DNA of 64,000 bases from Euryarchaeota archaeon UBA88 (GTDB lineage: Archaea; Thermoplasmatota; Poseidoniia; Poseidoniales; Poseidoniaceae): NCBI GenBank assembly GCA_002499545.1, contig DAME01000002.1:5029-69028 (forward strand). Direction: 5' to 3'. The translations under genes and the position numbers were made by a program. Positions 1 to 64,000 of this stretch are shown one piece after another. A model generated the notes under the pieces. The model made no database searches. It was not told the DNA's origin and worked only from the letters and a program-made list of their open reading frames with translations. Position 1 is the first letter of the stretch. Every line of letters begins with the position of its first letter.

Positions 1-300
1 CTCAGCCCTTCGATGGGCGTCGAAAATAAATCCGCTGATGATGTCTATCACTTGCTCGAATTGCTTGAAGCACTACCAGAATTAACAGCCGGTACGTCGC
101 CTTTGGTGAATGGTCATTGGCTCATGCAGCGAACAGCGTTGAGCAAAGGACAGACTCTTGGCCGGCTGAAAGAGTGGTTGCATCGATTGCAAATCGAACG
201 AGACCTTGCTTCAATCGACGAAGTAGAATCCGTGCTTTGTACACTTCTTTGGGACCAGGAAAACCATCTCGAATGGCCGAAGGTTCAATTTCCAGACTGA
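1..300 (+). CDS. 3' end of a gene truncated by the window edge; the tail resembles the C-terminal region of tRNA nucleotidyltransferase/poly(A) polymerase-family proteins
   Basis: The reading frame is open from base 1. The segment PLVNGHWLMQ..KGQTLGRLKEWLHRLQIERDL resembles the ...L.G.DLM..G..PGP.IG.IL..L...Q tail of that family. The match is weak and from memory only. Confidence 0.3.
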   Translation, partial: LSPSMGVENKSADDVYHLLELLEALPELTAGTSPLVNGHWLMQRTALSKGQTLGRLKEWLHRLQIERDLASIDEVESVLCTLLWDQENHLEWPKVQFPD

Positions 301-346
301 TACCAACCTGCATCAAGTTGATGAGTGAGAATCCGTAGGAGATGGC

Positions 347-1462
347 ATGCTCGGTGAGAAAGCGCGCGCAATGGTCGCTGGTCAGATTGAGAAAAAACTC
401 TTAGAAAAAGGCATGAATTTGAACAACCTCACTGATGAAGAACTCTCAGCCGTGGCGGTCAATTTTGTAGGAGACGCACCTCCCAATCACGTTCCTCGAG
501 AAACAGTTATTCAGATCCTCTCGGAGCAAGACTCGGTGCTCATTTGGGCTAACTCTGTCAAGGAAAACGCAGCAAAGGCTGCCCTTGAATCCGTACGAAC
601 AACCGTAGACTCAGCCCAAAATAAGGTTGCAGCCGTTACCGAAGACAATCCAATGGCTGCGATGATGATGGAACGGTTTAGCACTTGGCTCAAAGAGTCG
701 GGATACACTGCTGCGCAACTCACTCAAATGCTGGATACTAACAAAGACGGCATCATTTCACGAACTGAGATCACCTCGATGATTGAACAAATGGCTGGCT
801 CCCAGCCACCTCAATGGGTTGTCGACTACCTCGTTGAAGCCATTGACCTTAACGGCGACGGAGTGCTGTTGGTTTCGGAATTTGGTGCATTCCTCGCATC
901 AATCGGATTTGAAACCGTCCAACTAACCCCTCCAGAACCGGAGGCTGTAGAAGATACAACGCCTCAACCCGAAGAGACGCACACACATCACATCGAAGTC
1001 ACGCCAATCCCTGAGCCCGTCGTAGCACCGGAACCAACACCGGTCGCAGAACCAGTTTCCTCACCCGTAGTGACTCCGGTTCTTCCAACTGAAGTTGAGG
1101 AAGACGGTATGCCAAGCATTGACTCCGACAATGAAAGGATGATTGAGATGTTACAGGCCTCTCGCTTAAATTCCGAAGCTGCTGCTATCATCGCTCGATG
1201 CACGAATAACCCGACATCAATGATGGTTGAGCGTGTAGAGCGCACCCTGATGGTGAACGATGAATTCCGTGGAGGGCATTCACTTATCGGAGAACTCGAT
1301 GATGGACCTTTCACTGTAGCTATCATGTTCCCTGAATCCGATAATGAGTTGATTCATTCCATCAAAAAAGGCGACCGTGTAGAGTGCAGCGCAATTATTT
1401 CAGATTGGTCAAGTGGTCTTCGTCGCGCAACACTTCAAGGAAGCAATGCACGAGTTGTTTGA
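347..1462 (+). CDS. Soluble EF-hand pair protein with a Pro-rich linker and an uncharacterised C-terminal domain
   Basis: Two canonical 12-residue Ca-binding loops, DTNKDGIISRTE and DLNGDGVLLVSE (nt 734-880). A P/E/V-rich linker follows (TPIPEPVVAPEPTPVAEP). No TM segment. Confidence 0.6.
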   Translation: MLGEKARAMVAGQIEKKLLEKGMNLNNLTDEELSAVAVNFVGDAPPNHVPRETVIQILSEQDSVLIWANSVKENAAKAALESVRTTVDSAQNKVAAVTEDNPMAAMMMERFSTWLKESGYTAAQLTQMLDTNKDGIISRTEITSMIEQMAGSQPPQWVVDYLVEAIDLNGDGVLLVSEFGAFLASIGFETVQLTPPEPEAVEDTTPQPEETHTHHIEVTPIPEPVVAPEPTPVAEPVSSPVVTPVLPTEVEEDGMPSIDSDNERMIEMLQASRLNSEAAAIIARCTNNPTSMMVERVERTLMVNDEFRGGHSLIGELDDGPFTVAIMFPESDNELIHSIKKGDRVECSAIISDWSSGLRRATLQGSNARVV

Positions 1463-2632
1463 TCACTTCAAAGCACGAGCAATGACGATGCGTTGGACTT
1501 CTTGAGTCCCTTCATAGATTTGAGTAATCTTCGCATCTCGGAAGAATCGTTCAACGGGGAATTCTTTGGTGTATCCATACCCACCGAGAACTTGGATGGC
1601 TCGTTCTGAAACCCACATAGCCGTATCTCCGGCATACAGTTTCGCCATACTGGCTTCTTTAGAATGCCGTGGACCACCATGCTCGTAGTGTTGTTGCTTC
1701 ACCCAAGAAGCGCGGTACACGAGTTGACGTGCGGCTTCGATTCGAGTTGCCATGTCGGCGAGATACGCCATTATCATTTGATGGAATGCAATCGGTTTGC
1801 CGAATGCTTCACGCTCGTGAGCGTATTGAAGCGCTGCTTCAAACGCACCCTGGGCAATGCCCAATGCCTGGGCGGCAATACCGATACGACTGTTGTCCAA
1901 CGCATTCATAGCGATTGGGAAACCCTTGCCGAATCCCTTCAACACATTCTCGACCGGTACTTTGCAATTCTCCAAAATCAGCGTGCAGGTGTCGGAAGAA
2001 CGGATACCGAGTTTGTCCTCTTTCTTCCCAACAGAGAATCCTTCAAAATCCGATTCAACGATGAAAGCGGTTGAACCTCCGTGCTTCTTGACGCCGTAAT
2101 CTGGGTGGTCAACGTCCTTTGCAAACAGAACCAAGACCTTCGCTTGTACTCCGTTTGTGACCCACATTTTCTCTCCGTTGAGAATGTAGTGTGTTCCATC
2201 GCTGGAGATTTTAGCCTTGCACGTCATTGCGGCAGCATCGGTACCTGCGCCCGCTTCTGATAGCGAATATGCACCGACATCACCAGCAGCCAAGCGAGTG
2301 AGATAGCGCTCCTTCTGGTCTTGGTTTCCGTGCAGAGCGATGGTTTTGGCACACAGTCCAACGTGAACGCAGTACATAACCGCAAACGAAGGGTCGACTC
2401 GCGCCAGTTCTTCGACGATAATGGATTCTGAGATGTCGTCGACCGGTGAACCACCAAATTCTTCGGGAATTGTCACGCCTTGAAGCCCGAGTTCGAGGAA
2501 TTGTTGCCATTCTTCCGACGGCGGTTGTTGATTTTGGTCGCGATGCCCAACCGTCTCTGCTAATACAGTCTCTGCGAAATCTCGAACGAGTTCGCGAATC
2601 ATTTGCTGTTCCTCGGTTTCGGCGTAATCCAT
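1463..2632 (-). CDS. Acyl-CoA dehydrogenase
   Basis: Full-length ACAD pattern: SEAGAGTDAAAM, WVTNG, and the C-terminal YEGTQEVQRIVIAR with the catalytic Glu. ATG at 2632 (MDYAETEEQQMIRE) is preferred over the longer ORF start at 2665. Confidence 0.9.
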   Translation of the reverse strand: MDYAETEEQQMIRELVRDFAETVLAETVGHRDQNQQPPSEEWQQFLELGLQGVTIPEEFGGSPVDDISESIIVEELARVDPSFAVMYCVHVGLCAKTIALHGNQDQKERYLTRLAAGDVGAYSLSEAGAGTDAAAMTCKAKISSDGTHYILNGEKMWVTNGVQAKVLVLFAKDVDHPDYGVKKHGGSTAFIVESDFEGFSVGKKEDKLGIRSSDTCTLILENCKVPVENVLKGFGKGFPIAMNALDNSRIGIAAQALGIAQGAFEAALQYAHEREAFGKPIAFHQMIMAYLADMATRIEAARQLVYRASWVKQQHYEHGGPRHSKEASMAKLYAGDTAMWVSERAIQVLGGYGYTKEFPVERFFRDAKITQIYEGTQEVQRIVIARALK

Positions 2633-2753
2633 AGGCGACCAATCTACTCTAAAACGCCGTCTCACTTAACCCGTTTGTCGTAAATGCTTGAAAGCAATAT
2701 ATGCCTCAAATTCAAATACAATGGTGTTTGGGGCGGTTTAGGGAAGAAACACC

Positions 2754-3155
2754 ATGGACGAAGAAGTGGTAGAATTCAGCGTAGCGCACAACCGCAAATA
2801 TTCCAGAGATCACCTCTGGTATCAAGAAAAAGATGAACGGCTCATGATAGGGGTCAGCGAATACCTCGCCGTAGAAATCGGTGAAGTGTTGCGCGTTATC
2901 CTACCGCAAGCCGAATATGAAATCGATGAAGGAAGAGATATGTTCTCGATTTGGACAGCAGAAGAGAAGGTCGCTTTCCCGTCCCAATACTCCGGCATGA
3001 TTGCCGAAGTTAACGGTGAAGTCGAAATCAACCCTGATTTGGTCAATGATTCTGCGTATGACCATGGATGGATTATCATCATTGAACCTCACGAACTGGA
3101 CCTTGAAGACCTGCTGGACCCCGACGAATACGTCGAATTCCTCGCCGAACTTTGA
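2754..3155 (+). CDS. gcvH: Glycine-cleavage H-protein-like lipoyl carrier
   Basis: GcvH-like layout: YSRDHLWY, GVSEYLAVEIGEV, a candidate lipoyl-Lys in TAEEKVA, and DHGWIIIIEP. No other gcv genes are nearby. Confidence 0.7.
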   Translation: MDEEVVEFSVAHNRKYSRDHLWYQEKDERLMIGVSEYLAVEIGEVLRVILPQAEYEIDEGRDMFSIWTAEEKVAFPSQYSGMIAEVNGEVEINPDLVNDSAYDHGWIIIIEPHELDLEDLLDPDEYVEFLAEL

Positions 3156-3191
3156 GTAAAAGTGATACTCCTTCGGGAGAAGCCACCTGCC

Positions 3192-3770
3192 ATGACAGAC
3201 GCTATGGGCAGGTTGCGAGCAAGCCTCCAAAACGCTCCAGTGATTTGGAAAGGCGATTATCCTTACTTCATTCATCCCATAACAGATGGCGTACCGCGTC
3301 TCGACCCGGCAGTGCTTGAAGCAGTCACTGACTTGTGCCAATCTACCATTGACTGGAACAGCATCGACCTTCTGTTAGGAATCGAAGCGATGGGATTGCC
3401 CCTCACTGCACCACTCAGCGTTCGCACCGGTGTTCCGCTGGTCGTTGCTCGTAAGCGCTCGTACGGACTTGAAGGTGAAGTGACAATCGACCAAGCTACC
3501 GGCTACTCGAAAGGTGAGATGTTCTTGAACGATATCAAACCAGGTGAACGAGTCGCCATCATCGATGACGTCCTTTCAACCGGTGGAACCATGAAAGCGG
3601 TGATTGAAGGAGTTCATCGTGCCGGAGCAACCGTCGCCCACGTCATCACCGTTGTTGAGAAAGGACCCGGTTTGGGTGTTTTGCAAAGGCAATACCCCAC
3701 GATTAAAATCGACTCACTGGTGCGATTAGAGATGGACGGCGGCTCGGTTGTTTTACTCGATGAAAACTGA
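3192..3770 (+). CDS. Archaeal-type purine (hypoxanthine/guanine) phosphoribosyltransferase
   Basis: N-terminus LRASLQNAPVIWKGDYPYFIHPITDGVP is typical of archaeal HGPRT. PRPP-binding loop RVAIIDDVLSTGGTM. ATG at 3192; the ORF opens at a GTG at 3162. Confidence 0.8.
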   Translation: MTDAMGRLRASLQNAPVIWKGDYPYFIHPITDGVPRLDPAVLEAVTDLCQSTIDWNSIDLLLGIEAMGLPLTAPLSVRTGVPLVVARKRSYGLEGEVTIDQATGYSKGEMFLNDIKPGERVAIIDDVLSTGGTMKAVIEGVHRAGATVAHVITVVEKGPGLGVLQRQYPTIKIDSLVRLEMDGGSVVLLDEN

Positions 3771-3826
3771 TTCTTTCAAAGGGTGGATTGATGAGGGGGG
3801 GGCGCTCCGGTTGAACAGGGTGCACC

Positions 3827-4936
3827 ATGGATCTTGACCGTCACGACTTCCAACTCGGCGAGTTGATGGAGAGAATTCAAGCGAATGATAATCGCTTAAT
3901 TGCTCTTCAAGTCCCTGAAGGGCTGAAGATGCAAGCCTTGGAAATGATGGATACCATTGAGACCGAAACAAGTGCGAAAGTCGTCCTCGCTGCCGACCCC
4001 TGTTACGGCGCTTGTGATTTAGTCCACGACAAGATGCAAATGATGGGCGTTGAACTGGTTGCACACATGGGCCATTCTCAAATGAACATCGATTCAGGCA
4101 TGCCAACGCAGTTCATTGACGTCACCTACGATGGCGACCCAGAAATCGCCCCCGTCGTCCCGTTCCTCGATGCACATTTGGCCATGGCGAAGAAGCGACT
4201 TGAGGACCAAACCAAATCCGAAGACCTGTCCAATGAAGAAGCTCAAGACCGTTTTTTGGATGCCGTTGGACGCCTCGCACCACTCACGGGAACCAAACTT
4301 GGCCTGGTCGGTTCAATTCAACACCTTCACCTGCTGCCTGAATTCCATCAACGCTTGGAAGATGCAGGGTACGATGTCACCATACCAATCGGCGGAGCAC
4401 GCCTTTCCTTCCCGGGGCAGGTTCTTGGGTGTAATTACTCCGGAGACGACGATTCTATAGGCCACTATCTGTTCCTTGGTTCTGGTGACTTCCATCCAAT
4501 TGGCTTGGTCCTGCACACCGGAAAACCGTTGGCAATGCTCGACCCGTACACTGGCGATGCTGAAGAAATGTCACTGGAACGAATCGAGCGAATTCTACGC
4601 CAGCGCTCAGGCCTGATCATGGCGAGCGGTGATGCTCAGCGGTTCGGAATCCTCATCGGCGAAAAACCCGGTCAAATGCGTCGTACTCTTGCACTCCGCA
4701 TGAAGCGCATGCTTGAGAAGCACGGCAAGAAAGGGTACTTGCTCGCGCTGGAACACATTGGCCCAGACCTCATTGACTTCTACCCTGTTGACGCCTTTGT
4801 CAACACCGCTTGCCCTCGAATTGCAATCGATGATGCTGTCCGTTACAGGAAACCCCTCATCACCCCATTTGAACTCGAAGTTGCCCTCGGTGAGAAGAAA
4901 TGGGAAACTGGATATCAATTTGACGAAATCCCTTGA
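3827..4936 (+). CDS. dph2: Diphthamide synthesis radical-SAM enzyme Dph2
   Basis: LQVPEGLK and ADPCYGACD motifs, with the three-domain Dph2 length. There is an acidic insert (KRLEDQTKSEDLSNEEAQ). Confidence 0.85.
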   Translation: MDLDRHDFQLGELMERIQANDNRLIALQVPEGLKMQALEMMDTIETETSAKVVLAADPCYGACDLVHDKMQMMGVELVAHMGHSQMNIDSGMPTQFIDVTYDGDPEIAPVVPFLDAHLAMAKKRLEDQTKSEDLSNEEAQDRFLDAVGRLAPLTGTKLGLVGSIQHLHLLPEFHQRLEDAGYDVTIPIGGARLSFPGQVLGCNYSGDDDSIGHYLFLGSGDFHPIGLVLHTGKPLAMLDPYTGDAEEMSLERIERILRQRSGLIMASGDAQRFGILIGEKPGQMRRTLALRMKRMLEKHGKKGYLLALEHIGPDLIDFYPVDAFVNTACPRIAIDDAVRYRKPLITPFELEVALGEKKWETGYQFDEIP

Positions 4937-4990
4937 TGTTGCCCGAAGTACTGGTTCGAAACTGGCGTTTTCGCACTCGAACGAAACCGT

Positions 4991-6226
4991 ATGTTCAATA
5001 ACGGTTGGCGTAAGCCTTCCGATGTTATGGGTAACTATCTCGACCGCATTGGTGCTGGCTGGGTTCTTGCAAACCCTGACGTCATGGATTTCGATTACAT
5101 TCCAACTGAACTGGTCGGTCGTGAAACAATCCAAAACGAACTCGCCTCGAAGTTCAGCACCCTGCACCATCCTGAAGGAGCAGGTCGCGTTGTCATCACC
5201 GGACCGGTTGGGAGTGGCAAGACGGTTCTGGCACGAACGTTCTGTCGGGACATTCAGCGGCACCTCTCAAACAAGCGCAATATTCGCTCAGTTCACGTCA
5301 ACTGCCGTAATGCTTCGACCAGCATGCGGGTCGTTCAACGAATTCTGCACGAATTAGCCCCAGGTCATCCAGACCGGGGACTTTCAATGGGGGAATTGCT
5401 CATGAGTCTTCGAAGAATACTTCGTCAAGACACGTCACATCTGTTAGTCGTCCTTGATGAAGTCGACCACATGCTTCGCCGCTCGGGCGATGATTTACTC
5501 TACCAGTTGTTGCGTATCGATGAAGACCAGGCTGGGAAAGGCACACTGTCGTTGATTCTCATCAGCCAAGAGCAGGTGCTTGATGTGCTGGAAACCGCTG
5601 TAATTTCTCGTATGGGTAGCACGAATCACATTCGCATCGACCCCTACACCGTGGACGGGTTGGAAGCCATTGCCACCCAACGGGCTGAATCGGGATTGGT
5701 TCCCGGTTCGTGGTCGCCGGAGATCATCCGTCTTATCGCTGAAAAAGCAGCGCCATCTGGAGATGCAAGGCGGGTCATTGAACTGCTCAATGCTGCTGTC
5801 GAACGGTGTGAATTTCGCCAAGATGACCACAGCGAACGATGCCTGACAGTGGAAGATGTTCACGTTCCGCTCGAGAACATCGCAACGGCGGCGGGAAGTA
5901 ACCTCGAACACATTGATGACTTGAACCCAAATGCCATGTTGGTCCTGCTCAGTTTGTGCAGAAGGCTCAGCAAACAAGAGTCGATGACGACTGGGGAAGT
6001 TGAACAACTCTACGCCGTTGTGTGTGAAGAGTATGAACAAAAAATGCGGAGCCATACCACGGTTTGGAAATATCTAAAAGAATTTGAAGAGCGACAAATT
6101 ATCACTTCAAGGGTCGCTGCAATTGGTGATGGTCGAGGCAGAACTACGCATCTGAGCATGCCACATTACTTACCAAAAGACCTTGCAAGTCGCATTGAAA
6201 TGCTGCTAAAAAGGAAGTTTCGGTGA
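4991..6226 (+). CDS. cdc6: Orc1/Cdc6 replication initiator
   Basis: DFDYIPTELVGRE lead-in, Walker A GPVGSGKT, Walker B LLVVLDEVD, sensor region, and a C-terminal winged helix (TVWKYLKEFEERQII). Confidence 0.85.
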   Translation: MFNNGWRKPSDVMGNYLDRIGAGWVLANPDVMDFDYIPTELVGRETIQNELASKFSTLHHPEGAGRVVITGPVGSGKTVLARTFCRDIQRHLSNKRNIRSVHVNCRNASTSMRVVQRILHELAPGHPDRGLSMGELLMSLRRILRQDTSHLLVVLDEVDHMLRRSGDDLLYQLLRIDEDQAGKGTLSLILISQEQVLDVLETAVISRMGSTNHIRIDPYTVDGLEAIATQRAESGLVPGSWSPEIIRLIAEKAAPSGDARRVIELLNAAVERCEFRQDDHSERCLTVEDVHVPLENIATAAGSNLEHIDDLNPNAMLVLLSLCRRLSKQESMTTGEVEQLYAVVCEEYEQKMRSHTTVWKYLKEFEERQIITSRVAAIGDGRGRTTHLSMPHYLPKDLASRIEMLLKRKFR

Positions 6227-6227
6227 A

Positions 6228-6233
6228 TTTTTT
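6228..6233 (+). terminator. Oligo-T tract (T6) immediately after the cdc6 stop codon; possible archaeal intrinsic termination signal
   Basis: TGA at 6224-6226 is followed by aTTTTTTc. Archaeal RNAP terminates at oligo-T stretches. Confidence 0.35.
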
Positions 6234-6301
6234 CTCGTGTACCTTGAACGGTGAGCCTAAATAGAGGTCGATGGTCGGAAGGTCGTTCTAGAAGTGATAT
6301 A

Positions 6302-6793
6302 ATGGCTGTTGGACAACAAGGAGAATTCGTCGCCGTAGTAAATGATACTGACCCCAAGAACGGTGGAAAGTCGTATTCGCTGAAAATCAGTGGAAACAAT
6401 CACGCCCAGCTCTTGGGTAAGAAAATCGGGGATACCGTTGACGGAATCTTCGTTGGAGAAGGGGAACAAACACTCTCCGGATACAAACTTCAAATCACTG
6501 GTGGCTCCGATAAAACCGGCACCCCGCTTCGCCGTGACCTCGAAGGTGGAGCACGCCAATCGGTTTTGGTGACACAGTCCACTGGATTCAAGGGGCACAA
6601 CCTCGTGTTCAAAACCAAGGGTGGCGAAAAGAAGCGATTCCGTTACAAGCCTCACGGCCTACGCATGCGCCGCAACTTCCGTGGAAACACAATCAACCAA
6701 GACACACGCCAAATCAACCTCAAAGTCATCGAGTCCGGAAAAAAGGCACTCGGAGACATCCTCGTCTCGGGTAGCGAAGAAGCATCGGAGTGA
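6302..6793 (+). CDS. rps6e: 30S ribosomal protein S6e
   Basis: MAVGQQGEFVAVVND...LSGYKLQITGGSDKTGTPLRRDLEG matches the S6e core. ATG at 6302 inside the longer ORF. Confidence 0.85.
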   Translation: MAVGQQGEFVAVVNDTDPKNGGKSYSLKISGNNHAQLLGKKIGDTVDGIFVGEGEQTLSGYKLQITGGSDKTGTPLRRDLEGGARQSVLVTQSTGFKGHNLVFKTKGGEKKRFRYKPHGLRMRRNFRGNTINQDTRQINLKVIESGKKALGDILVSGSEEASE

Positions 6794-6831
6794 ATCCCGA
6801 GAGGGCGTTCGTACAAGGGGAGTGAGGAAGC

Positions 6832-8070
6832 ATGAGTCGAAAGCTTCCCGCACAACCTGAAGTCAACATCGGCTTAATCGGCCACGTGGACCACGGAAAA
6901 ACAACACTCACGCAAGCGCTGTCTGGTGTTTGGACCGATACACACTCCGAAGAACGCAAGCGCGGCATCTCAATTAAATTGGGATACGCAGATACGGCAT
7001 TCTACAAGACCGGTGACGGTCAATACTACGCAACTGGCCGCCGCCCTGACGGTGGAGACGACCAGGAAAACGAACTCCAGCGCGTGATTTCATTCGTTGA
7101 CGCTCCCGGCCACGAAACGCTGATGGCGACGATGATAACGGGTGCTTCAATCATGGACGGCGCCATGTTAATGGTTGCTGCAAATGAAACGTGCCCACAA
7201 CCTCAAACTCGTGAGCATTTGATGGCTCTTGAGATTGCAGGAATCGAAAACATCGTCATTGTTCAAAATAAAATCGACCTCGTAACTCGGGAACGGGCAG
7301 TTGAGTCATTCCAAGAAATCAAAGACTTCCTCAAAGATACCATTGCTGAAAGCGCCCCAATCATTCCAGTTTCAGCCCATCACGATGTCAATCTTGACAT
7401 TCTCATCGATGCCATCGAAAGGACAATTCCAACACCGGACCGCTCAAAGGACACGCGTTCAATCATGCATGTCGCTCGTTCGTTCGACATCAACCGGCCA
7501 GGAACACGCCCCTCGAAACTCCGAGGAGGCGTCATTGGTGGGAGCATCGTTGAAGGGACGTTCAACAACGGAGATGAAATCATCATAGGACCTGGTCGCA
7601 AAATCGAAAACGGTTCGAAGACCACATGGGAACCGATCGAAGCAACTGTTAGCAGCATGAAAGGTGGCGGGCTTAGCCTTGACACCATGCATTCCGGTGG
7701 ATTGTGCGGTATGGCGACACTTCTCGACCCTTCAATCACGACATCAGACAACCTTTCCGGACAGGTTGTTGCCCGAAAAGGAGACCTGCCTGAAATTCGA
7801 AATTCTCTTTCCATCGATGTGAAACTGATGGATACAATGGTTGCTGGTGAAGGCGAAGCACCAGAGAAGATTTACTCACTCCGTAATAATGAGATGTTGA
7901 TGATCAATGTAGCAACTGCTACTTCAGTAGGTGTCACCAAAAATGCTGAGAAAGGCAAAGCAACCCTCGACCTACGACTCCCCATTTGCGCAGACTCTGG
8001 ACAACGCGTCTCTCTTTCCCGCCGAGTTGGTTCTCGTTGGCGACTCATCGGATACGGAACGATTCAGTGA
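6832..8070 (+). CDS. eif2g: Translation initiation factor aIF2 gamma subunit
   Basis: G1 GHVDHGKTT, G3 DAPGHE, G4 NKID, and EF-Tu-like domains II/III. GGGGAGTGAGG lies upstream. It follows S6e, as in the conserved archaeal cluster. Confidence 0.95.
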   Translation: MSRKLPAQPEVNIGLIGHVDHGKTTLTQALSGVWTDTHSEERKRGISIKLGYADTAFYKTGDGQYYATGRRPDGGDDQENELQRVISFVDAPGHETLMATMITGASIMDGAMLMVAANETCPQPQTREHLMALEIAGIENIVIVQNKIDLVTRERAVESFQEIKDFLKDTIAESAPIIPVSAHHDVNLDILIDAIERTIPTPDRSKDTRSIMHVARSFDINRPGTRPSKLRGGVIGGSIVEGTFNNGDEIIIGPGRKIENGSKTTWEPIEATVSSMKGGGLSLDTMHSGGLCGMATLLDPSITTSDNLSGQVVARKGDLPEIRNSLSIDVKLMDTMVAGEGEAPEKIYSLRNNEMLMINVATATSVGVTKNAEKGKATLDLRLPICADSGQRVSLSRRVGSRWRLIGYGTIQ

Positions 8071-8082
8071 GACGGTGATGTC

Positions 8083-8466
8083 GTGCAACAAATCCTCATC
8101 GACGCTTGCGGGTGGGTAGCAATCATCGACTCAAAGATGAACATGGATGCTGAACTTTCTCGAATCTATGGCCCTTGCTCCTTCTTGCTGTTACAAAGCG
8201 TTGAACAAGAACTGATTTCATTGAACAACCAGCGTCCTCGAAACAAGAATTTGTTACTCGGCCTGTTAATGAAAAAATCGGAGCCTATCGAGGCATTAAG
8301 TCAAGACTTCAGCCACCCCGACGACCAGTTGTTCACACTTGCCAGCAAACACGGCTACCCAGTCCTCACCGTTGACATTGACTTGAAGCGACGCTTGTAT
8401 GAACAGGGCCTTCCCGTCTTGGAAGTCAACAAAAGCCAACGGCTGCATCTCCTCGAAAAGGTGTAA
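8083..8466 (+). CDS. PIN-domain protein, probably the housekeeping PIN that follows aIF2-gamma in archaea (Fcf1/Utp24-like)
   Basis: N-terminal ILIDACGWVAI carries the first PIN acidic residue, and TVDIDLKRRL lies near the C-terminus. About 127 aa. GTG start 12 nt after the aIF2-gamma stop. Confidence 0.55.
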   Translation: MQQILIDACGWVAIIDSKMNMDAELSRIYGPCSFLLLQSVEQELISLNNQRPRNKNLLLGLLMKKSEPIEALSQDFSHPDDQLFTLASKHGYPVLTVDIDLKRRLYEQGLPVLEVNKSQRLHLLEKV

Positions 8467-8594
8467 CTTTTGCACTGGAATTGTGAATTCTACCCTGTCT
8501 ATTTGTATGGATCATTACGATTAAATGACGTTGCAATTGAAAGGTAAGTAATTGTTCACACGAGGCAGTTTGATTCATATAGAATTAGACAAGC

Positions 8595-8969
8595 GTGGCG
8601 CTCATGACTCCGTCTCCACAACAGCGACTCATCGAATCGATGGTTTACATTGGAGCACCGGAAAGTATTGTGAAATGCATCGTCGCACTCGACCTTCACG
8701 GTCCGTTAAGTTCGAAGAAAATCCAGGACACCTGCAATTTACGACAACCGGAAGTCAGTCTAACGATCAAAAATCTCAGTGAGCGAGGAATGGTCAAAAT
8801 CAACGTCCCCGTCACGAAGGGAAGAGGACGTCCGTCTCACAGATACGAACTTAACAATCCAATACAAGAGTGCTTAGAAGGGTACATCGCTGAAGCAAAA
8901 GAACGTGAGAAACAAATTCGCTCACATATCGAGATTACGGAAAGAATCCTCGATGACCTGTTACGGTAA
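8595..8969 (+). CDS. Winged-helix transcriptional regulator (ArsR/TrmB-like)
   Basis: LHGPLSSKKIQDTCNLRQPEVSLTIKNLSERGMVKINV...GRGRPSHRYEL is a classical HTH-plus-wing pattern. Alternative ATG at 8604. Confidence 0.6.
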   Translation: MALMTPSPQQRLIESMVYIGAPESIVKCIVALDLHGPLSSKKIQDTCNLRQPEVSLTIKNLSERGMVKINVPVTKGRGRPSHRYELNNPIQECLEGYIAEAKEREKQIRSHIEITERILDDLLR

Positions 8970-9260
8970 TGTGAACAAGACATCGTCACCGTGTCCGTCC
9001 AGTAAGCCCAACTTCACCCCAGCGTCTATCCAGGCATGAGCATAGTTAATCGCTCCGAAGGCACGAACCCTGTCCCCGATTGAAAGGAAATGAGCGGCGT
9101 CAGATGCATAGTCATCAGCCATTCGCATCATCACCGCTAAATCCCGAGCTTGTTGTGTACCGTTTGCGTGAACAGGTGTTGCCTTTTGGCGTGCTCTGCG
9201 GGTGATATCAAGATATTTTTCAACCCGTTCAACCGACACATGCTCCAATTCATCGCTCAT
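8961..9260 (-). CDS. DUF357-family small protein
   Basis: DAAHFLSIGDRVRAFGAINYAHAWIDAGVKLGLLD matches the remembered DUF357 signature (...YAHGWLDAG.RLGL). An ATGA overlap links it to the upstream gene. Confidence 0.6.
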   Translation of the reverse strand: MSDELEHVSVERVEKYLDITRRARQKATPVHANGTQQARDLAVMMRMADDYASDAAHFLSIGDRVRAFGAINYAHAWIDAGVKLGLLDGHGDDVLFTLP

Positions 9261-10306
9261 TCTCCACCCTCCTTTTGACGTTTGAGAAGGCGCCGAACGT
9301 CTTCTTTACGACCAAGGGCACCGTACAACTCTACTGCTTTGGAGAGACGTCCTTCATCTTCTGCAGTCTGAGCGCGGGCAAACAGAGCACGTCGTTCATC
9401 CCAATTCTTAGCAAGGGCTGCTTCTGCAGCCGCCTTGTAACGCCCTTGACGTTCAGCTTGTGCAAGGTGAGGCGCAGACCATCGTCGAATCAAACCTTCT
9501 CGGGTTGCAGTTACCATCGTATCTGGCGTCAATCCAATGAGAATATCTCCGAGGTCCATAGCAGAACCAAGAATGTTAGAACCATCGTTTTGAGTCGTTG
9601 ATGACAAATGGTGCAAATGCCCTTCAATACCTAATACCCACCAACCGTCAGCACTTCGAATACCTTCCATCGGTTCAAGTGATTCGTATTCGATTCGTTC
9701 AAGTGAATCCCATCCAAACGGATGCGGTACGCCTTCCCAGATTCCACCATCACTCGACTGCATTAAGATACGTCCATCCATCATTGGCGTTACCCAACTC
9801 CATACGCGGTCTTCAAGGCAGCGCTTTTGGTCAGTTTGTGCTAATCGAGCACACCACAACTTGCCATCAGAGGCCTGCCACATCATGTGTTCACGGTCGA
9901 GCCAACCGAGCAATCGACGCACCTTGCCGCTGTCGAGCCGACGAAGGCCTGTTCCTTCGTGTGTAAACAGATGGAGGTGCCCTTGGCGCCCAGACAGAAT
10001 CCAGCCGCCACCAGGTCGTGCAAGGAGCTCGGTGAACCCACCGGGTGTAGACCTCCCCTCATGCAACATGCTCCCGTCAACAGTCGAAAGGACGTAGAAG
10101 CCGTGAGCAGCGAGAATACCGAGAACGCCATTGTTTGCTTGAGCGTAATGCGCTTTGAACGGGAGTTCGACCTTCCAGCGGATTGAACCATCTGCTTCGA
10201 TGAAAATAAGCGAAAGCCCACTGCTCACAACCATGCCACCCTCTACAGGAGCCAATGCTGCGATTCGCTGAGGGGCTTGCCACGACCACGTAATCGTCCA
10301 CGACAT
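9257..10306 (-). CDS. Cytoplasmic beta-propeller-like (PQQ/WD-like repeat) protein with a helical C-terminal tail
   Basis: Repeated short strand-turn units (ADGSIRWKV, VDGSMLH, SDGKLWCA, SDGGIWEG, ADGWWVLG), then an Ala/Arg/Glu-rich helical tail. No signal peptide. The ATG shares one nt with the upstream stop (TGATG). Confidence 0.5.
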   Translation of the reverse strand: MSWTITWSWQAPQRIAALAPVEGGMVVSSGLSLIFIEADGSIRWKVELPFKAHYAQANNGVLGILAAHGFYVLSTVDGSMLHEGRSTPGGFTELLARPGGGWILSGRQGHLHLFTHEGTGLRRLDSGKVRRLLGWLDREHMMWQASDGKLWCARLAQTDQKRCLEDRVWSWVTPMMDGRILMQSSDGGIWEGVPHPFGWDSLERIEYESLEPMEGIRSADGWWVLGIEGHLHHLSSTTQNDGSNILGSAMDLGDILIGLTPDTMVTATREGLIRRWSAPHLAQAERQGRYKAAAEAALAKNWDERRALFARAQTAEDEGRLSKAVELYGALGRKEDVRRLLKRQKEGGE

Positions 10307-12186
10307 CACGCCTCACCTCCAAGAACGTTCCAGGCCATCAATTGGGCGCGAGCGGCTTGTGTAAGGTCGAAATAGCGATTCCTACCGACGCTACGCACAC
10401 TGAGGATCCCAAACTTAAGTAAGCGATTGCTTATTTGTGAAAGTCTGGCTCTCTTGACGTTGAGTTGTCGAAGTAATTCTTTGTCAGATGGAGAGTATGT
10501 TCTATCGTTTGCAACTGAAATAACGGCCATTTCATGGCTGCTCAATGCAGAAAGAACGTGCGCATTGAAGGCATAATCTTGCTTGCGGCCTTGTTTCTTG
10601 GTTTGCATTCGCTCCAACGCCTCAACAATGTGCCTTCGCTGAGATGCTACATCACCGTCAATTGGCGTCAATAAAGCGAGATGAAGAGCTTTCATCACGG
10701 GTACAATGTCGGCAAGGCCATCAAGAATCTCGTGTGAAAGGGCAGGTTGCTCATCGACGGTTTCTGCTTCATAGTATTCAATCGGTTCTTCGAACGAGGA
10801 ATCTATCGCTTGGTGTTCTGGTTCGATGATAGGCAAACCAATGTCATCATGCAGCAGCACCGCGGATTCCTCTTCTGGAATCTCTTGTGGCACCTCTGGT
10901 TGGTGCAACGAAGCATCCTCCCACATCGAGTATGCTTCGGAAGCCTCAACCAAATTACCTTCTGGTTGTGGTTGAGTATCCTCCGTTTTGGCATCTGCCA
11001 ATGAGCGATTTCGCTCGAACAAACCCGTCCAACCTGTCGGAATAGATGCATCAAGTGGAGGTCTGGAAGCCGGTTCACTCAATTCAGAAGGAACGGCATT
11101 GAACCCTTCAGGAATCGTCTCCAGTTCTTTCAGTTCTTCTTGAAGCGACTGTTCTTGATCCAATTGTTCAAGATCCAAATCAAAGAAATTCGTAACTTCC
11201 TCGATGCTTTCCATGACTTTAGCGTCAATTTCCTCGTGCTCTGACTCCGAAGAAAGTGAGGATGGATCGACTTCTTCCAAAACAGAACCGTCCGACAGAG
11301 AAGCATCATCGGGAATCGAAAACATATCCATTCCAGTCGAGAGGGGCTCAATGCGCCCCTCATGGGATTCAGGTTCAATCGAATCAGGAGAGGTGTAGGA
11401 CGGTTCGATATAGGTGTACTTCGACATGTTTGAGCGGTCAATTGAGTCACGCATGAGCCGAATGACTGCTGCTGGAAGGCCGTGGGTTTTCTCATGCAGG
11501 TATTCAGCATCCTGGACTGAAAAGGAGAACTGCTCCCCGGTTGCCTGTTCAATACGCCGTTCGACCAACAGTTGAACTTCGTCGACTGAAAGGTTGGCGA
11601 GAGGCTCCAATTGGTCAAGCTGCTGAACAATGGAATCGTGCAGCAGGGCTTTGTCCTTGGATTCAAGTACCACAACAACCAGTGCCTGAAGCCGTTCAAG
11701 AGTTGGAAGGGTTTCACGCAGTGCCACGTTGAGAGCACCAATGTCAAGCGTCGAAGCATCAATCACGATGAGTGGAAGGGCGTTTCGATACGATTGAGCC
11801 GCTTCAAGAATTTTCTGAGTCAGCTTTGAACGCCCTGCGGGGGCATCTGAACTTATGAACGAAGAATAGATGCCTTTGAGGAGGCTTTCTCCGGCATTGT
11901 TTGGCGAAATATGATCGATGTACACCGAATGAGGGGCTTGTTTAGCGACGCATCGAAGCAAGGATGTCCGGCCAGAACCGTGCTCGCCGACCAGCAAAAT
12001 TCTGCGTGAAGAGCGGAAACGGAGGTACTGCGAGAGCATGTCTTCCAAATGATGTCGACCAACCAGCAAGTTGGAATTGCTGGCTTCGACTGGGCGAGTG
12101 GAGAAGGGGTTCGTCCTCAACGAAGGTAGGTGCATTTCCTTTCCGTCTATTCGCATGAGGCGAGCAAATACGTGTTGGTATTTCAT
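10306..12186 (-). CDS. Divergent Orc1/Cdc6-like AAA+ ATPase with a long acidic insert and a C-terminal winged helix
   Basis: NPFSTRPVE...LVGRHHLEDML lead-in, Walker A GEHGSGRTS, Walker B PLIVIDAS. An acidic D/E/S/P-rich segment of about 230 aa follows, then a C-terminal wHTH (LSQISNRLLKFGILSVRSVGRNRYFDLT). The start is uncertain: ATG at 12186 or 12135; the ORF opens at TTG 12213. Confidence 0.6.
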   Translation of the reverse strand: MKYQHVFARLMRIDGKEMHLPSLRTNPFSTRPVEASNSNLLVGRHHLEDMLSQYLRFRSSRRILLVGEHGSGRTSLLRCVAKQAPHSVYIDHISPNNAGESLLKGIYSSFISSDAPAGRSKLTQKILEAAQSYRNALPLIVIDASTLDIGALNVALRETLPTLERLQALVVVVLESKDKALLHDSIVQQLDQLEPLANLSVDEVQLLVERRIEQATGEQFSFSVQDAEYLHEKTHGLPAAVIRLMRDSIDRSNMSKYTYIEPSYTSPDSIEPESHEGRIEPLSTGMDMFSIPDDASLSDGSVLEEVDPSSLSSESEHEEIDAKVMESIEEVTNFFDLDLEQLDQEQSLQEELKELETIPEGFNAVPSELSEPASRPPLDASIPTGWTGLFERNRSLADAKTEDTQPQPEGNLVEASEAYSMWEDASLHQPEVPQEIPEEESAVLLHDDIGLPIIEPEHQAIDSSFEEPIEYYEAETVDEQPALSHEILDGLADIVPVMKALHLALLTPIDGDVASQRRHIVEALERMQTKKQGRKQDYAFNAHVLSALSSHEMAVISVANDRTYSPSDKELLRQLNVKRARLSQISNRLLKFGILSVRSVGRNRYFDLTQAARAQLMAWNVLGGEA

Positions 12187-12215
12187 CTTTGAGCAAAAGT
12201 TGAGGTCTATCAAAG

Positions 12216-12320
12216 CCGTTAGAATACGTTAATACCGTAGCCAGTGCTGAAAAATCGTGCTGATTAACGCTTTGATAACGCAATTATAACGCGTTAAGCG
12301 AAGCGTTAAATCCGTTAATG
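12216..12320. promoter_or_regulatory. Array of about 8 CGTTA(A) motifs in a divergent intergenic region, with a central perfect palindrome TAACGCGTTA; candidate operator array or origin-recognition-like element
   Basis: Forward copies start at 12216 (CCGTTAG), 12226, 12291, 12303 and 12312. Reverse copies (TAACGC) start at 12264, 12275 and 12286 with 11-bp phasing. The palindrome spans 12287-12296. Confidence 0.5.
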
Positions 12321-12367
12321 ATGGCGATTTCTAGAGAAGAGCCTGTCCAGCAGTTGCCGATTGATTG

Positions 12368-13711
12368 ATGTCCTTCCACCACGTGGCATCAACCGGACGT
12401 GTGGAGATGCCGGTCGAAAACAGTCGTTTGAGTGGATTTTTTCGCCACAGCGTTGCAGAAAGGCGTCAAATCGTTGCAGAAATGACGCAGCTTAGCCAGC
12501 AACAAATCGAGGCACTGGAAGCTTGCGGGGCGTTGAAAGAAGATGCTGCAGACAGGATGATTGAAAACGTCATTGGAACCATGTCATTGCCCGTAGGCGT
12601 AGCGACAAATTTCGTCATCGATGGAAAGCACTACCTCATCCCGTTCTGTTTAGAAGAATCTAGTGTGGTTGCCGCTGCATCAAACATGGCGAAGCGGTGC
12701 CTCGTCCACGGCGGATTTACCACGAATTCTGATGCACCACTGATGATCGCTCAGTTGCAAATCCTCGATTGCGATGATTTTGAACAGGCTGAACGCTCTC
12801 TTGCTACAGCCAGTGATGAATTGATGGCTTTGTGCAACAGTTTACCTTCAACAATGATACGGCTTGGTGGTGGATGCAAGCGTACTGAGACTCGAATTAT
12901 CCATTCGATGAGTGGACCGATGCTTGTCTTGCACATCGTCGTTGATTGCCGAGATGCAATGGGAGCGAATGCCGTTAACACTATGGCGGAACTCATCGCC
13001 CCCCGAGTCGAAGAAATAACTCGAGGAAGAGTTCACCTGCGGATTCTTTCAAACCTCGCATCCTATCGATTAGCACGGGTCAAAGCAACCTTCACCCCCG
13101 AAGAAATCTCCGAGGACGGAACGGCTGAAAACGGTCACAATGTTATCAAGGGCATCATCGAAGCACAACACTTTGCCATGGCAGACCCCTTCCGTGCTGC
13201 AACCCACAACAAGGGCGTGATGAATGCCATCAGCAGTGTTGCACTCGCATGCGGTCAAGATTGGCGTGCAATCGAAGCCGGTTGCCATGCATGGGCTGCC
13301 TACAGCAACGGGACCTACGGCTCAATGACGCAGTGGGTGCAAGACTCGGAGGGGAACTTAGTCGGGTCTATTGAGACACCGATGGCCGTTGGCACGGTTG
13401 GAGGCGCCTCTAAGGTGCATCCAGTCGCTCAGGCTAACCTTGCCATACTTGGCGTTGAATCGGCCCAGGAATTGGCTGGAATCATTGCTGCTGCAGGACT
13501 TTCCCAAAACCTCGGAGCACTGCGTGCTTTATCTACCAACGGTATTCAGGCAGGTCACATGAAACTGCACGCTCGAAACATGGCTGTCACCGCTGGAGCA
13601 GAAGGAGATGAAATCGAAGTGATAGCTGCTCGTCTACATTCAGCAACGGGGCCAAAAACGCAAACCTTGGTCAACGAATTACTGCGGGCATTGCGCGAAG
13701 AGCGAACGTGA
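12368..13711 (+). CDS. hmgA: HMG-CoA reductase, class II type
   Basis: ENVIGTMSLPVGVATNFVIDGKHYLIPFCLEESSVVAAASNMAKR and DAMGANAVNTMAE match the class II (Pseudomonas mevalonii-like) pattern. Alternative start at ATG 12407 (MPVENSRLSGF). Confidence 0.9.
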   Translation: MSFHHVASTGRVEMPVENSRLSGFFRHSVAERRQIVAEMTQLSQQQIEALEACGALKEDAADRMIENVIGTMSLPVGVATNFVIDGKHYLIPFCLEESSVVAAASNMAKRCLVHGGFTTNSDAPLMIAQLQILDCDDFEQAERSLATASDELMALCNSLPSTMIRLGGGCKRTETRIIHSMSGPMLVLHIVVDCRDAMGANAVNTMAELIAPRVEEITRGRVHLRILSNLASYRLARVKATFTPEEISEDGTAENGHNVIKGIIEAQHFAMADPFRAATHNKGVMNAISSVALACGQDWRAIEAGCHAWAAYSNGTYGSMTQWVQDSEGNLVGSIETPMAVGTVGGASKVHPVAQANLAILGVESAQELAGIIAAAGLSQNLGALRALSTNGIQAGHMKLHARNMAVTAGAEGDEIEVIAARLHSATGPKTQTLVNELLRALREERT

Positions 13712-13714
13712 CGT

Positions 13715-14326
13715 TCATTCCTCTTCACCGAGTGGCAGCGTTGACTGAATAAAGCCGTCAACTTCACTCTCTTCTTTGAGGACCATCGCGTCTTCCATAC
13801 CGTCAAACAAACCTGTGGTTTTGACCTGTTCTCTGAACCATTGCTTGACCTTTTTACGGTCGGTATAAGGGCAACCAAAGGTTTCCGAGAACCGACGGGT
13901 TGTTGATAGACGGCGGGTATTGCCATCCTTTCTGCGGTCAACCATCCCATGTTGTGCTAATTCACGAACATAATCGTAGGCCTTCTGTCCGAGAAGTTCA
14001 ACCAAACGTGCTTGGGGCATGGGTTGATGGTAGGCAATAAGGGCTGCTGCTTTGAGCAATTTTTGAGGAATCTCGGTCTTGGTTGCCTTGGGCAGGTGCC
14101 CTGCAATATCTGGCTTGACTTCAATTGCCCAGCGTTCACCGACTTCAGCGACTTGTAATGCACCACCACGTCGGCGTTTCAGCGTTGACCGAAGTGAATA
14201 CAGCGCGTCAAGCATCTCATCTTCATCGTACCCCAATGCCGTTGAAAGTTCTGCAACCGTCATGGACCGACCTGCACCAAACATTGTTGCTTCCAAAAGG
14301 GTATCAATCGGTACTTCGCTCATCAT
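13715..14326 (-). CDS. scpB: Segregation and condensation protein B
   Basis: LEATMFGAGRSMTVAELSTALG and the tandem winged-helix layout. Last gene of smc-scpA-scpB. Confidence 0.8.
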   Translation of the reverse strand: MMSEVPIDTLLEATMFGAGRSMTVAELSTALGYDEDEMLDALYSLRSTLKRRRGGALQVAEVGERWAIEVKPDIAGHLPKATKTEIPQKLLKAAALIAYHQPMPQARLVELLGQKAYDYVRELAQHGMVDRRKDGNTRRLSTTRRFSETFGCPYTDRKKVKQWFREQVKTTGLFDGMEDAMVLKEESEVDGFIQSTLPLGEEE

Positions 14327-14332
14327 AACACC

Positions 14333-15637
14333 TCATTCGACCAACCATTCGTGATCATCGTACGACTGTTCTTGAACCTTGGTCACTTCAACTTCAACCT
14401 CAACTTCTTCGGACATCGATTGTTCTAAATCGAACGCTCGCTTCAATGCAAGTTCCTGCTTACGTTGTGATGCCTCTTCGGCAACTCTCGCCTTTTCAGC
14501 ACGAAGCTTAGCGTGGCGAACAGAACCCGTCTCTTGACTTTGTATACGTTCATTTTCTTCAGAAATCTGACTTTCAATCAAAACTTTCACTTCTTCAAAG
14601 GTCTCAATCTCGGGCCATGAATCCTCTAAGAATATGGTTCCGTCTGGAACTTCATCTTGGGTAATCGAGGCAAAGCCACGATGCGTGAGGAACAATCCTG
14701 CAATGAAAGAGGCTACCTTCGCTTCATCATCGTAGCCTTCTGGAATCTGCCCGAAGTTGTGTTCAAGAATCGGTTTCAACTGTTCCATGACTTCAGTGAC
14801 GGGTACTTTGGAACGAGAAGACGCAAGGCAAGTCGAACGAAGTGCCTGCCAGCAGCGCTTAATATCGCCTTCAAGGTCTTCGTTGTGCATTCGACCACCA
14901 ACATCAGAGAGGTATTCCTTCAACTCTTCAGCATGTGCAATGCGGTTCTCTTCGCGTAATCGGAGAGTTTCAGCGTCATCCGATGCATCCTTGAACGCAG
15001 AAAGTAGTTCGACTAAAGTCACTGGACGACCTTCATCTCTCCTAACGCGGTTTTCAAGCAGCCCCGGGAGCAGTTCGTCCGCCTCCCCTTGTAGGATACT
15101 GCTGGTGAAGTAGAAATCCTCGTCGTTGTAATCCGCTTCCCAGCCAAATCCAAGGTCATCGCCCCAATCTTCATCCTCACCTGAATATTGAATTCGGTCG
15201 AACAGGTCTTCGGCTTGGTGGTGCAACACTTCCCATGAGAGTCGAATCAGTCGACCGCATGCGGGTAAATCAAGCGACGATGCTTCAGATTTCACGCGTG
15301 CGGTGAAAACCTTGAGGAAATTGGAGAGGTCAATGTTCCACGCGTCAAGACCTTCATCACGAACAAGCGAGAGTACGAGAGCAACTGAACGGTCAAAAGG
15401 GTCGACCAACGTTTGATGTTCTGCCTCTTCTCGTTCAGCAATGGCCATAATGCGATCTCCAAACATTGCTGCTTCATCGGATTCCTCTCCAGAAGCGAGA
15501 AGTTGGTCTATGACGTCTTGGCGAAGGAACCACTTGTCCAAGCCGCTCTGTACTTCCACCACGTAATTCACCTCAGAGGTTTTCTTCCTCAACTTCTGCC
15601 TCTTGAACGGTTTGTGCGCTTTCTTCTTCTGATTCAA
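14333..15637 (-). CDS. scpA: Segregation and condensation protein A (kleisin), extended form
   Basis: The ScpA N-terminal motif region is FDRSVALVLSLVRDEGLDAWNIDLSNFLKVF. It sits between smc and scpB. The annotated start overlaps smc by 65 nt; in-frame ATGs further downstream are alternatives. Confidence 0.7.
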   Translation of the reverse strand: MNQKKKAHKPFKRQKLRKKTSEVNYVVEVQSGLDKWFLRQDVIDQLLASGEESDEAAMFGDRIMAIAEREEAEHQTLVDPFDRSVALVLSLVRDEGLDAWNIDLSNFLKVFTARVKSEASSLDLPACGRLIRLSWEVLHHQAEDLFDRIQYSGEDEDWGDDLGFGWEADYNDEDFYFTSSILQGEADELLPGLLENRVRRDEGRPVTLVELLSAFKDASDDAETLRLREENRIAHAEELKEYLSDVGGRMHNEDLEGDIKRCWQALRSTCLASSRSKVPVTEVMEQLKPILEHNFGQIPEGYDDEAKVASFIAGLFLTHRGFASITQDEVPDGTIFLEDSWPEIETFEEVKVLIESQISEENERIQSQETGSVRHAKLRAEKARVAEEASQRKQELALKRAFDLEQSMSEEVEVEVEVTKVQEQSYDDHEWLVE

Positions 15638-18600
15638 TGGCTTGAATCGCCTGGGCTACTTCAGCCCACTCCTCGATGTCTTCAGTCAAGTCAGTTGTAC
15701 GATCAGAAAGACCAGCAAAACCTGATTCGACATCGGGTGATTCCACTTCCTCGGCCTTCATGTGGTTGAGCAGCCCACCCAAACTACTGGGCGTTGGAAG
15801 GGGTTCTGGTACCTCCGGCATTTCATGAGAAGCAGCCGTTGCTTCTTCAATACGGGAATGGTTCTTGGAATTGTCTTTCTCAGCTTCTTCCAGAGCTTGT
15901 TGGCCCAGAGCAATTGCCTTGTCGCGGTCAAAGTCGACGATTCGACGACTGCATCCATCACCACCGTGTGTAATGCCGATATGGTGGTCTGCAAGACGAA
16001 GGGACACTTTGCGCAAAGTGACCATAATGAATTGCGCCCGTTTACTGCGTTCACGACACATGAGTGCAATCCGTTCAGCGTTATACCCATCGAGGTTTTG
16101 GTCGACTTCATCGAAGTAGTAAAACGGACTTGGGTCATAATCTTGGATTGCAAAAATCAGTGCGAGAGCAGCCATCGATTGCTCACCTCCCGACAGTTGA
16201 TGTCGCGTGACTTTTGCAGACTTCCCACGAGGTTGAGCCCACAATTCGAGCCCTCCTTTGAACGGTTCGTCCTTGTTCTCGAGGAAGAGTTCGCCTCGTC
16301 CACCATCACTGAGTGACTTGTAAGCAACCTTGAAGTTCTCATTGACCTTTTCGAGAACCTTAAGCAAGCGCTCCTTGCGTTGCTGTTCGAGTTTCTCAGT
16401 TACGTCAATCAAGTGTTTACGTCGGCTTTGGAGCGTCTTAAAATCGTCTTTCATATCAGCAAGCCGAGCCTCACACGCTGCAAATTGTTCTATCGCCAGC
16501 ATGTTGACTGGTCCGTGGCCGTCGAGTTTCCGTTGTAACGACCGCTCGTTGCGTTCTGCATCTCCAAGGCTTGGGAGGACCGTTCCCTCAGGCGCTGGAT
16601 GGATACCGTTCTCGGTCATTTCGGACATCGTCTCTCGGACGGCATCATCTTTCAAAGCAAGCGTTCGTCCAAGTTCGACAATCATCGTTCGACGAGAGCG
16701 TGCATCGGTTGCCTTTTGCTGGAGGTTGACGTTCAAACTGGTTCGTTCTTCAATCAATTTCAAGCGCTCGTCTTCAAGACCTTGGTTTTCTTCAAGGTAC
16801 TGGGAACGCTCTGCTTCTTTCGCTTCTAAGTCTATAGAATCGGTTGCTATACGTGCTTGGAGCGAGTCAATTCGGTCACTTCGCCCAATTGCATTCGCCT
16901 TAAGCAGTTCAATCCGGGTTGAAACTTCGGTGACTCGGCTTTCAAGAAGTGTTTGATGACTGGCATCGGTATTGAGGGCTGCTTGAGCCTGTGCTTTGAG
17001 ACCTTCAGCCTCGACACGTTTCACTTCAGTGGCATGCAGCCTGTCCTTGAGATGGGCTGGACTCGCATCTTCCAGTGCGATTTGTGCAGTTGAGCGGCTC
17101 TCATTTGCAGCAGCGAGGAGGTTTTGTGCATTGTCGAGGTCGCGAAGTTTTTCAGCACCTTCGATTTCTAATTCACCCAATCGCTTTTCTTGGATGGCAA
17201 CTTCACCAAGTGCTGCTACGTGATTGGCTTTCGCCTGCTTCAATTCTGCCTTCCATTCTTGGTACCGAACAGCATGGTCGCTATCTGAGAGGGCATTGAT
17301 CTTGTTCCGTAACTCGGTTTGCTGACGTCGGGCATCGCGAAGAGCGCCGTTGACGGTGTCTGCCATAAGACGGAATCGTTCTACGTCTGAGGAAAGGGTT
17401 TCAACTTCGCTTGCACCCTGAATGTTGCCTCCAAAGGCAACCTTCATTTTACGCTTTGAACCACCAACCATTGCCCCACCAGCTTCAGTGACGTCACCAC
17501 GAAGCGTGACAAGGCGGACGCCACCCATGTTGGCGCGTGCCGTGGACATGCTGTCCACGATGAGGGTGTTTCGTAAGACAAAACGTACCGCTGTATCGAT
17601 ACGAGGGTCGTAATCGAGTAGGTCGTACGCAAATCCAACGACACCGGATTTACTTGAGACGATGAGTGCTTTTCCAGCTGCTCGTGAATGGGACAGTTTG
17701 TTGAGCGGGAGGAAGGTTGCTCTTCCAGCCTTATGTTCTGCTAGCCACCGAATCGCATTCGCTGCCACTTCATCACTTTCGACAACAACCGAAGTCATCC
17801 CTCCGCCAATAGCTGTAGCAAGCGCATCGGTATGCGAAGAATCTCTGGGAGAACATAATTCTGCAACGGTTCCAATAATGCCGCGCAGTTCGCCACGGTC
17901 TCGGGCGGAGAGGATAGCGGCAGCACCGCCAGCCATGCCTTTAGCCCCAGTCCGGTTTTCCATCTCAGCTTTCGCAATGTTGAGTTTTCGTTCAGTCTCC
18001 CTTAACCGGGTTTCAACAACCTCTGACTCCTCGACCAACTTTGCCTCAGAACGTTGGGCTGCATGGAGTTGCTCTGCTAATTTCTTCCTGTCTTGATCAG
18101 GTGATGTAGCACCGATCTCTTCCCCTTCCAGTTCGAGTTCACCGAGTGCAAGGCGAGCGGATTCGGCTGCTTCTTGAGTAGTCCCCAGTTGCTCGGAAAG
18201 CATCTCTGCTTGAGTTGCCACACGGTTCACTTCGGCCTGAGCAGTGTTCAATTCTTCAATAGCATCCTCGACCTTGGTGATGGATTGGGCCAGTGCACGA
18301 GAGAGTTCTGCATTTGCAGTGCCAGAAGATTCCAACAGAGTTCGAACTTCGTCTTCCTCTTTCTTCGCCTCAGCGAGTTCTGTTTCAGCGGCAGTGAGGT
18401 CGGTACGTGCATTCACCAGGCTTTGCTCAAAATCGGCAAGCGCTGCCTGAGCAGAAATCAGCGATTCGTCAAGCCCAACGCGTTCTTCCTCGTCCTCGAC
18501 ATCTTTTTCCTCGGCTTCATGGATTCGGTCTTTGCTGGTAGCAATTCGTATCTGCAGTTCACTGATTGCAGCAAGTAGACCATTGGAATCTCCACCCATC

Positions 18601-19484
18601 AAATCCTCAATTTGTTTTTGCAATGCACCAATCTGATCTTCTAATTCGAGAAGATCTTTCGAGCCATCTTTCACTTCAAGTTCCAAATCAGTTGCTTCAC
18701 CACCAATCCGGACTTGTTCGTTGACCAGATAGGTTCGTTCGGCTTCTTGGCTCGCCAATTTTGCTTGGGCTGAAAGAATGCGAGCAGTCTGTAATTCTTG
18801 GACCAAATCCTGCACTTTGAGGGCAAGGTTCTTTTCTTTGGTCAAATCTTTAAGACGTGCTTTTTGCTCATCTTCCAGCAAGCCAATCCGCTCAATGAAT
18901 CCTTCAACCATGTCGCGTTGGCGGTCGGCCTTTCGAATCTCATCATCGTATGAAGTGACACCTGCAACACCGTCGAGCACTCTTCTGCGTTCTTTCGCAG
19001 TCATCTTGGCAAGCCGCGTTACATCGCCCTGGAGGACAATATTGTAACCATCTGGACGCGCATTTGCCGCCCCAAGAAGGCGATGGAACGTTTTCTGACT
19101 GCTTTCCTCACCGTCAAGTAAGTAGGTAGTCACTGTATTATTGGCCTTGGTAAGGCGGACCGAGCGCGTCATTCGAACTTCGTCTTGGTCAAGAGGAAGA
19201 CGGCGGCGCCCGCTTGCCAGTAAGGGGTTCGCAAACACCAACGTCACTTGGCATGAACGCGCTGGTTTGGAATTTTTCCCGCCGTTGAAGATCAGGTCTT
19301 TCGCATTCTGAGCACGAATCACCTTGTTACTACGTGGTCCTAATACAAATTGAATAGCGTCGCCACAGTTTGACTTCCCCGAACCATTGGGTCCTGTGAT
19401 GGCGGTGAAACCACGGTCGAGAGGAACCATTACCGCACCCTTGAATGATTTGAAATCAGATACTTCAAGTGCTTTGAGATACAT
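15573..19484 (-). CDS. smc: Chromosome segregation ATPase SMC
   Basis: N-terminal Walker A GPNGSGKSN, long coiled coils, a hinge (GIIGTVAELC...), the C-terminal signature LSGGEQSMAALALIFA, and Walker B YYFDEVDQNLD. There is an acidic C-terminal extension. Confidence 0.95.
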   Translation of the reverse strand: MYLKALEVSDFKSFKGAVMVPLDRGFTAITGPNGSGKSNCGDAIQFVLGPRSNKVIRAQNAKDLIFNGGKNSKPARSCQVTLVFANPLLASGRRRLPLDQDEVRMTRSVRLTKANNTVTTYLLDGEESSQKTFHRLLGAANARPDGYNIVLQGDVTRLAKMTAKERRRVLDGVAGVTSYDDEIRKADRQRDMVEGFIERIGLLEDEQKARLKDLTKEKNLALKVQDLVQELQTARILSAQAKLASQEAERTYLVNEQVRIGGEATDLELEVKDGSKDLLELEDQIGALQKQIEDLMGGDSNGLLAAISELQIRIATSKDRIHEAEEKDVEDEEERVGLDESLISAQAALADFEQSLVNARTDLTAAETELAEAKKEEDEVRTLLESSGTANAELSRALAQSITKVEDAIEELNTAQAEVNRVATQAEMLSEQLGTTQEAAESARLALGELELEGEEIGATSPDQDRKKLAEQLHAAQRSEAKLVEESEVVETRLRETERKLNIAKAEMENRTGAKGMAGGAAAILSARDRGELRGIIGTVAELCSPRDSSHTDALATAIGGGMTSVVVESDEVAANAIRWLAEHKAGRATFLPLNKLSHSRAAGKALIVSSKSGVVGFAYDLLDYDPRIDTAVRFVLRNTLIVDSMSTARANMGGVRLVTLRGDVTEAGGAMVGGSKRKMKVAFGGNIQGASEVETLSSDVERFRLMADTVNGALRDARRQQTELRNKINALSDSDHAVRYQEWKAELKQAKANHVAALGEVAIQEKRLGELEIEGAEKLRDLDNAQNLLAAANESRSTAQIALEDASPAHLKDRLHATEVKRVEAEGLKAQAQAALNTDASHQTLLESRVTEVSTRIELLKANAIGRSDRIDSLQARIATDSIDLEAKEAERSQYLEENQGLEDERLKLIEERTSLNVNLQQKATDARSRRTMIVELGRTLALKDDAVRETMSEMTENGIHPAPEGTVLPSLGDAERNERSLQRKLDGHGPVNMLAIEQFAACEARLADMKDDFKTLQSRRKHLIDVTEKLEQQRKERLLKVLEKVNENFKVAYKSLSDGGRGELFLENKDEPFKGGLELWAQPRGKSAKVTRHQLSGGEQSMAALALIFAIQDYDPSPFYYFDEVDQNLDGYNAERIALMCRERSKRAQFIMVTLRKVSLRLADHHIGITHGGDGCSRRIVDFDRDKAIALGQQALEEAEKDNSKNHSRIEEATAASHEMPEVPEPLPTPSSLGGLLNHMKAEEVESPDVESGFAGLSDRTTDLTEDIEEWAEVAQAIQAIESEEESAQTVQEAEVEEENL

Positions 19485-19662
19485 CCCTATTCCCCATAAT
19501 CGAAAAAGTTCATTTCGACCTTATTCGCGACACCCATCTCCTACAGGTCTTAAACAATGCGTGGAAAACTCACTCAGTGCATTGATTTTAGCGGTGTCCA
19601 AAAAAAGCCAAGAGGCTCAAATAGAGACATAACTCTGTAGATTCCAATCGAACCGAATCGCT

Positions 19663-20445
19663 TCACAGCGTACCGGTTTGGTTGCATTTATTACATCCAG
19701 CGCCTCGACAATACGGGCACGTTGCAAGAACTTTGATTCCTTTGGTATTCGTTCGTTGCATGTGAAGCATGGAATCTTTGTTTAAGATACGTGAACGGGT
19801 GATGCGAGATGAACTACCTGAACGTGCACCTAGCCTCATACCGACTGACCCAAATGTCTTGCGAAATTCTGCAGCAACGTCTCTACGAGAGTGCAGACGG
19901 TCATGTGTCTGTTCCACGGCTTCTGCTTCCCAGTATCGAGGACCTGCCATCAGAAAAGCACCAATTCCTGCAATGATTGCTTGAACTAACAGCGGATGTA
20001 CCGAGAACGGTATCAAATCTGCAATTCCGTTCGAATTCGCAGACTTTGGCAAGAAATTTAGCCTGTCAAGAATGGCGATACTGAAAAGAACAGCCCCCGC
20101 AGCGAAGTAAAAATTGTACTTCTTTTGACTTCGAAGTCCGGTGTTCGTGAATCGAACTCTCCCGTAAAGAAGCACGAATAATCCGAGAAACACAAACAAA
20201 ATATCGACTGGGGCCCACTGACCAACAGCGCCGAGGCACATCGAAGTGTTTCCTGCAGCAAGTTCGGCCTCGATGTCTGAGATTCGACAGAGTTGTGGCT
20301 GCAACATTCGCATGACGTCGAGTTTTGTACCCTCTGCCCCAACAATAACCCTTGAAGCGACGAGCCCCATTCCCGTGTTGAGAACAGAAAAACCAATCAA
20401 GCAAATTCCGAAGACGATCCCAATCATCTCCCGCAGACTCGCCAT
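19663..20445 (-). CDS. Polytopic membrane protein with a C-terminal DnaJ-type zinc knuckle
   Basis: About four hydrophobic helices, a basic Ser/Arg-rich linker, and the terminal sequence CPYCRGAGCNKCNQTG (CxxCxGxG-CxxCxxxG). Confidence 0.5.
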   Translation of the reverse strand: MASLREMIGIVFGICLIGFSVLNTGMGLVASRVIVGAEGTKLDVMRMLQPQLCRISDIEAELAAGNTSMCLGAVGQWAPVDILFVFLGLFVLLYGRVRFTNTGLRSQKKYNFYFAAGAVLFSIAILDRLNFLPKSANSNGIADLIPFSVHPLLVQAIIAGIGAFLMAGPRYWEAEAVEQTHDRLHSRRDVAAEFRKTFGSVGMRLGARSGSSSRITRSRILNKDSMLHMQRTNTKGIKVLATCPYCRGAGCNKCNQTGTL

Positions 20446-20454
20446 ACTCTACGC

Positions 20455-22170
20455 ATGAATGCTCCGGACATAGCGGTTTCGCTTGCCGATGAGGTGAAAT
20501 GGGACGGCTTGTACCCTTTGCCAAGAGAGGATGCCAGCATGGTGCGCGTTTCGATTATCGGCAGTGGTATTGCGGGTCTTTTCGCCGCACTACGCCTTGC
20601 TGACGCCGGTCATGAAGTAACGGTCATCACCAAACAACGTCCGATTGATTCATCGACAAATTGGGCCCAAGGTGGAATCGCTGCAATTCTCGACAAGACT
20701 GACGGAACCGGCGTCGATGCTCACATACACGATACACTGCTCTGCGGTGACGGGTTGTGTGATGAAACCATTGTGCGTAAGGTGATTGAAGAGTCGGGGG
20801 ACAGGATCCACGACCTGCTCAGCATTGGTGTCCGCTTTGAGACCACTGTAGAAGGAGCGTTTCATTTTGTTAAAGAAGGCGGCCATTCAGAGCGCAGGAT
20901 ACTGCACGCAAAGGACGCCACTGGAAAAGAAATTGAGCGTGCTCTGAGCGAAGCAGCATCCGCCCACCCGCTAATTATACTGAAACCAAATACGCTGGCC
21001 ATCGACCTCATTCAGCGCCAGCACAAGAATCCAGAAATGGGCATCGCTGGTTCTTGGTGCCTTGACCAAGAACGTGGAACCGTCTTCACGCAACCCGCCG
21101 ACGTACTGCTGCTTGCCACTGGTGGTGTTGGCCAGTTATGGTCGCAAACCACCAACCCGAGTGTTGCAACTGGTGACGGCTTAGCGATGGCCTTCAGAGC
21201 TGGTGCTGCTGTCAAAGACATGGCGTTTATCCAATTCCACCCAACCGCACTGGCCAGACCGAATGATCGCCCATTTTTGATCACTGAAGCCATGCGAGGT
21301 GAAGGAGGAGTCATCCTCGACAGAGAAGGACTTGAACGATGGAACGAAGCCAACAGAAACCTTACGCAGAATGATGAGCCAGTGTCTCCTGAAAAGTTTT
21401 CATTCACACTCAACCATTCACCACTCGGTTCGATGGCGACCAGAGATATCGTAGCAAGAGCCATCGACCAACGACTCAAAGAAACCGGTGAAAAGAACGT
21501 CTTCTTAGTGACTTCACACCTCGACCAGCAGCGGCTTTCAGAACAATTCCCGAACATCCAATCTCGCTTAGATAGACACGGATTGAAACTCGGAAGAGAC
21601 CCTCTCCCAGTATCCCCTGCTGCTCACTATATCGTTGGAGGATTGGCAGTCGACGAGTTTGGCCGTCCTCATTGCCGAGAATCAGGCGCTACCATCCCTG
21701 GCTTATACGCCATTGGCGAAGTAGCGTGTACGGGTATGCACGGTGCGAATCGTCTCGCCTCCAACAGCCTTCTTGAAGCGGTTGTTTACGCTTCAAATGC
21801 CGCCACCCACATCATTGAATCCAATCTGATGGCGACCGAGATAGCCTTGCCGGATTGGCGTGCGGACGGTTTGAAATCGTTACGAGAACACGCCCCAGTG
21901 ATTAACGACCGAGATTCGTTGAGAAAAACCATGTCCAATGAAGTTGGAATTGTACGTCGTTTCAGTCGATTGAATCGAGCTGCACGTCGATTGGAACTGC
22001 TGGCGAAGGAAATCGACCTCATTTGGCGCAATGCCTTACCGTCCAGAGAAATCGTCGAATTACGAAATTTAATTCTTGTAGGGACGCTGGTGGCGAACGA
22101 TGCTATTCAACGCCAAGAGAACAGGGGGCTACACTACAACAAGGACCTTATTCAAAATGTAAAGCAGTGA
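20455..22170 (+). CDS. nadB: L-aspartate oxidase
   Basis: FAD fold VSIIGSGIAGLFAALRLA. Fumarate reductase/succinate dehydrogenase flavoprotein-family motifs: TNWAQGGIAA, FHPT, RGEGG, and HYIVGGLAVDEFG...GLYAIGE. An alternative start at 20539 (MVRVSIIGSG) would leave a 93-bp divergent promoter region. Confidence 0.9.
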   Translation: MNAPDIAVSLADEVKWDGLYPLPREDASMVRVSIIGSGIAGLFAALRLADAGHEVTVITKQRPIDSSTNWAQGGIAAILDKTDGTGVDAHIHDTLLCGDGLCDETIVRKVIEESGDRIHDLLSIGVRFETTVEGAFHFVKEGGHSERRILHAKDATGKEIERALSEAASAHPLIILKPNTLAIDLIQRQHKNPEMGIAGSWCLDQERGTVFTQPADVLLLATGGVGQLWSQTTNPSVATGDGLAMAFRAGAAVKDMAFIQFHPTALARPNDRPFLITEAMRGEGGVILDREGLERWNEANRNLTQNDEPVSPEKFSFTLNHSPLGSMATRDIVARAIDQRLKETGEKNVFLVTSHLDQQRLSEQFPNIQSRLDRHGLKLGRDPLPVSPAAHYIVGGLAVDEFGRPHCRESGATIPGLYAIGEVACTGMHGANRLASNSLLEAVVYASNAATHIIESNLMATEIALPDWRADGLKSLREHAPVINDRDSLRKTMSNEVGIVRRFSRLNRAARRLELLAKEIDLIWRNALPSREIVELRNLILVGTLVANDAIQRQENRGLHYNKDLIQNVKQ

Positions 22171-23083
22171 TCATCGAACTCAGCATCTGATTCAACGGTG
22201 TCGCTACACCTGCCCGTTCTCCGCGCTCAACAATGGCTTGATTGAGCACTGAAATCTCCGTTGTTCGCCCAGAACGAATGTCTTGCAGCATACTGCAAAT
22301 GTTTCCTGATGTAGCTATGAGAACTTCACGAAGTTGGGCTTCAAGTTCAGCATCATCTGGCAGAGATACGCCCTCAATTCGGGCTACGGAAGCACCTTCG
22401 AGCATTGTCGAATACGCTGCAGAAAACAAGTTTTGGCTCAGCAAAGAACCGTTTTCAACCCCTGCTAAAGATGCGATTGGGTTGATGGAAATGTTGAGCA
22501 AGACCTTTCTCCAAACTGCAGAAAGACCGTCTGAAGTCCACGCTGGGTTCAATCCTGCGCTTTTGAGCACCTCAAGAAAAGGCAACGCTTCAACTTCACC
22601 TGGTCCACCAGGTAGTGAGCCGACTACGGTATGTCCAACGCCTGCCCAATGAATCACGCCAGGTTGAGGCCTCCAAGCACCGTGAGTCGTCGTTGCTGCG
22701 AACACACGATGCGGTCCAAGAACCTCTACGCAGCGTTCAGCATGACCCAAACCGTTGCTGAGACAGAGGGCGAAGCCTCCCGGAGCAAGAAGGGATCGAG
22801 CGTGTAGGGCGAGTTGCTCGGTGTGGTCTGCTTTACCAGTGATAACCACAATATCGAGGGCATTGTGCAAAAGATTCGGTAAACCAACCTCATCAAGGGA
22901 AAAGAAAACCCGCTCATTTGAGACGTGCATCGAAGTTTCTCCTTCGATGGTCAAACCCTGTGATGCCATGACTGCTCCGTGTTGTCCTCGTGCATGAACG
23001 AGTAATTCTACACCTTCAACTTTTGATAGGAGAGCCGCATACAAGGAGCCAATCGAACCGGCTCCTACAATGGCAATACGCAT
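22148..23083 (-). CDS. panE: 2-dehydropantoate 2-reductase (ApbA/PanE family)
   Basis: MRIAIVGAGSIGSLYAALL Rossmann N-terminus, with PanE-like length and C-terminal domain (SMLQDIRSGRTTEI). Confidence 0.8.
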   Translation of the reverse strand: MRIAIVGAGSIGSLYAALLSKVEGVELLVHARGQHGAVMASQGLTIEGETSMHVSNERVFFSLDEVGLPNLLHNALDIVVITGKADHTEQLALHARSLLAPGGFALCLSNGLGHAERCVEVLGPHRVFAATTTHGAWRPQPGVIHWAGVGHTVVGSLPGGPGEVEALPFLEVLKSAGLNPAWTSDGLSAVWRKVLLNISINPIASLAGVENGSLLSQNLFSAAYSTMLEGASVARIEGVSLPDDAELEAQLREVLIATSGNICSMLQDIRSGRTTEISVLNQAIVERGERAGVATPLNQMLSSMITALHFE

Positions 23084-23092
23084 TCAATCACC

Positions 23093-25645
23093 TCAAACAT
23101 AACTCGCAAGATGAATCACAAGCGTTCCGTCCTGATGCTCGAACCAAAGTGTGGAATACGTGCTTGAGGAAGGAGTGAATTCAAAGGTATTCCAGCCAGT
23201 TTGAAGCGAGTTTGGAGAAGCGACGATAGACCACTGTTCAAGTCCGTTTCCAACAAAATTCAGTTGCACGGGTATGGAGGCGTTGTCTGAATTATAGAAT
23301 TCGAATTGCGCACCCTGTTCATGAAGCAAGACGCCGTCGTACGCAGCCATCCATTGGTTTGACCACAGTCTGTGCGAAGTATTGTATCGATTAAAGACCA
23401 ACTCGGGACCTCGCTCAACAACGAACTCAAATTCGGGTAGAGGGGATAAATTTTCTGAACAAACCTTCAATTCATCGTCATCTGACATCTGAATATGCCA
23501 CGAATTATTGATGTTGGTTACGGCAGGTATCTTGTAGATATTGCGAACGTCAAGATCCCAAACCCATTGCCCCACAGATGAGGTAGGTGGAATACCTAAG
23601 GTAGAATCAAGCGGGCATGCATCTTCAAGGGTTGAAAGAATACCTCCAGATTCAAGTTTGAAGCCCCATCCCAGCTTTGCATCTGCGGTAATGTTCCATC
23701 CACGTTCAGGCACCACTGCCACGAGGGGAATTTCAGGTTGTCCGGCATCGAACGAGACGTTGTTGAGCGTGATGGTGTTCAATTCAGAAGAGCGAAGCAA
23801 GACGGGGTCAAGGCCGCGCAAGCAAATCCTTGAAGGAGATTCCTCGTATGATGCATTTAATCCGCTGAAGCCTTCAATCCAATACAACCGAGATTGCAGA
23901 TCCTGAACGGCTACTGCTTGCGGGAAGGACACATTCAGAGAGGAAGCTGATTTAGCTTGCACCTTCATGCAGCGTTTCATTTCACCTTCATCAACTTGTA
24001 ATACCCAAGGTGAAGCAGGATACAGATCCAGTTCAGGTCGGACTGAAATCAAATGCGTGAGGTACTCACCGTGGTCGTGAGTTAGCAACGAGAAGTTTGC
24101 CATCATCGGAGAGACTTGATTCATGGTCCAAGTCATGTTCAGGTACACCGAGGTTTGCGTTCGGGGTGGAAGTGTGCTTCCACATCCAAATCCATTGATA
24201 CCTAACTGGTCTTCATCATCGCAGTCCCATATCAAGGACCAACCACTCAGGTCGTCATCGTATTGATCAAAATCAGCGGCCCAATCACGGTTAATCGAGG
24301 AAGGGTTGGTGACCAGAAGGGTGACTTGTGCATTCCATACCCCATCCACCAGTTCCGCCGTAACATTGTGATTCACATCGTAGAATACTCTCGCATCCCA
24401 GTCTTCATCAATTTCAAAAGGAACCTGACTTGGAAGAGCGAAAAGCACCGCTATGAGCATCACAAGTCCGATGTTTTTGATTGACTGGAGATCCAAGCCC
24501 TTTGATTCATTGAGAATAATTGGCGTACGGCGGTCGGTTCCAAAGAACAGAAGCAGTGGGAGGATGAGGGCGAGAATGAACAGCCAAATGGTGAAGCCAT
24601 TGAACGCATCAAACATCCACGCAAAGGCGAGAATAATGAGGAACAGAAATATTTGGTTTGAACCGCTTCGGGCTTCGGATGGTCCGGTACGGGCGACCAT
24701 GATTCTACCACCTGGGAAGGTTGGAATTGGGAGAAGTGAAATCCAACCAAAGAAAGTGAGCAGTGCGCCTGCTTTAGCGAACGGGTGCGCCCAAGTGAGT
24801 CGAGTGATGTATTCATTCATTTGCCACTGGCCGAGAACCTCGACCAAAAACGGACCTTGAACTACATTTTGTGATGAGGTGACAGCCACGTACTCAGGTG
24901 TTAACCAAAGGCCGATGGCCCACAATGCCATACCCAGCGAAATCAGCGTTGCTGGAACGGTTACAGCAACCCAGCCCAGTACCTTGCGGTCCGACCAAGG
25001 ACGAGCGTCCATTCTGGGTAAAGTCGGTATTAAGAACAGTCCAAAAGGCCAAACGAGACTTGCTTGGGAAAAGAGTCCGATACTCCAGAAGGCGATTGAG
25101 GGCTCGGGAAGAGGCGTGATGTGACCGACGCGATGATTGAAGTGTTTTGCCGTTCTTTTTTGAATGCTTGAAGCGATGAAAAGACACAGCAGGACCGGAA
25201 GAGTGTAGCCGATTAGTGCGTCTAGGAACCCTGAGGAGGCAAACCAACCTCCACTGGGGCGAGACCCTTTTAGCCAATAGTCACCGGCTAATGTCAAACA
25301 TAATGCGGAAAAGAACCACATTAAAATCGTGAAACGCAGCGATGGGAATTGACGCTCGGGTAGTGGGAATATTTGGACAATCCATTCTTCTGCTTGTACC
25401 AGTTTTGCCGCCCATCCCAGTTTGCTCAAGTAAGCATTGGCATTTTCAAGGCAATCATCAATCTCGGTATCGTGCCGAGGCGAAACAATCCAAGTCGGCC
25501 AGACGCCACCGCCTACATTTGCTCCAATGAAAAAATAGCGGTCAAGAACATTGGAAAGAAGTTGATGCTGCTTCCACGGGTCACGATGTGCAGCCATAGG
25601 TTCCATTACGGAACCAGGCTCGCTTGAATCATCGGAATCACTCAT
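23093..25645 (-). CDS. Site-2-protease (peptidase M50)-like membrane protein lacking catalytic motifs, fused to a large C-terminal extracytoplasmic domain
   Basis: The N-terminal 400 aa are colinear with archaeal M50 proteins. ASSIQ replaces HExxH, and LLPIPTFPGG replaces the NxxPxxxLDG motif. About 450 aa of non-membrane sequence follow. Confidence 0.5.
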   Translation of the reverse strand: MSDSDDSSEPGSVMEPMAAHRDPWKQHQLLSNVLDRYFFIGANVGGGVWPTWIVSPRHDTEIDDCLENANAYLSKLGWAAKLVQAEEWIVQIFPLPERQFPSLRFTILMWFFSALCLTLAGDYWLKGSRPSGGWFASSGFLDALIGYTLPVLLCLFIASSIQKRTAKHFNHRVGHITPLPEPSIAFWSIGLFSQASLVWPFGLFLIPTLPRMDARPWSDRKVLGWVAVTVPATLISLGMALWAIGLWLTPEYVAVTSSQNVVQGPFLVEVLGQWQMNEYITRLTWAHPFAKAGALLTFFGWISLLPIPTFPGGRIMVARTGPSEARSGSNQIFLFLIILAFAWMFDAFNGFTIWLFILALILPLLLFFGTDRRTPIILNESKGLDLQSIKNIGLVMLIAVLFALPSQVPFEIDEDWDARVFYDVNHNVTAELVDGVWNAQVTLLVTNPSSINRDWAADFDQYDDDLSGWSLIWDCDDEDQLGINGFGCGSTLPPRTQTSVYLNMTWTMNQVSPMMANFSLLTHDHGEYLTHLISVRPELDLYPASPWVLQVDEGEMKRCMKVQAKSASSLNVSFPQAVAVQDLQSRLYWIEGFSGLNASYEESPSRICLRGLDPVLLRSSELNTITLNNVSFDAGQPEIPLVAVVPERGWNITADAKLGWGFKLESGGILSTLEDACPLDSTLGIPPTSSVGQWVWDLDVRNIYKIPAVTNINNSWHIQMSDDDELKVCSENLSPLPEFEFVVERGPELVFNRYNTSHRLWSNQWMAAYDGVLLHEQGAQFEFYNSDNASIPVQLNFVGNGLEQWSIVASPNSLQTGWNTFEFTPSSSTYSTLWFEHQDGTLVIHLASYV

Positions 25646-25724
25646 CGTAGCATCTCCTCAAACCTTTGGGGTTCTGCTTCCCCCTTGAATGAATCCCTCA
25701 TACCTTTCAAAGGCGTGGATAGAA

Positions 25725-26342
25725 TCACTTGTTCTTGAATCGCTTCAAACGGAATGTTTCCTCACGTTCCATCTCTTCAAGTCGAAGTTGAATGAACACG
25801 CGTGCTTCTTCAAGTTCAGGAATGACCTTGAACTCCAAAGCGTTAACACGGCGCTTGGTTGCTTCAATCTCTTGAAGGAGTCGCTTGAGCGTTGCTTCCA
25901 TTTCAGATGCTTTGACAATCTTTTCAATCAAATTGCCAAATGACTCGCCAGCTTCATCGATGTAAGGAGATGAGCCAATGTAACCAACACCGCGTTCACG
26001 GAACGTTGACTTGAGATTGGTACCGCTCACGCTTGGGACCACGACACCCATGATGTTGCGTCGTTCGACTTCAACCTCAGGATGTCCAGAATTGGCAATG
26101 GCTGCAGCACGAACAGCAAGACCGCCTTCAATGGCGTTTGCAAGATCGATTCGTTGCTTTGCCAATCGGTAGGCATCGGTCAAGTCCCGCTTTGCTTCAA
26201 TCATTGCTGAAAGGAGGGTGCGGAATTCGTGGAACAGTCCGTCACGCTTCATCTTAAGCAGTTTGTAACCGTTTTTGGTTTGCTTAATTCGCCCTTTGAG
26301 TTTGATTAACTCACTTCGGGTCGGTTTGATGTCGAGTGCCAT
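25725..26342 (-). CDS. atpD: A-type ATP synthase subunit D
   Basis: MALDIKPTRSELIKLKGRIK... is the typical subunit D N-terminus. AAGGAG lies upstream of ATG 26342. Last gene of the operon. Confidence 0.9.
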   Translation of the reverse strand: MALDIKPTRSELIKLKGRIKQTKNGYKLLKMKRDGLFHEFRTLLSAMIEAKRDLTDAYRLAKQRIDLANAIEGGLAVRAAAIANSGHPEVEVERRNIMGVVVPSVSGTNLKSTFRERGVGYIGSSPYIDEAGESFGNLIEKIVKASEMEATLKRLLQEIEATKRRVNALEFKVIPELEEARVFIQLRLEEMEREETFRLKRFKNK

Positions 26343-26364
26343 ATGCTTCAGCTCCTTTAGGTGT

Positions 26365-27744
26365 TCAAGCTCTGTTGTCTGGATGATATTTGTCAATCCA
26401 CTTCTGGTCGAGACGGACAAGGTACTTTGTATCGATTGCCGACATGAGATTCCAGCACAAATCGAGTGTTTCCTCAATGGAACGGTCTTCGTCTCGGGTT
26501 TGGCGAAGGAACTTGTCCTCAAACACGCCAGAGAAGTCGAGTAATTGCTTGTCTCGCTCGTTCAATGCGTCTTCACCGACGATGGCAACAAGACCACGAA
26601 GTTCACGGCCTTGTGCATATGCTGCGTACATCTGGTCAGACACCGATTTGTGGTCTTCACGAGTGGTTTTCTCACCAATACACGAACCCATCAATCGGGA
26701 AAGCGATGGTAGAACGTTGATCGGCGGATAGATACCTTGTTGGTGCAATTCACGTGAAATAACAATCTGTCCTTCAGTGATGTATCCAGACAAGTCAGGA
26801 ATTGGGTGTGTGATATCGTCACCAGGCATGGTAAGAATCGGGAATTGTGTGATTGAACCCTTCTTGTTCTTGATAATTCCCGCACGTTCGTAGAGCATGG
26901 CCAAATCGGTGTACATGTAACCGGGGTAACCACGTCGTCCTGGAACTTCTTCACGAGCAGCACCGATTTGACGAAGAGCGTCACAATAGTTGGTCATGTC
27001 TGTGTAGATAACCAGAACGTGGTAGTCTTTCTCAAATGCAAGGTATTCTGCAGCAGTCAAAGCAAGTCGAGGGGTAATGATTCGTTCGACAGCAGGGTCG
27101 TCAGCAAGGTTGACGAACAGTACAGCCTTTTCCAGTGCCCCAGTTCGCTCTAAGTCAGAACGGAAGAAGTTGTATTCTTCAGCGGTAATTCCCATTGCAC
27201 AGAAAACCACAACGAATTCTTCATCAGAATCCTTGAGTTTTGCTTGGCGAGCAATTTGCAGAGCGATGTCGTTGTGTGGAAGACCAGATGCTGAGAAAAT
27301 TGGCAACTTCTGTCCACGGACAAGGCTGGTACACAAATCGATTGCAGAGACACCGGTTTGAATGAAATCATTCGGACTTTGTCGGCTGTAGGGATTAATA
27401 GCAGCGCCGATAATGTCAACTTTCTCCTCAGCGACGATTTCAGGACCGCCGTCACGAGGACGTCCTGCTCCATCAAGAATACGACCAACAAGGTCAGTAC
27501 TCACTGGGAGTTTGAAGACGTCGCCCATGAAGGTGACACCGGATTCACGGTCGATCTTGGAGGTTCCTTCGAACACTTGGACGATTACAAGATCGTCAGA
27601 AGTATCGAGAACTTGTCCATTCTTGATGGTGCCGTTAGAAAGTCGTAGGGTAACGATTTCCCCAAAAGCAACAGGTTCAGTTTTGTTCAAAAAGACCAGA
27701 GGTCCTTTCACGTCAGTAATGGTTCGGTATTCTTTTCCAGTCAT
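26365..27744 (-). CDS. atpB: A-type ATP synthase subunit B
   Basis: [14 protein letters not shown], and the regulatory-subunit pattern without a canonical P-loop ([11 protein letters not shown]). Confidence 0.95.
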
Positions 27745-27757
27745 GGTATTCCTCTCC

Positions 27758-29497
27758 TCAGTTATCCTCCACCGTATCGGCGATTTCGTCGGTCATCTTC
27801 TTGACCATGTCAGCAATGACATCAATGTATCCTTTCTCGAATCGACCTCGCATGAGGTCAGAACGAGCCGGTACGTTGACGACATCGTTGAGAACAGCAC
27901 CACTCGCCATAGCAGACTTTGCTGCATCTTGGAACGAAAGGATGGCCTTGGCCATTTGGTACTGAAGGTGAATATCACAGTATGCGTCAACATCGTGGAA
28001 ACCGTTCTGTTGCAGGAAGAATTCACGAATCATTCGAGCGACTTCAAGGGTCAACTGTTGATCTGTTGGTAGAGCATCGGACCCGACCAATTGGACAATT
28101 TCTTGCAGTTCAGACTCAATCTGAAGCAAACCACTGATTTGAGTACGGACTTCAGGGAAGTCTTGTGAAATGTTATCACGGAACCACTGGTCGAGGCTTT
28201 GCGGGTACAATGAGTACGAATTGAGCCAGTTAATTGCGGGGAAGTGCCGTTGTCGAGCAAGTCCTGCATCGAGCCCCCAGAACACCTTAACGATACGAAG
28301 TGTACCTTGGGAGACCGGTTCAGAAATATCTCCACCGGGTGGAGATACAGCACCAATAACGGTGACAGACCCGTCGTCGCCGTTGAGGGTTTCAACACGG
28401 CCAGCACGTTCGTAGAATTCTGCAATACGAGATGAGAGGTAAGCTGGATATCCTTCTTCACCAGGCATTTCTTCAAGACGAGAGGAAATCTCACGCATTG
28501 CTTCAGCCCAACGAGAAGTCGAATCAGCCATCAAAGCGACGTCGTAGCCCATGTCACGGAAGTATTCTGCAATTGTAATTCCGGTGTACACCGATGCCTC
28601 ACGAGCAGCAACAGGCATGTTTGATGTGTTGGCAATCATGACCGTTCGCTCCATGAGAGGCTTTCCAGTGTTCGGATCAATCAAGTGAGGGAACTCGTCC
28701 AACACTTCAGTCATCTCGTTTCCACGCTCACCACAGCCAATGTACACAACGAGTTGTGCATCAGAGTACTTGGCAAGAGATTGCTGGGTGACGGTTTTTC
28801 CTGAACCGAATGGTCCTGGAATTCCTGCTGCTCCACCTTTTGCAAGCGGGAACAAGAAATCCAGAATTCGCATACCGGTGATGAGAGGGGTTTCGGGTGC
28901 GTACTTCTGCTGGAAAGGCCGGGGCGTTCGAACGGGCCACTTCTGCATCATTTGCATTTCAGTTCCGTCTTCGAGAACGCACACTGTCTGAGTCACGTTG
29001 AAATCTCCAGACTCAATCGATTTCACAACTCCGCTGGTGGTTGGAGGAACCATGATTTTGTGAACGATTGTTTCTGTTTCTTGTACGTGTCCAATGACTT
29101 GGCCAGCAACCACTTCATCGCCAACGGCGACTTGAGGTTCAAAGGTCCAGATCTTTTCCAGATCGAAAGCATCAGCATCGACACCTCGGGTGATGAAAAC
29201 ACCCATTTCTTCTTCCAAGGTTGGAAGAGGACGCTGGATACCGTCATAAATTTGAGTCAAGAGACCCGGACCGAGTGAAACAGAGAGGGTTTCTTGCGTG
29301 TTCAAAACGGGTTCACCGGGTCGAATACCGGAGGTGTCTTCGTACACTTGAATGACAGCTTTATCGCCGTGCAGTTCAATCACTTCGCCCATCAGTCCTT
29401 CGTGTCCAACACGAACGACGTCGTACATTGCAGCTTTCATGCCAGTTGCGGTGACAACAGGCCCGGATATCCGGTAAATTACTCCTTCATTGCTCAT
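27758..29497 (-). CDS. atpA: A-type ATP synthase catalytic subunit A
   Basis: [12 protein letters not shown]-terminus, P-loop GPFGSGKT, and [22 protein letters not shown] precedes ATG 29497. No intein. Confidence 0.95.
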
Positions 29498-29525
29498 TTT
29501 TATTTCCTCCATGTGGGTTGGATCA

Positions 29526-29825
29526 TTACTTCCAAAGGTCGACTCCAATTGCCTTACGAATCGTATCTCGCAAGGTTGTGTCTTCTTCCGTACCAATTCC
29601 TAGAACGGTCGGAGAGACGGATGCCGAGAGTTGGTCGCGAAGACGCTCCGGCAGCGTAGATAGGATTGTGGAGTCAACCACGACAATCCCTACGCTCTTA
29701 GTGTTGAGTAGTTTCTTGAAAGTTGAGATCATAGCCTCGTCGCTTTCAGGGCTGTGCAGGTTATCGATTCCTGCAAGTTGGAATCCGAGGGTGAATTCTG
29801 GCGAGCCTACAACTGCTATATCCAT
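29526..29825 (-). CDS. atpF: A-type ATP synthase subunit F
   Basis: [20 protein letters not shown]; size and operon position fit. Confidence 0.85.
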
Positions 29826-29836
29826 ACTTCATCACC

Positions 29837-30877
29837 TCACAATACGTGTGCTTCAAGCACTTCGGTCGACAATCCAGCAAGGCGCCCACGAACGATTAGA
29901 CGCAAATCATTCACTTCTTGGACCTTCATGGCCACGTAATGAATAATCGGTAGTGCTGATACTGGATGGAGGAAACTCATGCGCTTCATGATAGCATGCT
30001 CACGTTCTTTGAGCCAAACGACAACGGCGTCGAGGCTTTTCTCTGCCTTCGAGGCAGCAAGAACTGCTTCGAAGGCGGGGAAGTCAAATCGGCTTGAAGC
30101 TCGAAGTAAGTCCATAGCGGCATCAACGCCACCTGCTGCAATCGAAGAGAATGCTCGAGACGGAATCAGTCGTCCGCCGTGAATGAGCATCGATACAACT
30201 ACATCTGGTGCAAAACCGACTGCATCCGCTTCGATGATGTTAATCAAATTGCGGTGGTCGATTTCAGCAGCAAGCAAATTTTTCAGGAATCGAACATCGG
30301 GGCCCTTACCATTCAATGAAGCCAAAGCTCGCTTGAAGTAGTGTCGGTCCAAGGCATCCTCGTAATCCGAAAGAACTGCATCTTCGGCAACTGCCAACAG
30401 AGCGGAACCAAACACTTTGCGACGCATCTGTACAACCGCTGAGCGGATGTCATCTGCGTTCTCGATGATTTTTAGCCAAGGAGTGTTGATGTCGTTGAGT
30501 TCAGGGAGAATGGAATTCGCTATCTTTTCGATCTCGACATCCTTGTCGACTGCCCGGAGAACAACCTTCGCGTTATGATAATCAAAGCGAGAGGTGTATG
30601 TCTCAACCATGCCGCGGATTTTCCCGTTGCACATTGAGAGCATGTTTTCCAGTTCGTGTTCCAAGTTGTGAGTGAGGGCTGCCTCAACCAAATCTCCACC
30701 CGATAGTTTGCCTGCATACAGGTCTATCTCAGAGCGGTACCCGATTTCACCAACCGCAACGGTGAGCTGGTCGGGTGATTGGTTGATCAACTGGCGTAGC
30801 CTGGCACGGTCCGCAAGTTTCTGCCGTCGCGACTTTGCGCGGGCAGCAACATATGGTGTATTTCCAAGCATTACCAT
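29837..30877 (-). CDS. atpC: A-type ATP synthase subunit C
   Basis: About 346 aa, helical, positioned between E and F. The N-terminus YVAARAKSRRQKL is typical of subunit C (d). Confidence 0.85.
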   Translation of the reverse strand: MVMLGNTPYVAARAKSRRQKLADRARLRQLINQSPDQLTVAVGEIGYRSEIDLYAGKLSGGDLVEAALTHNLEHELENMLSMCNGKIRGMVETYTSRFDYHNAKVVLRAVDKDVEIEKIANSILPELNDINTPWLKIIENADDIRSAVVQMRRKVFGSALLAVAEDAVLSDYEDALDRHYFKRALASLNGKGPDVRFLKNLLAAEIDHRNLINIIEADAVGFAPDVVVSMLIHGGRLIPSRAFSSIAAGGVDAAMDLLRASSRFDFPAFEAVLAASKAEKSLDAVVVWLKEREHAIMKRMSFLHPVSALPIIHYVAMKVQEVNDLRLIVRGRLAGLSTEVLEAHVL

Positions 30878-30886
30878 CGATATCCC

Positions 30887-31450
30887 TCAGTCAAAAAGTA
30901 TTGAATTCATTTCAGCGAGTTGTTCACTCCACGACGTGTGAAGTAACGTATCGAAACGCATGTCGTAAGAGACCGAGCCATCCGGTGCTTCGAGAACAAA
31001 GCCACCCAGACCGTCAATGGATTCTCCGACCTTTCGCTTGCCGGCCAGTTCTGAAAGTGCCTTGCGGTCAAGTTCAACTGGACGGACAGTGTAGTCATCG
31101 CCACCAATTTTGTCCGCTTTGCTCATCAATGACTTGAGCAGACTTGCTCTTCCTGAAAATTTAGGATTTCCGAGTTCATCGCTGGCAGCCTGAAGAGTCT
31201 CATCGAGAACCTTGCGACGTGCAACGAGGATTTCTTTTTGGTTGGCTTGTCGAGCACTGGCCACAACTTCCCGGGCAATTTGACTTGCTTCACGTTCAGT
31301 GCGGCTCGATGCTTCGGTGCGGATGGCATCTGCTTTGGAGTTCGCTTCGGCCAAAATAGCCTTTGCTTCTTCATTTGCAGCATCCATCATTGCGGAGGCT
31401 TCAGCCTCAGCAGATTTAGCGATATCTTGTGCGAGTGTTTCGAGCGTCAT
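30887..31450 (-). CDS. atpE: A-type ATP synthase subunit E
   Basis: Ala/Glu/Lys-rich N-terminal helix plus a globular C-terminus; operon position fits. Confidence 0.8.
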   Translation of the reverse strand: MTLETLAQDIAKSAEAEASAMMDAANEEAKAILAEANSKADAIRTEASSRTEREASQIAREVVASARQANQKEILVARRKVLDETLQAASDELGNPKFSGRASLLKSLMSKADKIGGDDYTVRPVELDRKALSELAGKRKVGESIDGLGGFVLEAPDGSVSYDMRFDTLLHTSWSEQLAEMNSILFD

Positions 31451-31511
31451 GTATATTCCTCTGTCTATTTAGTTCAGTCAACTGGGTTTCCCCAGGGTGT
31501 AGCCTTCTCCC

Positions 31512-31814
31512 TCAAAGGAAGAGTGGCAGTGCACCGAGAATGACGATTGATTCAGGAAGAGCAGTGAAAATCAATGCTGGTCCGAATTTGCTACCGTCTT
31601 CTGCGAGCATACCGACAGCGGCGCTACCGATTGCGGCTTGGGACATTCCAGCACCAATTGCTGCAAGACCAAGTGCGACACCGGCACCAATGTCTGAGTA
31701 ACCGTCACCGGTGCTCTTTGTTTCTTCTGCTGCTGCAACTCCTTGAGCAACCATAGTGATGGCTGCCAAGAGGATCAGTGTTCTTAGGCTCGTTTTTAGG
31801 GTGTTTGCGTTCAT
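31512..31814 (-). CDS. atpK: A-type ATP synthase proteolipid subunit K (c), with an N-terminal hydrophobic extension
   Basis: Gly/Ala-rich hairpin IGAGVALGLAAIGAGMSQAAIGSAAVG ... ALPESIVILG with the carboxylate Glu. An extra N-terminal segment LRTLILLAAITMVAQGVAAA is present. Confidence 0.85.
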   Translation of the reverse strand: MNANTLKTSLRTLILLAAITMVAQGVAAAEETKSTGDGYSDIGAGVALGLAAIGAGMSQAAIGSAAVGMLAEDGSKFGPALIFTALPESIVILGALPLFL

Positions 31815-31848
31815 ATTTGCTACCTCCGTTTATTTTATGTCCGTTGGA

Positions 31849-34254
31849 CTATGATTGACTCTCCACGTGGAGAGAACGGCCTCCGAGCGGTGCAAATGCA
31901 CGGCCAGATCCGTCGTAGAATTTGCCCATCCATTCCACAAAGTGGAGACGGGCTGCGTGAATCGTAGGTGAGAGAATTCCGAGTGCCAAGGCGAAGACCT
32001 GGACGAAGAGGAAAATTCCGAGACACAGTAGAGCGGTAAGCCAACCGCCAAAACCACCGGTTTCAATACCAGCGAGAATATTTTCCCACCCAAGAATGAT
32101 GGAGACTTCTGCAATTTTGACTCCAGCGACACCAACTGCCATGATTCGCAGGTAGGAGAGTGTGTTAGCAAGGAGCCCGAAGGTTTCGATTGGTCCCATG
32201 ATGATTCCACCTGCCCAGCCAAATCCTTCATAGATGGCAAGGCCGACAATCAAGCAGCCAATTCCGCCGAGAAGAAGGAAGTTCCAAAGCGGCTGGAATT
32301 GGAAGAGGTCAGTCCCGAACATGACAAAGTTTCGGCAAATCATGAAACCTCCGACCAGAATCATCAACCAAGAGCCTTTCTCGAAGAAAGCGGCAGAGAA
32401 TCCATGCGCCTTGTTGACGTTGAAAAATCCGATAAGGAGACCGACCAAGATGTGGAATACACCGAGATAGACTGCGAGAGAGACATATTGTTCAAGTCCG
32501 TGTCCAGCGCTTGCACGGTGGAATGGCATCATGATGAATGGATGGTCAGCATCGCCAAGACCGAGGAATACAGCAATATTTTCTGGTAGAACAAAGGTGT
32601 CATGCGCCCATTCGTAAAATCCAGTCAGGATTGCGATATCTGGACCCCAGTGGTACCCGTCCTTGAGAACGCCAGCTGCGTCATACATGCTTCCGTCCCA
32701 AACAAAACCAAACCCTTCAGCGAAGATAATGCCCCAAATAATGCACCACACACCCATCCAGCGTAGAACTGTGAGGCCTTTTCCAGCAAGTGGGTCTGCA
32801 GCGAACGGCTTTGAGCCGAGCCAAGCAGACAAAGCTACCAAGACGAGACCATAGCCCCAATCGCCAAGAATCATCCCGTAAATGAACGGGAATGTCATCA
32901 TGATGAGCATCGACGGTTCAAACGTCCCATACTTTGGACGACCGACTAAATCGACGAGTAGTTCAAACGGCTGAGTCGCCTTATTGTTGTTGAATTCGAT
33001 AGGTGGATCGACGTGCACAGGCTCTTCATGGTGGACCGGCATATTGCGGATACGGGTGAGCGCAATATCGAGTTCGGGCAGGTTGAGCTTTCCATCTCCA
33101 TCCATGTCCATCGAAGCAACTAGCGGACCAATGTTCCACGGAGGAAGGTCGGCAATGCTGGAATTTTTCAGCGCCTTGCTGAATTCGTAACTGTCGATAT
33201 CGCCTGAGCGGTCCAAGTCGATTGAACCGAAGAATTCGAAAATCGACTGATTTGAACGAACAAGATAGTCAGAGAGCATTTGCAATTCTTTCGCCACTTC
33301 AACTCCAGGCTCTTCGTGTGAATCATGGTGGTGGCCGTGGTCGTCAACATAAGGCTCGATACTTACGTGGGATGCTGCCTTCGACAGTCGGTCGATGACA
33401 CGTTGCTTGTGTTCGCTTGGAACCCATCCATCGAGTGCAAACGCTTGATTGCTCACAGCGACGAGAGTTGGAGCGGTAAAAATTGCCGATTCCCGCACGA
33501 GGTGCTCCTCAACTGCGATGAGTTTTCGACCGTGCGCTTCAACCCACGCTTCGAGTGATGACTGAGCGGTTTCAATCGCTGATTCCAAACCGCTAATCTC
33601 TTCAAGAATTGCTTTTGCTTTCTCTGATGGAGAGCCTTCTCCTGTAGGTATTTGAACGGCTTTAGCACCAAGTTCCGCCATGCCGATTTGAACCTCAGCC
33701 GATTGATTTGAACGGCAAGCAACGGCGACTAGGCCGCTGGTTGAGTGAAGTTCGATGTCGCTCTTGATGTCAGCGAAAACAGTGGGCGCTCGAGAGGCCC
33801 GACTGGTCTCACCCACGTATACCTCGACACCTTCAAAACCGCCCATCAATTCAAGCGGTATATCCAATGGAGCCAAGCGACTAAGAGCCTGATGTTGTTC
33901 ATTCAAAGTGTTAATCATCGCCTCGGATTCCCGTAGTGTTGTGATGTATCCAAGAGCGGTTTCAACCTCTGATTCAAACTTTGGAAGAAGTTTGGAGATT
34001 TCGCTGCGAGACATTGGGCCATCTGAGTTAAACGCAGAAACGGATGATGAAATCGCTTGGACTTTTACCAACATGGCGCTGACCGAGTTAGCAGCCTCTG
34101 AATCCATTGACTTACCGACGCCAATTCCGTCTTCGAATCGACCATATTCCTGAATGTGAACGCAACTGAGCTCGGTGCAGATGCGGAGAATTTCTTCCAT
34201 TTTCTCAACGGGAGCCGCTACTGTAAGACGTGACATCTCAGAAGTAGCAAACAT
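31849..34254 (-). CDS. atpI: A-type ATP synthase subunit I (a), carrying an inserted His-rich/EF-hand module
   Basis: A cytoplasmic N-terminal domain and a multi-TM C-terminal domain with the conserved LSYLRIMAVG region. An insert of about 110 aa includes HGHHHDSHEE, DLDRSGDIDSYE and DMDGDGKLNLPE. Confidence 0.9.
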   Translation of the reverse strand: MFATSEMSRLTVAAPVEKMEEILRICTELSCVHIQEYGRFEDGIGVGKSMDSEAANSVSAMLVKVQAISSSVSAFNSDGPMSRSEISKLLPKFESEVETALGYITTLRESEAMINTLNEQHQALSRLAPLDIPLELMGGFEGVEVYVGETSRASRAPTVFADIKSDIELHSTSGLVAVACRSNQSAEVQIGMAELGAKAVQIPTGEGSPSEKAKAILEEISGLESAIETAQSSLEAWVEAHGRKLIAVEEHLVRESAIFTAPTLVAVSNQAFALDGWVPSEHKQRVIDRLSKAASHVSIEPYVDDHGHHHDSHEEPGVEVAKELQMLSDYLVRSNQSIFEFFGSIDLDRSGDIDSYEFSKALKNSSIADLPPWNIGPLVASMDMDGDGKLNLPELDIALTRIRNMPVHHEEPVHVDPPIEFNNNKATQPFELLVDLVGRPKYGTFEPSMLIMMTFPFIYGMILGDWGYGLVLVALSAWLGSKPFAADPLAGKGLTVLRWMGVWCIIWGIIFAEGFGFVWDGSMYDAAGVLKDGYHWGPDIAILTGFYEWAHDTFVLPENIAVFLGLGDADHPFIMMPFHRASAGHGLEQYVSLAVYLGVFHILVGLLIGFFNVNKAHGFSAAFFEKGSWLMILVGGFMICRNFVMFGTDLFQFQPLWNFLLLGGIGCLIVGLAIYEGFGWAGGIIMGPIETFGLLANTLSYLRIMAVGVAGVKIAEVSIILGWENILAGIETGGFGGWLTALLCLGIFLFVQVFALALGILSPTIHAARLHFVEWMGKFYDGSGRAFAPLGGRSLHVESQS

Positions 34255-34263
34255 GGAATCGCC

Positions 34264-34575
34264 TCATTGTGATTTGACTGCCCCAAGGAGCGCCTTGACT
34301 GCTTTGTCCTTGCGTTCTGAAGCAGAAGATTCGATTGCTTGAATTGTAGCAGCGCCTTCTTCTTGTACAGCACTGGCCTCTTTACCGGCCTTAGCACGTG
34401 CAGCATCGATCGCTGCTTGGGTTTGAGTGAAAGATTCTTCCGAGGCTGCGGTAACCAACGAGGTGGCTTCTCGGCGTGCGTCAGCAGTAATCTTTCCGGA
34501 TTCTGTTTGAGCACTTGCGAGTGTTTTTTCGGCAGACTGCTCAGCCTCTTTGATTTTGCGAAGAACATCAGCCAT
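34264..34575 (-). CDS. atpH: A-type ATP synthase subunit H
   Basis: A small Ala/Glu/Lys-rich helical protein (MADVLRKIKEAEQSAEK) at the head of the operon. ATG 34575; the ORF opens at GTG 34590. Confidence 0.75.
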   Translation of the reverse strand: MADVLRKIKEAEQSAEKTLASAQTESGKITADARREATSLVTAASEESFTQTQAAIDAARAKAGKEASAVQEEGAATIQAIESSASERKDKAVKALLGAVKSQ

Positions 34576-34664
34576 ACCCACATAAATCACCTGTAGCCTA
34601 ACTGACTTGGAGGGGGTTTATGAGGCTAATGGGCGCGACATCTGCGCCACTGGAACACAGTACC

Positions 34665-35492
34665 TCAGTCCCGGAGTGGTTTTGTCGCTCGGAACCGACT
34701 GGCCATAGCAAACGGCATCAACAGTCGACCTTGAACATCATCAAAACCAACTTCCTTCATCATGGCGCGATAATAGCCGTTGGTCCCGTACTGCGTGTAT
34801 GTTTGAGCGAGTCCTTTCCACGGATGGTTCTTTTCCTTGGTCACATATCGGGCGATCCATTGAACGACCGTTGCCATCCAAATTCGGCCACCTAGTCCGT
34901 GAAACCAGTTGGCTTTTCCTGCGTCGCAAATCACGAGACGACCGCCCGGCTTAAGAACTCGAAATATCTCACTCAAGCCTTTCTTTTTATCTTGGAAATC
35001 TCTGAATGAAAACAAGCAAAAAACCATGTCGAAGGTGTCGTCTTCCAAAGGGATTGATTCTGCAATCGCTTCGACATACTGAGCGGGTTTTTCTCCCCGA
35101 GATGCTCGAGCCGAATCGACACGTTTTTTGGCAACTTTCAGCATTTCAGCCGAAGGATCTAAACACGTAACGTCCAAATCAACAAGGTCTTCAGCAAATG
35201 AACCCGGTCCGCAACCGACTTCGAGGACCTTCATGCCTGGTGATGCATGGTTCCGGACATTTTTACGCCACACCTTGTCTTGACCAAAAGTCATGAGACG
35301 ATTGACACGGTCGTAATTTGGAATCGAATCTTCGAGTTGCGATTCAAGAATCTCCCAAGCATCAAGGTCGATTCCTGAGGGGTCGTATCCCCCGGTTGCA
35401 GCTCTTCCGCCCATGGCCTTTCGGCTCCCCCGACCTCTTTGGATATGTCGCTTCCAAAAGTACGGCTGAACGCTCGGCCTGGACCTCGCCAT
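34665..35492 (-). CDS. ubiE: UbiE/MenG-family SAM-dependent (demethylmenaquinone-type) methyltransferase
   Basis: YDRVNRLMTFGQDKVWRK and the SAM motif VLEVGCGPGSF. Its ATG shares one nt with the stop of the upstream KaiC-like gene (TGATG). Confidence 0.75.
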   Translation of the reverse strand: MARSRPSVQPYFWKRHIQRGRGSRKAMGGRAATGGYDPSGIDLDAWEILESQLEDSIPNYDRVNRLMTFGQDKVWRKNVRNHASPGMKVLEVGCGPGSFAEDLVDLDVTCLDPSAEMLKVAKKRVDSARASRGEKPAQYVEAIAESIPLEDDTFDMVFCLFSFRDFQDKKKGLSEIFRVLKPGGRLVICDAGKANWFHGLGGRIWMATVVQWIARYVTKEKNHPWKGLAQTYTQYGTNGYYRAMMKEVGFDDVQGRLLMPFAMASRFRATKPLRD

Positions 35493-36295
35493 CAAGCGAT
35501 ACGTTCGACGGTTTCTGGCGTAATACCTTCTTCTGGTGTCACTCTGAATACGAGAATTTTCAAATTTTCTGGAGCGTTGCGGAATTTGGAGACGATCATC
35601 GAGGTTTCAAAATCGGTACCGATGGTTCGTACTTGAAACGACAGAACCATGTCGGCGATTGAGGACAATTCTTGCTTTACTGAGGGGTCTAAACCGTTGG
35701 TGGACACTGAAATCAGCAAAAGACCACGGTTCAACTGAGCGTGTGCTGCAAGCATCCGGACCATCGCCACTACCCGAGCGGGATCTTCTCGCTGAAGGAA
35801 GAAGTCGAGACTGTCGACCACGGCTCGGAAATACGGGCCAAGTGCCATGATTTCGTTGGTAACTTCCGTCAAGTAGTCCTGATTGTTGTCATCGACGAAC
35901 CGTGTTTGAGCAAGTCGTTGGATATCATCGAGTTGGAAACCTTCCAAACGGTAACGGCTCGCTAAAAGTTCACGTTCGAGAACCGTCGAGTTGTATTCTT
36001 CCCCGATGGTACGAACATTGATATCGAGCGGCCAGTCATACTTTTGAAAAATTCGAACGATTTCTTGCTGCCCTTCATTTGTCGAGATATACAGCGTGTT
36101 TTCTGATTCCTCGGCAGGAGAAGAAAACTGCTTCGCAAACAACTCACTCCCCGACCCAGTATCGGTGAAAGCGACCATCGTGAATCCTCGAGGCACGCCC
36201 CCGTGCATCTCATTGTCGAATTTCGGAACACCAAAGGAGCCTACTTTACCGAAGAACTCCTCATCTTCTGCATCAAATTCTATTTTACGGGCCAT
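35492..36295 (-). CDS. KaiC/RecA-superfamily protein with a degenerate P-loop
   Basis: KaiC-like lead-in GVPKFDNEMHGGVPRGFTMVAF, but TDTGSGSE replaces GxxGxGKT. A Walker-B-like AVVDSLD is retained. Confidence 0.6.
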   Translation of the reverse strand: MARKIEFDAEDEEFFGKVGSFGVPKFDNEMHGGVPRGFTMVAFTDTGSGSELFAKQFSSPAEESENTLYISTNEGQQEIVRIFQKYDWPLDINVRTIGEEYNSTVLERELLASRYRLEGFQLDDIQRLAQTRFVDDNNQDYLTEVTNEIMALGPYFRAVVDSLDFFLQREDPARVVAMVRMLAAHAQLNRGLLLISVSTNGLDPSVKQELSSIADMVLSFQVRTIGTDFETSMIVSKFRNAPENLKILVFRVTPEEGITPETVERIA

Positions 36296-36304
36296 GAAAC
36301 TACC

Positions 36305-36901
36305 TCAGTGAATCACCACTTGGCCACGATCGATGAGATCGGTGCAATACAAGTCAAGATTGGAAAGTACCAGTGGTGGAGTTTGGTCAGGGACATTGAG
36401 AATCACTGACAGAACTTCACGTTGACGGAAGGTGTTGATGAAGGTGTGAAGGTATTCAGCAAGCATCCTATCTTCATTGTAAATAGCCAGAGCGTTGACA
36501 CTGTCAAGGAATACAAAGTTCCGCTGAGAATTGATGGTTCGCAGGATGTAAAGAGTCCGCAAAAGGACGGATTCGAGCATGATTGGGCTGTCGACAAAGT
36601 GAATGTTTGGATATTCTACGTCGGTACCGCCCAAAATTCCTGACGACACCAAATCGATGAACTGGATGTGAGAAACATCAAGCCCGATGGTCTTGAACGC
36701 TTCAATGATTTCAACAGCACCTCGACTGGCGCTAATGTATACGCCACCCATCTCGAACATCTGCATCAAGGGAACCATGGTGCTGGCGGTGACCATGAAT
36801 GCGTTGGAATTACCGCATCGGACTTGGATGGCACTGTTGAGCGTGACTTCTGCATTCAGCTGTTCTGCAATTCGCTGGTCAAGTTCAAACATTTCATACA
36901 C
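36305..36901 (-). CDS. Short RecA-fold-like protein without a P-loop (degenerate KaiC paralog)
   Basis: There is no Walker A. A Walker-B-like strand NFVFLDSVNALA is present, and the size and position fit between two KaiC-like genes. Start at GTG 36901 or ATG 36892. Confidence 0.45.
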   Translation of the reverse strand: MYEMFELDQRIAEQLNAEVTLNSAIQVRCGNSNAFMVTASTMVPLMQMFEMGGVYISASRGAVEIIEAFKTIGLDVSHIQFIDLVSSGILGGTDVEYPNIHFVDSPIMLESVLLRTLYILRTINSQRNFVFLDSVNALAIYNEDRMLAEYLHTFINTFRQREVLSVILNVPDQTPPLVLSNLDLYCTDLIDRGQVVIH

Positions 36902-37676
36902 CTACCCTGTTGGCTTTGTCGGTTTGTGCACCCCATTTGAGCATCGGAGTGAGCATGACACCCAATGGTGTCAGTTCGATTGCATGCTTGGCTCGGCTGT
37001 GGGCAGTACCACGCATTTTCACAACCTGTAAGAATCTCAACAAATGCCCCATTCGCTCGACGTCTCCCATGACAATGATGCCATCTGCAATCGCTTCTTC
37101 AACTCCGAACGAAGACCAGTGGGCGTTTTCCGTAGCCGAAGTGATTTCTGAAATTAGAATGGTCGTACATCCGAGAGTTGCGAGTTTCTTTCCAAGCGTG
37201 AACAGGAAGTCACGAATCAACTGTTCCGACTTAATTTTGTAACACAGCGTTGTCACTGAATCAATCACAAGGCGAGTCACACCGATGGTGTTGACAATAT
37301 CGACGATCGCTTTGATGAGCGCATGGACGTCATCTAAGTCGAAGGATGCTTTATCCAATCCCAGCCACGAATACAGAACGTCCATGTCAAACACGTTGAT
37401 GAGACCGGAATCGACCATGTTCATGTCAAAGAATGCATATTGGCGTATGTTTTCCAGCAGTTTAACCGAGGGTTCAGTTGCAGTAAAATGGGCACATGCT
37501 TCACCTGCAAGTGCACCCCGTACGAGAAATTCCATTCCCAGTGTCGTCTTTCCAGAACCACACGTTCCTGCGGCCAAAACAGTTGAGCCGTACGGTATAC
37601 CGCCACGAAGGATTTCATCCAATCCGTGGATACCCGTTACGCAACGGTCACGGGTATAAACTGAGCCTGCTTGCAT
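36894..37676 (-). CDS. KaiC-like RecA-superfamily ATPase (intact)
   Basis: TGIHGLDEILRGGIPYGSTVLAAGTCGSGKTTLGMEFL (Walker A), Walker B RLVIDSVT, and C-terminal LQVVKMRGTAHS. ATG 37676; the ORF opens at TTG 37694. Confidence 0.8.
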   Translation of the reverse strand: MQAGSVYTRDRCVTGIHGLDEILRGGIPYGSTVLAAGTCGSGKTTLGMEFLVRGALAGEACAHFTATEPSVKLLENIRQYAFFDMNMVDSGLINVFDMDVLYSWLGLDKASFDLDDVHALIKAIVDIVNTIGVTRLVIDSVTTLCYKIKSEQLIRDFLFTLGKKLATLGCTTILISEITSATENAHWSSFGVEEAIADGIIVMGDVERMGHLLRFLQVVKMRGTAHSRAKHAIELTPLGVMLTPMLKWGAQTDKANRVGV

Positions 37677-37741
37677 GGGGAACAACCCGACCAACGGCTA
37701 TAGGTTCATGAAGCATCCGCTAAAAGGGTACAGAAAATCAC

Positions 37742-37753
37742 TCGATATATCGA
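37742..37753. promoter_or_regulatory. Perfect 12-bp palindrome TCGATATATCGA with a TATA-like core, upstream of the KaiC-like cluster
   Basis: It lies directly after the stop of the pilin-like gene and about 50-70 nt upstream of the first KaiC-like start codon. The ATATAT core could act as an archaeal TATA box. Confidence 0.3.
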
Positions 37754-38830
37754 TTAATTCCCCGGAGTTGGGGTTGACTGAATCGACCATGAAGAGGATG
37801 ATGTAGTGGAATTACCATCCCATTCCAGCGATTGCCCAAGGACCATGAACAGACCCGTGTCACCGCCCCATTCAATGCGACAAACATCGTACGGCATGGC
37901 TTCATCGATTTGCGTGTATCGGAGGGAGAGAACACCACCCCCATCTGCCAGGAGGTTTATCGAGCCAACCCCGAGGAAGGAATCTTGCGAAAGATCGATG
38001 ATTTGGGAGGCGTTACCAGATGCTTGTGTCGTAGAATCACCCGTCATGAGAACGGTCGAATGTCCTGAGATGACTCCGGATTTAAACAACAGATTGTTGC
38101 CGCCGGACGAGGTGGTATGATTCAGTGACCAGCCACGCAAGGAAAGGGCGAAGTCATTCGGATTATAGATTTCAATCCACTCTGGACCAGAGGCACTCGG
38201 ACGGACCATTACTTCAGTAACGTGGAGGTCATTGTTTTTGTTTCCACCCTTGTGAACTTCCAAGATAATCTGCAACAGTTCGCCTTCTTGTGAAAACTGA
38301 CGGTTCGCGGTTGAAGATGATGAGGCAGTTGAACGATCCGTTCCACCGGAGAAGACTTCGGTGCCTATCCGGTCCAGATTCGTGCTTTCTATCACAGTAA
38401 TCGACAGGTAAAGCGTGTACCCATCGTCCAATCCCAATCCAGCAGCCATGTTTTCTTCAGATACATTTTGCAACGCTCGGATTCGCTGGTGATCGAGAAT
38501 TCCATCGTTGATTAGGCCCGTCTGGACTCGTCCATCTTCCAATGATTCTGCGTCTGCAAGATGCCATTCGGAGGTTGCGTTCGGGTAATCCAAGGCGGTT
38601 TCCCCCATCGGAATAAACCATCCACCATCAGAAGTTAACCTGTCCAAACCCTGGACGGCTGAACGGTCGATGCGGTCTACATTTGGGTCGTTTGAACCCA
38701 TTTGCAGTTGAGCAAGAGAGAGAAATGCAGTGAGAATCATCAAGAAGAGTGCGAATGCAGAGAGGAATTCAATCACGGCTGTGAGGGCTGTTTCGTCTCT
38801 TTTCAGGGACTGAGAGGCCTCAACTCGCAT
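37754..38830 (-). CDS. Type IV pilin-like (class III signal peptide-like N-terminus) protein with a C-terminal lamin-tail domain (LTD)
   Basis: N-terminus MRVEASQSLKRDETALTAVIEFLSAFALFLMILTAFL. LTD signature LHVTEVMVRPSASGPEWIEIYNPNDFALSLRGWSL. ATG 38830 is preferred because the long ORF start (38950) would abut the divergent gene. Confidence 0.6.
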   Translation of the reverse strand: MRVEASQSLKRDETALTAVIEFLSAFALFLMILTAFLSLAQLQMGSNDPNVDRIDRSAVQGLDRLTSDGGWFIPMGETALDYPNATSEWHLADAESLEDGRVQTGLINDGILDHQRIRALQNVSEENMAAGLGLDDGYTLYLSITVIESTNLDRIGTEVFSGGTDRSTASSSSTANRQFSQEGELLQIILEVHKGGNKNNDLHVTEVMVRPSASGPEWIEIYNPNDFALSLRGWSLNHTTSSGGNNLLFKSGVISGHSTVLMTGDSTTQASGNASQIIDLSQDSFLGVGSINLLADGGGVLSLRYTQIDEAMPYDVCRIEWGGDTGLFMVLGQSLEWDGNSTTSSSSWSIQSTPTPGN

Positions 38831-38950
38831 GAGCAGAGGTAGAGACGGGGATTGAAGAGGTTGCCGCATGGATAGGTTCCAAATCGGCAAATTATGGCAT
38901 CCAAGCCCCCTTCGGGGGCGATGAGTCTTTGAAGCCCCCCTGCGAGGCAT

Positions 38951-41908
38951 ATGTTAATGTCGCAACCCGACCGCAGTCATTTAGCCCGAAAATGGGAGAG
39001 TTTCTCGATGGTTGCACTGCTTCTTGTGGCATCGCTGACAGGCATCTTGCTCGTGCCAGCCGTGAGTGCTGCTGAACCGGGTGATTTGGCGATTCAATCA
39101 ACCCTTAATCCAGTCGAGGACGAATGGATTTCATCGTGGGATTCGATTCTTTTCACTGCTACGGTAGAAAACCAAGGATTGCAGGACATCTCCAACCGCG
39201 CTATGTGGTGGTACGCTTGCGAAGGCGAAGTCGACGCATCCATCTGTAAATCAAATTATGACGAGCGTGGAAGTTTGTTGATTCCGCTACTGTATTCCGG
39301 CTCTACTGAAACAGTTTCTGCATCGTCAGAATGGAATCCTTCCGGCGATGAAGGAATATACACCATTGTGTACTCATTTGACGTTGTCGACCAAGACCCC
39401 TCCGACGACGTATTCTCGTACAGCATCAACCTCACGCAATCGTTCGTCGATTTGGCGATTGACACCTCATACAATCCGACCAACGAAACCTCCGGCCTCT
39501 CAACCTACAATGACGCCCTTATTTTCAACACAGACACCGATTATTCGTTCAATGCCAAAGGCGAAGTGTCCGCATGTGGAACCTGCAACTTTGTTGCTCA
39601 AATTGGCTGGCAACTTTGGAACTCTGGGCAATCAGTCATGATTTCGGAATCGTATACCAACGTCACCAATCTACCTTCATGGGGTGGAGTTTCTCCCTTT
39701 ACCCGAGCGTTACCCTCCTTCAACCATGATTCCCAAGGTACGTTTTTCTTCATGTGGGGACTGTTTGGAAGCACAGGTACGCCATACGGCGATTTGAATC
39801 CGCTGAACGATATCACGGGTGTTCCAATCACGCTCAACGATGCACTTGACATTCAGGCAACTTCGATGGCTCCTGGCCACGATTCAACATCGATGAATTA
39901 TTTCTACGGCGAAGACATGGTTTCCGTTGAAGTCTCAAACAAGGGCAACATCAGTGTAAGTGAAGTCAACGTCGCATTCCAAGTGTACGATCCAATCGGT
40001 GATGTTGATTATGAAACGCAATGTAAGCTTCTCGATTTCATGCCAGGTGAAACCCGAACCTGTCTTTTCGACATTACCGTTGTTGGTGCTGGACGAACCC
40101 TTACGATTAGCATACCCGTTTCGTTCGTTGAAGGCACAGACATCAACATGGGTGACAATTCGCTAAGCGAAACAACCGACCTCATCGCAGGTGAAATTGG
40201 CGCAAGCATCCAACGCCATAATTCAATCAATTCCTACACGACTGGTGACCAAATCATGATGACTGCTCGTACCAGCAACACTGCACCGGGTCCGATGAAT
40301 TACTCATGGTGGGTATCTGGAATCATCAACATTGGATACGGCAAGCACCTCAATGTAAGTGGCGCAGTCTTGGGACTTGGAGACCACACAATCACCCTAC
40401 GAGTCACCGATACATTCGGGGAACTTGAATCGGTCCACACAGACATTTCACTGTTCAACTATGTCTCATTGGACAACGAACCACTCTTCACAGGCGAAGC
40501 AATGACGCAATCCGCATCCTACTTCGAACATTCGTCATCACTCCCCGTTTTAGGAACCCAATACAGCATAGGAGAAGGAAAGCAACCTCTGCTGCTGCTG
40601 TCGTTTGAGATTCTCTCGGAACTCGATGATTCACCCAATACGGGATTGGATACGATGGATATCAGACTGAACATGTCAGCTCTGCTTCCCACCAATATCC
40701 CACTGGAAACAGTTGACATCCGCATGCTCTCATCGATGGATGATAACGTGTGGACCTTCGCAGAAGAATATACCAGCAATGCGGACGGAACATTCGATGT
40801 AGTGCTCCGTGAAAATGGTGTAATCCTCATCATCGGCGAAGCCCCTGCTGCGAACCTCACCAGTGGTAACCTCACCAAAACGATGCTTCCCGGAGGCGTA
40901 ATCGAACTCAGTTGGAACGCAAGCGGCGATATCGATAATCCATATGTCGGAAACTGGAACATCTACAGACTTTCGGTAATCAACGGTGCTGGAACTATTT
41001 TCCCCGACCCAGAACTCAATTTCAATTTGTTCATCTGGGAGCAATTGACCGTTGGGGCACTGATTGGACAGGCAGACATTTCCGACCAATCGTTCGTCGA
41101 CCCAACAGCACTCAACTCAAGCACGTGTGCATCATACGCTATCATGCCTTCAGACCGGGAAGGAACACCCGACTTCGGCAATATCCAAATTTCGAGAGAC
41201 GCAAACGGGCAAACCAGTGCGTTTTGTGGAGACGCTATTCCTCCGAGTACGTCTGTCACGAATTTTGTTGCCACTACATCGTTCACCAACAGTACAGACT
41301 GCTTCAAACTCGAAAATAACTGGGACATGTGTTACGACATGAACATGACGTGGGTGTGGCCAGCGAACGAACCAACTGGAGTTGTTTCATGGAACCTTTA
41401 CAGAACCGAACAACAGCCGTCACAAATTGATTTATCCTATATTGAACCAATTCTTGAAGGCTTGACTGGAACCCCGGGAGAGACAGGATTCTACAACCAA
41501 TCTGGAGAAACTGACGACATGATTCGACCTTACAGGACGCTGTATTATGTCCTCGCACCTGTCGACTCCGTCGGAAACGAATTGTACATTGCGAACTATC
41601 CAACGAATTCAGTTCGCGTCGTCATTGTGGATGAATGGTGGGACTACAACCAGCACCTCATACCTCTCCCACCAGAGGAACCTGAACCACCACTCGGCGT
41701 TGAATGGCTTGGAACCCTGACCGATTACATGGAAGAAGACGAATTCACAATCACAGGACTTGTCACGTTGATCACCTTGGTCATCAGTCTGATTTCACTA
41801 CCACTGATTGTGAAAAAGCGCAAGCGACTCTCCAGAGTGATGGCTGCACGGCGTAAGAGAGCTGGCGGCAACATCTCGAAAGATGAGTTCGATGACTTCT
41901 TCGATTGA
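38951..41908 (+). CDS. Large secreted surface protein (CARDB-like and PKD-like domains) with a C-terminal TM anchor and basic tail
   Basis: Signal peptide MVALLLVASLTGILLVPAVSAAEP. CARDB-like PGDLAIQS...FTATVENQG. PKD-like NYSWW...GDHTITLRVTDTFGE. C-terminal ITGLVTLITLVISLISLPLIV-KKRKR. Alternative start at 39008. Confidence 0.7.
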   Translation: MLMSQPDRSHLARKWESFSMVALLLVASLTGILLVPAVSAAEPGDLAIQSTLNPVEDEWISSWDSILFTATVENQGLQDISNRAMWWYACEGEVDASICKSNYDERGSLLIPLLYSGSTETVSASSEWNPSGDEGIYTIVYSFDVVDQDPSDDVFSYSINLTQSFVDLAIDTSYNPTNETSGLSTYNDALIFNTDTDYSFNAKGEVSACGTCNFVAQIGWQLWNSGQSVMISESYTNVTNLPSWGGVSPFTRALPSFNHDSQGTFFFMWGLFGSTGTPYGDLNPLNDITGVPITLNDALDIQATSMAPGHDSTSMNYFYGEDMVSVEVSNKGNISVSEVNVAFQVYDPIGDVDYETQCKLLDFMPGETRTCLFDITVVGAGRTLTISIPVSFVEGTDINMGDNSLSETTDLIAGEIGASIQRHNSINSYTTGDQIMMTARTSNTAPGPMNYSWWVSGIINIGYGKHLNVSGAVLGLGDHTITLRVTDTFGELESVHTDISLFNYVSLDNEPLFTGEAMTQSASYFEHSSSLPVLGTQYSIGEGKQPLLLLSFEILSELDDSPNTGLDTMDIRLNMSALLPTNIPLETVDIRMLSSMDDNVWTFAEEYTSNADGTFDVVLRENGVILIIGEAPAANLTSGNLTKTMLPGGVIELSWNASGDIDNPYVGNWNIYRLSVINGAGTIFPDPELNFNLFIWEQLTVGALIGQADISDQSFVDPTALNSSTCASYAIMPSDREGTPDFGNIQISRDANGQTSAFCGDAIPPSTSVTNFVATTSFTNSTDCFKLENNWDMCYDMNMTWVWPANEPTGVVSWNLYRTEQQPSQIDLSYIEPILEGLTGTPGETGFYNQSGETDDMIRPYRTLYYVLAPVDSVGNELYIANYPTNSVRVVIVDEWWDYNQHLIPLPPEEPEPPLGVEWLGTLTDYMEEDEFTITGLVTLITLVISLISLPLIVKKRKRLSRVMAARRKRAGGNISKDEFDDFFD

Positions 41909-41995
41909 TGGCGCGGCAGGGGAGATTTGAACTCCCGAGGTGAGACACCACTGGATTAGCAATCCAGCGCAATGGCCAGGCTATGCGACTGCCGC
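41909..41995 (-). tRNA. tRNA-Ser (anticodon GCU), class II with a long variable arm and genomically encoded CCA
   Basis: Hand-folded. Acceptor GCGGCAG/CTGCCGC. 3-bp D stem with a GG loop. Anticodon stem CTGGA/TCCAG with loop TTGCTAA. Variable arm GGTG-TCT-CACC. T arm GGGAG-TTCAAAT-CTCCC. Discriminator G, then CCA. Confidence 0.9.
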
Positions 41996-42073
41996 AGTAA
42001 GCCGCCGACCGTCGAGACAGTCATGAACATGACGGTCAAGGAAGTTCGCAGTATTCAGCATCAAAAGGCCACG

Positions 42074-43096
42074 TCAAGCCAGTGGACCCAATGGACCGAG
42101 CCATTCAGGAGGAATCACGCACACAGCCACGAGGGCAAGATGCATGTATCCGAGATAAAACAGTGAACGGAAAAACGAGCGGGCAGCTTTGGGCATCCGA
42201 CCGTTTTCCTCCAGGGGCTCGAAGGGGTCGATATCCCATACGGACTTTGCATACCATATGCTCAACCCACCGGCTAAAAATGCCCATGCCAGAGGCAAGC
42301 CGGATTGGGGCCAAAAGCACGGCACTGAGCCCAGAAGAAGCAAAAATATGCAGTACATTTTCGACTCTCGAACAGTACGATTGGGGCCTTTTACTTCATT
42401 CATCATAGGAACATTGACTCGCCCATATTCACCTGAACGGTACAACGCAAGGGCCCAAAAATGTGGAGGGGTCCAGAAGAAGATGAGCAGGAACAGCATC
42501 CAGGGAATCGGCGAACCGAGGTCAAACGGATTGTTTGAATCAATGGTAGCCGCAGCAGCACACGCCCAGCCAATCAATGGAGGGGTTGCACCGGCAATAC
42601 CACCTATCACGATGTTTTGCGGTGTACGGCGCTTCAGCCACATGGTGTAGATTAAGACGTAAAAAGCGACGGAGAAAAACGACCAAAAAGCAGCTTTCCA
42701 ATGAATCAAAAAGAACAGCGAGGAACCGAGTAGACTGATGATAATACCGAAGATAAGCGCGCCTTGAGCGGAAATATGACCTTGCGGAACGGGACGATTC
42801 CTCGTTCGGCGCATGTTCGGGTCAATATCCGAATCATACCACATGTTGATCGACATCGAACCTCCAGCCGACAACGTACCTGCAACGACCGTGATGAGGG
42901 TCGAATATGCTGTATCTAACCACGTTCTCTCGACGTCGAGTAAACCGTGCCGTGCAAGTAAATCGTGAACGAGTACTGCACATACGGCGGTGATTTGCAG
43001 AAGAAGTATCACCCGAAGTTTCATCAATCGGGCGAAGACTTTGAGCCATCCCGGAAACGGTTCTAAATCGTCGTGATTTGCAGCAGCCATGGTCAC
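42074..43096 (-). CDS. ctaB: Protoheme IX farnesyltransferase (heme O synthase)
   Basis: UbiA-family motif NMWYDSDIDPNMRRTRNRPVPQG, with about nine TM helices. Confidence 0.9.
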   Translation of the reverse strand: MTMAAANHDDLEPFPGWLKVFARLMKLRVILLLQITAVCAVLVHDLLARHGLLDVERTWLDTAYSTLITVVAGTLSAGGSMSINMWYDSDIDPNMRRTRNRPVPQGHISAQGALIFGIIISLLGSSLFFLIHWKAAFWSFFSVAFYVLIYTMWLKRRTPQNIVIGGIAGATPPLIGWACAAAATIDSNNPFDLGSPIPWMLFLLIFFWTPPHFWALALYRSGEYGRVNVPMMNEVKGPNRTVRESKMYCIFLLLLGSVPCFWPQSGLPLAWAFLAGGLSIWYAKSVWDIDPFEPLEENGRMPKAARSFFRSLFYLGYMHLALVAVCVIPPEWLGPLGPLA

Positions 43097-44196
43097 TCAG
43101 CCTCGTCATCGACAGCCGGTCCCGCACTTAATCTCATAAAAAATGAGGCCGTCAATGCGACTTGCAGACACAGCACGCCAACCACCAAATGAACCAACGA
43201 AAGTGTTTCAGGGAAATCGTCCATTTTTGCGAAAATCAAGTACGATGCACCAACCATGAGATTGAGAAACCAAATGCCCGAAACGACGTCTGTGATGCGT
43301 GAAATGGTTGGTGTCACGGCGTGTTGCCGTGCTTCTGAACGAAGCCGTGCAGAGCCTGCAAGCAGTATGAAACCGGCGATTAAGGCGCCGAAACGATGAA
43401 CCATCTGAACCAAAACACCGGGTCCATCGAGCGATGGGAGGATGGCGCCGTTGCACTTTGGCCAACCGTTTGGGAAGCCGATAGAGCACGCTTGATTGTA
43501 CTGGCCGCCAGCGGTTGATGAGACCCATGCTCCAAGAATCAACAAAGTGAACACCGCCCCGGTCATGGCATCGACTCGAGAGCGATTCTTCGAGATGAAC
43601 TCAGTATTCATCCGGAACAACGCCCAATCAGCACCTTCTTTTTGACGCATCGCAACGTGTTGGTAGATGAACGTCGAAGTGAAAATTGAGGCCATCGAGA
43701 GATGCAGGGCTACAGACCAATCGATGTTATCAAAAGCGACGGTTACAGCCCCAATGATAGCCTGAATAATCAAAAGAATTCCCGACAAAATACTCGATTT
43801 GAGAACGCCCGAGCCATACACGTTCCGCATTTTGTAAGCGACAATTGCATTCACCAGGACAGGAATGGCAATTACGGCGACGAGGAATCGGTGAAACCAT
43901 TCGGAAAAAATCTCAAAGGTGGTGTATCGATGTTCAGCACCTCTCGAATCAATCTCATCGGGATTTTCCTCCCAGTAGGCACCTTGCTGGTCTGGATTGA
44001 TATCGAAACCCCACGTTCCAAAGCATTGAGGCCAATCTGGGCATGATTCACCAGCATCATTGATGCGAATTGTACCCCCTGCAATGATGATACAAATCGC
44101 CATCAAAAAAAGGACAATTGGCAGAGTTGAAGGCCGTCGCACCCAACTTCCCCCCATGGGTGATGGTGGGAGCAGACCCCTTTTGAACACATTCAT
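43093..44196 (-). CDS. ctaA: Heme A synthase (CtaA/COX15 family)
   Basis: The motif GESCPDWPQCFG, His-bearing TM helices, and a 4-nt overlap with ctaB. The start is uncertain: ATG 44196 or 44157; the ORF opens at 44280. Confidence 0.8.
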   Translation of the reverse strand: MNVFKRGLLPPSPMGGSWVRRPSTLPIVLFLMAICIIIAGGTIRINDAGESCPDWPQCFGTWGFDINPDQQGAYWEENPDEIDSRGAEHRYTTFEIFSEWFHRFLVAVIAIPVLVNAIVAYKMRNVYGSGVLKSSILSGILLIIQAIIGAVTVAFDNIDWSVALHLSMASIFTSTFIYQHVAMRQKEGADWALFRMNTEFISKNRSRVDAMTGAVFTLLILGAWVSSTAGGQYNQACSIGFPNGWPKCNGAILPSLDGPGVLVQMVHRFGALIAGFILLAGSARLRSEARQHAVTPTISRITDVVSGIWFLNLMVGASYLIFAKMDDFPETLSLVHLVVGVLCLQVALTASFFMRLSAGPAVDDEAE

Positions 44197-44208
44197 TATG
44201 CCACAAAC

Positions 44209-45117
44209 ATGTCGCAGAAGTCCGTTCGGTTTTTGACCGCTGTACTGGTTTGCATCTTGATGGTGATTTACCTGCCACAAGAAGCAGCGGTTGCGGCTGA
44301 AGAACCAGTGAATGCAGCGATGTATGATGTCATGATTCTCAGCTCAGAATGTGACGAAAATTCATCGGCGTGTCATGGCGAGCGCGTTGAGCATTTGGTT
44401 GAATACTACGGGGCTGATTGGTGTGAACCTTGCGAGTTGATCGAACATGAACTTGACCTGCTCAACTCATCCAATACGTTCGTGATTCAACACCACCCAT
44501 CTCCTGCCGATGCCTCGTTCCTGAGCGACTCACGCATCAGATTCGTTGAAGAACACCGATTGCTGTTTTTACCCAGTATCGTCCTTGACGGTGAAGGCCT
44601 CTTGAGTGGCTCAAGCCAAGGGCTGGAATTGTCAAATGCGCTCAGTATTCGTGAAACAAATTACAGCGGGCTTTCAAATGTCATACTCAACGGTTCAATA
44701 CTGAGCTGGGAGGCTGATAGAGGCGACCGAGTTACCGTCTGGCGTACCGACGCTGTCGACCACCAAAATCGAAATCGAACTCACCCAACTCTCGCTACCG
44801 CCCAACTTTCATTCAATGCGACGGATGAAGTAGGAAATATTTCATCGATTCTTGAAAATGAAAACAGTACCTTTGTCGTGATTTTAGAACAGTCTGGAGA
44901 GTATGCTTTGGTCAGCGATTCACTCAACCCTTCTATCGGAATCGATGTGTTTGATGAAGCGCCATCAACTGCTGTCAAGAATGCGCAATCGACCCCTCCA
45001 AGTCAAGTTGCTACGCTGTGGACAATCGTACTCGTCGCCAGTTTGTTACCTGCTATCTACATGCGATATTCGATTGCTTCAAAGCCCCCGAGTGCTCCTT
45101 TGCAACAAGAAGAATAG
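44209..45117 (+). CDS. Membrane-anchored thioredoxin-fold protein (WCxxC)
   Basis: Signal/anchor VRFLTAVLVCILMVIYLP, the redox motif YYGADWCEPCELIEHEL, and a C-terminal TM TLWTIVLVASLLPAIYM. Confidence 0.55.
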   Translation: MSQKSVRFLTAVLVCILMVIYLPQEAAVAAEEPVNAAMYDVMILSSECDENSSACHGERVEHLVEYYGADWCEPCELIEHELDLLNSSNTFVIQHHPSPADASFLSDSRIRFVEEHRLLFLPSIVLDGEGLLSGSSQGLELSNALSIRETNYSGLSNVILNGSILSWEADRGDRVTVWRTDAVDHQNRNRTHPTLATAQLSFNATDEVGNISSILENENSTFVVILEQSGEYALVSDSLNPSIGIDVFDEAPSTAVKNAQSTPPSQVATLWTIVLVASLLPAIYMRYSIASKPPSAPLQQEE

Positions 45118-45193
45118 GTGAAATTCATCGATTGATGAAGGGGTTAGGTTCAAGAACAGTAGACAGGTCGCACAACTGCGAGTCTACTCGTCG

Positions 45194-45457
45194 GTGTCAA
45201 AAATGGTCAAGCCAGCACGTCTCCACACACGATTTGAAAGAGCCCGAATTATTGGTGCACGCGCACTTCAGATTGGAATGGGTGCTCCGCTGTATGCCAA
45301 CGAAGAAGTTCTCCGTGAAGCGTTTATGGAAGAGCTCGTTTCGCTCTACGGACTTGAAGAAGCATCGGTCCGATTCGTTCTTGACCCGCTCAAGATTGCT
45401 CTGTATGAATACGAGCACGAACTCATCCCGATCGATATCGACCCGCACTTGGATTGA
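45194..45457 (+). CDS. rpoK: DNA-directed RNA polymerase subunit K (Rpo6)
   Basis: LHTRFERARIIGARALQIGMGAP is the conserved Rpo6/omega core. Confidence 0.85.
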   Translation: MSKMVKPARLHTRFERARIIGARALQIGMGAPLYANEEVLREAFMEELVSLYGLEEASVRFVLDPLKIALYEYEHELIPIDIDPHLD

Positions 45458-45458
45458 A

Positions 45459-46553
45459 TCAATCGTTTGCCGCAAAACCGTAGAAGGTCGAGTCGTCAAC
45501 GGGTGGTAGATTATCCTGTTTCACAAGCAGTGTGCGAACCGCCCACAAATCGACAAAGACCCGATACTTGGTCGTAGCATCCAGATAATCAACTCCGCTG
45601 GAGCCACCCGTTCCCATTCGTCGACCAATCATTCGCTCAACCATTCGTGCATGCGCTGAACGGAACAAAAGCATTGATTGTTCGAGAGCGACGAATGAAT
45701 CGATGAGTTTACGTGGCCATGCCAAGAGTGGTAAATCCCGGTATGATTCAATGAACAGCAGTCCTGCACGTGAACGTGATACAACGCCCTCGGGCCGTAG
45801 GAAATCAGCAGCCTGCACGGTTGCTGCTTCAATTCGACCACGAACGGGGGCTTCTTCCCCATGCCCGATAGCCACGATATGAGCAATGACCTGCTCACCA
45901 TGCTCACGCATCGCCTCAAGATGATCATCGACGAAAGCCTCAACGATTTCAGAATCCTTAGAAGAGTCCGCTAATGAACCGTTAATCGGGGTACGAGCCA
46001 GCCAAGCCGAGAGACTTTCTCGAAGAGAAGGTTGAGACGATGTGGCTTCAAAATCGGAAAGCACTGATGCACTGACTTTTCCTTCATTGGCCATCTTGCG
46101 CATGTGTTCGAGCGGGTCCATACCTCCCATTCGCTGGGAATTCTCAAGACCGAGAAGGACCTCAAGCTCCCTCATCTGCCACGATTCAAAACCTGATGAG
46201 GTTCCTAATTTGTCACGGAATGCCAAAAAGTCCTGCGGTGCAAGGGTTTCCATGACTTTCCATTGGTTTGACAGCAATCGGAAGATTTCAGTCACTCGTT
46301 CAAGGTGGTGGACCATCTTCGGCAACTTCTCCTCAGGTACGTGTTCTTGGTTGAGAAGCACGTGAGCTTCCTTAAGTTCGCGTAAGATCAGTTTGAACCA
46401 AAGTTCGAATGCTTGATGGACGATAATGAAATGCTGTTCGTCGTTGCACGGCGCAGGACTGTATCCTTCTGGACCATTCTGGAGCGCTAGTAATTCATCC
46501 AACTGAAGATATCCGCCATAGGTCATGCGGTGTCCGGGAGTGCCTTCGGTCAT
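45459..46553 (-). CDS. kynA: Tryptophan 2,3-dioxygenase
   Basis: YGGYLQLDELLALQ and DEQHFIIVHQAFELWFKLILRELKEA match the TDO signature. ATG 46553; the ORF opens at GTG 46589. Confidence 0.8.
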   Translation of the reverse strand: MTEGTPGHRMTYGGYLQLDELLALQNGPEGYSPAPCNDEQHFIIVHQAFELWFKLILRELKEAHVLLNQEHVPEEKLPKMVHHLERVTEIFRLLSNQWKVMETLAPQDFLAFRDKLGTSSGFESWQMRELEVLLGLENSQRMGGMDPLEHMRKMANEGKVSASVLSDFEATSSQPSLRESLSAWLARTPINGSLADSSKDSEIVEAFVDDHLEAMREHGEQVIAHIVAIGHGEEAPVRGRIEAATVQAADFLRPEGVVSRSRAGLLFIESYRDLPLLAWPRKLIDSFVALEQSMLLFRSAHARMVERMIGRRMGTGGSSGVDYLDATTKYRVFVDLWAVRTLLVKQDNLPPVDDSTFYGFAAND

Positions 46554-46593
46554 GATTTGACATTGGAGCCAAGCCCTTGAACTCTTCACCTGC

Positions 46594-46950
46594 CTAGGCT
46601 GAGGACCAAACCATTTCGCCCATTCGAATTCCTACGAGATATGCGGTGATGGTGAGCAGAGAGGCAACTGCAAGTGCTGGCCAAAAATCAACACCACGAT
46701 TGATGAGCGTTGGAAGGATGATAAACAGAAGCAAAGAAGGAAGAACCAACCAGAAGATTCCGTAAGAGAACCCAGCGACCCGTGTAGAATCACCGGTGTC
46801 TGTGTAAAGCCAAATAATCGCCAACAAGGACACGAGAGGGAGAGAAGCAATCAATGCACCCATCAATTCGTATTTCTTGGCCAATTCGCTCGCTCCAACA
46901 ACTAAGCCTCCTGAGACGATGAAACGGATACATAGTTGAAGCCAGTCCAT
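46594..46950 (-). CDS. Small four-helix membrane protein (DUF3147-like)
   Basis: 118 aa and entirely hydrophobic helices. The family call is from memory of the overall pattern only. Confidence 0.45.
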   Translation of the reverse strand: MDWLQLCIRFIVSGGLVVGASELAKKYELMGALIASLPLVSLLAIIWLYTDTGDSTRVAGFSYGIFWLVLPSLLLFIILPTLINRGVDFWPALAVASLLTITAYLVGIRMGEMVWSSA

Positions 46951-47088
46951 GGACGCGAGCAGTACGGAAGGCTTCTCAATGTTTGGGAGGAATAACGGCT
47001 AATTCGGAAGGATTATTTGCAGAACATTTCTCTCAAAATTCGTCATTTCCATCATAACCCTCATAGAGCAAATACGGAACCCCTCGAC

Positions 47089-48201
47089 ATGGGCGTAGAC
47101 ACGAATACACTGGCAAGTTGGCTTGCCGACTACGATCCAAACAACATCACCATTGGTGTGGTTGCCTCGCATTCGTCGCTTCAAATCCTCCACGGTGCTC
47201 GAAAAGAAGGATTTCGCACCTTGGGGATTGCGGTTGGCGAGAATCGTCGAAGATTCTACAAAGCGTTCCCCGGTGCAGAGCCAGATGAATGGTTGATGCT
47301 TGACCACTATCACGAAATGCTCGACCATGCTGAATGGTTCCGAGAGCGAAATGTCATCATCATCCCGCACGGTTCTCTGGTTGAGTACCTCGGCTCCTCG
47401 AAGTATAAGCAACTTCAAGTTCCTACTTTTGGAAACCGAGGAATCCTGCACTGGGAAAGCAGTAGAGAGTTGCAGCGCCAATGGCTCGAAGGTGGCGGGT
47501 GCACGATGCCAAAGGTTTGGGAAGACCCTCACGATATCGATGGACCAGTGATTGTCAAATACGCTGGAGCGAAAGGTGGACGTGGTTACTTCATTGCCCG
47601 TAACTATCGTGATTTCCGAAGAAACGTTGACATCGAAGAAGAGTTTACTATCCAAGAATACGTTCTTGGATGCAGATATTACCTACACTTCTTCTTTGAC
47701 CCAACGGCGAGTGACGGATTCCAGGTTCAGGGCAAAGGAAACAACGCAGGTAAGAATCTCGGCCGATTAGAATTGCTCTCAATGGACCGAAGAGATGAAT
47801 CGAACGTCGATGAATTCTACAAACTTGGTTCGCTTCGAGATTTGCGAGAAATGGAACTTGAACCGTCGTTCGTCGTCACCGGAAACCAGCCGGTTGTTAT
47901 TCGCGAATCGTTGCTCCCACGTGCTTTTGAGATGGCTGAAGGGACCGTTGCAGAGTCGTATGAACTGGAAGACGGTAGCAGAGGCATGATTGGACCGTTC
48001 TGTCTCGAAACCATCGTCACAGACCAATTAGAATTCAAGGTATTCGAGATCAGTGCTCGAATCGTTGCGGGCTCAAATCCATTCGTTGGGGGCTCACCGT
48101 ATTCGGATATCAATGAAGAGCGAATGTCAACAGGTCGACGCATTGCACGCTCAATTCGAAAGGCTTCTGAAAACGATTGTCTGATCGACATACTTTCCTG
48201 A
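47089..48201 (+). CDS. purP: FAICAR synthetase PurP (5-formaminoimidazole-4-carboxamide ribonucleotide synthetase, ATP-grasp)
   Basis: DPNNITIGVVASHSSLQILHGARKEGFRT matches the archaeal PurP N-terminus. ATP-grasp core VIVKYAGAKGGRGYF. Confidence 0.85.
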   Translation: MGVDTNTLASWLADYDPNNITIGVVASHSSLQILHGARKEGFRTLGIAVGENRRRFYKAFPGAEPDEWLMLDHYHEMLDHAEWFRERNVIIIPHGSLVEYLGSSKYKQLQVPTFGNRGILHWESSRELQRQWLEGGGCTMPKVWEDPHDIDGPVIVKYAGAKGGRGYFIARNYRDFRRNVDIEEEFTIQEYVLGCRYYLHFFFDPTASDGFQVQGKGNNAGKNLGRLELLSMDRRDESNVDEFYKLGSLRDLREMELEPSFVVTGNQPVVIRESLLPRAFEMAEGTVAESYELEDGSRGMIGPFCLETIVTDQLEFKVFEISARIVAGSNPFVGGSPYSDINEERMSTGRRIARSIRKASENDCLIDILS

Positions 48202-48305
48202 ACGATTGAATTGAAAACCGATTGCTTGCAAGTAGTGCTTCAAAGCAAATCTATGGAGCGAGGCAAGTGGGTATTTGAACATCGCCGTTAGGCATTTCAA
48301 TTCGC

Positions 48306-49577
48306 TCATTCATCGATTAAAGAATCCAAATCAGGGGCGCTTGGAACCGAAGACGGAGGACCGTGCTTTGGAGCCCCTGCTTTCGGCTTGTATGATGAAA
48401 GGAATTCCGACAGAGAAACTGAACCATCTCCATCAGCGTCAGCTTGTCGATGAAGACTTGTTGCTTCTTCAATGGTCACACCAATCGCTTCAGCTAATTC
48501 TTCAATTGAGAGTTGGTCGCTTCCATCAGTATCAGCTGCTTGGAACTTGGTCGAAAGAGCCTCAATTTGAGATTCCAATTCGCGCTTGTTTTGTTCTCTT
48601 TCAGCTGAAGAAGAAACGGAGAAACTGCATACGTGCATAATCGGGTCCCCCGCAGAAAGTTCAGCAGAATACTCGCGGTCCGATCCCTCTGAACTAACGA
48701 TGACTTGGAACTTTGTAGGGTCCTTCGAACGTCGCTTCTTCTGCTTCTTGTAGTAGTGGACATAGACTTGGAATTGGCCAGAAGGCGCAGTTCCTTCGGG
48801 CCAAAATACATTCTCGACCGGTTTACGAGTTTCTGCACGAACGTTTGCATCAACGTCAAGTTCTCCACCGCACTTCGAAATTTTGTTTCCACCGTGAATT
48901 CTCTCACCAGAGGGGCACACGATGTGCAGATCAAGGTCGTTGTAATTGTTCCACATGAGCGAAACTTGTACGTCTGAAGACTTAGCACCTTCACGTGATA
49001 AACGAGCTTTCAATTCTTTTATTGCTCCAGAATTGGCTTCAGATGCTTCAACACTTTCTCTCTGTGATGCTGCAATTTCAGCGAGTCGAGCCTCTTCAGC
49101 AGCGAGGAAATCTGCTTGTCGACGGGCCTCTCGTTCTGCTGCCAATCGAATCTCTTCATTCTCTCTTCGCAGTGATTCGACTTCTTGGTCTTGGACCTGT
49201 TGAAGTTTTTCAGCCTTCAATCGTGCTTCTTCGAGTGCTGCGAGACGGGCTTGTTCTGCGATAGCGAGGCGTTCTTGTTCTGCGCGAGCCTGTGACTGAG
49301 CAGCTGCATCACGTGCATACCTGTCAGCGTCATCGACTGCGATTCGTTCTTGGAGCGCTTGTTGGCGACGACGTCGACGCTCAACAATGGCCAATTTACG
49401 GTCAATTTCTTGTTTTGCGTTGCCGAAACTTGGTGTGTCATCTGCGTATTGCAATCCCTCAGCAGTCATGCCTTGGCGCATTGAAACCGATACATCTGGA
49501 CGACTAAAAATGTACCAAACTCCGAGCGAGAATCCTCCACCGAGGGTGACAGCCAAACCAATGGATGTTGGGTCCAT
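48306..49577 (-). CDS. N-terminally anchored protein: TM, long coiled coil, DUF2135-like beta-sandwich, C-terminal EF-hand pair
   Basis: TM IGLAVTLGGGFSLGVWYIF. R/E/A/Q-rich coiled coil. VQVSLMWNNYNDLDLHIVCPSGERIHGG...GQFQVYVHYY. EF loops DTDGSDQLSIEE and DADGDGSVSLSE. Confidence 0.6.
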   Translation of the reverse strand: MDPTSIGLAVTLGGGFSLGVWYIFSRPDVSVSMRQGMTAEGLQYADDTPSFGNAKQEIDRKLAIVERRRRRQQALQERIAVDDADRYARDAAAQSQARAEQERLAIAEQARLAALEEARLKAEKLQQVQDQEVESLRRENEEIRLAAEREARRQADFLAAEEARLAEIAASQRESVEASEANSGAIKELKARLSREGAKSSDVQVSLMWNNYNDLDLHIVCPSGERIHGGNKISKCGGELDVDANVRAETRKPVENVFWPEGTAPSGQFQVYVHYYKKQKKRRSKDPTKFQVIVSSEGSDREYSAELSAGDPIMHVCSFSVSSSAEREQNKRELESQIEALSTKFQAADTDGSDQLSIEELAEAIGVTIEEATSLHRQADADGDGSVSLSEFLSSYKPKAGAPKHGPPSSVPSAPDLDSLIDE

Positions 49578-49642
49578 GAACCACCCATGGGGTCCACCTC
49601 TATTTTATCATTGGTCGGAAATGCAGGGATTCGCATGTGGAA

Positions 49643-52111
49643 TCATTGCGATAAATCCTTGATTTTTTCAACCAAATCCATTTTCCGAAGTCTCCAAACA
49701 CCAAACGGCGTCATGGCTACTGCGATAAGAATCACACCCGACATGAGTTGCCATGCGACGCTGGGTACAATGGTCACAGGTACAAAGAACTGCCATGAAG
49801 AAATCGAAGCTGCGAAGGCAACTGCTCCACCGTATGCAAACAAGACTCCGACAAGACCTCCAACAATTCCGATGAGTAGGCTCTCGAACAGAAGCATCAT
49901 TCCAAGACTCCGCGTTGATGCACCGAGAACTCGTAACGTAGCTAATTCAAAATCACGTTCTGCGATGTTCATGACCATGGTGTTGAACATGACCACGACG
50001 GTGAACAGAAGCCCGAGATACATCATCGTCTGGAAAATTTGGGTCTGCTGGTCCAGTAGACTGTTGATTCCATCTAGAAGCGTTTGACGCTCAACCACAC
50101 CTGTCGAAACTTCACCCAGGGCTGAGTCGATTTCCACACCTTCCGGGAATTGTAAATATATCGAAGTCGCATTAACGCCAAGGATTTCGCTTAGATCTCC
50201 GCGAATGAAGTACATTGTTCGGGCAAGTTCTGCTGTCGAAGTCCCGACGATTTCTACCTCTTGTGAAGCGCCGTTAATCTGTACTGCGTGCTTTTCTCCG
50301 ACCGCCCATCCGAGGAAGTTCATACTTCCCTCTTCCATCATCACTTGAGGTACTGCCATGTTGCCCGTGGGGGCCTGCCCGTCCAGAAGCGATACTGCAC
50401 GCATACCACTCTGGAATGAATCAAGGCCTACTAGAGTGAATGTTCGTTCGATGTCGTCCGCATCAGCAACGGTTCCAAGCGGCATTTCAATGAGTATTTC
50501 GTACGTGACAGAATTGTCAATCGCCCAATCTACAACGGGCTGTTCTCCATCTGGCATGATGTAGACTTGCGCATCCCATGATTGGTCGCTTTCAAGACCA
50601 CCAACCATGGAATCTTGTAATCCCGCTGACATCATTTGAATCGAACCGAACAACATCAGGGAAATTCCGACTGCGACAAATGTCATCGTGAGACGGACGG
50701 GTTTGCGAACACTGGAACGAATTGAGAGACCGAGCGTTGAAGGCATCCATGAGGTCAGTTTTCGAAGAATGTTTGAGCCCACGCGCATTTCATTTTGACC
50801 GCTTAGAACCTCCAGTGGGTCAAGACGGCTCGCCTTCCAAGCTGGGAATGCACCAGAAAGGAACACGACGAACATGGTTGAGCCAATAACGCTGAAGTAA
50901 ATCGAAGACGGAACGGTTCGCTCAACAATTGGCATACCGATGAGGTCTTGGTAGAAATCCAGCATTTGGTTCATACCCCACGGTCCTGCAGCAGCTCCAA
51001 GCGCACATCCCATGCCTCCAATCGCCAGAGGCGCTACCAGATAGCCGGTCATGAGTGAGGTGCGATCGACTCCAAGAGTTCGCAGTACTGCGATTTCCTT
51101 TGATTGACTTTGAACCAATCGTTGAAGACTCAAAACGATGGTAATGGAGGCAATAGATGCAATCATCACGGTGAAGGGAACGGTTGTTCGCTTAGTCCCT
51201 TCCAAATCTTGTCGCATGACTTCTACCGGTTCATTTTGCCCTCGATCGCGAACTCGTGCATCCAATTCAGTTGATTCGAGTGAAGCAACAACAACCTCTT
51301 TCACAGCATCGATTTCAGTTCCTTCGTACGCCTGTGTATCGGGCAGGTCATAGGAAGGAGTGCCAGTGACATCCAAAATAATCGTGTTACTGGAACCAAC
51401 TGCATCACCGGTGAGACGAGCCATGCCGGTTTCGGAAAGATAACCGACAACGTACGTGCCGGATTCAGGTGGAAATAAGGTGCCTTCTGGAGCCATGATT
51501 ACGTGCATTGGATGGTAGCCTGTGCCGACGACTGTGAAAGCAGCACTCGCATTTCCAGCACCAATAGTGACAGTATCCCCAATTTCTATTTCAAGAGCTT
51601 TGGTCACGTGAGCATCGATGACAATTTCATCGGCGGCAACTGCGACGCGACCCTCTGCATGTCCTTCTGGCATCCACACTTTGTCTGCATTTGCATCCGC
51701 AGGTATGCCGTGCCAAAGAGAATTGATGATGTGTTCACCTGACTCGTTGGTATGGAACAATGCTCCTTGGGTTATGGTGCGACCTTCACACGAGTCGAGT
51801 GCAAACGATGCCTCGATGAGAGATGCCCGTGCAGATTCCAAAGATTCACAAAAAGTGTCGACTTGATTTGAAGTCCACACAGTGCTTCGATTATCAATCC
51901 AAATATCGCCAAGGTTGGAACCCGCATCGTTGTCATCGTGCATGGCGTCATACATGCCTCCAAGGTTGTGTGCATAGCCTCCAAACGTAATACCTGCAAA
52001 AACGCCTACAAATACCATCAAAACAACTGCAAAAAGCCGTAATTTGGTCCGCCAAAGGCTGCGAGCCAAGCGTTTGTTGAGTAATTTCGACATCACAAAC
52101 ACCACAATCAT
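49643..52111 (-). CDS. ABC transporter permease, FtsX/MacB-like with two FtsX domains
   Basis: 822 aa, with two 4-TM blocks each preceded by a large extracytoplasmic domain. A 4-nt overlap links it to the ATPase gene. Confidence 0.8.
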   Translation of the reverse strand: MIVVFVMSKLLNKRLARSLWRTKLRLFAVVLMVFVGVFAGITFGGYAHNLGGMYDAMHDDNDAGSNLGDIWIDNRSTVWTSNQVDTFCESLESARASLIEASFALDSCEGRTITQGALFHTNESGEHIINSLWHGIPADANADKVWMPEGHAEGRVAVAADEIVIDAHVTKALEIEIGDTVTIGAGNASAAFTVVGTGYHPMHVIMAPEGTLFPPESGTYVVGYLSETGMARLTGDAVGSSNTIILDVTGTPSYDLPDTQAYEGTEIDAVKEVVVASLESTELDARVRDRGQNEPVEVMRQDLEGTKRTTVPFTVMIASIASITIVLSLQRLVQSQSKEIAVLRTLGVDRTSLMTGYLVAPLAIGGMGCALGAAAGPWGMNQMLDFYQDLIGMPIVERTVPSSIYFSVIGSTMFVVFLSGAFPAWKASRLDPLEVLSGQNEMRVGSNILRKLTSWMPSTLGLSIRSSVRKPVRLTMTFVAVGISLMLFGSIQMMSAGLQDSMVGGLESDQSWDAQVYIMPDGEQPVVDWAIDNSVTYEILIEMPLGTVADADDIERTFTLVGLDSFQSGMRAVSLLDGQAPTGNMAVPQVMMEEGSMNFLGWAVGEKHAVQINGASQEVEIVGTSTAELARTMYFIRGDLSEILGVNATSIYLQFPEGVEIDSALGEVSTGVVERQTLLDGINSLLDQQTQIFQTMMYLGLLFTVVVMFNTMVMNIAERDFELATLRVLGASTRSLGMMLLFESLLIGIVGGLVGVLFAYGGAVAFAASISSWQFFVPVTIVPSVAWQLMSGVILIAVAMTPFGVWRLRKMDLVEKIKDLSQ

Positions 52112-52812
52112 TCATTTCCATCTGAAGATTCAATGTGCTCATCAGATACAATTCGACCACTGTCGATGCGAATCACGCGAGTTGCAAAACGAGTTAGTCC
52201 TTCATCGTGAGTAACAAAGACCGCGGTGATGTTTTCTTGTTGGCATGCTTTCACCAAGGCTTGCATAACTTTGTTCGAGGTCTCGGTATCGAGATTACCC
52301 GTAAGTTCATCTCCGAGAAGAAGAGTTGGTCGCTTTGCTATGCTTCGGGCAATTGCCACACGCTGCTGCTGACCTCCACTGATTTCTCCAGGAAATCGGT
52401 CAACCTCGGATTCAAGCCCGACCAACTTAAGCAGTTCTTTTGCCCGATTGGCATCTTTCTTTCCAGCGAGTTCTTGAATTAAGAAAATGTTTTCAAGCAC
52501 CGTAAGGTCCTGAAGCAGGTTGAAAAATTGAAACACATACCCAATGTTTTCTCTTCGGAAAGAAGTCATCATTTCTGAGTTCTTTCGAGGAACTTCACCC
52601 CCGTTGAACACGTAAGTGCCGTCTGTCGGACTATCCAAGGCCGACAAGCAGTTCAAAAGCGTGGTTTTTCCCGAGCCAGAGGGGCCAAGCAAGATGACAC
52701 GTTCACCCTCGTGGATTTCGAGATTCACGCCATCAAGCGCCTTTACAACACCTGCTGGAGTCTCATAGTACCTTTGTAAACCGGTGATTTCAATCATCGC
52801 AGTCTCATTCAT
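52108..52812 (-). CDS. ABC transporter ATP-binding protein (MacB/LolD-like)
   Basis: Walker A GPSGSGKTT, Q-loop, signature ISGGQQQRVAIAR, Walker B LLLGDELTGNLD. Confidence 0.9.
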   Translation of the reverse strand: MNETAMIEITGLQRYYETPAGVVKALDGVNLEIHEGERVILLGPSGSGKTTLLNCLSALDSPTDGTYVFNGGEVPRKNSEMMTSFRRENIGYVFQFFNLLQDLTVLENIFLIQELAGKKDANRAKELLKLVGLESEVDRFPGEISGGQQQRVAIARSIAKRPTLLLGDELTGNLDTETSNKVMQALVKACQQENITAVFVTHDEGLTRFATRVIRIDSGRIVSDEHIESSDGNE

Positions 52813-52918
52813 GAATCCCGTAATTTTCGATGCTCTTTATACATTCTGTCATGCTGATGTAGAATCAACCTCGATACTCAAAATCGGGGATTTGAAATTT
52901 TACCGGCTTCAAAGTTAA

Positions 52919-53584
52919 ATGTCATTAGAAAAAGTACTCATCATGAGGGAGATTCAACTTCGTTGGAATGCCGACACTGTTGCATCTTCGGCATATGCTC
53001 CAATCGCTAAAATCGCCCATTCTCTGGAAGTTGTCGGGCACCTAGACCTCGATGAAAACGGAATCAGGCAACTGATTCGTCCCGATTTCTGTGAAGGAAT
53101 GGGCCCGGAGGATTTGAATGAAGTTCCGTTTTTAAACGTCGATCCGGCATTCCAAGACCAAAAAAACGGCTATATTGTGGTGTGGAATTCTCACCCACTC
53201 ACTCTAGCAGGACTTCAATTTTCAAACATCCACATCCTACCGCCTTACACGTACGGCGGTGAAGGAATTAGCCTTACCGTTCGTGGTGTTCCCGAGGGAA
53301 TCTCTGAATTCCTCAAAATTTGCCGCCTCATGCTACCACCTGATGTAGTCAAAGTGGTCGAGATGGGAGATAATCGCACTGCTGTCGAAAGTATTCTAAC
53401 GCCGCGACAGATAGAATGCATCAAAATGGCCACTTCGACAGGTTATTACGACCTTCCAAAGAAAATCAAATTACGGGAACTTTCTGAATTAATCGACATC
53501 CCTCGCTCGACCTTACAAGAGCACTTGAACCGGGCTGAAATCGCTATGATGAAGTGGGCAAGTCAACAATTAGACGATGAATAG
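52919..53584 (+). CDS. HTH_10 (bacterio-opsin activator-type) DNA-binding protein
   Basis: C-terminal LTPRQIECIKMATSTGYYDLPKKIKLRELSELIDIPRSTLQEHLNRAEIAMM is the HTH_10 signature. Confidence 0.7.
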   Translation: MSLEKVLIMREIQLRWNADTVASSAYAPIAKIAHSLEVVGHLDLDENGIRQLIRPDFCEGMGPEDLNEVPFLNVDPAFQDQKNGYIVVWNSHPLTLAGLQFSNIHILPPYTYGGEGISLTVRGVPEGISEFLKICRLMLPPDVVKVVEMGDNRTAVESILTPRQIECIKMATSTGYYDLPKKIKLRELSELIDIPRSTLQEHLNRAEIAMMKWASQQLDDE

Positions 53585-53624
53585 CATTGCAAAACCTTGA
53601 GAACAGGAATGACTTGGCACACCC

Positions 53625-54422
53625 ATGGACAAGTCTGACAGGATTGATACATTGTTGCCGAACGGGCGCGGTGTGTGGATCCCAATTGACCACGGTGCCT
53701 CTGATTACCCTGTCGAGGGTTTGATAGACACCGAAGCAACCATCCGCTCGCTTATTGCAGCAGGCGTCGATGTAATTCTCGCTCAGAAAGGAGTGGTGTC
53801 ACATTACGGTCATCTGTGTGAGGGCTCCAAGACGAACATGGTCGTTCACCTTTCAGTGTCGACCAGGCATGCTGGCCCAGATGCATCGAACAAGGTGCTG
53901 GTTGGAAATGCTGACGAGGTGATTGCTCGAGGAGGGATGGGTGTCTCGTGCCAAGTCAACATGGGTAGTCCAAATGAAGCCACGATGGTGGAACGAATGG
54001 GAAGCGTCAGTCGTGATGCTTTCATGCACGGCCTTCCGATGTTTGGAATGGTCTATGCACGGGGTGAACACCTTTCAGTCATGCCCAGCGATACAACCAA
54101 TGCGAATGCTCATGCCGTTCGCCTCGCCTTTGAACTCGGCTGCGATGCTGCCAAAACTACGTGGACTGGGGACAAAGAGAGTTTCCAAAAAGTCACATCT
54201 GCAGTTCCAATTCCAGTATTGGTTGCAGGGGGTCCATCATCAGGAAATTCAAGAGAAATACTGAGTATGGTTCGCATGGCACTTGACGCCGGCGCTTCTG
54301 GAATCTGCATGGGGCGGCAAGTATTCGGTCATCCGGAGATTGAAGCAATAGCGCGTGCTCTGGTAATGCTGGTTCACCAAAACGCTTCAGTTGAACAAGC
54401 ACTTGAAGCGTGTAAACTGTGA
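53625..54422 (+). CDS. aroA': 2-amino-3,7-dideoxy-D-threo-hept-6-ulosonate (ADH) synthase, DhnA-type class I aldolase
   Basis: Colinear with the archaeal ADH synthase pattern (IPIDHG, Schiff-base Lys in DAAKTTWTGD, VLVAGGP, GICMGRQVF). It sits immediately upstream of DHQ synthase II. Confidence 0.8.
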   Translation: MDKSDRIDTLLPNGRGVWIPIDHGASDYPVEGLIDTEATIRSLIAAGVDVILAQKGVVSHYGHLCEGSKTNMVVHLSVSTRHAGPDASNKVLVGNADEVIARGGMGVSCQVNMGSPNEATMVERMGSVSRDAFMHGLPMFGMVYARGEHLSVMPSDTTNANAHAVRLAFELGCDAAKTTWTGDKESFQKVTSAVPIPVLVAGGPSSGNSREILSMVRMALDAGASGICMGRQVFGHPEIEAIARALVMLVHQNASVEQALEACKL

Positions 54423-54430
54423 GGGATTTG

Positions 54431-55459
54431 ATGGAAGTTTGGCTCGACAGTCGTAATTCTATAGATTCACACCTTGATGCACAAACCCTGTTCGACCGGA
54501 CACTGTATTCGGAAAATATCGAACTTCCAAAGGGGAGTTATGCTCTCAAAGGCGACCATCTCATGATGTCATCTGCCATCATTGGCAGTCGTATCACCAT
54601 CGAAAATCAAGCCAGTCAAGACAAAGCCCGTTCATTGATTGGAAGCGTTGAGTGGTTGATCGTGGAGTTCACCGATTGGGCCATGATTCCAATAGAGAAC
54701 ATGGTGGCAGCAATCCAACAAACCCCCACCAAAATTGCTGCTGTGATCACGCAACCCGAACAAGCGCAGGGCGCGGCTTTCGCCCTCGAAAAAGGCGTAG
54801 ATGCCCTCATTATTCAACCGAAAAAGGAACTCATGGAAGCTGCTTCAATTGTGAAATCTCAACGATTGGAGCGGGTGAAGGAACGAGCTCTTCCTGCCTC
54901 AGATTCACCACTTCAGGGAGTCTCTACACTCACCATCACCTCTGTTGAGGACGGTGGAATCGCTGAACGGTATTGCATTGACATGACGCGATTACTCTCA
55001 CCAGGAGAAGGATTACTTACCGGCTCAATTGCCTCGAGTTTGGTGCTCATTCACGGAGAAACACTGGATTCAGAATTCGTCCCAGCACGTCCGTTTCGAG
55101 TCAATGCTGGCCCTCCAAATGCCTACGTGAAAATGGCTGACGGTACCACCAAATATCTCGCTGGACTTTCAACTGGAGATGAGGTTTTGCTTGTGTCAAA
55201 GAACGGCACCCAACGCAGTGCCACGATTGGTAGACTCAAAATTGAAACCCGACCAATGGTTTTGATAAAGTGGCTCGACGGCAATAATAAAGAAGGTTGC
55301 ATGTTCATGCAACAGGCAGAGACGGTACGCGTCATCGGCCTTGACTCTGTCCCCCTGTCAATCACAACGGTGAAACCGGGCGACGAAATTCTTGGTTGGT
55401 GCGATTCGGAAGCGAGGCACATCGGTGCTCCGATTTCGAGTGCAGTCTCCGAGCGGTGA
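54431..55459 (+). CDS. aroB': 3-dehydroquinate synthase type II (archaeal)
   Basis: ARPFRVNAGPPNAYV...KYLAGLSTGDEVLLVSKNGTQRSATIGRLKIETRPMVLI matches the DHQS-II signature. Alternative GTG start at 54419. Confidence 0.85.
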   Translation: MEVWLDSRNSIDSHLDAQTLFDRTLYSENIELPKGSYALKGDHLMMSSAIIGSRITIENQASQDKARSLIGSVEWLIVEFTDWAMIPIENMVAAIQQTPTKIAAVITQPEQAQGAAFALEKGVDALIIQPKKELMEAASIVKSQRLERVKERALPASDSPLQGVSTLTITSVEDGGIAERYCIDMTRLLSPGEGLLTGSIASSLVLIHGETLDSEFVPARPFRVNAGPPNAYVKMADGTTKYLAGLSTGDEVLLVSKNGTQRSATIGRLKIETRPMVLIKWLDGNNKEGCMFMQQAETVRVIGLDSVPLSITTVKPGDEILGWCDSEARHIGAPISSAVSER

Positions 55460-55463
55460 GATA

Positions 55464-56357
55464 ATGGCGGTACTCGGTTCCGGAAAAGCTCACGGTGCCT
55501 GCAGTTTGTTGCATGCAGCCGGCCTTGGGTACGGTGCCAGCATGGCACTCGACCTCCCTGTGGCCGTTCGGTTGCTCGACAAGCCAAGTAAGCGGCCGGT
55601 CAAGGACCCTGATGGACTGCTACCAGAAATTCTCAATGCGTGGCAATCCAAAGGCTTGTCTTTACCTTCTGGCAAAGAAATTGGGGACCTTCACTGGGCT
55701 ACTTTAAGCAAAGTCCCTCCACGTCAAGGGCTGAAATCGAGTGCCGCCATAGCCGTTGCTGCACTTCGAGCACTCGCTCATGCAACTGAAACAGAAGTCA
55801 GTGACTTTGACTTCGTCGAAATGGCGGCGCAGGCTCAAATTAATGCAGGAATCTCCTTGACGGGTTCCATCGATGATGCATGGGCATGTCTCAAACCCGG
55901 ATGGAAACTTATCGATCCGCAGGCAGAAACTATCGAAGAAGGAGTGCTGTTCCAAGGCGATGGACCTAGTAGCGAGGATTGGGTGGTGATTATTGCATGC
56001 AGAGGCGAGCGAAAGAAACGTCCGGAACTCGAGGATTTTGTACTTCACGGTGCGTCGTTTCAAAAGGCACTTGAAGCACTCCAAGAATTCAATGAATTGG
56101 TCGCTCTTACTTGGAATGGACGTGCAACTGTAGCGGTTCTCAACGATATAGAGGGTCGAAAACTCACCAACGATGCAATCCTCAATGGCGCTCGTTCTGC
56201 TGGGATCACTGGATCTGGAAATGCGATTGTCATCGTGGCGCCAAAGGTCAGCGCTCCTACCTGTGACCGCCTGCGCCGTTACCTTGAGAACTCTAAAAGT
56301 GTAGAACAGGTCATTGAGACGTCGTTTCTCAACGATGAAAGTGCCGAAGAAGAGTGA
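55464..56357 (+). CDS. Archaeal (GHMP-family) shikimate kinase
   Basis: GHMP motif PPRQGLKSSAAIAVAA, the N-terminus GKAHGACSLLHAAGLGYGASMALDL, and its position in the aro cluster. Confidence 0.75.
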   Translation: MAVLGSGKAHGACSLLHAAGLGYGASMALDLPVAVRLLDKPSKRPVKDPDGLLPEILNAWQSKGLSLPSGKEIGDLHWATLSKVPPRQGLKSSAAIAVAALRALAHATETEVSDFDFVEMAAQAQINAGISLTGSIDDAWACLKPGWKLIDPQAETIEEGVLFQGDGPSSEDWVVIIACRGERKKRPELEDFVLHGASFQKALEALQEFNELVALTWNGRATVAVLNDIEGRKLTNDAILNGARSAGITGSGNAIVIVAPKVSAPTCDRLRRYLENSKSVEQVIETSFLNDESAEEE

Positions 56358-56403
56358 GCACACACATTCTTGAAGGAACGGCTGTTCGATTCAATCGATT
56401 GGC

Positions 56404-57486
56404 ATGAACATGCACCTCGGCGAACACGTTCGCTTAACCCTCTTTGGCACCAGTCACGGTCCTCGTGTGGGCGCCTACCTCAACGGTGTACCGGCTGGGC
56501 TAATCGTCGATAAAGATGCAATCGTTCGTGCGATGAACAGCCGAAGACCCGGTGGGCGTTACGCCAGCAAACGCAAGGAAGAGGACGTTGTTCACATTTT
56601 GAGTGGTGTAGAGAATGGGGTCACCAATGGACAGGAGATTGAACTCTCAATCGATAACAATGATGTCAAATCCAGGGACTACAGTTTCCTTCCTGACCAC
56701 CCTCGCCCAGGCCATCAAGACATGGTAATGCACAAGCGAACCAACGGTGAGGCTGACCTTCGCGGTGGTGGGACTTCCAGTGCTCGACTCACCGCAGCAT
56801 TGGTCGCATCAGCTGCGTTTCTCTCTCCTTTGATCAACACGCTTGGCATATCGGTCGAAGCCCAGGTCGGCGTAATCGGTGATGTTCGAGCTAAGCCAAT
56901 GGATGAATGCCCTCCGCGATGGGAAACTGAAGCATGCCAAGAAATGCGATGCAGAGACCCTGATGCAGCACGTGCGATGGTCCAGTGTGTCAAACAACAC
57001 AAAACGGCTGCTAATTCGATTGGAAGTCGAGTCGACCTTCAGATATCCGGAGCACCTCTGGGAATCGGCGAACCTTGGTTTGACGGTATGGAGCCCGCTT
57101 TAGCAAAAGCCATGATGTCGATTCCTGCAGCCCGAGGCGTTGAATTCGGCAGAGGTTTCAGCAGTGTTGGAATGACAGGATTGCAGCACAATGACCCTTG
57201 GGGAGGTACGGCAGACAAACCCGTTCTTCAAGGCGACAAGCCAGATGGAGTCCTCGCTGGATTGACCACTGGTGCCGTGATTCGGTGTTCCGTCGCTTTC
57301 AAACCACCCTCCAGCATTGCATCTTCTCAACAAACCCTCAACTTGTCGACCAATACCGTCGAACCATTGGTCGTTGGCGGTCGTCACGACCCGGTGCTGG
57401 GCCCAAGAGCAGTTGCAGTCGTGGAAGCCATGGCAATCTTGGTGTTAACCGATTTAGCAGTACGCGGAGGTTTCATCGATGCGTGA
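56404..57486 (+). CDS. aroC: Chorismate synthase
   Basis: LTLFGTSHGPRVGAYLNGVPAG, RPGHQD, GGGTSSARLTA, GGRHDP. Confidence 0.9.
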   Translation: MNMHLGEHVRLTLFGTSHGPRVGAYLNGVPAGLIVDKDAIVRAMNSRRPGGRYASKRKEEDVVHILSGVENGVTNGQEIELSIDNNDVKSRDYSFLPDHPRPGHQDMVMHKRTNGEADLRGGGTSSARLTAALVASAAFLSPLINTLGISVEAQVGVIGDVRAKPMDECPPRWETEACQEMRCRDPDAARAMVQCVKQHKTAANSIGSRVDLQISGAPLGIGEPWFDGMEPALAKAMMSIPAARGVEFGRGFSSVGMTGLQHNDPWGGTADKPVLQGDKPDGVLAGLTTGAVIRCSVAFKPPSSIASSQQTLNLSTNTVEPLVVGGRHDPVLGPRAVAVVEAMAILVLTDLAVRGGFIDA

Positions 57487-58801
57487 ACACGTCACTGTCC
57501 ACAAATTTGGCGGATCATGCCTTCGAGATATTTCAGACCTCAACAGAATAACTGAAGTGATTCAGAACTGGTCTGGACAATCAATCTTGGTTGTTTCCGC
57601 TCTCTGGGGCACAACCGACCGTCTCATGCGAGCCAGCCAAGAACCACGATATGCAAGTCGCTTGGTCAGTGATTTATCCCGACAACATCTTCGATTTGCC
57701 CCCGGCCTTATCGACGGTCCAAGCGCAGGACTCTTCACGCAAGTACTGCAGGGGATTGAACAATCGTTGGTTGAACTTGCACGTAGTCCAAACAATTGGA
57801 TTGCAACAAATCGTCTCTTGGCTGCCGGTGAGCGTCTGTCTGCACTTGTCGTTGCCCATCACCTCTACAATTCTGGAATCAACGCACATCCTGTCGGTGC
57901 AGAGGATATTGGTTTGAAACTCGATGGTTCTAACAGAGCACCAACTGTAGACATCGTTGCTTCAATGAACGTCCTTGATAGACGTGCACTCACTGGAACT
58001 CCAGTGATCACCGGATGGTTCGGCGAGGGAAGCGATGGGGAATTGGCACTGTTAGGTCGAGGAGGAAGCGACCACACTGCAACGTCCATTGGACGCTTGG
58101 TCAATGCTGACAAAGTCATACTTTGGAAGGATGTTGACGGTGTGATGCCACTGAACCCTCGTTGGGGTATCGAATGCAAACCCGTAGCGTACCTCGGATA
58201 CGGAGAGGCGATGGAACTCGCTCGTCTCGACACTCCCGTGCTGCACCCCGCAACGGTCGAACCGCTGCGTGAAGTCGGAATTCCTCTCGAAATTCGTGAT
58301 TTGCGCGGCCCCTTGAGGGCCGAGGCGTCAACCATTATCGGACCAGACCTCCTTCATTCACCACACGTGAAAGCAATCGGTTGTTTACCCAGCGTGGCAC
58401 GGCTAACCATCACCACTTCTTCGTTAGAATTGCAAAGCCAGCAACTCGGTCGGGTTTTATTGGACTTCGCTGAAGCAGAAATTCCTTGCTGGAGCCTAAG
58501 TTCTCAACCGAGAGAAATCTCATGGGTCGTGTCACAGCATGATTTGCCAAAGGCACTCGAACTGGTTACACTTCGCTTTGAAGAGCCCCAAGTTAACGAA
58601 TATGGTGCATTAGTCTCCTTAGTAGGCAATAAATTACCTCAACCGTCTGAGTCATTACTTTCTTCAAAAATGATTGAAGATCTCGACATTGAACTACTCT
58701 CAAACACCGACCACGCAATACGGTTGCTGTCGGTATCACATGACGTTCATCGACTGCTCAAGACTCTGTCGAAGACTCTCGAATTGAGCATTCGTAACTG
58801 A
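57479..58801 (+). CDS. Aspartate kinase (amino-acid kinase domain plus ACT-like C-terminus)
   Basis: VHKFGGSCL, VVSALWGTTDRL, GRGGSDHTATSIG, WKDVDGVM. An 8-nt overlap links it to aroC. Confidence 0.75.
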   Translation: MREHVTVHKFGGSCLRDISDLNRITEVIQNWSGQSILVVSALWGTTDRLMRASQEPRYASRLVSDLSRQHLRFAPGLIDGPSAGLFTQVLQGIEQSLVELARSPNNWIATNRLLAAGERLSALVVAHHLYNSGINAHPVGAEDIGLKLDGSNRAPTVDIVASMNVLDRRALTGTPVITGWFGEGSDGELALLGRGGSDHTATSIGRLVNADKVILWKDVDGVMPLNPRWGIECKPVAYLGYGEAMELARLDTPVLHPATVEPLREVGIPLEIRDLRGPLRAEASTIIGPDLLHSPHVKAIGCLPSVARLTITTSSLELQSQQLGRVLLDFAEAEIPCWSLSSQPREISWVVSQHDLPKALELVTLRFEEPQVNEYGALVSLVGNKLPQPSESLLSSKMIEDLDIELLSNTDHAIRLLSVSHDVHRLLKTLSKTLELSIRN

Positions 58802-58803
58802 AT

Positions 58804-59727
58804 TCACTCAGCTCGCTTCTCACGGTAGTTTTGCAAATGCGTAGGCAAGTTGAGGGCGAACAGACCGCCTACGACGCAGAACACGAAGAAAGTACCAAGA
58901 GCAACACCGTAGACCGAGATGAGTTCAACCGACTCTTCCATTCGAAGGGCGGTATCTTGGGAAAGAATTCCGACAAACCATGGAAGAATAGTGTTGGCAG
59001 AAAGTACAATGGTTGCCAGAATGGTTGCGATGATTGGGTTGATGAGAAGGGAACGGTGGTATTTTCCAACGATTTTCTTCGGATTCATAACGTAAACTTC
59101 GTTTGTGCGGATACTGGTGTCAAGCATTGAGTATCGTAAAACACCGTTGGTCAATTCAAAGTACATGATGAGCATCACTGCGTAAACAACAACCAGTGCA
59201 GACAGCATGAAGGGATTGTCTTGTAGTTGCAGCACGTCGTTTGAGAGCGTGACCTTTGAAGAAGCGAAACGAAGAATTGCGAGAATAAACAGAAGGTTGC
59301 TTACCAAGAGGAAACGCCCATCGCGTTGGAAGGTCCCCCAGAATCCGGTTCCAGTGGCTCCAACAATCAGGATAAGTTGGAACACCGTAGCGATGGTTAA
59401 GCTACCGGTGAACATGTACCACATGGTCCCTTCAGCAGGTGAAATCATGTAGGTGAGAAGTGCGAGGGCAACCAAAATACCGTACACGCCAAGTTGCAGG
59501 TTTTGCACCATCTTATCGGGCGGCAAGAACTTAGTTTTTGGTACGAGAGGTCCACCAAGAAGACTTTCGATGAAACTTGGAATTTCAACTTGTGGAATTG
59601 CGTCGGTCGGGATATCGCTTCCTGAACCAATCTGTCCTGCTGCTTTCTTGCGTGATGGAGCAGAAGAACGTACGGTTTTACCGTCATACAGGTGAGAAGT
59701 GTCGCTGGAAGGTCGTGATACAGTCAT
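58804..59727 (-). CDS. Polytopic membrane protein of unknown function; last gene of the MoxR/DUF58 cluster
   Basis: About seven hydrophobic helices after a Ser/Lys-rich N-terminus. A GAGGTGA SD overlaps the DUF58 stop 9 nt upstream. Confidence 0.5.
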   Translation of the reverse strand: MTVSRPSSDTSHLYDGKTVRSSAPSRKKAAGQIGSGSDIPTDAIPQVEIPSFIESLLGGPLVPKTKFLPPDKMVQNLQLGVYGILVALALLTYMISPAEGTMWYMFTGSLTIATVFQLILIVGATGTGFWGTFQRDGRFLLVSNLLFILAILRFASSKVTLSNDVLQLQDNPFMLSALVVVYAVMLIMYFELTNGVLRYSMLDTSIRTNEVYVMNPKKIVGKYHRSLLINPIIATILATIVLSANTILPWFVGILSQDTALRMEESVELISVYGVALGTFFVFCVVGGLFALNLPTHLQNYREKRAE

Positions 59728-59736
59728 ATTGTCACC

Positions 59737-61050
59737 TCAAAATCCTCTTGCCCCTGCAAGTGCGGTAGAGAGAAGCATATCCGGCTCCCAGTCCATGATG
59801 TTCACACCTAGACTGCGGAGTTCGCTGATCAGTACATCACGCTCTGTTTTCATAACTTCGTAACCTGTCCTGTCAATGCGTCGTGCATCGAATTCAAACT
59901 CAAGCGATGAAGGTGTCAAAACCGTAACATCGAAATCGCGGGCTCGGAAGTCTCGTAGGGCATTGACGATGGTTGGGTCATCTTCGAGATTGGACAAGAA
60001 GATGATTGGACTTCCTTTGTTGATGTGCGGTAAAATTCTGTTGACTACAACCTGGAGTGGAATGTTGCCACGGGCAACTGCACCAGCAAGTTTGGTCAAA
60101 ATTACATAGAGTTGTTTCTTACCGGTATCTCGGTCAACGCTCACAACTTCCTCGCCGTAAACAATCACTCCGACCGAATCTCTTCGACCGAGGAAGTACT
60201 TTGCAAGTGAAGCCGCTGCTCGAGTGGAGTACACCAGCGCATTGCGTGACACCGGTCCGGTTTCAGCAACCGATCGAGAGTCAACGATGATGATGATGTC
60301 AGAAACTGCATCACGCTCTCGCTCGTTGACCATTAGTTTCCCAGAGCGAGCGTACGCCGACCAGTTGATGGCTCGGAATGAATCGCCTTCGAAATACTCT
60401 CGGAGAGAGTAAAATTCAGACCCTGGTCCGGGTTGTCGGATGTTGACAGCGCCCGTGAAAATCTTTGGAACACGAGATTTAACGAAGGTTTCTTTGAGGT
60501 CTTCCATCTTCGGGAACACGAGGAAATCATTGTAGACATGCAATTCTTTTTCCTTGTGGAACAGTCCGAAGGGGTCTTGGATCCTGACAGCCACAGGTCC
60601 AACACTGTAGAAGCCTCGGAGAGGGCACTCAACGGTGTATTCAATGAAAGTTTCACGGCGTGGGCCGAGTTCCATCAAAATGTAATTCGCACCATCCTTG
60701 ATGCGCATGACTTCAGGAACTCGATCTCGAACTTCGAGGATTTTTGGCAGCGAGGAATGGTTTTGCATCCTCAGCGTAATGTTGAGCTCGCCGTCTTCAA
60801 AAATACGAGCACTCGAGAGTTTTCGCATAGCAGAAACGCTGCTTAGTGCCACACCTTCTTCTCCAGACCATTCATCAGCACGACGGCCGGTTGCGGCAAC
60901 GTCAGCGTGACCACCGAACAAGGCAGCCCAAGTCAAGAAAACGAAGATGACAACCGCAATCGTGACAAGTTGAGAATTTCGCAAGGTCAACCCAAGCAAA
61001 TACATGGCAATAGCCAAACTTCCCAACATTGCAGACTTACGACTCCACAT
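59737..61050 (-). CDS. DUF58 (vWA-like) protein, MoxR partner
   Basis: Two N-terminal TM helices. DUF58 core EFYSLREYFEGDSFRAINWSAYARSGKLMVNERE. ATG 61050 is preceded by GAGGTGA; the ORF opens at GTG 61059. Confidence 0.8.
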   Translation of the reverse strand: MWSRKSAMLGSLAIAMYLLGLTLRNSQLVTIAVVIFVFLTWAALFGGHADVAATGRRADEWSGEEGVALSSVSAMRKLSSARIFEDGELNITLRMQNHSSLPKILEVRDRVPEVMRIKDGANYILMELGPRRETFIEYTVECPLRGFYSVGPVAVRIQDPFGLFHKEKELHVYNDFLVFPKMEDLKETFVKSRVPKIFTGAVNIRQPGPGSEFYSLREYFEGDSFRAINWSAYARSGKLMVNERERDAVSDIIIIVDSRSVAETGPVSRNALVYSTRAAASLAKYFLGRRDSVGVIVYGEEVVSVDRDTGKKQLYVILTKLAGAVARGNIPLQVVVNRILPHINKGSPIIFLSNLEDDPTIVNALRDFRARDFDVTVLTPSSLEFEFDARRIDRTGYEVMKTERDVLISELRSLGVNIMDWEPDMLLSTALAGARGF

Positions 61051-61081
61051 CAAATTCACCTCAAAAATTGTTCAAAAACAA

Positions 61082-62260
61082 TCAAACAGTTGGTACAGGT
61101 ACTTCTCGCAAGATGGTTTGAATCACTTCACCAGACTCCAAACCTTTGATTTGGTGTTCTGGCTTCAAAATGATACGGTGAGCGAGTGCAAGTTCTGCGA
61201 TCGTCTTGACGTCATCGGGGGTGACGAAGTCGCGACCACGAAGAGCGGCAGCAGCTCGAGAAGTCTTGAGCAATGCTTGAGAACCACGGGGTGAGGCTCC
61301 GACCAAAACACGTGGATCTTCACGGGTTCGGGAAACAACTTCAACCATGTACATTCGCAATGCAGGGTCAACATACACGCTTTCGCATGCTTGTTGCATA
61401 GCAATGACTTTCTCAGGACTGGTGATGACTTCAACTTCAACTGCGTCCTTTCCACGAGCAATACGTCGGGCGAGGATTTCGTCTTCATCAGCACGGTCGG
61501 GATAACCAACAGACATCTTGAACATGAATCGGTCAAGTTGTGCTTCTGGAAGTGGGTAGGTACCTTCTTGTTCGACAGGGTTTTGAGTTGCCATAACAAT
61601 GAACGGTGCTGGAAGTTTGTGGGTCACAGTACCGATGGTCACCTGCTTCTCTTGCATAGCCTCAAGCAATGCTGCTTGGGTCTTTGGCGGAGCACGGTTA
61701 ATCTCGTCAGCAAGGAGAAGGTTACAGAACAGAGGTCCTGGTTTGAAAGTGAATTCACCCTTCTTGGCGTCGTAAATGTTGGTACCAGTAATGTCTGCAG
61801 GTAGCAAGTCAGGCGTAAATTGTACACGCTTGAAGTCACAACCCAGTGCATCAGCGAAAGTGTTGGTCATCAACGTCTTCGCCAAACCGGGATAATCTTC
61901 GAACAGAAGGTTACCGTTGGAAAGAATGTCAATCAACACATTGTCGATGACGTGGGCCTTTCCAATAATTACTTTCTGAACTTCAGCTGCGATAGCTTGG
62001 CAAATCGAACCGACTGCCTTGAGTTTATCACGGGTTTCAGGTGTGTTCTGGTGCTTCGGCTGGGCCGGAGCGGCCATTGCTGCTGGTGCTGCTGGCATCG
62101 GCGGCGCTGCTGGTGCTGCTGGCATTGGCGGCGCTGCTGCGGGCATAGGTGCCGCTGGCATTGGCGCTGCTGGTGCTACAGGCATGGCAGGTGCTGCTGG
62201 GGCCACAGGCATTGCTGGCGCTGGCGCGGGCGGGGCTGCGGGGGGTGCGGGGGGTTGCAT
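61082..62260 (-). CDS. moxR: MoxR-family AAA+ ATPase with a Pro/Ala-rich N-terminal extension
   Basis: MoxR core GNLLFEDYPGLAKTLM, FKRVQFTPDLLPADITG, LLADEINRAPPKTQAALLEAMQE. ATG 62260 is preceded by GGAGG. The first 70 or so aa are P/A/M repeats. Confidence 0.9.
   Translation of the reverse strand: MQPPAPPAAPPAPAPAMPVAPAAPAMPVAPAAPMPAAPMPAAAPPMPAAPAAPPMPAAPAAMAAPAQPKHQNTPETRDKLKAVGSICQAIAAEVQKVIIGKAHVIDNVLIDILSNGNLLFEDYPGLAKTLMTNTFADALGCDFKRVQFTPDLLPADITGTNIYDAKKGEFTFKPGPLFCNLLLADEINRAPPKTQAALLEAMQEKQVTIGTVTHKLPAPFIVMATQNPVEQEGTYPLPEAQLDRFMFKMSVGYPDRADEDEILARRIARGKDAVEVEVITSPEKVIAMQQACESVYVDPALRMYMVEVVSRTREDPRVLVGASPRGSQALLKTSRAAAALRGRDFVTPDDVKTIAELALAHRIILKPEHQIKGLESGEVIQTILREVPVPTV
62045..62260. 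repeat. GC-rich imperfect tandem repeats encoding (P/M)AAPAAP-type units at the 5' end of moxR
   Basis: On the + strand: repeated gctgctggtgctgctggcat(c/t)ggcggc and related units. The translation reads PAAPxMPxAPAAP repeats. Confidence 0.8.
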
Positions 62261-62279
62261 GTCTATTTTCCTCCAATTA

Positions 62280-63860
62280 TCAATTTCCCCAACGTCGTAT
62301 TTGCGGGATAAGTTCCCTTAATTCTTCGTTGGAGTAGGTGCGGTTAGAACTGATCAGTTCAACCAAGCGCGGGTCACGAACCATTTGCATGACTTCCGCA
62401 GGGGTTTTACGCATGAATTCATCACGCGTCATGTCATTGAATTGACGTACTTTGGAAAGGAAGGCTTCTCGGGTACGGAGTTGGTACTGCGATGCATCAA
62501 CCTTCTTGGGGCGTTCACGGAATCGAGTTAAGTCAAACACGTGCCGCCAATTTTCCTTTTCTGGAACAACCATGATAGCAATGGCGAGAAGAGCGAAGAG
62601 ATTGAGGATAATCAACCACTTGAGAACAACGTCGCTGGTAAGTAGAACAACGGCACCCATTGCTTCGGTGAACGGAGAAAGAAGAGGGCTTGACACGTGA
62701 CGGCTTTCATCGAATACGATGAAAAATTCAGACGCAGAACGGGTGATAGTGGTTGACAGTTCTTGGTTATCGAATTCCATCATGTCGTACATCAGAGCAG
62801 TGAAGTATTCGCTGTTCCCGAACCATGTGGTGTCGCCTTGGGATGAAGAAAGGCCGTTCGGGTCTGTATCCCAGCAATTATGGCCGTTATCGACATAAGC
62901 TGGATTGTTACACTGTAGGTAGCCGCTTTCTTCGGCCAAATCAGCATCCCACAAGTGGTTCGCGAGAACTGAGTGGTCGGATACGAATACGATTGAACCT
63001 GTAACGCTGATTTCCCCAAAGTCATTGTTAGGTTTTACATCGAGGACGTTCTCAACAGGATAGTTGATTCGGATGATGAGACCCGTCATCCCTTCTCCAA
63101 GAGTAGGGTTGAGGGGACTGTCGATGTTGGCCGTATCTTTAGCCACCCGAGCGGAGGTTGATGCTGCGGCGAGAATATCGACATCACGATTCGATTCGGT
63201 TTGTTCATCAAGTACTTGAATTGCAGTCGGGCGGTGGAAAAGAACCGGCATCCGGCAATCCTCGACTTGAGCGGCATCGACGTTGGCTTGTGAGCATGGA
63301 ATTAAGCGCTCATCACCCATCTCGCTGATGTTTTCGTTCACGCTTGCTGCAGCCCAGAGTCTTCGATAATCAGGATTCTCTAACTCACCGAGTTCATTTT
63401 CGACTTCGTAATACCGTTGATCGTCGAACACGGGTGCGTCAAAGAACTTGACACCAAATTCCGATGCAACCAGTTGAGCGTTGGTCGAACTTGCAGCGAG
63501 GATGACTTTTCCGCCTTTTTCAGTGACGAAATCATGGATAGCGGATGCTTCGGCAGCATCGAACGGCTTTTCTGGACCTGCGATGATGAGCATGGTGCGA
63601 TGAGGATCGTTCCAGTCATTGACCAGCATTGGTGTGGACATTGTGTTGGCGATGCTATAACCTCGTGAATCCACGACGTCTCGCATCTCTGTGAGTTGTT
63701 GCATCGAATATTCGTCTGCGGCATTGTTGTATGGTGAAAGGACCGTCGTCTTGTCAATACTGACCAGTCCAATGACAAGAACCGACAAAAACAGTGATGA
63801 TACGAGTCCTACTTTGAGCCATGTTTCGACGGTCAATTTGGATGATTCTTCTTCTGCCAA
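62280..63860 (-). CDS. Membrane-anchored DUF4350-like protein; first gene of the MoxR/DUF58 cluster
   Basis: N-terminal TM, the motif LIIAGPEKPFDAAEASAIHDFVTEKGGKVILAASS, a C-terminal TM, and a cytoplasmic tail. A TTG start is preceded by AAGGAGGG. Confidence 0.5.
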   Translation of the reverse strand: MAEEESSKLTVETWLKVGLVSSLFLSVLVIGLVSIDKTTVLSPYNNAADEYSMQQLTEMRDVVDSRGYSIANTMSTPMLVNDWNDPHRTMLIIAGPEKPFDAAEASAIHDFVTEKGGKVILAASSTNAQLVASEFGVKFFDAPVFDDQRYYEVENELGELENPDYRRLWAAASVNENISEMGDERLIPCSQANVDAAQVEDCRMPVLFHRPTAIQVLDEQTESNRDVDILAAASTSARVAKDTANIDSPLNPTLGEGMTGLIIRINYPVENVLDVKPNNDFGEISVTGSIVFVSDHSVLANHLWDADLAEESGYLQCNNPAYVDNGHNCWDTDPNGLSSSQGDTTWFGNSEYFTALMYDMMEFDNQELSTTITRSASEFFIVFDESRHVSSPLLSPFTEAMGAVVLLTSDVVLKWLIILNLFALLAIAIMVVPEKENWRHVFDLTRFRERPKKVDASQYQLRTREAFLSKVRQFNDMTRDEFMRKTPAEVMQMVRDPRLVELISSNRTYSNEELRELIPQIRRWGN

Positions 63861-64000
63861 ATATATCCCTCCTTTACATGATGCGGTTCAAATGAACACT
63901 ATGAACAAGCGTGGGAGCAATGCTCCACTCTTAATGGTTCTTCATGCATGATTTGAAACCACAGATTAATAGAGGAGTAAAAACCTCAACTCTCCTTTTC

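What the first reader, a model, noticed from the sequence alone, without database searches (positions are those of the whole stretch)
33010..33348. EF-hand pair plus His-rich patch inserted into A-type ATP synthase stator subunit I
Subunit I is 801 aa long. About 110 aa sit between the end of the cytoplasmic N-terminal domain (...SHVSIEPYVDD) and the conserved pre-membrane segment (PPIEFNNNKATQPFELLVDLVGRPKYGTFEPS). These residues read as an insert. It contains a His/acidic patch (HGHHHDSHEE) followed by two textbook 12-residue Ca-binding loops, DLDRSGDIDSYE and DMDGDGKLNLPE, spaced as in a paired EF-hand. The site is the hinge between the peripheral-stalk-binding collar and the ion-translocating membrane domain. 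A Ca2+- or metal-dependent conformational switch there could modulate coupling or assembly of the rotary ATPase. I am not aware of a described EF-hand-bearing subunit I/a.
Basis: partly seen in the sequence, partly recalled or inferred. Interest (0 to 1): 0.7.

Follow-up and report, generated by a model that had tools for sequence, protein, structure and literature searches.

The report
Calcium-sensor domain inside archaeal ATP synthase stator
A whole clade of abundant marine archaea (Poseidoniaceae, Marine Group IIa) carries a calmodulin-like pair of calcium-binding EF-hands in the flexible tether between the stator collar and the ion channel of its rotary ATP synthase. I found no published description of this arrangement, and it suggests that calcium may act on the enzyme, though that has not been tested.

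Summary
The ORF at 31849-34254 (-) encodes an 801-aa A/V-type ATPase subunit I within a complete H-I-K-E-C-F-A-B-D operon. Residues 306-416 hold a His/acidic patch and two loops that fit the PROSITE EF-hand pattern. Pfam, PDB sequence search, AlphaFold2 and Foldseek all identify a helix-loop-helix pair.

The interpretation needs one correction. Only about 96 aa, the EF module (roughly aa 316-411, folded core 322-404), is the insertion. The His/acidic stretch belongs to an older His-rich linker that EF-less relatives, including Ca. Poseidonia alphae, keep intact. The module splits that linker.

The insertion arose once: the EF+ group is supported in 99 of 100 bootstraps and is nested among EF-less lineages. 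It is present in 56 of 56 species-level genomes of that clade. All 173 unique sequences keep both loops, with the ligand positions invariant or conservatively substituted. It evolves under dN/dS of about 0.05, like the membrane domain. Among the 150 best of 5676 relatives in 1.84 billion representative proteins, only this cluster (its representative plus one fragment of the same kind) carries it. Elsewhere the linker has a median of 8 aa.

No searchable paper describes it. Ca2+ binding and any regulatory effect are inferred, not shown. Verdict: real, a new variant of a known kind, moderately to highly interesting.

The parts
31849..34254 (-). atpI/ntpI: A/V-type ATP synthase subunit I (a), 801 aa
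   Evidence: ORF. PF01496 scores 108.6 bits against a cut-off of 30.7. AF2 gives pLDDT 92.1 and pTM 0.82. Foldseek matches 6qum_N at E = 7e-24.
33352..34254 (-). Cytoplasmic N-terminal collar domain (aa 1-301): a hairpin of long helices with two alpha/beta lobes. The last strand of the proximal lobe is aa 296-301.
   Evidence: AF2 secondary structure. Match to 3rrk and to the a_sol region of subunit a/I structures.
33292..33351 (-). N-side His/acidic flank of the tether (aa 302-321, includes HGHHHDSHEE). Predicted disordered.
   Evidence: pLDDT 50-69. A His-rich stretch at this position is also present in the EF-less relatives L057-L080 and in most of P0121-P0137.
33043..33291 (-). Folded core of the inserted EF-hand module (aa 322-404). 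It has a lead helix at 322-334, then EF-hand 1 (helix 338-344, loop, helix 355-364), a conserved PPW inter-hand linker, and EF-hand 2 (helix 375-382, loop, helix 392-404).
   Evidence: AF2 pLDDT is about 90-94 in the full-length model and 82-92 in the stand-alone model. Foldseek top 50 are all EF-hand proteins. Pfam and PDB sequence hits. dN/dS is 0.053.
33184..33219 (-). EF loop 1, DLDRSGDIDSYE (aa 346-357)
   Evidence: PS00018 match. Positions 1, 3, 5, 6 and 12 are invariant in 173 unique sequences.
33073..33108 (-). EF loop 2, DMDGDGKLNLPE (aa 383-394)
   Evidence: PS00018 match. Positions 1, 5, 6, 9, 10, 11 and 12 are invariant and position 3 is D or N in 173 unique sequences. Loop-to-loop spacing is always 37.
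33007..33042 (-). C-side His/acidic flank of the tether (aa 405-416, NMPVHHEEPVHV). Predicted disordered.
   Evidence: pLDDT 38-67. His/acidic composition is kept in EF+ relatives.
32914..33006 (-). Conserved pre-membrane segment PPIEFNNNKATQPFELLVDLVGRPKYGTFEP (aa 417-447)
   Evidence: Aligns to PPTYFRTNKFT... of eukaryotic subunit a. P418 is invariant in 130 sequences. Mean identity within the clade is 82%.
31852..32913 (-). Membrane domain (aa 448-801), including R703 (32146-32148) in the LSYLR motif
   Evidence: S700, R703, R769 and E774 are invariant in the 130-sequence alignment A2. R703 aligns with the Arg of the ASYLRLWALSLAH motif of subunit a.
33306..33318 (-). Copy 1 of a 13-nt in-frame direct repeat (encodes H-E-E-P) bracketing the module. 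Copy 2 is at 33018-33030, 288 nt (96 codons) away.
   Evidence: the repeat finder family D1, 12/13 identical. The duplicated HEEP motif is seen in only 7 of 54 EF+ relatives, so it is weak evidence for how the insertion happened.
25725..34590 (-). Complete A-type ATP synthase operon: H (34264-34590), I, K/c (31512-31814), E (30887-31450), C/d (29837-30877), F (29526-29825), A (27758-29512), B (26365-27744), D (25725-26342)
   Evidence: Pfam hits. F subunit ORF. The same neighbours with the same lengths occur in EF+ and EF- loci.

Best explanation
A calmodulin-lobe-like EF-hand pair of about 96 aa (lead helix plus two canonical 12-residue loops) was inserted once, in the ancestor of a large subclade of Poseidoniaceae (Marine Group IIa). 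It went into the pre-existing His/Asp/Glu-rich cytoplasmic tether that joins the collar domain of ATP synthase subunit I to its ion-translocating membrane domain. The module is a folded, metal-binding domain held on two disordered His-rich leashes of about 20 and 12 aa. It sits next to the proximal lobe, the membrane surface and the rotor cap (subunit C/d).

Most likely mechanism (inferred): binding of cytoplasmic Ca2+ to both loops changes the conformation of the pair. That changes the length or stiffness of the tether, or docks the module on a neighbouring surface. Either effect would bias the position of the collar relative to the rotor, and so modulate coupling, ATP-hydrolysis braking or A1-Ao assembly.

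Shown here: the insertion, its fold, its single origin, its strict conservation and its cytoplasmic position.

Inferred: Ca2+ binding, the conformational switch and its target.
For: Identity and fold: Pfam EF-hand_1 is above its cut-off. PDB sequence hits to calmodulin, centrin and RSP7 reach E = 2e-8. AF2 shows two helix-loop-helix units with the inter-loop beta bridge at pLDDT about 90. All 50 best Foldseek hits are EF-hand proteins; the best is ACF7 EF1-EF2 with probability 1.0 and rmsd 2.9 A over 78 columns.

Insertion: there is a clean indel of about 97 aa against EF-less Poseidoniaceae. The linker has a median of 8 aa in the 103 other subunit I proteins.

Single gain: the EF+ sequences form one group in the NJ tree built on 658 non-insert columns, nested within EF- lineages, with 99/100 bootstrap support.

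Selection: 56 of 56 species-level genomes of the clade keep the module. All 173 unique sequences keep two PS00018 loops at a spacing of 37, with ligand positions 1, 3, 5 and 12 invariant or D/N. dN/dS is 0.053 for the module, against 0.080 for the N-terminal domain and 0.051 for the membrane domain.

Rarity: of the 150 best representatives among 5676 relatives in 1.84 billion proteins, only the cluster representative P0107 and one fragment carry it.

Why the site matters: in Thermus Vo the soluble arm pivots on its proximal subdomain, and arm-to-d contacts block the rotor (PMC7367684). The N-terminal domain of eukaryotic subunit a is a regulatory hub and binds Ca2+-calmodulin in trans in Drosophila (PMC10313074; PMC3987144).
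Against: No biochemical data exist and the organisms are uncultured. I found only 2 clade-specific substitutions outside the insert (M137, L472) and no length change in subunits H, K, E or C, so no co-evolved docking surface is evident. The position of the module relative to the rest of the protein could not be read from the model, and both leashes are low-confidence. Foldseek E-values for the small domain are weak (0.03-1). dS is near saturation (1.4-1.9), so the dN/dS values are rough. Cytoplasmic Ca2+ signalling is essentially undocumented in archaea. An EF pair with fully canonical ligands could equally be permanently metal-loaded and purely structural.
Confidence: 0.4

Rival explanations
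1. Constitutive structural spacer. The EF pair is permanently loaded with Ca2+ or Mg2+ and serves as a rigid, compact domain. It lengthens or stabilises the collar-to-membrane tether, or shields the rotor-stator gap, and has no signalling role.
For: Strong purifying selection and intact ligands are equally expected for a structural metal site. There is no co-evolving partner surface and no change in neighbouring subunits. The EF-hand-like domain of the V-ATPase binder mEAK-7 is structural and does not sense calcium (PMC9263379).
Against: Closely related Poseidoniaceae work with a 16-24-aa tether and most archaea with about 8 aa, so no spacer is required. Unlike mEAK-7, every Ca2+-ligand position here is canonical and invariant. 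The disordered leashes on both sides argue against a rigid strut.
Confidence: 0.3
2. Cation or pH-sensing patch. The older His/Asp/Glu-rich tether is the functional element, acting as a transition-metal binder, pH sensor or proton-collecting antenna near the cytoplasmic half-channel. The EF pair only adds more cation-binding capacity or positions the His clusters.
For: The His-rich linker predates the EF module and is wider in distribution: it occurs in EF-less L057-L080 and in most of P0121-P0137. The linker is 10% His against 2.8% for the whole protein, and 50 of 103 other subunit I proteins have a His in the last 8 residues before the PP motif. Both flanks stay His/acidic in every EF+ sequence checked.
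Against: The flanks are the least conserved parts, at 37-45% identity, and are predicted disordered. The EF module is at 66% identity and has its own invariant ligands, so it is selected in its own right. EF loops are oxygen-ligand sites suited to Ca2+, not to the transition metals that His binds.
Confidence: 0.12
3. Docking module. The EF pair binds an amphipathic helix of another protein, as a calmodulin lobe does. It would recruit a regulator, anchor the enzyme at a cellular site, or link ATP synthases to each other.
For: The domain is calmodulin-lobe-like. It has a strictly conserved exposed PP(W) motif between the hands and a conserved amphipathic lead helix, E323 L324 L327 S328 L331. The same 64-kb window encodes two more EF-pair fusion proteins, so EF modules are used repeatedly in this genome. 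Poseidoniales-specific families with Ca-binding domains have been noted before (PMC9258230).
Against: No candidate partner gene is gained next to the operon in EF+ loci. The lead helix probably occupies the cleft in cis, since it is modelled at pLDDT ~92 against the pair.
Confidence: 0.13
4. Neutral passenger or assembly artefact. The domain is tolerated in a permissive loop, or is a chimeric mis-assembly, and has no function.
For: The site is a hot spot for length variation: linkers run up to 75 aa in other lineages.
Against: The module is found in at least 173 distinct sequences from independent assemblies and sources (NCBI, ENA, JGI, Tara, Logan), including a closed MG-II chromosome, CM001443. 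There is no loss in 56 species, dN/dS is 0.05, and the ligands are invariant.
Confidence: 0.03

Closest known systems
Canonical A/V-type ATPase subunit I/a (e.g. Thermus thermophilus subunit I in 6QUM/6LY9, Meiothermus ruber N-terminal domain 3RRK, yeast Vph1)
   Same: It shares the overall architecture: an N-terminal hairpin collar with proximal and distal lobes, the PPxxxxN pre-TM segment, the membrane domain with the invariant LSYLR arginine, and the operon context.
   Different: Canonical proteins join the collar to the membrane domain with about 5-10 residues. This protein has 116 aa over the same stretch (P301-D416), containing a folded EF-hand pair between two His-rich leashes. None of the ten longest of the other representatives examined carries any extra Pfam domain.
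EF-less subunit I of Ca. Poseidonia alphae and other Poseidoniaceae (L057-L080, P0121, P0122)
   Same: 49-54% identical outside the insert, with the same operon and the same His/acidic linker at the same site.
   Different: They lack the EF module of about 96 aa. They are the sister and outgroup lineages that set the direction of change as a gain.
Ca2+-calmodulin binding to the N-terminal domain of Drosophila V-ATPase subunit a1 (V100)
   Same: A Ca2+-loaded EF-hand protein acts on the cytosolic domain of the same stator subunit (PMC3987144; PMC10313074).
   Different: There, calmodulin binds in trans and the effect concerns SNARE assembly rather than rotary catalysis. Here a single calmodulin-like lobe is fused in cis into the tether of an archaeal ATP synthase.
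mEAK-7, a TLDc protein bound to mammalian V-ATPase
   Same: An EF-hand-like domain is physically associated with a rotary V-type ATPase (PMC9263379).
   Different: The mEAK-7 domain lacks the acidic ligands, does not respond to Ca2+, and belongs to an accessory protein. The Poseidoniaceae module has all canonical ligands and is part of a core subunit.
Membrane transporters and channels regulated by built-in cytosolic EF-hands: mitochondrial carriers SCaMC/APC and aralar/citrin, plant TPC1, NOX5, polycystin-2 (from my own knowledge, not checked here)
   Same: The design principle is the same: an EF-hand pair fused to, or inserted in, a cytosolic linker of a membrane machine so that Ca2+ gates activity.
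   Different: They are unrelated protein families and all eukaryotic. I know of none that is a rotary ATPase.

Membership tests
A/V-type ATPase subunit I/a (Pfam PF01496 V_ATPase_I) | Profile match above the curated threshold | tested here: met
   108.6 bits against a cut-off of 30.7, E = 3e-31. phmmer hits to subunit a/I of solved V- and V/A-ATPases reach E = 5e-22.
A/V-type ATPase subunit I/a (Pfam PF01496 V_ATPase_I) | Two-domain fold: a cytoplasmic hairpin collar plus a C-terminal multi-helix membrane domain | tested here: met
   AF2 gives pLDDT 92.1 and pTM 0.82. Foldseek matches 6qum_N at E = 7e-24 with target-normalised TM 0.72, and also eukaryotic subunit a structures and 3rrk.
A/V-type ATPase subunit I/a (Pfam PF01496 V_ATPase_I) | Essential arginine of the ion path (Arg of the SYLRLWALSLAH motif; Vph1 R735 from my own knowledge) | tested here: met
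   R703 in NTLSYLRIMAVG is invariant in 130 sequences and aligns to the Arg of ASYLRLWALSLAH.
A/V-type ATPase subunit I/a (Pfam PF01496 V_ATPase_I) | Encoded in an A/V-type ATPase operon | tested here: met
   H-I-K-E-C-F-A-B-D on the minus strand at 25725-34590.
Canonical EF-hand pair (Pfam PF00036/PF13499; PROSITE PS00018) | Two 12-residue loops with oxygen ligands at positions 1, 3, 5 and 12 and Gly at 6 | tested here: met
   Both loops match PS00018. The pattern is kept in 173 of 173 unique homologues.
Canonical EF-hand pair (Pfam PF00036/PF13499; PROSITE PS00018) | Profile match above the curated threshold | tested here: met
   EF-hand_1 scores 25.8 bits (whole protein) and 32.2 bits (segment) against a cut-off of 25.4. 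EF-hand_6 scores 29.9 against 25 and EF-hand_5 27.1 against 25.9 on the segment. The pair model EF-hand_7 scores 28.6, just under its cut-off of 30, on this sequence. Most homologues list PF13499 in their precomputed Pfam domains.
Canonical EF-hand pair (Pfam PF00036/PF13499; PROSITE PS00018) | Helix-loop-helix twice, paired through a short antiparallel beta bridge between the loops | tested here: met
   AF2 shows H338-344 / loop with strand 352-354 / H355-364, then H375-382 / loop with strand 389-391 / H392-404, at pLDDT about 90.
Canonical EF-hand pair (Pfam PF00036/PF13499; PROSITE PS00018) | Structural similarity to solved EF-hand domains | tested here: inconclusive
   All 50 best Foldseek hits are EF-hand proteins. 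The best is 5ve9_B with probability 1.00, rmsd 2.9 A over 78 columns and TM 0.58. E-values are only 0.03-1, however, and no hit passes 1e-3.
Canonical EF-hand pair (Pfam PF00036/PF13499; PROSITE PS00018) | Binds Ca2+ | not testable with these tools
   Needs ITC, 45Ca overlay or NMR on the recombinant module.
Ca2+-regulated rotary ATPase (hypothetical class) | Enzyme activity, coupling or assembly changes with Ca2+ | not testable with these tools
   The organisms are uncultured and no biochemical data exist. No paper was found.

The most novel reading that the evidence does not exclude
The A-type ATP synthase of a major clade of surface-ocean archaea is directly gated by cytoplasmic Ca2+ through an EF-hand sensor built into its stator hinge. 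That would be the first rotary ATPase with an intrinsic second-messenger sensor. It would also be evidence that Ca2+ signalling controls core bioenergetics in an archaeon, for example by braking wasteful ATP hydrolysis or uncoupling when membrane energisation fails and Ca2+ leaks in from seawater.
Probability: 0.3. Interest if true: 0.85.

Novelty: new variant of a known kind. Interest (0 to 1): 0.62.

Why it matters
Rotary ATPases are among the most conserved machines in biology, and their core stator subunit rarely acquires foreign domains. None of the ten longest of the other subunit I representatives examined had one. Here a canonical Ca2+-binding module sits at the junction where the collar leaves its proximal lobe for the membrane domain. 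The proximal lobe is the part on which the collar pivots relative to the rotor in Thermus. The module has been kept unchanged across dozens of species of Marine Group IIa, one of the most abundant archaeal groups in the surface ocean.

If Ca2+ acts there, that would be a new mode of ATP synthase regulation and a concrete entry point into archaeal calcium signalling. The natural EF+ and EF- sister lineages, which have otherwise near-identical operons, provide a ready-made comparison for experiments. Even if the module is only structural, it marks a permissive and mechanically interesting site for engineering sensors into rotary ATPases.

Tried and rejected
1. Target-site-duplication signature. 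A 13-nt in-frame direct repeat (H-E-E-P) brackets exactly 96 codons in the window. The duplicated motif occurs in only 7 of 54 EF+ relatives, so I do not treat it as a relic of the insertion event.

2. Donor search. tblastn of the module against the window and the 80 loci found only one other hit, the EF pair of ORF 347-1462 at 24% identity and E = 2e-4. That is too distant to call a donor. A database search with the module alone was not run, because its list of 120 hits would be filled by subunit I proteins.

3. Co-evolving partner. The lengths of subunits H, K, E and C do not differ between EF+ and EF- loci. Only two clade-specific substitutions lie outside the insert. No docking surface was identified.

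4. Other domain insertions in subunit I. The longest other representatives (728-842 aa) show only PF01496.

5. Genus-level mapping. Rinke et al. 2019 (PMC6461757) does not list the MAG names in its main text, so the EF+ clade could not be tied to named GTDB genera. The exceptions are one EF+ locus whose contig name carries the label MGIIa-L1 (L041) and EF- Ca. Poseidonia.

6. Whether Marine Group IIb lacks the module. This is inferred only from the EF-less, 31-39%-identical marine relatives P0123-P0131.

7. Position of the EF module in the full-length model. The tools do not return model coordinates or PAE, so this could not be examined.
Full report
**1. The observation**

The minus-strand ORF at 31849-34254 encodes an 801-aa protein. 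The finding's coordinates, 33010-33348, encode residues 303-415.
- SHVSIEPYVDD at aa 295-305
- HGHHHDSHEE at aa 306-315
- DLDRSGDIDSYE at aa 346-357
- DMDGDGKLNLPE at aa 383-394
- PPIEFNNNK from aa 417

The protein is subunit I/a of an A/V-type ATPase. Pfam PF01496 scores 108.6 bits against a gathering score of 30.7. It lies in a complete H-I-K-E-C-F-A-B-D operon at 25725-34590.

Both loops match PROSITE PS00018. The six-frame translation of the window contains 5 such matches, against 0.21 +/- 0.43 in shuffles. Pfam EF-hand_1 passes its cut-off, at 25.8 bits on the whole protein and 32.2 bits on the isolated segment (cut-off 25.4). The pair model EF-hand_7 falls just short, at 28.6 against 30. 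A sequence search of the PDB with the segment alone finds EF-hand pairs of radial spoke protein 7, calmodulin and centrin at E = 2e-8 to 1e-4.

**2. It is an insertion, and where it sits**

In eukaryotic subunit a structures the alignment resumes exactly at PPIEF..., matching PPTYFRTNKFT. I aligned 130 subunit I proteins, 27 from this clade and 103 others drawn from a HMMER scan of 1.84 billion representative proteins. The stretch between E300 and P417 has these lengths:
- 112-120 aa in this clade
- 16-24 aa in the nearest relatives
- median 8 aa in the 103 other proteins

An AlphaFold2 model of the full protein has mean pLDDT 92.1 and pTM 0.82. Its layout is:
- the last strand of the proximal lobe at 296-301
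- a low-confidence stretch at 302-321
- a confident five-helix module at 322-404, with short strands at 352-354 and 389-391 inside the two loops
- a second low-confidence stretch at 405-418
- the amphipathic pre-TM helix at 428-437, followed by the membrane helices

The whole model matches Thermus thermophilus V/A-ATPase subunit I best (6qum_N, E = 7e-24, TM 0.72). A stand-alone model of the segment has pLDDT 78.5, and 82-92 in the core. Its 50 best Foldseek hits are all EF-hand proteins. The best is ACF7 EF1-EF2 with probability 1.0 and rmsd 2.9 A over 78 columns, followed by calmodulin, troponin C, CaBP7 and calbindin D9k. E-values are only 0.03-1, as is usual for so small a domain.

The collar binds the cytoplasmic peripheral stalks, so the insert is cytoplasmic. 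This follows from the established topology of these enzymes.

**3.

The His/acidic patch is not part of the inserted unit. A scan of one genome per GTDB species returned 80 loci, all but two of them titled as Poseidoniales, Poseidoniaceae or unclassified euryarchaeal MAGs. Fifty-six of them (772-802 aa where complete) have both EF loops. The other 24 (660-687 aa) have none, and these include Ca. Poseidonia alphae, the type species of subgroup IIa (PMC6461757). Yet these 24 keep a His-rich stretch at the same position, for example DDHHGHDDG-HYEP-TPPV.

Most of the more distant marine relatives at 28-39% identity also have 16-24-aa His-rich linkers. Even among other subunit I proteins the linker is 10% His, against 2.8% for the whole protein.

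The alignment shows a clean indel of about 97 aa inside this linker, leaving His/acidic residues on both sides of the module. In the window, a 13-nt in-frame direct repeat encoding H-E-E-P brackets exactly 96 codons. This duplication is not general, occurring in 7 of 54 relatives.

**4. Evolutionary behaviour**

I built a neighbour-joining tree on 658 columns outside the insert. It places all 55 EF+ sequences in one group, nested among EF- lineages. That bipartition appears in 99 of 100 bootstrap replicates. The simplest reading is one gain and no loss.

In a search of 5.8 billion protein clusters, the 120 best hits (53-100% identical) all carry EF-hand Pfam domains. Some of these clusters hold more than 100 member sequences, from NCBI, ENA, JGI, Tara and Logan.

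Across 173 unique EF+ sequences both loops always match PS00018 and are always 37 residues apart:
- Loop 1 positions 1, 3, 5, 6 and 12 are invariant.
- Loop 2 positions 1, 5, 6, 9, 10, 11 and 12 are invariant, and position 3 is D or N.

Pairwise dN/dS (NG86) is 0.053 for the module, 0.080 for the N-terminal domain and 0.051 for the membrane domain. dS is 1.4-1.9 and therefore near saturation. The His flanks are the least conserved parts, at 37-45% identity against 66% for the module.

Among the best 150 of 5676 relatives in the representative library, only the cluster representative P0107 and one fragment contain the module. The ten longest of the other subunit I proteins carry no additional Pfam domain.

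**5. Mechanism**

The following are shown:
- a folded module with every canonical EF-hand ligand position intact, under strong purifying selection
- two disordered His-rich leashes holding it
- a position at the junction between the collar and the membrane domain

From the literature: in Thermus the soluble arm pivots on its proximal subdomain, and in isolated Vo it contacts subunit d to block the rotor (PMC7367684). In eukaryotes the N-terminal domain of subunit a is a regulatory hub, and in Drosophila it binds Ca2+-calmodulin (PMC10313074; PMC3987144).

My best explanation is therefore an inference. Ca2+ binding changes the conformation of the pair. That alters the tether, or docks the module on a neighbour such as subunit C/d, the E-H stalk base, the proximal lobe or the membrane surface. 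Either effect would bias collar position and modulate coupling, hydrolysis braking or assembly.

The evidence against is real. No co-evolved surface or partner was found, there are no biochemical data, and archaeal Ca2+ signalling is poorly documented. The main rival is a constitutively metal-loaded structural domain. Lesser rivals are a role subordinate to the His-rich cation or pH patch, and a docking module for another protein. A neutral passenger or an assembly artefact is excluded by the conservation data.

**6. Comparison with what is known**

The protein is a member of the subunit I/a family; all four defining features tested were met. The insert meets the sequence and predicted-fold criteria of a canonical EF-hand pair. 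Structural similarity to solved EF-hands was inconclusive by E-value, and Ca2+ binding itself cannot be tested here.

The nearest functional analogues are Ca2+-calmodulin acting in trans on Drosophila V0a1 and the degenerate, Ca-insensitive EF-hand-like domain of the V-ATPase binder mEAK-7 (PMC9263379). Both differ in kind from a canonical EF pair fused in cis into a core stator subunit.

Five full-text searches found no paper describing an EF-hand in subunit I/a. The only nearby remark is that Poseidoniaceae- and Thalassarchaeaceae-specific protein families include ones with calcium-binding domains (PMC9258230). Consistent with that, the same 64-kb window encodes two more EF-pair fusion proteins. 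The sequences and their Pfam hits are already in public databases, so what is new is the recognition and analysis, not the data.

**7. Verdict**

This is a real feature: a single-origin, strongly conserved EF-hand pair inserted into a His-rich stator tether of the A-type ATP synthase in a large subclade of Marine Group IIa archaea. I class it as a new variant of a known kind. Its function as a Ca2+ switch is plausible but untested. Interest 0.62.

Noticed in passing
window 347-1462 (+): A 371-aa ORF with its own EF-hand pair (DTNKDGIISRTE ... DLNGDGVLLVSE, aa ~127-186; Pfam EF-hand_1 27.1 bits). A Pro/Thr/Glu-rich linker and an unannotated C-terminal domain follow. It is 24% identical to the subunit I module.
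   Followed up: partly
window 48306-49577 (-): A 423-aa ORF with an N-terminal hydrophobic segment, a long charged coiled-coil-like region, a weak DUF2135 hit and a C-terminal EF-hand pair (EF-hand_7 33.4 bits, above its cut-off). It is the third EF-pair protein in this 64-kb window.
   Followed up: partly
A2 alignment; loci L057-L080; P0121-P0137, P0147, P0172, P0210, P0236: The collar-to-membrane linker of subunit I is a recurrent site of His-rich expansion in several lineages, with stretches up to about 40 aa such as DVDTHHHGHGHGDHGG. Even short canonical linkers often read H-[DE]-[DN] just before the PP motif. The role of these histidines is unexplained.
   Followed up: partly
window 31512-31814 (-): The c/K subunit is 100 aa. 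The ATP-synt_C hairpin covers only aa 42-95, after an extra N-terminal hydrophobic segment (LRTLILLAAITMVAQGVAAA). The ion-site residues read Q in helix 1 and P-E-S in helix 2, so Na+ versus H+ coupling is open.
   Followed up: no
window 32500-32700 (-), subunit I aa ~520-585: A long loop between membrane helices (WDGSMYDAAGVLKDGYHWGPDIAILTGFYEWAHDTF...) is modelled at low confidence (pLDDT 61-85). It varies in length within the clade: the query and L001-L011 are about 15-20 aa longer than the others.
   Followed up: no
window 23093-25645 (-): An 850-aa ORF immediately downstream of atpD on the same strand has no Pfam match at E <= 1e-3.
   Followed up: no
window 35492-37676 (-): Three consecutive KaiC/RecA-like ATPase ORFs (267, 198 and 260 aa) lie just upstream of the ATP synthase operon, beyond a UbiE-type methyltransferase at 34665-35495. 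Two of them match Pfam PF06745 (59 and 177 bits); the middle ORF, 36305-36901, was not scanned.
   Followed up: no
loci L007 and L076: Two contigs carrying typical Poseidoniaceae subunit I genes are filed under bacterial MAG names (uncultured Flavobacteriales bacterium; Salinimicrobium sp.). This is probably binning contamination in those assemblies.
   Followed up: no
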